Positions 1 through 32,000 of a stretch of 32,000 bases of DNA are shown here, in pieces; the stretch's first letter is position 1, and each line of letters starts with the position of its first letter. The stretch lies in the NCBI RefSeq assembly GCF_000010625.1, contig NC_010296.1:3090001-3122000 (forward strand), written 5' to 3'. Source of the stretch: Microcystis aeruginosa NIES-843. GTDB taxonomy: Bacteria > Cyanobacteriota > Cyanobacteriia > Cyanobacteriales > Microcystaceae. The position numbers and the translations under genes are program-made. The notes under the pieces were generated by a model. The model was given only the letters and a program-made list of their open reading frames with translations, was not told where the DNA came from and did not search any database.

Positions 1-1192
1 AGGTGGTTTCTTGATAATTCCTATCTAAGATATTGATAACTCCCGCAAATTCTCGATAGTAACCGCGACCAGTATCATAACGGTAATCATCTTCAAAATA
101 GATCGGTTCTTTACTCCCATAGAGAATGATATCTTGCTGGGTTTTTGTTAGTTTCTGCCAAGGGGTTTGAATTTCAAAACCTAAAGCTTGCCCTAAACCG
201 TAGAGGAGAGAAAGATAGTAGGAGTTATCCTTATCTGACCAGGGGGCAATAGCAGAATAAACCGGTTGTTTCGGGTCTGGAATGACTAAATCTGCCGAAA
301 ATTTCCGTAAACTGCCCAATCCGTGACAGTTGGGACAAGCACCATAGGGAGAATTAAAAGAGAATAAACGGGGGGATAATTCCTCCATAACTGCCCCGTG
401 TTCGGGACAGGCAAATTTCTCGGAAAAGACAATTTCTTTGGTAACTTCGGGATTATCTTCGTTATTCTCATCGAGAATTTCCACAATCGCTACACCATCG
501 GAATGCTTTAAACAAGTGGTTAAAGAATCTACTAATCTTTCCTGTAAACCCTCTTTTTTGATCAGGCGATCAATAACAATTTCAAGATCATGAAGATGTT
601 TTTTATCTAACTCGATGCCCTCGGATAATTCTACTACCTTGCCGTCAATCCGCACCCGGGCAAAGCCTTGGGAGGCCAAACTAGAGATTAATTGCTTATG
701 AGTGCCTTTTTTGCCGCGAATTACTGGGGCTAAGATTTGAAAACGGGTTTTCTCGGCCAATTCCATCACTCGATCGCACATTTGATCGATGGTTTGGGGG
801 GCAATATTGCGATCGCAATGGGGACAATGGGGTTCACCGGCACGACCGAACAATAAACGCAAGTAATCGTAAATTTCCGTTACAGTTCCCACACTAGAGC
901 GGGGATTGTGGGAAGTGGATTTTTGGTCGATGGAAATAGCCGGACTTAAACCCTCGATCGCATCCACATCGGGTTTATCTAATTGTCCCAAAAATTGGCG
1001 CGCGTAGGCGCTGAGGGACTCCACATAGCGGCGCTGTCCCTCCGCAAAAATAGTGTCGAAAGCGAGGGAAGATTTGCCCGATCCCGAAACTCCCGTAAAA
1101 ACAATCAACTGATTGCGGGGTAATTCGAGATCAACATTTTTGAGATTGTGTTGTCGGGCGCCACGGATACGGATCGAGTCAGTTTGAGCCAT
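1..1192 (-). CDS. uvrA: Excinuclease ABC subunit A (UvrA), N-terminal ~397 aa; gene continues beyond the left window edge
   Basis: Own translation of the minus strand from ATG at 1192: MAQTDSIRIRGARQHNLKNVDLELPRNQLIVFTGVSGSGKSSLAFDTIFAEGQRRYVESLSAYARQFLGQ... It has the Walker A GVSGSGKS and CPHC / CPNC zinc-finger segments and stays open to position 1. It is missing from the ORF track only because no stop lies in the window. Confidence 0.92.
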   Translation of the reverse strand, partial: MAQTDSIRIRGARQHNLKNVDLELPRNQLIVFTGVSGSGKSSLAFDTIFAEGQRRYVESLSAYARQFLGQLDKPDVDAIEGLSPAISIDQKSTSHNPRSSVGTVTEIYDYLRLLFGRAGEPHCPHCDRNIAPQTIDQMCDRVMELAEKTRFQILAPVIRGKKGTHKQLISSLASQGFARVRIDGKVVELSEGIELDKKHLHDLEIVIDRLIKKEGLQERLVDSLTTCLKHSDGVAIVEILDENNEDNPEVTKEIVFSEKFACPEHGAVMEELSPRLFSFNSPYGACPNCHGLGSLRKFSADLVIPDPKQPVYSAIAPWSDKDNSYYLSLLYGLGQALGFEIQTPWQKLTKTQQDIILYGSKEPIYFEDDYRYDTGRGYYREFAGVINILDRNYQETT

Positions 1193-1280
1193 CGGACGGT
1201 GCCAAGTAGTCCTTAACAATCATAGCTTTGACGAATGGGTTTCAGCTACTAAGTAGGTAGGTGTTAAAAATTGTCAGATA

Positions 1281-1310
1281 CCCCCTTATTAAGGGGGGAT
1301 TAAGGGGGGA
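1281..1310. repeat. G/C-tract palindrome plus tandem TTAAGGGGGG copy in the uvrA-cysE intergenic region
   Basis: CCCCCTTA-T-TAAGGGGG (1281..1297) is followed directly by a second TTAAGGGGGG. Function unknown; it resembles short dispersed cyanobacterial repeats. Confidence 0.5.
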
Positions 1311-1393
1311 TCGAAGGCAAAATCTATCTTCTATTTAATTAAAACCACTTACTTAGAAAACCAGTCTTCTATCATATCAGAAGATTATCGGAG

Positions 1394-2167
1394 TTAAACC
1401 GCCCGTTCGAGAAACTCGCGCATATCTCGTTCGGCCGCAGGGCAACAGCCATGACTCGCTTCTTCTTCTAAATGGGCTAAAACTGGGCAATTAATCCGAT
1501 AATCTGGTTCTTTTGACCGTTCTAGCCGCAATTCGTACACTTGTTTTTCCAGTTGTTCGATGCGGTCCACCAAAGCGCGAATAGCCACCGCTTCCGAGTC
1601 GGGTAAATCACCGTGTTCGAGGGGTTCCACCCGCGTCCCAGCGCGATAGATTAAACGACCGGGTACACCAACAACGGTACAATCGGCGGGAATATCGCGC
1701 AGGACCACAGAACCAGCACCGACGCGAACGTTATTACCCAGATAAATATTACCTAAAACCTTGGCCCCAGCGCCGACGACCACATTTTCCCCTAGAGTCG
1801 GGTGACGTTTACCGCTTTCTTTCCCCGTCCCTCCTAAAGTAACTCCCTGATAGATGAGGGCATAATCACCGACAATGGCCGTTTCTCCGATGACAACTCC
1901 CATGCCATGGTCGATAAAAACACCCTGACCAATTTGGGCGCCGGGGTGAATTTCGATACCAGTCAGAAAACGGGCAAGATGGGAAATTAAACGGGGAATA
2001 AAGGGAATCCCGATCTGATATAGCCAATGGGCGAAGCGATGGCACAGTAAAGCCTGTAATCCAGGATAACAAAACAGTACCTCTAACCAGTTGCGGGCAG
2101 CGGGGTCACGTTCAAAAATGATTTTGAAATCGGCTAGGAGAGTAGATAACACGAGTCTTGATTCCAT
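1394..2167 (-). CDS. cysE: Serine O-acetyltransferase
   Basis: ORF-track entry 1394..2260. I start it at the internal ATG 2167 ([26 protein letters not shown]...) because the 31 upstream codons overlap the tsaB 3' end. Hexapeptide-repeat beta-helix: [26 protein letters not shown]...[22 protein letters not shown]. Confidence 0.85.
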
Positions 2168-2226
2168 ATTGATCGAGCTTATACTAAACCATGTTATCAC
2201 TCCGGTAAATGAGCCGTTCAACTTAA

Positions 2227-2829
2227 TCACATCCCGTAAAATGGGAGCGCCTCCGACCAATGGGGGCGTTTTCCCGTTTGCCAGTCCAAATAGGCTAAAT
2301 CGAGGATATCAGTGGCATTTATGCCTAAAAAACTGGGTGTGGCTAATCTTTGATAGGAAATAGTTAAGTTTTCTAAAGTCTGCTGCCATTGTTCCGGAGT
2401 CATCAGGCTATCAGCTAAATAAACCCGATTACCCCGATAGATGCCCACATACAATTGTCCCCTAGTTGCGGGCATTTCTAGGGCTAGATAGGTATCGAGG
2501 GGGTAAAAATCCCGTTGTAACCAAGCAAAGGCCGCTAAACTGGAGACGGTAAAAATCGGTAGCTGTAATTGTTGTGCTAGGGTTCTACCGGTGACTATAC
2601 CGATGCGGGTACTGGTAAAGCTACCCGGCCCCTTAGCGGTGGCTAGAAAGGCTAAATCTGCCCATTTTTGCGGGGCTAGGAACTGTTTTAGATAGGGGTG
2701 GAATAGGTTCGATAAATCCCTGTCTAAGTCCCAAGTTTGTTGACGGCTATCATCCCTGAAATTAGAGAGGGCCAGTCCTAGTTGGGGACTGCTGGTATGT
2801 AAGGCTAATCCGTAAACAGGGGAAGACAA
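2227..2829 (-). CDS. tsaB: tRNA threonylcarbamoyladenosine (t6A) biosynthesis protein TsaB/YeaZ
   Basis: 200-aa [24 protein letters not shown]... [28 protein letters not shown] matches the TsaB GPGSFTGxRIG motif. Confidence 0.8.
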
Positions 2830-2858
2830 GTCAATCTTTCTGTATTAGTAAGTTTTTA

Positions 2859-2930
2859 TGGGTCGCCTGGGATTCGAACCCAAGACCAATCGGTTAAAAG
2901 CCGAGTGCTCTACCGCTGAGCTAGCGACCC
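2859..2930 (-). tRNA. tRNA-Lys (anticodon UUU)
   Basis: Minus-strand sequence GGGTCGCTAGCTCAGCGGTAGAGCACTCGGCTTTTAACCGATTGGTCTTGGGTTCGAATCCCAGGCGACCCA folds as a cloverleaf. It has a 7-bp acceptor GGGTCGC/GCGACCC, D stem GCTC/GAGC, anticodon loop CTTTTAA and T arm TTGGG-TTCGAAT-CCCAG. CCA is not encoded. Confidence 0.88.
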
Positions 2931-2993
2931 GTTTCGTGTTCTGCACACGATTTATTAACATAACATCTTATCTGGGCTAAGTCAAGGGGTAAT

Positions 2994-3866
2994 TTAAATT
3001 TGATTGACTCGCATTTCCACGATCGCCTCGCGGCTACTCTGGGGTTCTAGGTAGGTCAAATGTTCGCCTGTGTTGAGGGCGTTGCGGGGGGCGCTCCAGG
3101 GTTCGAGACAGATATAATTTTTATCTTTCAGGGTCCAAAAAACTATAGTTGTATAGAGATCGTCGTAACCGAGGATAATTTGACGCTGATGATAGGAATC
3201 ACTAAAACTACTTTGATGGCGCGTAATTTGCGGAAAAGCGGCATCAATTTCTTCGAGATTAAAGTCAAAGTTGCCGGAGTAGGAATGGAGGGTCTTCGTT
3301 CGTTGGTCGAGGTATTGGGAGGAGGGAATATCAAAGGATAATCGGGTTTTATCGGTGACTTGAAAATAGGGATGGAACCCGATAGAAAAGGGCATTCTTT
3401 CGGGAGAAAGATTAATCACTTTTTGGTGAATTTTGAGGCTGTTTCCTTGCAGTTGATAGGTAAAGATTAATTGAAAATCAAAGGGATAGACTTGACGAGT
3501 GGCCGGATTACTGTTTAATTCTAGGGTTAAACTAGCGGCGGTTTCGGTGCTTTGTTTGCTCACTTGCCAGGGTAAATCACGAGCAAATCCGTGTTGTTTG
3601 AGGGTGTAGTTTCGGCCTTGGTGTTGATAGCTATTATCGGGTAAGTTGCCACAGATAGGGAATAAAATCGGGACTCCTCCGCGCACGCTGAGGTTAGGAT
3701 CTTTAAATCTTTCTCTGTCCAGATATAAAATATCTTCTCCGCAAATTTGCCAACGGGTGATGATTCCTCCTCTAGCGGGAACCACTTCCAGATAAGCGTC
3801 AGCTTCTTCATCCTTGAGACAATAGGTAAGATATTGATTTTGGTTTTGAGTGATCGTAAAAGTCAT
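2994..3866 (-). CDS. Aldose 1-epimerase (galactose mutarotase-like) family protein
   Basis: 290-aa ORF with family-typical segments GGVPILFPICGNLP, HGFARDLPWQV and GFHPYF. Confidence 0.75.
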   Translation of the reverse strand: MTFTITQNQNQYLTYCLKDEEADAYLEVVPARGGIITRWQICGEDILYLDRERFKDPNLSVRGGVPILFPICGNLPDNSYQHQGRNYTLKQHGFARDLPWQVSKQSTETAASLTLELNSNPATRQVYPFDFQLIFTYQLQGNSLKIHQKVINLSPERMPFSIGFHPYFQVTDKTRLSFDIPSSQYLDQRTKTLHSYSGNFDFNLEEIDAAFPQITRHQSSFSDSYHQRQIILGYDDLYTTIVFWTLKDKNYICLEPWSAPRNALNTGEHLTYLEPQSSREAIVEMRVNQI

Positions 3867-3932
3867 ATCAGTTATCAGTTATCAGTTATCAGTTATCAGT
3901 TATCAGTTATCAGTTATCAGTTATCAGTTATC
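3867..3932. repeat. STRR-like heptanucleotide tandem array, (ATCAGTT)x9 plus a partial unit
   Basis: Nine perfect ATCAGTT units run from 3867 to 3929, then ATC. The array abuts the ATG (3866, minus strand) of the epimerase gene. Confidence 0.97.
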
Positions 3933-3974
3933 GGTACAGCTGACTAAAAAGCTGATTGCTAACATAGAACGTAG

Positions 3975-3999
3975 GTTGGGTTGAAGCATGAAACCCAAC
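3975..3999. other. Hairpin GTTGGGTT-N9-AACCCAAC (short dispersed-repeat-like palindrome)
   Basis: Perfect 8-bp arms with a 9-nt loop, ~110 nt downstream of the 4111 stop. No T-run follows on the minus strand, so it is not a canonical intrinsic terminator. Confidence 0.4.
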
Positions 4000-4110
4000 A
4001 CCCGCTCATGTTACGCTACCACTAACCCATCCTAACAAATAATTGTGCCTCCCTACTTAGCTTAACCAATGAGGTTTTAGATTCGGCCCTTGTGAATAAG
4101 CTGGGATAGC

Positions 4111-4797
4111 CTAGCTTGAGATGAAAATTTGAGTAAGAAAATAGGCAATGGCGGCACTACCAACGGGTACAGTGAGATTATCTATACCCAGTTTCGAGAA
4201 AGTTTCTAGAATAGTGGCTCCGATCGCTGTCAATAAAGATACTAAAATAATTGGCGGATTAATGCCATTAATAAAAGATAAAATAATCAAGCTGACTAAA
4301 AAGCTGATTACTAACATAGTCAGGGAACCTTCCAGACTTTTGCCACTGCCGAAAATTTTGTAGGGATGTTGACCAAAATTTTGTCCCACTAGGGCTGCTA
4401 ATCCGTCTCCCAAAGCCATAATTAAAATACCCATTGCCGCATATTCGGGGTGAGAAATTGGCCAAAAATAAGCCACGAGAACACCGATACTAACAGCATA
4501 AAAAAAAGTTCCCCAACTGCGGCGACCGACACTATTAAGACTGGGTAAAATGGGGAAAAAATAGGATAGGATAGCGATAGTTGCCGCTAGGATCGCCGCG
4601 ATTATTCCCACCCAAGCGGGGATATTTAACCACCAGGCAAAAAGGATGACGTTTCCTGTGCCAATGTGGACAACTTTGCGGGTAATTTCGCCATCGGTAC
4701 TGAAAAGACTTTTTAATTTTTCAGCGATCAGAATCAGAACAGCTAGGTAACAGGCGACTAAACCGATCGAAAATAGGAGAGAGTGGGATAGTTCCAC
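4111..4797 (-). CDS. Polytopic membrane kinase of the phytol/polyprenol kinase (VTE5/DolK/CdsA-like) family
   Basis: 228-aa, strongly hydrophobic. RKVVHIGTGNVILFAWW and GDGLAALVG segments resemble cyanobacterial phytol kinase; the family call is from memory of the family. Confidence 0.6.
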   Translation of the reverse strand: MELSHSLLFSIGLVACYLAVLILIAEKLKSLFSTDGEITRKVVHIGTGNVILFAWWLNIPAWVGIIAAILAATIAILSYFFPILPSLNSVGRRSWGTFFYAVSIGVLVAYFWPISHPEYAAMGILIMALGDGLAALVGQNFGQHPYKIFGSGKSLEGSLTMLVISFLVSLIILSFINGINPPIILVSLLTAIGATILETFSKLGIDNLTVPVGSAAIAYFLTQIFISS

Positions 4798-4843
4798 GTG
4801 GCAAAAGCGAAAATTGACTATCTATTTAGTTTAGGCGATCGAG

Positions 4844-5083
4844 GTGACATTGATGAAAGGAATTTTTATTGGCTTAATTGAGGGATATCGACGGTTTATT
4901 TCGCCGCTATTTCCCCCTTCCTGTCGTTTTCAACCCACCTGTTCCCAGTATGCCATGGAAGCGATCGATCGCTTTGGTGTGCTGCGGGGTTCTTGGTTGG
5001 CAATTAAGCGCATTCTCCGTTGTCATCCCTTTCACCCCGGAGGTTACGATCCCGTGCCTCCCTGTCACCACAAGCACGATTAA
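4844..5083 (+). CDS. yidD: Membrane protein insertion efficiency factor YidD
   Basis: [55 protein letters not shown] is the YidD signature. The start is either GTG 4844 or ATG 4853. Confidence 0.88.
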
Positions 5084-5099
5084 AAGCCAAAAACCCTGT

Positions 5100-5858
5100 C
5101 TATTTTCTTTGGGGAAAACGCTCGATATCGGCGATACCATAAAAGATAATCTGTTTATCTTTTAAACGTAGTCGATCGACCCTTAATTGAGTACCATCGA
5201 GAGCAAATTTATCTAAATCCATGAGGTTGTTAACGTGGCTGATTAAAGCCTCTCCTAAAGCTTTCGATCTTTCGTCCCCTTGATAAACCACCTCAACAAA
5301 TTGAATTTTTCGCCGTTCTTCCACAACCACAGCAGTGGTCATTTCTAGAAGAATTGGTTCTTCTTCTCCCAATTTGATGAGACTTTTCAGAGTTAAAGTT
5401 TTATCGTCATTGAGAATTAATTCCGTATTCTGACAGTGAATTGATTTACCTTCGTACTCTAATCTTTGCAGTTTTTCGACAATAAAAGGTGTATTAAAAG
5501 AGGTGGTTAAGTCTTCTTCCGTTAAAACTACCCGCAAAGTGGCCCGCGTCGGTTGACGGAGTTTCACCTGTCCGGTAAAAATGGCACTAAAATCGATCGC
5601 CACCGCTTGCACATACAATTCCATGGCTTCGATGCGTAGGCCATTGTACATGAGCATCGACTGACCGATAAAGTCAAAACCGTCGATACTGCCTTGCAGT
5701 AATTTGGCCACGGGTTCGGCGCGGACAGTCGCTTTCAGCTTGCCTGTCCGTTTGAATAATGCAGCGATCGCAGCACTCACCGCCTTACTGATGAGTTGAT
5801 CGCCGCTCTGATTGGGAAAAGGTAAGCTACCAAACACGCCTGCTGTCATATCTCTCAT
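5100..5858 (-). CDS. DUF2993 (LmeA-like) family protein
   Basis: ORF-track entry 5100..5960. Its first 34 codons read into the MITE terminal repeat at 5941, so I take the start at ATG 5858 (MRDMTAGVFGSLPFP...). LLQGSIDGF, VAIDFS and the ...FYGIADIERFP end resemble cyanobacterial DUF2993 proteins. Confidence 0.65.
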   Translation of the reverse strand: MRDMTAGVFGSLPFPNQSGDQLISKAVSAAIAALFKRTGKLKATVRAEPVAKLLQGSIDGFDFIGQSMLMYNGLRIEAMELYVQAVAIDFSAIFTGQVKLRQPTRATLRVVLTEEDLTTSFNTPFIVEKLQRLEYEGKSIHCQNTELILNDDKTLTLKSLIKLGEEEPILLEMTTAVVVEERRKIQFVEVVYQGDERSKALGEALISHVNNLMDLDKFALDGTQLRVDRLRLKDKQIIFYGIADIERFPQRK

Positions 5859-5940
5859 AAGTGGGACTACAACGATCTTAACATTATTTAAAGTTTCTTT
5901 ACATCTCGTTTTATTAATGAGAATGATAAGCAATCTGTAT

Positions 5941-6220
5941 CCCACATTCCGCACCCTCAACTGTCACATTGAAAATTTTATCTAAATCGTCAAAACGATT
6001 GCCGGCTCTGAATTACAGGCTAATTTGTTTGCCCAGCAGACGCACAATTAGCCCTAAAAATCTGATAGCTCTGATACCAAATTATTGAGATCAACTCTCA
6101 TTAAGCTGGCGATCGCTGACTAGAGTGTGACACTTCATAATTCTTAGTAATCGCTAAAAGTCTTACTATACAAGGGCTAGAGCAACTTTTGATTTCAACG
6201 ACTAGGGTGCGGAATGTGGG
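5941..6220 (+). mobile_element. 280-bp MITE with IS1-type terminal inverted repeats (copy 1)
   Basis: Perfect 17-bp TIRs CCCACATTCCGCACCCT / AGGGTGCGGAATGTGGG and no ORF. A near-identical inverted copy lies at 10548..10827. Confidence 0.88.
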
Positions 6221-6403
6221 AAACAAGAGAAACGTGCGGGGAATTTTCATAAGATATTAGAGAAAACGGGTTAACTGTACCTGATAGAGTTCTTTTTTTG
6301 TGACCGCGACTGGTAATGCTCTAGACCTGTGGACTGCATTTCTGCAAGGTAGTCGTCTACTCATTATGACTTGTCTTATCCACAGACTCAGAATACTACC
6401 CCT

Positions 6404-6964
6404 TTATTGCCCCAGCACGTTAACAGCATCCCCGATCTGTTCATCGCTGACCTCTAGGTATCTTTGCAGGACTTCCAGACTACTGTGACCACTTATTTTT
6501 TGGATCACCCGGAGCGGCACACCCCGGTTGCTCATCATGGTCAAAGCCGACCTACGGAAGCTGTGGGTCGAAACTCCTTTGAGTCCCGCCCGTTCGCAAG
6601 CGTTTCTTAGGATCAGGTCGGCACTTGATCGATGCAGGTGTCCTTTTTCCCTCGCGTTGTGGAAGGAAGGAAAAAGGTAACTATCGGGTTGAAATTCTTG
6701 CAGGTAAAGGTCGAGGATTTTCCGCAGGGCAGGATTGACGGGGATAGAACGGGTTCCCTTCTTGCCTTTGGTGGTGGACTTCCTGAAGGTGATCGCCGTC
6801 CCCACATCGTTGACGGTCAACTGCAGCGCCTCCGATATCCTGCAGCTGGTATGGAAACAGATGCCAAACAGACATCTATCCCGATCGTTATCGAACCCAG
6901 CGAACAGACGATCTAGTTCGGCTTGAGAGAGGATTTTGGCTTGTCCGTTACCGTTAACTTTCAC
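6404..6964 (-). CDS. Tyrosine recombinase/integrase, catalytic domain only (186 aa)
   Basis: Candidate R-K-HxxR-H-Y catalytic set: CRISEA, HSFRRSALT, GHSSLEVLQRYL. GTG start at 6964. There is no room for an N-terminal core-binding domain. Confidence 0.8.
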   Translation of the reverse strand: MKVNGNGQAKILSQAELDRLFAGFDNDRDRCLFGICFHTSCRISEALQLTVNDVGTAITFRKSTTKGKKGTRSIPVNPALRKILDLYLQEFQPDSYLFPSFHNAREKGHLHRSSADLILRNACERAGLKGVSTHSFRRSALTMMSNRGVPLRVIQKISGHSSLEVLQRYLEVSDEQIGDAVNVLGQ

Positions 6965-7245
6965 GATACTTCTGTTCTACTCGACAATACTGCACTTTTG
7001 TGGAAGCCTTGGAAGCTTTTCGGACAGCGATGTCTTTCCGTTTCTTTGAGTGGCTGACCGAGAATCGGGATGTGTTTGCCGCTTACAAAGCCAGTTTAGG
7101 CTTTGTTTGGGCTTGAAATTTGTTTAAGTCCCAGTAGGCCTGCATGAAAATTTCGGTGAGCCTGTCTAGCACTGTGTAGAATCGGGAAAACTTGTTGGGC
7201 AAACTGCCGATTAGCTTTCAAGTGAGAGGTTTCTAAGGCTTTTAA

Positions 7246-7444
7246 CCCACATTCCGCACCCTCAACTGTCACATAATACCAAATTTCTAAATCCATGACA
7301 GACATCCACGCTCGAATGCTTGCCAAGCCGGTGTTCGTTGTGACGCGAATAAAGAAAAATGGTGTAAGCTGTCCCCCTCCAGAGACTTGAGTAAAAATAC
7401 CTAGCTGGTGAAGGTTTTCTCGGTGGCCGCTAGGGGGGTCTTGA
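7246..7444 (+). mobile_element. Left part of a related IS1-TIR element/MITE, truncated by IS1380 copy 1
   Basis: 7246..7274 (CCCACATTCCGCACCCTCAACTGTCACAT) is identical to 5941..5969. The interior diverges and no right TIR appears before the IS end at 7445. Confidence 0.55.
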
Positions 7445-9432
7445 CCCGCATTTCTCACAAACTGAATTAAGAACCTAATTTGGAGGTTAAAAGTTGGTGT
7501 TTTTCAAAAATAAGAGAAACCCGCTTAGTTATCAAGGAATAATCTGACTAAACTAATCAAAAAATTCCTGAATTACTGGAAAAATTCCGTCAATTAGGGA
7601 AAATGTTCACGACAAAGTTAGCTGAATTTATAAGCAGCCATTTTTAAGACTATTTAATGATCTTTGAAAACTCTTCAACTTATCCAGTTCCCGCTATCGC
7701 TTGAATTCTAGAGTAAGCTATCGCTAAAATATCTTGATAGGGACAAGAACTGGCAATTGCGATTAAAATTCTTCTGACACTAACAGTAATTCTAGCTCCT
7801 AATTTAAGGAAATTAAGGCGAATTGTTCCCACTGTCGCTTTGGCAAAAGAAGTTTTAGCCAAACAATTTTGACGAAAAGCTTGCATTAAAACATAAGCCA
7901 TTGATGACAACCAAAGTCTTAATTGATTACTCTCAAATGTCTGTGTCGAATTCCGGTCAGCAAATAAGTCTAATTGTTGCTCTTTAATTCGATTTGACCT
8001 CTCACCTCTGGGGCAATATTTTTCAGTGTAAAGTTTAGATGGGGGAATCTTTGATGCAGGTAAAGAAGTCACAACGTGGCGAATTTTTACGCCCTCACTA
8101 CCAGGACAAACTTTTGTCACCACTCTTCTTGAACGGCTCCAGGATTTTTGGGTTTGATAACATAGGGAACGATACCAAGTCGATTCTGGTACCAATTTCG
8201 CCAATTCTCCTAACTCTTCATCGGGAGAAAATAACGTCTCCATTAATTCAGTAACTGGCTGAAGTCTTTGCTCGTAATCTGCCTTAGCTTTCTCAATTAC
8301 ATCGGTCGCTCGTAATTTTAATTGACTATTCGTTGCCATTGCTAAAACATAATCAACTCCTGCTTGACTTTCGCAAAATTTCATGATATCTTCACGGGAA
8401 TAGGCACTATCTCCTCGTACTAATATCTGCGTATCTGACCATTTTTCTCGAATTATACCGATTATTCGCTGCAATTCTTCTAATGCTCCCCCAGCAGTAT
8501 CTACATGAGAAGACCGGAGTTTAGCTACTAATAAATGATGCTCACAGAAAATATACAAAGGAGCATAACACACTCCTTTATAATAAGTATTGAAAAACGC
8601 TCCCTCTTGATTTCCATGCACTTGGTCATCGGTGACATCCATGTCTAAAATAATTGGTTTCGGTGGCTTTTTGTAGGATTCTAGAAAGATGTCCACAAAA
8701 GCTTTTTCAATTTCTTTGGGGTTAGGCTCGATTTTATGGTAACGACTGTTCTCTTGATTGATGACTGTTTCCGGACAATATTCTAGTCGATTAATTGTAC
8801 TTTTTCCCGCTAAATTTGCTTGGGCTGAGTCAATAAAATTTAGTTTTTTCAATGCTATTGCTAAAGCTGGAGCATGACGTAATTTATCATGATCATTGAC
8901 ATCCTCATATCCCAAAACTATCCCATAAACTCTTTGTGCGAGTAGTTCATGAACTGAATAATCTAGATAGGATGAATTTCGATAATCTCGAAAACATTCG
9001 GCAAACCGAGCCGTTATTTTTAGCTTTTGGTCTAACTCTGCCATCAAAATAATTCCTGCATCTGAGGTGATTTTTCCTCCCTCAAAATTAGCGATTACTT
9101 GTCTTCCATTGAGGTTTCCAAAATTTAATTGATTGAGTCGAGACTGGTCTGAACTAGGAGTCATAAACTTGACATACTTTAAATAGTTTTAATGATTAAA
9201 TTATAGCAAGCTTTTGACTTCATTCTCTACTTAAAATTGAGACTTTATCAACTAATTAACCTAAAAATACGCATTTTAAATTTGTTCTTTTTTCAAGGTC
9301 TAATTGATGATGAGCTTAAGTTGAATCCTAACAACACACTGTCGTTTTTGCTACAAGGCGATCACCCAGTCAAAACCCAGATTTTGTAAGGCTTCGGGGG
9401 TTGGTGATCGTACTTTTTGTGAGAAATGCGGG
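7445..9432 (-). mobile_element. IS1380-family insertion sequence, copy 1 (1988 bp)
   Basis: 17-bp perfect IRs CCCGCATTTCTCACAAA at both ends. Same length and sequence as the copies at 12816 and 19711. Flanks are ...TCTTGA and TTCTT..., so it has no target-site duplication (TSD) of its own. Confidence 0.92.
7680..9164 (-). CDS. IS1380-family DDE transposase (494 aa)
   Basis: GGKITSDAGIILMAELDQKL, LGYEDVNDHDKLRH, ILDMDVTDDQVHGNQEGAFFNTYYKGVCYAPLYIF and VRGDSAYS are typical of IS1380-family transposases. Identical to the ORFs at 13084 and 19979. Confidence 0.92.
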   Translation of the reverse strand: MTPSSDQSRLNQLNFGNLNGRQVIANFEGGKITSDAGIILMAELDQKLKITARFAECFRDYRNSSYLDYSVHELLAQRVYGIVLGYEDVNDHDKLRHAPALAIALKKLNFIDSAQANLAGKSTINRLEYCPETVINQENSRYHKIEPNPKEIEKAFVDIFLESYKKPPKPIILDMDVTDDQVHGNQEGAFFNTYYKGVCYAPLYIFCEHHLLVAKLRSSHVDTAGGALEELQRIIGIIREKWSDTQILVRGDSAYSREDIMKFCESQAGVDYVLAMATNSQLKLRATDVIEKAKADYEQRLQPVTELMETLFSPDEELGELAKLVPESTWYRSLCYQTQKSWSRSRRVVTKVCPGSEGVKIRHVVTSLPASKIPPSKLYTEKYCPRGERSNRIKEQQLDLFADRNSTQTFESNQLRLWLSSMAYVLMQAFRQNCLAKTSFAKATVGTIRLNFLKLGARITVSVRRILIAIASSCPYQDILAIAYSRIQAIAGTG

Positions 9433-10347
9433 TTCTTGTTGATAGTAATTATAATTAACAATTCGATGACGATGAATCTCTAAATAACGACAGAAATTTT
9501 CAGCTCGTTCGTTTTTTAAAGGAGAGATTAATGCTATTGTTTCCTCAATTTTGCCCTGCCATAATAAACTTGCTGCTTTTTTCAATCTCTTCACTGAACC
9601 GCCGACTTTATGAAGATTTTCTACCAAATGAAACCAGTCAAGTATTTCTCTTTTTTCTCCTGGACAATCCCAGTTTTTCACAATTTTCCCAATACCGGGA
9701 TGTCCGTCTCCCAAACAGGTAAGGGGGTCAGATAAAGGTTGTTGATTAACCCAATATATTAACGATTCATTCTCTCCAAACCAAGCTTTTCTTAGGAAAG
9801 TATCAACACAGATTGCTTGATAATCTTTCCAGATACAAGCCTCTCCCTTAGTTTCGGTTCTTAAGCGCACTTTTCCTCCATCTAGACTAATTTCTTGAAC
9901 GGGGTTTCCTGATTCTTCTTCGGCAAATTGGTGGCGATGGACTAATCGTTGTTGAGTCCTAGCCGAGACCTTCATCCCTGTATAAAATTGAAGATCTCTG
10001 GCGGCATTTTCATAAGAAACATTGGCACTAGCTCTTAAACAACAGCGTTCTAAGTAAGGACTAATTTGGTTATTACGAGGAATATTTAAACGGATTGCTT
10101 GTTTTTCTGTCAGGCATAATTCTCCGATGATGCTTTTTATTTTTCTCGGTCTCCCGGCTTGAGTTCCTGTCGTTTTTGTGACCAAAAAAAATCCTAGTTT
10201 CGGAGTTATATATTTTCAGGTCTGTTCTCTTATTGTCGTCTCTATTCCCTCTAAAGTTTGGATTTTTTCAGCCTCAGCTTCCTGATGAAGAATCTTGGCT
10301 ATCGCTTGAATATGTTGGTTAAGTTCTTGTTGTTGCTCTGGAGTCAT
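9433..10347 (-). pseudogene. ISKra4-like transposase, N-terminal ~300 codons: truncated by IS1380 and carrying an in-frame TGA
   Basis: Homologous to 24659..25722 (SLDGGKVRLRT, LGDGHPGI, ILDWFHLVENLHKVGGS). ATG 10347 and the ORF-track entry 9370..10185 are in one frame, separated by TGA at 10216..10218. The last 20 codons of the track ORF (PAFLTKSTITNPRSLTKSGF) are read-through into the IS. Confidence 0.8.
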
Positions 10348-10439
10348 TTTTGTCTTTTCCCCACTCTTTTCTCTATCCCATACCCAATTGATGCTTTTGT
10401 CAAGTAGTTTATTTGTTCTTCAGCTTTGACTTGCTCCCA
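9433..10439 (-). mobile_element. ISKra4-like element A, 5' portion (split by IS1380; remainder at 21699..21894)
   Basis: Terminus TGGGAGCAAGTCA (revcomp of 10427..10439) is followed by the 7-bp duplication AAAGCGC (revcomp of 10440..10446). The inner end abuts the IS1380 IRL at 9432. Confidence 0.75.
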
Positions 10440-10547
10440 GCGCTTTGCGTTCGCCCACAGTTACCGTGAACTGGTTTCTTCCCCATAAATTCAGTACTTG
10501 AACCGTTAGTCAATCGACACTTCGAGACGATACAGGAACGCTTAGGA

Positions 10548-10827
10548 CCCACATTCCGCACCCTAGTCGTTGAAATCAAAAGTTGCTCTAGCCCTTGTAT
10601 AGTAAGACTTTTAGCGATTACTAAGAATTATGAAGTGTCACACTCTAGTCAGCGATCGCCAGCTTAATGAGAGTTGATCTCAATAATTTGGTATCAGAGC
10701 TATCAGATTTTTAGGGCTAATTGTGCATCTGCTGGGCAAACAAATTAGCCTGTAATTCAGAGCCGGCAATCGTTTTGACGATTTAGATAAAATTTTCAAT
10801 GTGACACTTTAGGGTGCGGAATGTGGG
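10548..10827 (-). mobile_element. 280-bp MITE with IS1-type TIRs (copy 2, inverted relative to copy 1)
   Basis: It is the reverse complement of 5941..6220 apart from a few substitutions. It is flanked by direct TTAGGA (10542..10547 and 10828..10833), a candidate TSD. Confidence 0.88.
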
Positions 10828-10833
10828 TTAGGA

Positions 10834-10985
10834 AGTCTTGGCCACTCGTTGCCTTGTTCTTCAAACCTTGACATCCTCACCACCGTAAACGGACGGTGAT
10901 TCCCAAACCTCACGATTTAGGTTTCTGCTTGGGGTCCCGAAGGATTTTTCGCACCTGCCTTAACAGATTTACTCTGTTCTGGTCA
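10834..10985 (-). ncRNA. Candidate TnpB omega-RNA (right-end RNA) scaffold relic
   Basis: Lies immediately 3' of the tnpB stop on the minus strand. Three hairpins are visible: TCC-TTCG-GGA, AAACCT-N8-AGGTTT and CACCG-N8-CGGTG. This position is where IS200/IS605 elements encode the guide-RNA scaffold. No covariance model was run. Confidence 0.4.
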
Positions 10986-11102
10986 TCAGGTCGCTCTACA
11001 GACTGACACCGCAAGCCCTGCGGCCAAAATATTTTTACTAGCGTTAATATCTCGGTCATGGTGAGTCCCACAGTCTGGACAGTCCCATTCTCGAATATTT
11101 AA
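10986..11102 (-). pseudogene. tnpB: TnpB (IS200/IS605-family RNA-guided nuclease), C-terminal fragment
   Basis: Own translation: (L)[37 protein letters not shown]. This is the zinc-finger/RuvC-III end of TnpB, and it continues the fragment at 12568..12815 once the intervening MITE is removed. Confidence 0.8.
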
Positions 11103-11463
11103 CTGGACTTCCCCCATACAGAAATACTAAAAAATCAACAAAACCCTTACTGCATGGAGCTTCTCAGAAAAAATTGACAAGCCACTACTGGGTACATTTT
11201 TCGCTTGAAAATGGCTGTACCGTTGACTGTATCTGGAGTAGAGCGATTCCGTAGAGTTGGCTGTATAGTGATCGCTAACCTCATTGTAACAGATGGTGTC
11301 ATTAATCTCTAGAGTCAGCGATTCCCTCTGTAGCCATGTTTTTGCTGGTTTTCTGCCCCGAAACAAGCTATAATGGTCGAAAGGTCAAATTTGAAAATTT
11401 TTGCCTCAAACCCTATCAGCGTAAGGACTTCAGGAGTTTGTGTCCAGTAGTCCATTAGTATTA

Positions 11464-12497
11464 TAGCAATTCTCTGACTTATGAGGTACAGTAGCAACAG
11501 TGAGTAAACCAATTGCGAATATCTTTTTGAGTAACTTCTAACATAGCCAATTCAATCCCTTCTATTAAGTCTTTGTAAGTTCTCGCCTTCAGTTTTCTTA
11601 ACGTCGCTTTCACTTTTGACCAAAAGTTTTCAATAGGAGAGAATTCGGGAGAATAAGGAGGTAAATAGATGAGTCTAGCTTTTTCTTGTTCGATTATTTC
11701 TCTGACCATTTCTCCGAGATGAATCTTGGCGTTATCCATGATCAGACAGTCTCCTTCTTTAATTTTTGGCAGCACTTCCTTTAGAATAAATCCTTCAAAT
11801 GTTACCGCATCCACTGCACCGTATATGTTGACTGATGCGACAACTTTTTCTAAGCTTATAGCACTAATTATTGAAATATTTCTCCCTCTTTTTTGTGGTT
11901 TTCTTCCCCGAGCTCTTCGGCCAATTAAGGCTCTAGCATAGAGTCTCAAAAGGGCTAAATTTACCCCCGATTCATCGATGAAAATTAGTTTTGATGCCTC
12001 AATTTCCCGAACTTCTGACCAGTATTCCACTCTTTTTTGCTGTACCCTGTCACTTTCTTTTTCCGCCGCGTGTAGTGTTTTTTTTTGAAACTGTAATTGA
12101 GTTTTTGCGTAAGCCGCCCCAGGGTGGCTCTACTGACTTTCACCTGTGTCTTTTCATACAGTAAGTCCGATAATTCTTCGAGAGTTGCATCATTGTTAGC
12201 TTCGATGATTTCTATTAAAATTATCAGTTGTTCACTATTTAACTTGGTTGGCGGACTTCCCCCTTGCGGACGAGGACGGATATCTCCTGTTTCTTTATGT
12301 TGCTTCAATAACTTCTGAATAAAGCTTTTAGCCACGTCAAATCTCTGGGCTAGTCCTCGAATGGAAATTTTTTCTTTCTTCCAGACATCGATAATTTTTT
12401 GGCGAAAATCTACGGAATAGGGTCTCATAGGAAGCTGGTAAGTTCTATTATTTGTCTATTTACTTTCTATTGTACCTCATAGCTCCAAGAATTGCTA
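11464..12497 (-). mobile_element. IS630-family element #1
   Basis: ~36-bp imperfect IRs (TAGCAATTCT...TATGAGGTACARTAG) flanked by TA (11462..11463 / 12498..12499), the IS630 target duplication. Exact ends are +/- a few nt. Confidence 0.7.
11479..12428 (-). CDS. IS630-family transposase in two frames (147-aa HTH part + 183-aa DDE part) joined by a -1 shift at an A9 run
   Basis: ORF-track entries 11985..12428 and 11479..12030. Reading ...NYSFKKK then -1 gives TLHAAEKESDRVQQKRVEYWSEVREIEASKLIFIDESGVNLA. The A9 run is T9 on the + strand at 12078..12086. Confidence 0.8.
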
Positions 12498-12567
12498 TAT
12501 ATGGCTTTAACTCAGGCTCTATAAGACTTTTAGCCATAGCTAGTATGTTTATACGGGGGAAGTCCAG

Positions 12568-12815
12568 ATTTAACGGCATTTTCTCAGCAATATACCCGCA
12601 ATTACTACACCTTTTAGAACTGGGAAACCATCTATCTATTTCGATGTAATTTCTCCCATACCAACGGCATTTATAGGCTAATTGTCGGGTGATTTCTCCC
12701 CAGCTTACATCAGATATTGCCTGAGATAATTTCGGGTTTTTGACCATATTCTTGACGGCTAAATTCTCAACCACAATCGTTTGGTTTTCACGAACTAATT
12801 GAGTGGTTAGCTTGT
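12568..12815 (-). pseudogene. tnpB: TnpB, middle fragment
   Basis: KLTTQLVRENQTIVVENLAVKNMVKNPKLSQAISDVSWGEITRQLAYKCRWYGRNYIEIDRWFPSSKRCSNCGYIAEKMPLN. The N-terminal MRD of track ORF 12460..12822 derives from the IS1380 IR (12816..12822); its C-terminal tail past ...KMPLN derives from the MITE (12460..12567). Confidence 0.85.
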
Positions 12816-14803
12816 CCCGCATTTCTCACAAAAAGTACGATCACCAACCCCCGAAGCCTTACAAAATCTGGGTTTTGACTGGGTGATCGCCTTGTAGCAA
12901 AAACGACAGTGTGTTGTTAGGATTCAACTTAAGCTCATCATCAATTAGACCTTGAAAAAAGAACAAATTTAAAATGCGTATTTTTAGGTTAATTAGTTGA
13001 TAAAGTCTCAATTTTAAGTAGAGAATGAAGTCAAAAGCTTGCTATAATTTAATCATTAAAACTATTTAAAGTATGTCAAGTTTATGACTCCTAGTTCAGA
13101 CCAGTCTCGACTCAATCAATTAAATTTTGGAAACCTCAATGGAAGACAAGTAATCGCTAATTTTGAGGGAGGAAAAATCACCTCAGATGCAGGAATTATT
13201 TTGATGGCAGAGTTAGACCAAAAGCTAAAAATAACGGCTCGGTTTGCCGAATGTTTTCGAGATTATCGAAATTCATCCTATCTAGATTATTCAGTTCATG
13301 AACTACTCGCACAAAGAGTTTATGGGATAGTTTTGGGATATGAGGATGTCAATGATCATGATAAATTACGTCATGCTCCAGCTTTAGCAATAGCATTGAA
13401 AAAACTAAATTTTATTGACTCAGCCCAAGCAAATTTAGCGGGAAAAAGTACAATTAATCGACTAGAATATTGTCCGGAAACAGTCATCAATCAAGAGAAC
13501 AGTCGTTACCATAAAATCGAGCCTAACCCCAAAGAAATTGAAAAAGCTTTTGTGGACATCTTTCTAGAATCCTACAAAAAGCCACCGAAACCAATTATTT
13601 TAGACATGGATGTCACCGATGACCAAGTGCATGGAAATCAAGAGGGAGCGTTTTTCAATACTTATTATAAAGGAGTGTGTTATGCTCCTTTGTATATTTT
13701 CTGTGAGCATCATTTATTAGTAGCTAAACTCCGGTCTTCTCATGTAGATACTGCTGGGGGAGCATTAGAAGAATTGCAGCGAATAATCGGTATAATTCGA
13801 GAAAAATGGTCAGATACGCAGATATTAGTACGAGGAGATAGTGCCTATTCCCGTGAAGATATCATGAAATTTTGCGAAAGTCAAGCAGGAGTTGATTATG
13901 TTTTAGCAATGGCAACGAATAGTCAATTAAAATTACGAGCGACCGATGTAATTGAGAAAGCTAAGGCAGATTACGAGCAAAGACTTCAGCCAGTTACTGA
14001 ATTAATGGAGACGTTATTTTCTCCCGATGAAGAGTTAGGAGAATTGGCGAAATTGGTACCAGAATCGACTTGGTATCGTTCCCTATGTTATCAAACCCAA
14101 AAATCCTGGAGCCGTTCAAGAAGAGTGGTGACAAAAGTTTGTCCTGGTAGTGAGGGCGTAAAAATTCGCCACGTTGTGACTTCTTTACCTGCATCAAAGA
14201 TTCCCCCATCTAAACTTTACACTGAAAAATATTGCCCCAGAGGTGAGAGGTCAAATCGAATTAAAGAGCAACAATTAGACTTATTTGCTGACCGGAATTC
14301 GACACAGACATTTGAGAGTAATCAATTAAGACTTTGGTTGTCATCAATGGCTTATGTTTTAATGCAAGCTTTTCGTCAAAATTGTTTGGCTAAAACTTCT
14401 TTTGCCAAAGCGACAGTGGGAACAATTCGCCTTAATTTCCTTAAATTAGGAGCTAGAATTACTGTTAGTGTCAGAAGAATTTTAATCGCAATTGCCAGTT
14501 CTTGTCCCTATCAAGATATTTTAGCGATAGCTTACTCTAGAATTCAAGCGATAGCGGGAACTGGATAAGTTGAAGAGTTTTCAAAGATCATTAAATAGTC
14601 TTAAAAATGGCTGCTTATAAATTCAGCTAACTTTGTCGTGAACATTTTCCCTAATTGACGGAATTTTTCCAGTAATTCAGGAATTTTTTGATTAGTTTAG
14701 TCAGATTATTCCTTGATAACTAAGCGGGTTTCTCTTATTTTTGAAAAACACCAACTTTTAACCTCCAAATTAGGTTCTTAATTCAGTTTGTGAGAAATGC
14801 GGG
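12816..14803 (+). mobile_element. IS1380-family insertion sequence, copy 2 (1988 bp)
   Basis: IRs CCCGCATTTCTCACAAA / TTTGTGAGAAATGCGGG. It has its own 4-bp TSD TTGT (12812..12815 / 14804..14807). Removing it restores tnpB ...DHLHKLTTQLV. Confidence 0.93.
13084..14568 (+). CDS. IS1380-family DDE transposase (494 aa)
   Basis: Identical protein to 7680..9164 and 19979..21463 in the supplied track. Confidence 0.92.
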   Translation: MTPSSDQSRLNQLNFGNLNGRQVIANFEGGKITSDAGIILMAELDQKLKITARFAECFRDYRNSSYLDYSVHELLAQRVYGIVLGYEDVNDHDKLRHAPALAIALKKLNFIDSAQANLAGKSTINRLEYCPETVINQENSRYHKIEPNPKEIEKAFVDIFLESYKKPPKPIILDMDVTDDQVHGNQEGAFFNTYYKGVCYAPLYIFCEHHLLVAKLRSSHVDTAGGALEELQRIIGIIREKWSDTQILVRGDSAYSREDIMKFCESQAGVDYVLAMATNSQLKLRATDVIEKAKADYEQRLQPVTELMETLFSPDEELGELAKLVPESTWYRSLCYQTQKSWSRSRRVVTKVCPGSEGVKIRHVVTSLPASKIPPSKLYTEKYCPRGERSNRIKEQQLDLFADRNSTQTFESNQLRLWLSSMAYVLMQAFRQNCLAKTSFAKATVGTIRLNFLKLGARITVSVRRILIAIASSCPYQDILAIAYSRIQAIAGTG

Positions 14804-14870
14804 TTGTGTAAATGGTCTTTTCTGTTATCAGTAATTTGGGCATGAATTCTGGCTACTTTGATTTTTGCTT
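14804..14870 (-). pseudogene. tnpB: TnpB, upstream fragment
   Basis: Own translation: (Q)AKIKVARIHAQITDNRKDHLHK, in frame with 12815 after removal of IS1380 copy 2 and one TTGT. The frame closes (TAA) just beyond 14871, where an IS66-like end begins. Confidence 0.7.
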
Positions 14871-14939
14871 GTAATTAGTCAGTGCAATAAGAAGTGTTAA
14901 TTGAGAATGAACAGGACCCTGACAGGGGCTGTATTATAG
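14871..14939 (+). mobile_element. Putative left end/leader of an IS66-family (ISBst12-like) element
   Basis: Begins GTAATTAGTCAG (IS66-family ends typically start GTAA) exactly where tnpB homology stops. It is contiguous with 19288..19710 once IS1634-A and one TTATAG are removed, which places the IS66-type transposase ATG ~75 bp from this end. Confidence 0.45.
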
Positions 14940-15077
14940 CTGAACTTCCCCCATACATATATACTATAATAGCCGAAAACCCTTATCCATCAATGGATAC
15001 GCCCCTTAACCTTTCTTAATGTACCCATGTAATTTGTAACATTTCTTAATGGACAAGAATTCTCTCTATTTGCTAGA

Positions 15078-15582
15078 ATGATAGCCATGTATATAGAAAA
15101 AGTTCCTAACCGTAATTCCCCCCCCGCCGTTCTTCTTCGGGAGTCCTACCGAGAAGGAGAACAAGTCAAAAAAAGAACCCTGGCCAATCTCTCAAAATTA
15201 CCCGATGATATTATCGACAATCTGAAACTGGCTCTTAAAGGAGCAACACTGTCAATGAATGAAGGCATTCCCGCTCATTTTGAAGTGATTAGAAGTCTTC
15301 CTCATGGTCATGTGATGGCTATTTTAGAGACGATTAAAAAATTGGGTTTAGATAAAATAATCAGTGAAAAATCCTCCCGAATCAGAAACTTAGTGGTGGC
15401 GATGATTGTGGCAAGAATCATCAATCCTAAATCGAAACTAGCCACAGCGAGAGGGTTTAATAGCGAGACTTGTAGTCAGAGTTTAGGACAATTGTTAGAC
15501 TTAGAGAAAGCCGATGAAGACGAATTATATAACGCCTTAGATTGGTTATTAGAAAAACAAGATAAAATTGAGAATCACCTAG
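15078..15582 (+). pseudogene. IS1634-family transposase, fragment 1 of 3 (copy A)
   Basis: MYIEKVPNRNSPPAVLLRESYREGEQVKKRTLANLSKLPDD...DWLLEKQDKIENHL. It then diverges from copy B (..EKHLALKHLESG..) at the MITE junction. Confidence 0.85.
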
Positions 15583-15763
15583 TGGGACTTAGGCGTTTTC
15601 GGTCAGCAAAAAAGGCTCAAACCATTACGGGACAAAGGGTTAACCTCGATTTATGATTTTCCTTGATATATCTGGGTTTCAGCGATTTTGGGCTTCTCGA
15701 AGTAAATCCCAAGCGGGGATTGGAGTTGAGGCTTTTATCGATTTGTTTTTTGTCTAAGTCCCA
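15583..15763. mobile_element. 181-bp MITE (TIR TGGGACTTAG) nested in IS1634-A
   Basis: Ends TGGGACTTAGGCG... / ...TGTCTAAGTCCCA. TSD CTAG (15579..15582 / 15764..15767). Copy B has the uninterrupted site CACCTAGCAC. Confidence 0.85.
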
Positions 15764-16659
15764 CTAGCAATTAAACACTTAGAATCAGGAACATTAGTCT
15801 TGTATGATGTCACTTCTACCTACCTAGAAGGAAATGGTTGTGAACTGGGAAAATATGGTTATAATCGAGATAAAAAGAAGGGGAAAACTCAGATAGTTTT
15901 TGGGTTGCTCTGTTCAGCTAAGGGTTGTCCGATAGCGGTAGAAGTATTTGAAGGAAACACCTCAGACGGTGCTACTTTAAGCGGACAAATTGAGAAAGTC
16001 AGAAAGGGTTGGGGGATTGAGAATGTGGTCTGGGTAAGCGATAGAGGAATTTTCACCAACTCGAAAATCAAGGAATTAGTAAAACCGCTAGAAGGATTAG
16101 ACTATATTACTGGTTTAACTAAGCCTCAAATTCGGAAACTGGCTGAGGTAGAAGTGATTCAATTAGGATTATTTGAGCAGGTAAACTTGGTGGAATTTGA
16201 GAGTGAAGATTATCCCGACGAAAGATTAATTGCTTGTCGGAATCCCTTCATTGCCCAGAAAAATCAACTACAAAGAGAGGCATTATTAGAAGCGGTAGAG
16301 AAGGAACTAGATTTGATTGTTCAGGCGACTCAAAGGGAGAAAAGAGCTTTAAAGGGTCAAGATAAGATAGCTTTGAGAGTGGGCAAGGTTCTTCATCAGT
16401 TTAAGGTCAATAAATACTATAACCTAGAGATAACAGAAGAAGGCTTTTCTTATCAGCGTAAGCTGGAATTAATCGCTCAAGAAACGGCCTTAGATGGTGT
16501 GTATGTGTTAAGAACTTCTCTGGAGTCAACTTTGATGGATGCAGCGACGACGGTTAAAGCTTATAAAAGTTTGTCTCAAGTGGAGGAGGCATTTCGCTGT
16601 TATAAGTCAATTGATTTAAAGGTACGTCCTATCTATCATTATAAGGGTGATAGAGTCAA
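15764..16659 (+). pseudogene. IS1634-family transposase, fragment 2 of 3 (copy A)
   Basis: (A)IKHLESGTLVLYDVTSTYLEGNGCELGKYGYNRDKKKGKTQIVFGLL...YKSIDLKVRPIYHYKGDRV, colinear with copy B. The tail of track ORF 15800..16771 reads into the nested IS. Confidence 0.85.
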
Positions 16660-16687
16660 TTGGACTTTGGACAAAGAAAAACAGATT

Positions 16688-16704
16688 TGCGTAAAACTTA
16701 CGCA
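16688..16704. promoter_or_regulatory. Subterminal palindrome TGCGTAA-AAC-TTACGCA
   Basis: Perfect 7-bp arms, 28 nt inside the element end. One of three related palindromes in this IS. Confidence 0.45.
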
Positions 16705-16788
16705 AATAAAATTTGAGGCAATATCTCCTTTGTCTCAGCCAGAAAAAAAGCTGAAAAATAGCGGTTCTTAAGGTCTTCTTAGCAAGAC

Positions 16789-18237
16789 TTAGGGAACTTT
16801 CATCTTTTCTTTTTTACTTTTTGTCTGTTTTTTGATAACTTGATGGCGGGTTCGTGGCACTTTTTTATAACCTTTAATTCGTCCAGCCGAATAACCTCGG
16901 CGTTTGGGAGATTTGACCAAAGTGCCAATCTCCGAAATTATTCTGTAAAAGTCTCTTTGAACCAAGCTGGGTGTAATTTCTACCGATTCACTTTTTTTCA
17001 AATACTGCTCCCAAGGACGGGGTAAAACCAGAGCTAATTTCCTAGTTGCCCATAAATTTACAGCAGCTAATAGGGTGAGTTGAACCCAATTTTCCTCATG
17101 ATTAACTTCAGGGGTATAATAGGCATTCAGCAACAATTTTTGTTGACCAAATCGAAAAAGATGTTCCAGATCATAACGTTGTCCATAAGCCTCATAACAT
17201 TCTTGAAGACTTAACTCATAACGACGAGAACCAATAAGGATAAGCCACATCGGTTTCCAGACGGCTTTACCAGTTTCATCACTGACAATAATTTGTAGTA
17301 AGGTAAAGGGATGAGAGTGCATTTCATAGTCGGATGTTCCCCTCATTAGCATTTGTTTCCAACCAGAGATTTTGAGATTAAGTTCACGTCCCCTTTTAGT
17401 CGTAAAAGTTGATTGAATGATTTCATCTGGTTCGAGCCAAGTTGTCTCATCTTTGAGGTCAAATTTATCCCCATACCAACGGGGATGACCCGGTTGTTTG
17501 GGAGAATAATCTTCAGGAATAAATTGCCGATAAAAGACCCGATTACTTCTCCCTCGTGTGAGGGTAACTAAATTATTTTGCTTGACTTGTTCTCCAAGAA
17601 AACCTCGCTGACTATAGAGACTATCAGCGACTAAAACTGATAATTTATCTTTCCAGGGAACTGAGGAATGGTTCAGGATTTTTTTGACTTGGTTACTGGC
17701 CACAGAAATGTCTTTTTCTCCTGAAGATACTCGTTGTCCTGACAGGGGAATTGCCCAAGGCACGTTTCCCGTTTCACTTCGTTCTGGCAGAGCAGCAATT
17801 ACTGAATAAGCATGACCAATATTGATGGGTTTATTGCCTTTGATAGTATTGGGTTGATAGATATACTTTTTGTCTTCTAGAGTCGCCGAATAAGGTTTTG
17901 GACAAGGAGTTACATCTACTCCAAATAAATAGAATTGTCTAGAAACGGGGGGAGGAATAGTAGCCGAAACGACTGATAATAAGCTATCAACTGCTTTTTG
18001 ATAATTGTCATTTGTTGGACTTGGTAAAAACTCTTGAATCCCTTTATATAAACTGTTATAATCTCGACGAAATAAAGGGTTCAAAGATAATTCGGCAACT
18101 GTTGAAGCTTGTCGATTCGACGAGAGGGAATCCAGCAATTCCATGACCGTCTCGCGTCTCGAACCAAGGGCGTTATAGAGTTGCCTTCTCCACTTCAAAA
18201 GTTCTTCGACATCAGGACAAATTTCTTGACTTTTCAT
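16789..18237 (-). CDS. DDE transposase, IS4/IS701 superfamily (family uncertain)
   Basis: ORF-track entry 16789..18309; the likely start is ATG 18237 (MKSQEICPDVEELLKWRRQLY...). Candidate acidic residues lie in FGVDVTP and VLVADSLYS, with a YREK-like C-terminal motif YGQRYDLEHLFRFGQQK. Confidence 0.75.
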   Translation of the reverse strand: MKSQEICPDVEELLKWRRQLYNALGSRRETVMELLDSLSSNRQASTVAELSLNPLFRRDYNSLYKGIQEFLPSPTNDNYQKAVDSLLSVVSATIPPPVSRQFYLFGVDVTPCPKPYSATLEDKKYIYQPNTIKGNKPINIGHAYSVIAALPERSETGNVPWAIPLSGQRVSSGEKDISVASNQVKKILNHSSVPWKDKLSVLVADSLYSQRGFLGEQVKQNNLVTLTRGRSNRVFYRQFIPEDYSPKQPGHPRWYGDKFDLKDETTWLEPDEIIQSTFTTKRGRELNLKISGWKQMLMRGTSDYEMHSHPFTLLQIIVSDETGKAVWKPMWLILIGSRRYELSLQECYEAYGQRYDLEHLFRFGQQKLLLNAYYTPEVNHEENWVQLTLLAAVNLWATRKLALVLPRPWEQYLKKSESVEITPSLVQRDFYRIISEIGTLVKSPKRRGYSAGRIKGYKKVPRTRHQVIKKQTKSKKEKMKVP

Positions 18238-18263
18238 CGGAAAAAATATATGAGAAATTAATC

Positions 18264-18280
18264 TGCGTGAAATATACGCA
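18264..18280. promoter_or_regulatory. Imperfect palindrome TGCGTGA-AAT-ATACGCA in the divergent promoter region
   Basis: Lies between the transposase start (18237, -) and ORF2 start (18321, +). Related to the palindromes at 16688 and 18811. Confidence 0.4.
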
Positions 18281-18320
18281 AATATTCTTATAATATAAGA
18301 AGCCCCCAATCTGTAAGCTG

Positions 18321-18756
18321 ATGCTCAAATATAATTTCTTGAAGACGAACCAAGAAGCTGGACTTAGAGCCAAACAAATCAAGGCTACTATTCGTAAGTT
18401 GAAGCAAAAAATCCAGAAAATCGAAGCAGAAGGAGAAGTCGCTCCGCCCCCTTGTCATGTGATTCGTTATCAAACTAAGCTTTCATCAAAAAATTTACTG
18501 GTATTATAAACTACAAAGCAACGAACCGCTTTTTCCAACAGCAACTGATAGTAACAAAAAAAGTAAATATTTATATTTAGGTAAAGCTGGAAGCGAAGCT
18601 CATCTTGAGGCGGTGGAAAAAGTAGCTCGAAGAAGTCTTATTGACGAATTAGAGAGAGTTATTAATTCTCTCCATGAAAGTTACTTGGATGTTTGTTTTG
18701 GAGGGGAAACGGAGCCTGACCCTTCTTATTATAACGAGGGATTAAAAGAGGAGTAA
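18321..18756 (+). pseudogene. Accessory ORF2 of the 2.2-kb IS (unknown function), frameshifted at an A6 run
   Basis: Track ORF 18321..18509 (MLKYNFLKTNQEAGLRAKQIKATIRKLKQKIQKIEAEGEVAPPPCHVIRYQTKLSS...). The +1 frame stays open from 18463 to TAA 18754..18756 (..KIYWYYKLQSNEPLFPTATDSNKKSKYLYLGKAGSEAHLEAVEKVARRSLIDELERVINSLHESYLDVCFGGETEPDPSYYNEGLKEE). Deleting one A at 18488..18493 would fuse them. Confidence 0.55.
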
Positions 18757-18810
18757 CCCTTTCCTCTTTGATGTGAGACTGACTAGGCAAAATTAAACGC
18801 AAATTAAATT

Positions 18811-18827
18811 TGCGTAAATATTACGCA
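18811..18827. promoter_or_regulatory. Subterminal palindrome TGCGTAA-ATA-TTACGCA
   Basis: Perfect 7-bp arms. It overlaps a second palindrome ACGCAAATT-A-AATTTGCGT (18798..18816), 28 nt from the other element end. Confidence 0.45.
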
Positions 18828-18855
18828 AATTTAATTTTTTTTGTCCAAAGTCCAA

Positions 18856-19210
18856 AGTCAAGGCTCATATCTTTTTATGTATGTTGGCTTATTATGTGGA
18901 ATGGCATTTAAAACAGTCTTTGGCTCCTTTGTTATTTGAGGATGAAGAAATTGATGATAGTTCTCTGAATGTGATTAAGGCGAGTCGCAGTGAATCGGTG
19001 CAATCTAAAGAGAGAAAAAAACGGAATCAAGAGAACTTTCCTGTGCATAGCTTTCGGACTTTGTTGGAAGACTTAGGGACAATTTGCTTGAATACAGTGG
19101 AATGTACGATTAGGGAGGGAAGTTATCGTTTTTCTAAGATAACTCGACCGACTCAACTGCAACAAAAGGCTTTAGATTTATTAGGAGTTTCCCTGATTTG
19201 TACCCAGTAA
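18856..19210 (+). pseudogene. IS1634-family transposase, fragment 3 of 3 (copy A)
   Basis: VKAHIFLCMLAYYVEWHLKQSLAPLLFEDEEIDD...LLGVSLICTQ*. Includes track ORF 18881..19210, which is ~95% identical to 24293..24616. Confidence 0.85.
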
Positions 19211-19292
19211 CGGGGCGGCGGAAATTCTCTTAATCCCTCCTACAGCATAGGTTATGGCCTTTTGTCAACGGGGAAGTCCAGTTATAGAGGAC

Positions 19293-19710
19293 ATGGAAAT
19301 TAACGACCAACTACTGGCGACCTTAATCAACGCCTCCGACTTCGACCCAGAGCAGATGGGGGCGAGTTTTTGGTATGAAGCTTACCGAAAGCAGAATCAA
19401 GAAAACCAAGGGCTAAAAGCTAGGCTAGATGGGGGAGAGAAAGATAAGCAAGAGCTGGAAGCCAAGGTATGTCAGCTGGAAAAAGAATTAGAACAGTTGA
19501 AAGAAAAGCTCAACAAACTGAGTCAAAGGAACAGTGAGAATAGCTCCCTACCGCCCTCGTCAGATGGGTACAAGAAGAAAAGTCAAGGATTTGAGAGCAA
19601 GGTCAAGAAGAAAAGGGGTCCGAAATATGGTCACGAGGGAACAACTCGCAATGGCTTTGAGCGAATAGACAATCAGATCGAACTTACCCTTGAAAATTGT
19701 CCGGTCTGTG
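19293..19710 (+). pseudogene. IS66-family transposase (TnpC-like), N-terminal fragment truncated by IS1380 copy 3
   Basis: MEINDQLL... followed by a coiled coil (QELEAKVCQLEKELEQLKEKLNKLSQRNSENSSLPPSSD), a basic patch and CPVC, which is the typical IS66 TnpC N-terminus. It ends at the IS IRL. The first 13 codons of the track ORF come from the IS1634 end and the short IS66-like leader (19282..19292), and its tail comes from the IS1380 IR. Confidence 0.6.
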
Positions 19711-21698
19711 CCCGCATTTCTCACAAAAAGTACGATCACCAACCCCCGAAGCCTTACAAAATCTGGGTTTTGACTGGGTGATCGCCTTGTAGCAAAAACG
19801 ACAGTGTGTTGTTAGGATTCAACTTAAGCTCATCATCAATTAGACCTTGAAAAAAGAACAAATTTAAAATGAGTATTTTTAGGTTAATTAGTTGATAAAG
19901 TCTCAATTTTAAGTAGAGAATGAAGTCAAAAGCTTGCTATAATTTAATCATTAAAACTATTTAAAGTATGTCAAGTTTATGACTCCTAGTTCAGACCAGT
20001 CTCGACTCAATCAATTAAATTTTGGAAACCTCAATGGAAGACAAGTAATCGCTAATTTTGAGGGAGGAAAAATCACCTCAGATGCAGGAATTATTTTGAT
20101 GGCAGAGTTAGACCAAAAGCTAAAAATAACGGCTCGGTTTGCCGAATGTTTTCGAGATTATCGAAATTCATCCTATCTAGATTATTCAGTTCATGAACTA
20201 CTCGCACAAAGAGTTTATGGGATAGTTTTGGGATATGAGGATGTCAATGATCATGATAAATTACGTCATGCTCCAGCTTTAGCAATAGCATTGAAAAAAC
20301 TAAATTTTATTGACTCAGCCCAAGCAAATTTAGCGGGAAAAAGTACAATTAATCGACTAGAATATTGTCCGGAAACAGTCATCAATCAAGAGAACAGTCG
20401 TTACCATAAAATCGAGCCTAACCCCAAAGAAATTGAAAAAGCTTTTGTGGACATCTTTCTAGAATCCTACAAAAAGCCACCGAAACCAATTATTTTAGAC
20501 ATGGATGTCACCGATGACCAAGTGCATGGAAATCAAGAGGGAGCGTTTTTCAATACTTATTATAAAGGAGTGTGTTATGCTCCTTTGTATATTTTCTGTG
20601 AGCATCATTTATTAGTAGCTAAACTCCGGTCTTCTCATGTAGATACTGCTGGGGGAGCATTAGAAGAATTGCAGCGAATAATCGGTATAATTCGAGAAAA
20701 ATGGTCAGATACGCAGATATTAGTACGAGGAGATAGTGCCTATTCCCGTGAAGATATCATGAAATTTTGCGAAAGTCAAGCAGGAGTTGATTATGTTTTA
20801 GCAATGGCAACGAATAGTCAATTAAAATTACGAGCGACCGATGTAATTGAGAAAGCTAAGGCAGATTACGAGCAAAGACTTCAGCCAGTTACTGAATTAA
20901 TGGAGACGTTATTTTCTCCCGATGAAGAGTTAGGAGAATTGGCGAAATTGGTACCAGAATCGACTTGGTATCGTTCCCTATGTTATCAAACCCAAAAATC
21001 CTGGAGCCGTTCAAGAAGAGTGGTGACAAAAGTTTGTCCTGGTAGTGAGGGCGTAAAAATTCGCCACGTTGTGACTTCTTTACCTGCATCAAAGATTCCC
21101 CCATCTAAACTTTACACTGAAAAATATTGCCCCAGAGGTGAGAGGTCAAATCGAATTAAAGAGCAACAATTAGACTTATTTGCTGACCGGAATTCGACAC
21201 AGACATTTGAGAGTAATCAATTAAGACTTTGGTTGTCATCAATGGCTTATGTTTTAATGCAAGCTTTTCGTCAAAATTGTTTGGCTAAAACTTCTTTTGC
21301 CAAAGCGACAGTGGGAACAATTCGCCTTAATTTCCTTAAATTAGGAGCTAGAATTACTGTTAGTGTCAGAAGAATTTTAATCGCAATTGCCAGTTCTTGT
21401 CCCTATCAAGATATTTTAGCGATAGCTTACTCTAGAATTCAAGCGATAGCGGGAACTGGATAAGTTGAAGAGTTTTCAAAGATCATTAAATAGTCTTAAA
21501 AATGGCTGCTTATAAATTCAGCTAACTTTGTCGTGAACATTTTCCCTAATTGACGGAATTTTTCCAGTAATTCAGGAATTTTTTGATTAGTTTAGTCAGA
21601 TTATTCCTTGATAACTAAGCGGGTTTCTCTTATTTTTGAAAAACACCAACTTTTAACCTCCAAATTAGGTTCTTAATTCAGTTTGTGAGAAATGCGGG
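19711..21698 (+). mobile_element. IS1380-family insertion sequence, copy 3 (1988 bp)
   Basis: Same IRs and length as copies 1 and 2. I noticed one difference (A at 19872 vs C at 12977). The flanks ...GTCTGTG and AAGAAGAG... share no duplication. Confidence 0.92.
19979..21463 (+). CDS. IS1380-family DDE transposase (494 aa)
   Basis: Identical protein to the other two copies. Confidence 0.92.
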   Translation: MTPSSDQSRLNQLNFGNLNGRQVIANFEGGKITSDAGIILMAELDQKLKITARFAECFRDYRNSSYLDYSVHELLAQRVYGIVLGYEDVNDHDKLRHAPALAIALKKLNFIDSAQANLAGKSTINRLEYCPETVINQENSRYHKIEPNPKEIEKAFVDIFLESYKKPPKPIILDMDVTDDQVHGNQEGAFFNTYYKGVCYAPLYIFCEHHLLVAKLRSSHVDTAGGALEELQRIIGIIREKWSDTQILVRGDSAYSREDIMKFCESQAGVDYVLAMATNSQLKLRATDVIEKAKADYEQRLQPVTELMETLFSPDEELGELAKLVPESTWYRSLCYQTQKSWSRSRRVVTKVCPGSEGVKIRHVVTSLPASKIPPSKLYTEKYCPRGERSNRIKEQQLDLFADRNSTQTFESNQLRLWLSSMAYVLMQAFRQNCLAKTSFAKATVGTIRLNFLKLGARITVSVRRILIAIASSCPYQDILAIAYSRIQAIAGTG

Positions 21699-21894
21699 AA
21701 GAAGAGATTTGCTCTATTGCTTCGGGAGCCGTTGAATCCACGGTTAAACAGATTGACCGACGACTGAAAATTTCTGGAGCCCAGTGGAATGAAGAAAATA
21801 TCCCTCAAGTGCTTAAACACCGCTGTGCTTACCTAAATAACAGTCTTTAGCTATTGAATAGTATTTATGTTCTGACAAAACTGACTTGCTCCCC
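21699..21894 (+). mobile_element. ISKra4-like element A, 3' portion
   Basis: Starts at the IS1380 copy 3 IRR with AAGAA. It ends ...TGACTTGCTCCCC (21894), followed by the duplication AAAGCGC (21895..21901). Confidence 0.75.
21704..21850 (+). pseudogene. ISKra4-like transposase, C-terminal 48 codons (the other half of 9433..10347)
   Basis: Own translation EICSIASGAVESTVKQIDRRLKISGAQWNEENIPQVLKHRCAYLNNSL*, colinear with EGISIGSGSVESKIKQIAHRLKITGASWESGNVPQVLRHRCAYLNGCLF of the paralogue at 24659. Confidence 0.8.
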
Positions 21895-21904
21895 AAAGCG
21901 CTCG

Positions 21905-22246
21905 CTACACGAGATCGTCTTCGGAACTAACATCCGAGCTAATAATTGCCTCCGCAATCTGCCGACGTGTGACCCCCGATAAACAAAGGGCGCGGGTTAT
22001 CAGGTCAAGTGAAACCGAGGAATCACCCGATTCAATTTTCGCCACTCGTGACTGGCTCGATTCCATTCTTTTTGCTAACTCTTTTTGAGAAATGTTTTGA
22101 CTTTTTCTAATTTCTTTTAATTTTCTCCCGAGGGCTAGTTTGAGTTCGATAAGCTCGGATTCTACGGGCGTAAGCTCTAGAAATTCCTCTACTGTTCCCA
22201 CCTTCCAGCCCGCCGCTTCTAAAAGTTGACGTTTAGCTAAATCCAT
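21905..22246 (-). CDS. higA: HTH (XRE-family) antitoxin, HigA-like
   Basis: 113 aa with HTH ISQKELAKRMESSQSRVAKIESG. It sits 15 nt downstream of the toxin gene (toxin-first order). Confidence 0.75.
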   Translation of the reverse strand: MDLAKRQLLEAAGWKVGTVEEFLELTPVESELIELKLALGRKLKEIRKSQNISQKELAKRMESSQSRVAKIESGDSSVSLDLITRALCLSGVTRRQIAEAIISSDVSSEDDLV

Positions 22247-22261
22247 GTCCGATCTCCCTTT

Positions 22262-22600
22262 TTAATTGATTGCATCGTAAAGCTTCAAGCGCTTCTGACA
22301 TCTTTCGATCGCTTCTTTCGGTGTTTGATTCGTTTTTTTAGCAAATACCTCCAGAATAATAATCGCGTCCTCATCAATTCGATAAATAATCCGCCATGTT
22401 TTATCTTGATCGTTAACTCGTAACTCTTGACATCTAGCACCGATGCTAGGCATAGGTCTAGAGTGGGGCAAAGAGAGCGACTCTCCCTTTTGCAGCCGTC
22501 GCAACAAATAACCAGCTTCTAGACGGGCTTCTAGGGAAAAAGGAGGAGTTTTCACCTCTCCACTCAACCAAACGATATCTTTATCATTTTTGTTTTGCAT
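22262..22600 (-). CDS. higB: RelE/ParE-superfamily toxin, HigB / phage Gp49-like
   Basis: 112 aa. The WLSGEVKTPPFSLEARLEAGYLLRRLQKGESLSLPHSRPM...WRIIYRIDEDAIIILEVFAKKTNQTP pattern is typical of Gp49-like HigB toxins. Confidence 0.75.
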   Translation of the reverse strand: MQNKNDKDIVWLSGEVKTPPFSLEARLEAGYLLRRLQKGESLSLPHSRPMPSIGARCQELRVNDQDKTWRIIYRIDEDAIIILEVFAKKTNQTPKEAIERCQKRLKLYDAIN

Positions 22601-22614
22601 TTATTATCCCATGA

Positions 22615-22632
22615 TATGTCAAATCTGACATA
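22615..22632. promoter_or_regulatory. Candidate higBA operator palindrome TATGTCA-AATC-TGACATA
   Basis: Perfect 7-bp arms, 15-32 nt upstream of the higB ATG (22600, minus strand). Confidence 0.35.
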
Positions 22633-22776
22633 CGGGCAAGTGGTAAACTGCCTTTTGTATCAGATTTCCTGCGAGCTTGAAGATATATCGCTTTAATGAG
22701 GATATTTATCCAGTTTACAGCGATAATTCCTCAAAAAACGGTGATTAGCTCGGATTCAGCGATTACCCTACCTCTC

Positions 22777-23169
22777 ATGAACCGTCCCCCGATCGACAGC
22801 CAGATCACTTTCATCTACACCCGCGACCTCACCGCCGCGGCGGATTTTTACGAGCGGGTCATGGGCTTTCCCCTGTGGCTGGATCAGGGAAGTTGCCGCA
22901 TCTACCGGGTGAGCGGCGACGGTTATTTGGGCATCTGCCGGGCTAACGAGTCGAGAGCGTCAGGCGAGGGACGACAATCGAATGTCATTTTCACGCTGGT
23001 CACGGAGCGCGTGGACGAGTGGTACGATTACCTGAAACAACAGGGGGTAACGTTTGAGAAACCGCCGTTGTTTAACGAAAAATACCGCATCTATCACTGT
23101 TTCCTCCGCGACCCGGATGGTTATCTCATCGAGATACAGCGATTCGAGTCTAGCGAGGGCGGAAATTAA
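22777..23169 (+). CDS. VOC (glyoxalase/bleomycin-resistance/dioxygenase) family protein
   Basis: Track ORF 22696..23169; start taken at ATG 22777 (MNRPPIDSQITFIYTRDLTAAADFYERVMGFPL...FLRDPDGYLIEIQ). This is the paired beta-alpha-beta-beta-beta VOC pattern. Confidence 0.75.
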   Translation: MNRPPIDSQITFIYTRDLTAAADFYERVMGFPLWLDQGSCRIYRVSGDGYLGICRANESRASGEGRQSNVIFTLVTERVDEWYDYLKQQGVTFEKPPLFNEKYRIYHCFLRDPDGYLIEIQRFESSEGGN

Positions 23170-24038
23170 TCGGTCACTAACCCGTAATACTTCTCTAGCA
23201 TGGTCAGCATTTCCTCTTCTAACGCGCTCAGGTAAGGTCGCTGTAGTTTCCCCAAGATTCCTAAGAAAGCAAGGGCGGTATCTTCCAGTTCTTCCCCTTC
23301 CCTCAGTCTCGACAATCGATCGCATAATCGCCGCACCGTCTGACAGTCCCCTTCGGTGTAGCCCAACTCCTTGAGGTACTCGATTTTAACCAGATCGATC
23401 GCCCCATCGTGAAGTCGCAGGTCGCAGGAGCGCAGGTGAACGGCAGTAACGATCGCCCAACAGTTGTTTTTCCCTTTCAGGCGCGGGTTATCTTTGGCAA
23501 GGATACCGACCACTTCCCCCACCTCGAAAACATTCGCTTTCCCTTTGTCCCGGTATTTACCCACCGTCTCGCGAACGATTCGGTGGTCAGGTGTTCTGCC
23601 CCCAGCTACCGCTACGGCCTCATTCCAGACGGTGGGTTGTTGTTGCGGGGTAAGGACGGCCAGGGGGCGCACCTGATACTCGCTCGATGGTAGGAGCGGG
23701 CAGTTAGCGGCACTCAGGGTTCGGTAGATCGCCGCCCCCGTAATTAAATAGTTGGCCTTCTGACGACTGTGACCGAATCGCCCCCGGCAATAATCCTCGA
23801 AGGAGTCGTACCCGTCCCGGTACAACCGTCGATCTCGCAGTTCTTGCAGGGCGGAACCAGCCTGGTAGAAAGCCCGTTCTACCGTCCGCTCTAACCGCTC
23901 CCTGTCCCTGACCTCCTCCTCGCTCAACGGTCGCGAGGACTGAATTACCTCCACCTCGATCGCTTCTACCCCGCGCCCCGCAGAAGCTAACATTTCATCG
24001 AGTTCGTCTTCTGTCCATTCCAACCGTCTTTTAGCCAT
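23166..24038 (-). CDS. Hypothetical protein (290 aa), GC-rich, possible HTH plus SH3-like C-terminal part
   Basis: Track ORF 23166..24071; likely start ATG 24038 (MAKRRLEWTEDELDEM...). The segment RLYRDGYDSFEDYCRGRFGHSRQKANYLITGAAIY resembles DNA-binding modules of phage/plasmid proteins. No confident family assignment. Confidence 0.6.
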   Translation of the reverse strand: MAKRRLEWTEDELDEMLASAGRGVEAIEVEVIQSSRPLSEEEVRDRERLERTVERAFYQAGSALQELRDRRLYRDGYDSFEDYCRGRFGHSRQKANYLITGAAIYRTLSAANCPLLPSSEYQVRPLAVLTPQQQPTVWNEAVAVAGGRTPDHRIVRETVGKYRDKGKANVFEVGEVVGILAKDNPRLKGKNNCWAIVTAVHLRSCDLRLHDGAIDLVKIEYLKELGYTEGDCQTVRRLCDRLSRLREGEELEDTALAFLGILGKLQRPYLSALEEEMLTMLEKYYGLVTD

Positions 24039-24221
24039 CGCGTTCATTCTCCCCACCCAGAGCGAACACATAGGACGGTTTGGGAACTAGAGCCTTCAAG
24101 AATACCGTGTCAGCCGTCCAGTAATTGGCTCTCTCTCTCTCGGCCACGGCTAGAAAAACCGCATCGTACAACGTCAGTAAACCGTACATCCAGGCCATCT
24201 CCCACGCCCTCTCTCGAATAT
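24031..24221 (-). pseudogene. PIN-domain (VapC-like) toxin, C-terminal fragment truncated by IS1634-B
   Basis: ...IRERAWEMAWMYGLLTLYDAVFLAVAERERANYWTADTVFLKAL matches the C-terminal PIN pattern (LT.YDA.YLALAE....L.T.D..L). The N-terminal MAFCQRGSP of the track ORF comes from the IS end. Confidence 0.55.
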
Positions 24222-24292
24222 CTGGACTTCCCCGTTGACAAAAGGCCATAACCTGTGCTGTAGGAGGGATTAAGAGAATTTACAGCGCCCCG

Positions 24293-24596
24293 TTACTGGG
24301 TACAAATCAAGGAAACTCCCAATAAATCTAACGCCTGTTGTTGCAGTTGGGTCGGTCGAGTTATCTTAGAAAAACGATAACTTCCCTCCCTAATCGTACA
24401 TTCCACTGTATTCAAGCAAATTGTCCCCAGGTCTTCCAACAAAGTCCGAAAACTATGCACAGGGAGGTTCTCTTGATTCCGTTTTTTTCTCTCTTTAGAC
24501 TGAGCGGATTCACTGCGACTCGCTTTAATCACATTCAGAGAACTATCATCAATTTCTTCATCCTCAAATAACAAAGGAGCCAAAGACTGTTTTAAA
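24293..24596 (-). pseudogene. IS1634-family transposase, C-terminal fragment (copy B)
   Basis: (K)QSLAPLLFEDEEIDDSSLNVIKASRSES...LLGVSLICTQ*. The first residues of track ORF 24293..24616 come from the ISKra4-like end. Confidence 0.85.
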
Positions 24597-25873
24597 GTTT
24601 TAAGGGAGCATCTCACCTTTGCAATAAGTAGAAATGCTTAATGATCTCAATAAAAAAGTTAAAAAAGGCAACCATTTAGATAAGCACAGCGATGACGAAG
24701 GACTTGCGGTACATTACCAGATTCCCAACTTGCACCAGTAATTTTAAGACGATGAGCAATTTGTTTAATTTTTGATTCGACGGAGCCAGAGCCAATGGAA
24801 ATCCCCTCTGCCTGCAAATAACCATAATTGACAATTCGATGTTTATGCTTGTTTAAATAAGTAATAAAATTCTCAACTTGCGGCTCTGACCATCCTTCAC
24901 AACAAGAGATAGCCGCCTCCACTTCCCCCTTCCAGAGAAAACATTTTACCTCCTCAATTCGCTGGAATGACCCGCCAACTTTATAGAGGTTTTCGATTAA
25001 ATGATACCAATCCAATATTTCAATTCTTTCCTGTTTCTCTCCTATCTCACGAAATAAATTCCAGATACCATCATGTCCATCTCCTAAACAAATTAAAGGC
25101 TTGGCCAAAACTTGAGAATTAACCAAATCTAATAAAGCTGAGTTATCTTGAAAAAAAGCCGCTACCCCCAGTTGATGAAAACTCACTGCTTTATAATCAC
25201 GCCAAATTAAGGCTTTTCCCTTGGCAGTTCTTAGTCGTACCTTACCGCCATCTAGGCTCATTTCTTCCACTTCCACTTCTGGGTTAGACGGTAATTCTTC
25301 AAAAGCATAGCGATGTACGAGGCGTTGTTGGGTACTGTGAGAAACAGCAATCCCTGTCAATGATTTGATTTTCTGCGCCGATTTCTCGTAGGATTCATCG
25401 CCACTTAATAGCAAACAGTTCTTCTCTAACATTGGACTCATCTGAGTCCGAGACTTTATTTCTAATTTTTTCGCTTGTTTTTCTGTAATTGGTAATTCCC
25501 CCAAAATACTTTTCACTTTTCTTGTCCGACCAGCTGTTTCTCCTGTGCTTGTTTTGACAAAAAAATACCGATTTCTGGGTTGACATACTGAATCATTAAA
25601 TCTCTGACTGTCTCCTCTATCTCTCCCAAGTTATTAAATTTATTAATTGGGGATTGCTCATAGAGACATTGCCCTAACTCTTGACATAACTCTTTAATTC
25701 TTTTTTCATTTTCTGATAACATTGAATTATTCCTCCCATCGAGAGCTATTCTGAATTGTAAGTTATAACTATTATAATCTCATTTCTCTTTGTGATCAAG
25801 TTGAAGATTTTCTAGTTGTTGACGGCTATAAGTATTAATACTCATTGCATAAGTGAGATGCTCCCTGTTTTAA
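24597..25873 (-). mobile_element. ISKra4-like element B (about 1.28 kb), nested in IS1634-B
   Basis: Inverted termini AGGGAGCATCTCAC / GTGAGATGCTCCCT. They are flanked by direct GTTTTAA and by the duplicated target GTTTTAAA (24589..24596 / 25874..25881). The TSD is 7-8 bp, and exact ends are ambiguous in the AAAC-rich target. Confidence 0.75.
24659..25722 (-). CDS. ISKra4-like DDE transposase in two frames (69 aa + 285 aa) joined by a -1 shift at a T7 run
   Basis: Track ORFs 25513..25722 and 24659..25516. ..VNPEIGIF then -1 gives FVKTSTGETAGRTRKVKSILGELPITEKQ... Motifs SLDGGKVRLRT, LGDGHDGIWN, ILDWYHLIENLYKVGGS. The T7 is A7 on the + strand at 25560..25566. Confidence 0.75.
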
Positions 25874-25971
25874 GTTTTAAATGCCATTCCACATAATAAG
25901 CCAACATACATAAGCTAAAACGCACTTAAACCACCTAAAATAGAAATAGTAATTTTAGAAAAATCCTACTT

Positions 25972-27129
25972 ATGCCAGCAAAAGATTTCCTAGACTTAGA
26001 AGAAAAGAAAAACTTACAAAAAGCTCTTAAAGAAGAAGAAAGAGCAGAGGTTAGGGAAAGAATTTTAATGTTTCTCTTGCTAAACGACGGAAAAACTCAA
26101 CGAGAAATAGCTGACTTTATTGGCTGTTCACTCAAAACGGTCGCCCCTTGGTGTGTTCACGGTGATCCTAACAATTTAGAAAGTCTAGAAGATGGGAGAA
26201 AAAATGGAAATCATAAAAAAGCCACAGAGGAATATATTAATTTACTATTAAAAATAGTTGATGAAGACCCGAAGGAATTTGGATATGAATTCGGGAGATG
26301 GACAGCGGCAAGATTAGCAGAGCATCTAGAAAAGGAAACAAGAATTAAACTGAGTGGCTCGCAAGTGAGAAGAATATTGAGAAGAAAAAAGTATGTGTAT
26401 ATCTGGGCGAAATATAGTCTAGAAGATAAGCAAGACAAGAAATTAAGAAAAGCATTTAAAGAAAAATTAGATGAATATTTAAGGTTGGCTAAAGAAAAGC
26501 CAGAGTCAATCCAGGTATGGTTTTGGGACGGGGCTTTCAAGGTGGCGACGCAGGTTCGCCACACAGCCCCTCATGAGTGTGGATTTAGTTTGAGAGTAAT
26601 AAGAAGGAGAGCTTGGACAAAAAAAGGAAAGCGAAAAAAAGTGAATGGACAAAGAAAAAGAGGAAGGGTGAATGTGATGGGAGCCTTAAGATATAATGAC
26701 AAAAAACGAGTCTGTTTTATGATCAAAAAAGGAAATTCAGAAACTTTCCATGAACAATTAAAGAAACTTCATGAAGAGATTCGTCAAGAATGGATAAACT
26801 TGGGAAATCTGCCCGAAGATTTTCGAGAAAAAGGACCGAAAATTATCATCATATTAGACAATGCTAGTTATCACAAAAAGAAAGATGTTATTGAGCAGGT
26901 GGAAAAAGAGTTGCCCAATATTAGGCTAGAGTTTTTACCAGCTTATAGTCCAGATTACAACCTAATAGAATTAGTGTGGCATTCCGCTAAAGAGTACATA
27001 GCTAATCGAGAATTTGAAAATAAAGAAGAACTGGAAAAAGTAGTCAATCAGCTTTTAAATGAAGGGGGATTGATTATTAAATGGAGTAGAAAACTTAAAA
27101 ATAAGGGTAATGCTGTCAATGTAACTTAA
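25972..27129 (+). CDS. IS630-family transposase (385 aa, single frame) with a 15-codon insert in the first catalytic motif
   Basis: N-terminal HTH (TQREIADFIGCSLKTVAPW), then VWFWD[GAFKVATQVRHTAPH]ECGFSLRV, ILDNASYHK and AYSPDYNLIELVW, which is the DDE/D signature of IS630/Tc1. Confidence 0.85.
   Translation: MPAKDFLDLEEKKNLQKALKEEERAEVRERILMFLLLNDGKTQREIADFIGCSLKTVAPWCVHGDPNNLESLEDGRKNGNHKKATEEYINLLLKIVDEDPKEFGYEFGRWTAARLAEHLEKETRIKLSGSQVRRILRRKKYVYIWAKYSLEDKQDKKLRKAFKEKLDEYLRLAKEKPESIQVWFWDGAFKVATQVRHTAPHECGFSLRVIRRRAWTKKGKRKKVNGQRKRGRVNVMGALRYNDKKRVCFMIKKGNSETFHEQLKKLHEEIRQEWINLGNLPEDFREKGPKIIIILDNASYHKKKDVIEQVEKELPNIRLEFLPAYSPDYNLIELVWHSAKEYIANREFENKEELEKVVNQLLNEGGLIIKWSRKLKNKGNAVNVT
26530..26574 (+). 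repeat. 45-bp GC-rich hairpin-forming insertion, in frame, inside the IS630 #2 transposase
   Basis: GGGGCTTTCAAGGTGGCGACGCAGGTTCGCCACACAGCCCCTCAT has nested arms GGGGCT/AGCCCC and GTGGCGA/TCGCCAC. It is ~64% GC in an AT-rich gene and splits the conserved WFWD-E(C/S)GF motif. Confidence 0.6.
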
Positions 27130-27141
27130 ATGCGTAAAAGC

Positions 27142-28555
27142 TTAAAAAGATATGAGCCTTGACTCTATCACCCTTATAATGATAGATAGGACGTACCTTT
27201 AAATCAATTGACTTATAACAGCGAAATGCCTCCTCCACTTGAGATAAACTTTTATAGGCTTTAACCGTCGTCGCTGCATCCATCAAAGTTGACTCCAGAG
27301 AAGTTCTTAACACATACACACCATCCAAGGCCGTTTCTTGAGCGATTAATTCCCGCTTACGCTGATAAGAAAAGCCTTCTTCTGTTATCTCTAGGTTATA
27401 GTATTTATTGACCTTAAACTGATTAAGAACCTTGCCCACTCTCAAAGCTATCTTATCTTGACCCTTTAAAGCTCTTTTCTCCCTTTGAGTCGCCTGAACA
27501 ATCAAATCTAGTTCCTTCTCTACCGCTTCTAATAATGCCTCTCTTTGTAGTTGATTTTTCTGGGCAATGAAGGGATTCCGACAAGCAATTAATCTTTCAT
27601 CGGGATAATCTTCACTCTCAAATTCCACCAAGTTTACCTGATCAAATAATCCTAATTGAATCACTTCTACCTCAGCCAGTTTGCGAATTTGAGGCTTAGT
27701 TAAACCAGTAATATAGTCTAATCCTTCTATGGGTTTTACTAATTCCTTGATTTTCGAGTTGGTTAAAATTCCTCTATCACTTACCCAGACCACATTCTCA
27801 ATCCCCCAACCCTTTCTGACTTTCTCAATTTGTCCGCTTAAAGTAGCACCGTCTGAGGTGTTTCCTTCAAATACTTCTACCGCTATCGGACAACCCTTAG
27901 CTGAACAGAGCAGACCAAAAACTATCTGAGTTTTCCCTTTCTTTTTATCTCGGTTATAACCATATTTTCCCAGTTCACAACCATTTCCTTCTAGGTAGGT
28001 AGAAGTGACATCATACAAGACTAATGTTCCTGATTCTAAGTGTTTAAGTGCTAGGTGCTTCTCAATTTTATCTTGTTTTTCTAATAACCAATCTAAGGCG
28101 TTATATAATTCGTCTTCATCGGCTTTCTCTAAGTCTAACAATTGTCCTAAACTCTGACTGCAAGTTTCGCTATTAAATCCTCTCGCTGTGGCTAGTTTTG
28201 ATTTAGGATTGATGATTCTTGCCACAATCATCGCCACCACTAAGTTTCTGATTCGTGAGGATTTTTCACTGATTATTTTGTCTAAACCTAATTTTTTAAT
28301 CGTCTCTAAAATAGCCATCACATGACCATGAGGAAGACTTCTAATCACTTCAAAATGATTGGGAATGCCTTCAGTCATGGACAGTGTTGCTCCTTTAAGA
28401 GCCAGTTTCAAATTGTCGATAATATCATCGGGTAATTTTGAGAGGTTGGCCAGGGTTCTTTTTTTGACTTGTTCTCCTTCTCGGTAGGACTCTCGAAGAA
28501 GAACGGCGGGGGGGGAATTACGGTTAAGAACTTTTTCTATATACATGACTACCAT
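27142..28555 (-). pseudogene. IS1634-family transposase, N-terminal ~468 codons (copy B)
   Basis: Track ORF 27116..28555 (MYIEKVLNRNSPPAVLLRESYREGEQVKKRTLANLSKLPDD...YHYKGDRVKAHIFL). The last 8 codons (SFYAFKLH) read into IS630 #2. Confidence 0.88.
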
Positions 28556-28695
28556 TCTAGCAAATAGAGAGAATTCTTGTCCATTAATAAATGTTACAAA
28601 TTACATGGGTACATTAAGAAAAGTTAAGGGGGTGCATCCATTGATGGATAAGGGTTTTCGGCTATTATAGTATATATGTATGGGGTAAGTTCAGA

Positions 28696-28921
28696 AATAA
28701 TACCTTTCGACAAAGGATTTCTCGGCTGGTGAGAGAGAGTCTATCTTTCTCTAAAAAAATGGAGAATCATGTTGGGGCTGTTTGGTATTTTATCCATGAC
28801 TACAATGCACAGCAAAGCAAAGGATTAAGCCGCCATCACTACTACCGAATCACCACCAGTATTTTGACCCACGCCCCTTCCTCTTTCGAGACGTTGTGAC
28901 ACTTAGGGTGCGGAATGTGGG
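28696..28921 (+). pseudogene. IS1-family element right end: transposase C-terminal remnant plus terminal repeat
   Basis: Own translation NNTFRQRISRLVRESLSFSKKMENHVGAVWYFIHDYNAQQSKGLSRHHYYRITTSILTHAPSSFETL* (stop 28897..28899), which fits the IS1 InsB C-terminal pattern R..L.RL.R.SLSFSK..E.H. It ends in TGTGACACTTAGGGTGCGGAATGTGGG, the TIR shared with the 280-bp MITEs. Confidence 0.7.
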
Positions 28922-29242
28922 TTAGAAGTTGTGGTCAGACTTGAAAAAGTCTTGGCCGACGGGGCTGATCAGGGAGAGATCAAAGCCAGGCTTGAAGCCG
29001 CCCACCAATGTGTACTAGAGAGCGTTCCGAAGTTGGGGGAAGGCTTTGTCGTCGCACCGTGGCGATGGATAGTAGAGAGAACCTTGTCTTGGTTGGATAA
29101 ATCGAGACGATTATGTCGGGATTACGAGGAACTACCAGAAAATCACGAGGGAGCCGTTTATATTGCCATGATACGTCTTATGCTTCGCCGTTTAACCGAT
29201 AATCAGCGGCAGAGAGCGAAGAAGGCTCCAGTCCGCGCTTAA
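28922..29242 (+). pseudogene. IS5-family transposase, C-terminal fragment
   Basis: ...KVLADGADQGE...FVVAPWRWIVERTLSWLDKSRRLCRDYEELPENHEGAVYIAMIRLMLRRL is the conserved IS5-family C-terminus. It is truncated at 28921/28922 by the IS1-type end. Confidence 0.75.
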
Positions 29243-29338
29243 TATTAATTTACGAACGGTCTCTCAAGATATTTTGGGCGATAATAGAAGTGTAGAGAAA
29301 CGCTCGTAGAGTTCTCTACAGCCTCCAGACTCCCAGAA

Positions 29339-29589
29339 ATGTTTAGGAGGTGGATTTTGAGAAGATTAATTACTACACTTCTGGTGACGACAGCTTTCTC
29401 AGCCGCCGCGATGCTCGTGAGCTGCGTCTCACAAAACCGAGTCAATCCGCTGTCAACCATTAACACTAAATCTGTGCTTGCCCAGCCAAATTCTCCCCTT
29501 ATCGGCATCTGGCAACGCTCGGAGCCTGGCGATCCCCCTCGGACTATGACGCTGATTTTCAATCGAGACGGTGCTTATGGGGGTAGTTA
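29339..29589 (+). pseudogene. Putative lipoprotein gene, 5' part (interrupted by an ISAzo13-like element)
   Basis: MFRRWILRRLITTLLVTTAFSAAAMLVSC: basic n-region, hydrophobic core and lipobox LVSC. The frame continues at 31188 after removal of the IS and one TTA. Confidence 0.55.
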
Positions 29590-31184
29590 GGGACTTCCAA
29601 AAAATAAACTATTCATGCTCAAGAATAATAATCATTCTCGGAGTGTAGGAGGTAGGGGTCGATGGTTGCCTCCTCCTTCCAATTTTGTAGTAGAATTAAT
29701 CCTGTACATTATTAATCAAGTTTTTCTTTGTAAGTGTATATGGAATTAACTGATTCCCTCAAGAAATTGCTCAGTGAAACTGCACTTCAATTAAAAGGTG
29801 CAGCTAAAAGAAGATTCATGGCCCAAACAGTCTTAGAATTAGGCTATGGGGGACAAACCCTTGCTGCACAGGAGTTAGGCTGGAATCGAACTACTATTCG
29901 TAAAGGAATTAAAGAACTAAAAAGAGGTATTATTTGTGTTGATAATCATTCAGCTAAGGGGCGGAAAAAAGCAGAAGAACATTTACCTTTTCTATTGGAA
30001 AACATCAAAAGTTTAGTGGATTCTCAAAGCCAAACTGACCCAAGTTTTAAAAGCCAAAGGCTTTATGTGAGACTGAGTGCGGCCGAAGTCCGAAAGCAAT
30101 TAATCTCTAAATATGGGTACAGTGATGAGGATTTACCGAGCGAGGAAACTATTCGGGTTAAATTAAATAACTTAGGTTATCGTCTGAAAAGAGTCGCTAA
30201 AGTTTTACCTCAAAAAAAATTCCAGAAACCGAGGCAATCTTTGAGGAATTAGCTAACATTAATCGGGAAGCGGATGAAGACCCTACGATGTTACGTCTTA
30301 GTTTGGATGCCAAAGCCCGTGTTAATATTGGACTATTTGATCGAGGAGGTAAGAATAGAATAACTGTCGAAACAAACGATCATGATTTTAATCCGAAAAC
30401 AACCCTAACCCCTTACGGAATATTTATTCCAGAATTTGATGAGTTGTTTTTGTATTTCACTGCCTCCACAGTCACCAGTGACTTTATTGTTGATATATTA
30501 GAAGATTTCTGGGAGTCGGAAAAATCTCGTTTTGAGAAAATTAAAACTTTGATAATTAATCAAGATAATGGACCAGAAAATAATTCGAGACGAACTCAGT
30601 TCATGAAACGTATAGTTGAGTTTTCCCAAAAATATCAAGTTAATATACGTTTAGCTTACTATCCCCCTTACCATAGTAAATATAATCCTATTGAACGAAC
30701 CTGGGCTGTGTTAGAAAACCCTTGGAATGGGAGTATTTTAGATGAAATCGAAACGGCTTTGAAATTCGCCCAAACTATGACTTGGAAAGGAAAACACCCG
30801 ATTGTTAAGTTGATTACTGAAACTTATGAAAAAGGAGTAAAGCTTACTAAAAAAGCCATGGAAAAAATCGAAGAAAAAATCGAACGTCTCACAGAATCAA
30901 CGAATCAAGACTTTCCCGATTTGGGACAATGGTTTATTGATATCTATTATGATAAGACCTAGTTTGTAGTTAACTAAGATGGTTAGCTAAAAACTGTCTT
31001 TGATTCTTTAACTTGTCCTTGTTATACTCGAAAAAGCTCGGAAGTATAAGAGTTTGTGCTGCCTATTTTTTCGGAAAAATAGGTTGTAATGGGAGACTCT
31101 TTGTTTTCCTAGACAAAAATAATTACTTTTTCAAAAAAACACTTTTCTATTTTTTTGTTGGGTATTTTATTCTCTGGAAGTCCC
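29590..31184 (+). mobile_element. ISAzo13-family insertion sequence (about 1.6 kb)
   Basis: IRs GGGACTTCCAAAAAATAAA / TTTATTCTCTGGAAGTCCC. 3-bp duplication TTA (29587..29589 / 31185..31187). Confidence 0.75.
29734..30962 (+). CDS. ISAzo13-family transposase in two frames joined by a -1 shift at an A8 run
   Basis: Track ORFs 29734..30252 and 30288..30962 (likely ATG 29740). ..VLPQKK then -1 gives IPETEAIFEELANINREADEDPTMLRLSLDAKARVNIG... The A8 lies at 30212..30219. ELGYGGQTLAAQELGWNRTTIRKGIKEL and NQDNGPENNS are typical of the family. Confidence 0.72.
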
Positions 31185-31187
31185 TTA

Positions 31188-31473
31188 TGCCATTGGAGCC
31201 GGGTCACATGGTGAACCACCCGCTTATACAGAGTGGAGTGGCAATTACAGGTTTACCGGACCGGACTCGTTCGTCTTTATCCCACTGAAAGGAAAAATCA
31301 TGGTCGGGGGAATATGGTACTATTGCCCTCCCCTTCCCAACCAGATGATTGATGCTTGCACGTCAGTTCAATTTATTGCAGGGCCATTAGGTAAGCAGCA
31401 AGCGGGCAGCTTCCGGATGAATGGCTCGAACCAACTCTTGTCTGGTGGAGAAACTTGGTATCGGATTCGCTAA
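31188..31473 (+). pseudogene. Putative lipoprotein gene, 3' part
   Basis: After the IS junction, 95 further codons are open in the frame set by 29339 (..GGSYAIGAGSHGEPPAYTEWSGNYRFTGPDSFVFIPLKGKIMVGGIWYYCPPLPNQ...GGETWYRIR*). The restored gene would encode 178 aa. Confidence 0.55.
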
Positions 31474-31526
31474 TTCGGGTTTTTTGTCGGAGTTAAAGTA
31501 ACAAATCCTATCTAAGGAGAAAAACA

Positions 31527-32000
31527 ATGTTTTGTTCGCAATGTGGCACCAAAAATGTTGATAATGCAAAATTCTGTTTCAATTGCGGCTCTCCACTTTA
31601 TACCGAGTCCGCAGAGAGCCAAACTGGGCAACAGAAAAAAGGGCTATTTCCCAATAGCTCAATAACTCTTGAGGATCTAACTAAAGTAACTCTTGAGGAT
31701 CTAAAGAATGCCCTCATTGTGCCATCAGATAGACGGAATTATTCTTACGGTGCGATGGACAAATCTTACGGTGTGATGGACAAATATATCAAGAACGGGG
31801 ATTCTACTACACAAGGCGAAGTTATCGACAAAGATTGCAAAAAAGAGGACGAGATGGATGTATTTAGATTTGTAAATTCGCCGTCGCCCAATGAAAATAG
31901 CCTAAATGAAAATAGCCTAAATGAAAAGCAGTTCGCCTTACATCAAGTAATTGATACGCAACACAATGGCGTTGTGGCATTGGTTTTTGAGCATCCGGTA
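31527..32000 (+). CDS. Zinc-ribbon domain protein, N-terminal 158 aa; runs off the right window edge
   Basis: ATG 31527 is preceded by AAGGAG. MFCSQCGTKNVDNAKFCFNCGSPL has paired CxxC. It stays open to position 32000 and contains three in-frame tandem duplications. Absent from the ORF track because it has no stop in the window. Confidence 0.7.
   Translation, partial: MFCSQCGTKNVDNAKFCFNCGSPLYTESAESQTGQQKKGLFPNSSITLEDLTKVTLEDLKNALIVPSDRRNYSYGAMDKSYGVMDKYIKNGDSTTQGEVIDKDCKKEDEMDVFRFVNSPSPNENSLNENSLNEKQFALHQVIDTQHNGVVALVFEHPV

Follow-up and report, generated by a model that had tools for sequence, protein, structure and literature searches.

Organization of the locus

The window analysed here is a stretch of 32,000 nucleotides from Microcystis aeruginosa NIES-843 (NC_010296.1, positions 3,090,001 to 3,122,000), and all coordinates below refer to it. 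Its central part is crowded with insertion sequences, many of them nested in one another or truncated (Table 1). Three copies of one IS1380-family element, each 1988 bp long and bounded by perfect terminal inverted repeats of 17 bp (CCCGCATTTCTCACAAA), lie among them. No difference is found between copies 1 and 2 over the 1988 bp, and copy 3 departs from both by a single substitution at IS position 162 (1/1988 nt). An earlier note on this DNA had called the copies identical; this holds for copies 1 and 2, but with copy 3 one nucleotide apart the copies are near-identical and not strictly so.

Table 1. Features of the split element, its flanks and the neighbouring insertion sequences (window coordinates)
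Feature	Position	Strand	Remarks
IS66-family DDE-domain fragment	7139-7245	-	orthologous to NIES-102 fragment
Flank A, IS4-like element	7246-7444	+	first 199 bp; terminal repeat CCCACATTCCGCACCCT at start
IS1380 copy 1	7445-9432	-	transposase gene 7680-9164(-)
ISKra4 left part	9433-10438	-	1006 bp; adjoins left end of IS1380 copy 1
9-bp target-site duplication, copy 1	10439-10447		reverse complement is CAAAGCGCT
Left native host flank of ISKra4 element	10439-10871	-	collinear with L012 1674-1818
IS605-family TnpB element, 3' part	10873-12815	-	right end at 10873
IS1380 copy 2	12816-14803	+	simple insertion in TnpB gene
IS1634-family element (ISMae31-like)	14940-19281	+	simple insertion; 6-bp duplication TTATAG
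Flank E, IS66-like transposase N-terminal part	19282-19710	+	to about residue 152; DUF6444 E=2.4e-9
IS1380 copy 3	19711-21698	+	substitution at IS position 162
ISKra4 right part	21699-21893	+	195 bp; adjoins right end of IS1380 copy 3
9-bp target-site duplication, copy 2	21894-21902		CAAAGCGCT
Right native host flank	21894-24223	+	99.7-100% identity to L012-L016, L018-L020; Pfam
Paralogous ISKra4 element	24597-25873	-	transposase 49% identical; NF033572 264.3 bits

Members of the IS1380 family, as defined in ISfinder, have a single ORF, a length of about 1.5-2 kb and terminal inverted repeats starting with CC. The element in the window agrees with this family in its DDE transposase, length, single ORF (494 aa), repeats and duplications of 4-5 bp. 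Its transposase matches NF033539 with 407.8 bits (cut-off 180) over model positions 2-419 of 419, and PF13701 with E=1e-152. Judged by size, family and host alone, the element is probably ISMae30, an IS1380-family element of 1991 bp from the same strain (Kaneko et al., 2007; PMC2779907). The reported length compares with 1988 bp here, both elements being about 1.99 kb, and both are multicopy in Microcystis, with 16 copies of ISMae30 in NIES-843 and at least 10 of the window element in M. viridis NIES-102. Among ten NIES-102 copies, four are flanked by a 4-bp duplication, three by a 5-bp duplication and three by none, so exchange of flanks between IS1380 copies is common. The 17-nt terminal repeat recurs in conserved form in many elements of the IS1380 family and in derivatives resembling MITEs.

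The three copies differ in their surroundings. Copy 2 is a simple insertion that is not involved in the rearrangement described below. It is bordered by the 4-bp duplication TTGT (12812-12815 and 14804-14807), and in-silico removal of the copy and one TTGT reopens the TnpB frame (...ARIHAQITDNRKDHLHKLTTQLVRENQ...). Copies 1 and 3 each have a piece of one ISKra4-family element on one side and a piece of another transposable element on the other. The left end of copy 1 (9432) meets the N-terminal half of the ISKra4 transposase gene and its right end (7445) an unrelated IS fragment; the right end of copy 3 meets the C-terminal fragment of the ISKra4 gene and its left end an IS66-like N-terminal fragment.

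The remaining elements in the interval are additional layers. The IS1634-family element has its empty site at L239 4041-4046 and contains a further 2196-bp IS at 16660-18855 with a transposase of the NF041680 type. The TnpB element was inserted so that its right end lies 11 bp beyond the native helicase gene's stop codon, and two interruptions break it: sequence that includes a frameshifted IS630-like gene at 11100-12497, and IS1380 copy 2 at 12815/12816. When the simple nested insertions are subtracted, 10439-19710 is contiguous throughout. An integrase fragment at 6404-6964 showed no homology to the island integrase of L015, and an LmeA-like gene occupies 5100-5960.

Two halves of one ISKra4 element

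The left part of the ISKra4 element carries the terminal repeat GGGAGCAAGTCA at 10438 and codons 1-305 of the transposase. The right part consists of AAGAA (21699-21703), the last 48 codons with the stop (21704-21850) and the right terminal repeat, TGACTTGCTCCC, which reaches 21893. The paralogous ISKra4 element, itself nested in a second IS1634-family copy (24222-28694), served as reference for colinearity. Residues encoded by 9433-10185(-) match residues 1-237 of its transposase (49% identity, E=3e-78), and the alignment ends exactly at the left end of IS1380 copy 1, where the earlier note had placed the break. The missing C-terminus was predicted to follow copy 3 on the other strand, and the prediction had been staked on this alignment; 21704-21847(+) is colinear with the N-terminal half and matches paralogue residues 237-284 (65% identity, E=2e-20).

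The pentanucleotide AAGAA stands at both ISKra4/IS1380 junctions (reverse complement of 9433-9437, and 21699-21703), and it had been proposed that joining the flanks over a single AAGAA restores the frame. Flipping 9433-19710 in silico and deleting the IS and one AAGAA indeed yields an ORF of 353 codons, with 5 differences from P0064, a database protein of full length. Contig L017 carries the uninterrupted ISKra4 element at 100% identity, with the two halves overlapping by exactly 5 bp. On its far side L017 has a non-cognate flank, and the contig may reflect the assembler's route through a repeat instead of the locus itself. The rejoined element is 1196 bp long with terminal repeats of about 12 bp. 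It belongs to the ISKra4 family because its transposase matches NF033572 over the full length (311.7 bits, cut-off 205; model positions 2-422) and because it is bordered by inverted terminal repeats and by a target-site duplication. While the 353-residue transposase matches the whole model, this copy differs by an in-frame TGA at codon 44 (10216-10218), where P0064 has Leu. The split copy was probably already defective before or after the split. The intact copy and the full-length protein prove that IS1380 inserted into an ISKra4-like element with a 5-bp duplication.

The outer ends of the two halves point to the same host site. The earlier note had read a 7-bp duplication there; a duplication exists, and four empty-site contigs (L012, L013, L014 and L019) set its length at 9 bp (CAAAGCGCT). 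These contigs have a single AGCGCTTTG, and there one outer flank runs directly into the other. The left native flank is inverted in the window relative to 21894-24223, and its counterpart in the empty-site contigs (L012 1674-1818) adjoins the HTH gene. This flank also holds a 280-bp MITE with a 6-bp duplication (10548-10827). The right native flank encodes an HTH/Gp49 pair of the toxin-antitoxin-like kind (Gp49 gene at 22262-22600), a glyoxalase, a 301-aa ORF and a truncated PIN gene. Together with the empty-site contigs, the outer duplication of 9 bp proves a single origin of both ISKra4 halves.

The reciprocal junction

On their other sides, copies 1 and 3 have flanks that do not belong together. 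The right flank of copy 1 starts with TCAAG and the left flank of copy 3 ends with CTGTG, so no duplication is shared, as had been noticed before, and the two flanks come from different elements. Flank A, interrupted by the right end of copy 1, is homologous to L233 7764-7876, which continues into a 552-aa DUF4277/DDE_Tnp_1 transposase gene. Flank E breaks off where it meets the left end of copy 3. Homologues of flank E contain zf-IS66 and DDE_Tnp_IS66, and an uninterrupted version running past the break is found in L239 (3978-4469). The region of its left terminus is 14871-14939, set apart by the nested IS1634-family element. Flank A was also considered as a continuation of the IS66 gene of flank E. 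Only a 12-nt resemblance to L239 (A.ACCCCCCTAG) was found, and it is treated as coincidental because L233 shows this sequence to be native to an IS4-like element.

Next to flank A lies the IS66-family DDE-domain fragment. Its NIES-102 counterpart is 359 bp longer and reaches the left end of the IS1380 that carries the ISKra4 C-terminal fragment. The sequence around it (6993-7245) matches L231 3121-3373 at 100% and L239 6272-6384 at 92%. In the un-inverted map this DDE fragment and the IS66 N-terminus are on the same strand, in an order that fits one relic. The 32-kb window contains neither the remainder of the IS4-like element nor the other pieces whose loss is predicted; they could lie elsewhere in the genome. 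The IS66 remainder would be expected to follow an IS1380 right end as (C)TGTGA(A/G)ACCCCCC..., and the IS4-like remainder to precede an IS1380 left end as ...GGGGTC(C)TTGA (reverse complement of (C)TTGAGACCCC...).

Relatives in other assemblies

A counterpart of the locus is present in M. viridis NIES-102, which is 99.9% identical to the window over the shared segments and syntenic with it in the outer flanks of the whole structure. Independent assemblies carry three of the four IS1380 junctions. The right junction of copy 3, between the IS and the ISKra4 C-terminal fragment, is present in NIES-102, where a different rearrangement has occurred at the IS copy bearing that fragment. For the junction of the N-terminal half with the IS left end, looking up the truncated ORF of 271 aa that spans it gave no record elsewhere.

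The ancestral order (N-terminal half, IS1380, C-terminal half at this locus) was absent from the genomes and contigs searched, and none of the predicted cognate junctions was found in the viral contigs scanned. A scan of genome contigs with the IS1380 transposase gave best matches of 70-83% identity (Crocosphaera, Xenococcaceae and Microcystis MAGs) with uninformative flanks. Among the matches listed in a metagenome scan with the 17-nt terminal repeat, three loci have this IS, with no relevant flanks.

A proposed history of the rearrangement

Copies 1(-) and 3(+) are inverted, 1/1988 nt different, and located at both breakpoints. One pair of their flanks, marked by AAGAA and by continuity of the gene, is cognate, and the reciprocal pair is non-cognate. 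One half now adjoins the left end of the inverted copy 1 and the other the right end of the forward copy 3, which is the topology expected of recombination between inverted copies. The homologous recombination put forward in the earlier note is supported by the cognate AAGAA, the rejoined ORF, the empty sites and the topology of the copies. The non-cognate reciprocal flanks make the minimal history one inversion plus one more IS1380-mediated event.

The history starts with an ISKra4 element, with its 9-bp duplication, between the HTH/Gp49 pair and the helicase gene of a Microcystis genomic island. An IS1380, probably ISMae30, then inserted into this element and produced the 5-bp AAGAA duplication. 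Two more IS1380 copies of opposite orientation would have been present nearby: one would have occupied the IS66-like relic, and the other an IS4-like element that had itself entered this relic. Homologous recombination of the RecA type between the ISKra4-resident copy and one of the inverted copies would flip the DNA between them; the N-terminal half with its native flank would thereby come to lie next to the left end of copy 1 on the minus strand, whereas the C-terminal 195 bp would stay at the right end of copy 3. Another exchange, this time between IS1380 copies in direct orientation, would delete what remained of the IS4-like element together with the central part of the IS66 relic, so that the flanks at 7444 and 19710 share no duplication.

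We consider this whole history (IS1380 insertion in ISKra4, inversion between inverted copies and a second IS1380-mediated event) very probable, the inversion step being inferred rather than observed. Most simply, the second event was a local deletion between direct IS1380 copies, by parsimony and by the absence of the pieces from the 32-kb window. The earlier note had invoked either a further event or a copy outside the window; the continuations in L233 and L239 do require an extra event, but an outside copy is unnecessary since a local deletion suffices. Its inversion is supported as well, but a flip of exactly 9433-19710 is one of three equally short two-step histories that reach the present map, and the two events may have come in either order. 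The inverted stretch may have been larger originally, with part of it later deleted. The SNP pattern among the IS copies gives no guide to the crossover point.

Alternative explanations

Near-identical repeats of 2 kb raise the question whether the flanks were wrongly joined in assembly and the ISKra4 element is interrupted but not split. Copies 1 and 2 are indeed identical and copy 3 nearly so, and the junction between the N-terminal half and the IS left end is the one that has no independent support. Against this, four contigs, each from a different sample, show the IS66 flank attached to the left end of the IS, and metagenome contig L022 spans the IS66 flank, the entire IS and the ISKra4 C-terminal fragment in the arrangement of copy 3. 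In the closed NIES-102 chromosome the IS carrying the C-terminal fragment likewise has a non-cognate left flank, and an ORF across the junction of flank A and the IS is recorded in GCA_041443045.1. An artefact is therefore very unlikely. Assemblies tend to contain errors in regions of this kind, and breaks in synteny here should therefore be interpreted with caution.

Intramolecular replicative transposition by the ISKra4-resident IS1380 would create a second, inverted copy and an inversion in one step, leaving the donor's old junctions on different, inverted copies in the same topology as seen here. This mechanism demands that 7444 and 19710 were one target with an inverted duplication of 4-5 bp, yet the ends are TCAAG and CTGTG, and the native continuations of the two flanks are an IS4-like element in L233 and an IS66 transposase in L239; we regard it as extremely unlikely. 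It is barely credible that the halves derive from two separate ISKra4::IS1380 composites, each truncated independently. L027 has the right part of the composite beside a different sequence, an inverted ISKra4 copy, so some strains have the composite, or at least its right end, in more than one location; the sequences outside the two halves, however, have the same 9-bp word and are directly contiguous in the four empty-site contigs. Movement of copies 1 and 3 as a unit, in the manner of a composite transposon, was rejected, as no duplication is common to the outer flanks, which read CTTGA and AAGAA.

With inversion between IS1380 copies followed or preceded by a second event as the preferred reading, the 10.3-kb segment between the inverted IS1380 copies might in principle still be an active flip-flop, with both orientations coexisting in Microcystis populations and copy 2 giving more isomers. 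This is very unlikely. The metagenome contigs show the copy-3 side in its present orientation alone. If true, the locus would be a natural reporter of in-situ IS recombination rates during blooms.

Implications for Microcystis genomes

Homologous recombination between IS copies is a classical source of inversions and deletions. The window resembles the classical cases in having inverted near-identical repeats at both breakpoints and duplications swapped between copies, and its relative NIES-102 resembles them in that about 30% of the copies are without cognate duplications. It differs from them in that the inversion is small (about 10 kb), lies inside an IS 'graveyard' and affects no host gene, and in that a second event probably removed its reciprocal junction. 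For annotation, the two ISKra4 fragments should be recorded as one pseudogene split by an IS1380 element that is probably ISMae30, and the region of 7.4-21.9 kb is best regarded as a relic of nested IS elements in which no host function is involved. The locus is also a worked example of how swapped target-site duplications and empty-site contigs allow multi-step IS rearrangements to be reconstructed.

Recombination between IS copies has been proposed to contribute to the plasticity of the Microcystis genome (Kaneko et al., 2007; PMC2779907), and a 2.5-Mb inversion flanked by repeats has been described in PCC 7806 (PMC11448079). The rearrangement described here is ordinary IS-driven plasticity of the kind already known for Microcystis, and it adds one concrete case to the view that this plasticity arises through recombination among many IS copies.

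Two halves of one transposase gene

The product of 9433-10185(-) aligns with residues 1-237 of the 285-aa transposase encoded by the second ISKra4-family element of the window, the paralogue (24659-25516(-)), at 49% identity (E=3e-78), and the product of 21704-21847(+) aligns with its residues 237-284 at 65% identity (E=2e-20). The two pieces thus meet at one residue and are colinear with the paralogue, as expected if they are the two halves of one gene, which was the reading of the earlier note. At both gene breaks, AAGAA lies directly outside IS1380. When 9433-19710 was flipped in silico and the joining IS was removed with one AAGAA, the frame was restored as predicted, in an ORF of 353 codons with an internal TGA at codon 44 (window 10216-10218). 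This ORF differs at five positions from a full-length database homologue of 353 aa (P0064, representative of a cluster of 219 database sequences), one of them being the TGA, which is Leu in P0064. Masking of the TGA leaves a protein that matches the ISKra4-family transposase model NF033572 along its full length (311.7 bits; cut-off, 205 bits). An uninterrupted element is held by contig L017, in which 1050-2055 corresponds to window 9433-10438 and 1054-27 to window 21699-22726, both at 100% identity. The overlap of these matches is exactly 5 bp, so that AAGAA is no chance match and the proposal of one duplication common to two IS copies stands. The far flank of L017 is non-cognate, so this contig may represent a second copy of the element or an assembly-graph path that crosses a repeat; it proves what the intact sequence is but does not show how the window locus is arranged. 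The paralogous element (24597-25873(-)) needs a T-run frameshift to join its N-terminal ~60 codons to the 285-aa ORF, so that this copy and the split one, with its TGA, both appear to be broken at a similar point.

The outer ends of the halves are the terminal repeats GGGAGCAAGTCA and TGACTTGCTCCC, each followed by the word CAAAGCGCT (reverse complement of 10439-10447, and 21894-21902). The host-element duplication described before is thus present at both outer ends, though its length is 9 bp, of which seven bases had been given. In four contigs (L012, L013, L014 and L019), the match to 10439-10547 is joined directly to the match of 21894 onwards, with a single copy of CAAAGCGCT between them; these empty sites show that both halves derive from one ISKra4-like insertion. 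The insertion was into a genomic island, with an HTH/Gp49 pair on one side and a DEAD-box helicase gene on the other. The Gp49 (HigB-like)/HTH (HigA-like) toxin-antitoxin pair at 21905-22600(-) directly adjoins the insertion site; in relatives, the island to which this pair belongs also has an integrase, PIN genes, ArdC-like genes and a 937-aa DEAD/MZB helicase, and its helicase side is absent from the window. In a JGI metagenome contig (L027 1-655), an inverted ISKra4 copy is met at its internal position 10093 by the right terminus of the ISKra4 element that IS1380 interrupts, an arrangement suggestive of nested self-insertion, either at a different locus or in a different strain.

IS1380 copies and local map

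Copies 1 and 2 are the same in sequence, and copy 3 differs by C>A at IS position 162. Their ends are perfect 17-bp inverted repeats, CCCGCATTTCTCACAAA, and they encode a 494-aa transposase of the IS1380 family (PF13701, E=1e-152; NF033539, 407.8 bits; cut-off, 180 bits). Copy 2 is a plain insertion: when it is taken out in silico with one TTGT, the TnpB frame is open again through the join (...KVARIHAQITDNRKDHLHKLTTQLVRENQTIVVENL...). Ten IS1380 copies of M. viridis NIES-102, taken with their flanks, carry target-site duplications of 4 bp (four copies), 5 bp (three) or none (three). Both AAGAA and TTGT are therefore normal for this element, and flanks are already exchanged in about a third of the copies in this relative. 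Among the metagenome matches listed (L109-L228), CCCGCATTTCTCACAAA is kept in many IS1380-family elements of diverse bacteria, many of its left flanks end in YTAR, and its inverted pairs ~160-175 bp apart (e.g., L112, L113, L145, L152 and L157) suggest MITE derivatives.

Features beside and between IS1380 copies 1 and 3
Feature	Position	Strand	Remarks
IS66 DDE fragment	7139-7245		left of flank A; 100% identical to NIES-102 L231 3267-3373
Flank A, beside right end of copy 1	7246-7444		first 199 bp of IS4-like element; starts with terminal repeat CCCACATTCCGCACCCT
IS1380 copy 1	7445-9432	-	1988 bp
Native sequence	10439-10871		holds 280-bp MITE with 6-bp duplication, confirmed against L012
3' part of TnpB element	right end 10873		11 bp past helicase stop codon
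IS1380 copy 2	12816-14803	+	1988 bp
Left end of IS66 relic	14871-14939		between copy 2 and IS1634-family element
IS1634-family element	14940-19281		duplication TTATAG; empty site L239 4041-4046
IS nested in IS1634-family element	16660-18855		2196 bp; NF041680-type; 56-bp terminal repeats
Flank E, beside left end of copy 3	19282-19710		N-terminal part of IS66-like transposase gene; DUF6444
IS1380 copy 3	19711-21698	+	1988 bp

Once simple nested insertions are removed, 10439-19710 is one contiguous stretch, running from the native sequence through the TnpB 3' part, copy 2, the IS66 left end and the IS1634-family element to flank E. In NIES-102, the IS66 DDE fragment extends 359 bp more, to the left end of an IS1380 copy bearing the ISKra4 C-fragment (the right 195 bp of the split element). 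Because the two are linked there, the outer flanks of the copy-1-to-copy-3 structure are syntenic and the events took place locally. When the inversion is undone on the map, the DDE fragment and the IS66 N-terminus share a strand and follow the order expected of a single IS66 relic.

Other repeats are also paired in the window. The 280-bp MITE, which shares its terminal repeat CCCACATTCCGCACCCT with the IS4-like element of flank A (7246), has two inverted copies (5941-6220 and 10548-10827; 99% identical); the one at 10548 has its empty site in L012, and the one at 5941 has no duplication and may mark another rearrangement breakpoint. The IS1634-family element (ISMae31-like) likewise has two inverted copies, each with nested insertions; the second (24222-28694) holds the ISKra4 paralogue and an IS630 element (~25908-27144) and has no matching duplication.

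Reciprocal flanks and proposed rearrangement history

Read in the direction of the IS, copy 1 is followed on its right by TCAAGACCCC and copy 3 is preceded on its left by GGTCTGTG, with no duplication in common; as the earlier note had said, this junction does not reconcile. The IS4-like element of flank A has a homologue in NIES-102 (L233) that runs past the break into a 552-aa DUF4277/DDE_Tnp_1 transposase gene. The flank E gene, whose homologues carry zf-IS66 and DDE_Tnp_IS66 domains, runs past the break in a Microcystis-like contig (L239). The flanks thus continue natively as different elements and are not a cognate pair. The original IS1380 insertion sites giving the flanks here are at least three (the ISKra4 element, the IS66 relic and the IS4-like element), so that at least two exchange events are required, and the suspicion of an event beyond one inversion was correct. 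In L239 4001-6741, the IS66 N-terminal part (+) and DDE part (-) are on opposite strands with an IS3-like element between them; the IS66 relic has therefore been rearranged elsewhere too.

The window is unlikely to be mis-assembled. Flank E joins the IS in four contigs, the IS joins the C-fragment in NIES-102 as well as in four contigs, and flank A joins the IS in GCA_041443045.1; one metagenome contig (L022) spans flank E, the IS and the C-fragment entire. The one junction without independent support is that between the IS and the N-half, the left 1006 bp of the split element. One-step intramolecular replicative transposition is rejected, since flanks A and E would then have to form one contiguous target bearing an inverted duplication, and two independent composite copies as the source of the halves are rejected by the empty sites.

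A simplest ancestral order can be proposed for recombination between IS1380 copies. Its left part would have held the left portion of the IS66 DDE fragment and the 5' part of the IS4-like element, an IS1380(-) copy, the rest of the IS4-like element, the right portion of the DDE fragment, the IS66 middle and a second IS1380(-) copy. Directly on would have followed the IS66 N-terminus, through TnpB to the native flank and the ISKra4 N-half, then an IS1380(+) copy, the C-fragment, HTH and Gp49. The present map would result from one inversion, by exchange of the (+) copy with either (-) copy, and one deletion, by exchange of two direct copies; three orders of these events are possible. In two of the three histories 10,278 bp would have been inverted, and in the third a longer interval; the core inference of the earlier proposal, inversion between inverted IS1380 copies, holds, but its exact interval, 9433-19710, does not belong to all three. 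Loss is predicted for the remainder of the IS4-like element, the IS66 middle and the right portion of the DDE fragment; none of these is in the 32,000-nt window, and neither is the helicase gene. The ancestral un-inverted order was not found in any assembly, and scans across genome and metagenome collections yielded little. The end state in NIES-102 differs, with the C-fragment joined through one IS1380 to the DDE fragment, which is consistent with deletion, and the N-half is on none of the 10 sampled IS1380 copies; the same locus has been independently rearranged there.

Genomic setting

Window 1-5937 consists of ordinary genes, and from ~5940 to the window end nearly all ORFs are transposases or transposase fragments (IS1380, ISKra4, IS1634, IS630, IS66, IS605/TnpB, NF041680-type, IS5-like and ISAzo13-like). 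Over shared segments, the window is 99.9-100% identical to the NIES-102 chromosome (AP019314.1) and to many contigs from bloom metagenomes and the SRA. IS and MITE sequences make up 11.8% of the NIES-843 genome, where ISMae30 (IS1380 family, 1991 bp) has 16 copies and ISMae31 (IS1634 family, 2168 bp) has 41, and homologous recombination between such repeats is a proposed source of Microcystis genome plasticity (Kaneko et al., 2007, PMC2779907). The window elements agree with ISMae30 and ISMae31 in family and size. No host genes are at stake in the region, and the split gene represents a textbook IS-mediated rearrangement in a genome famous for such events.
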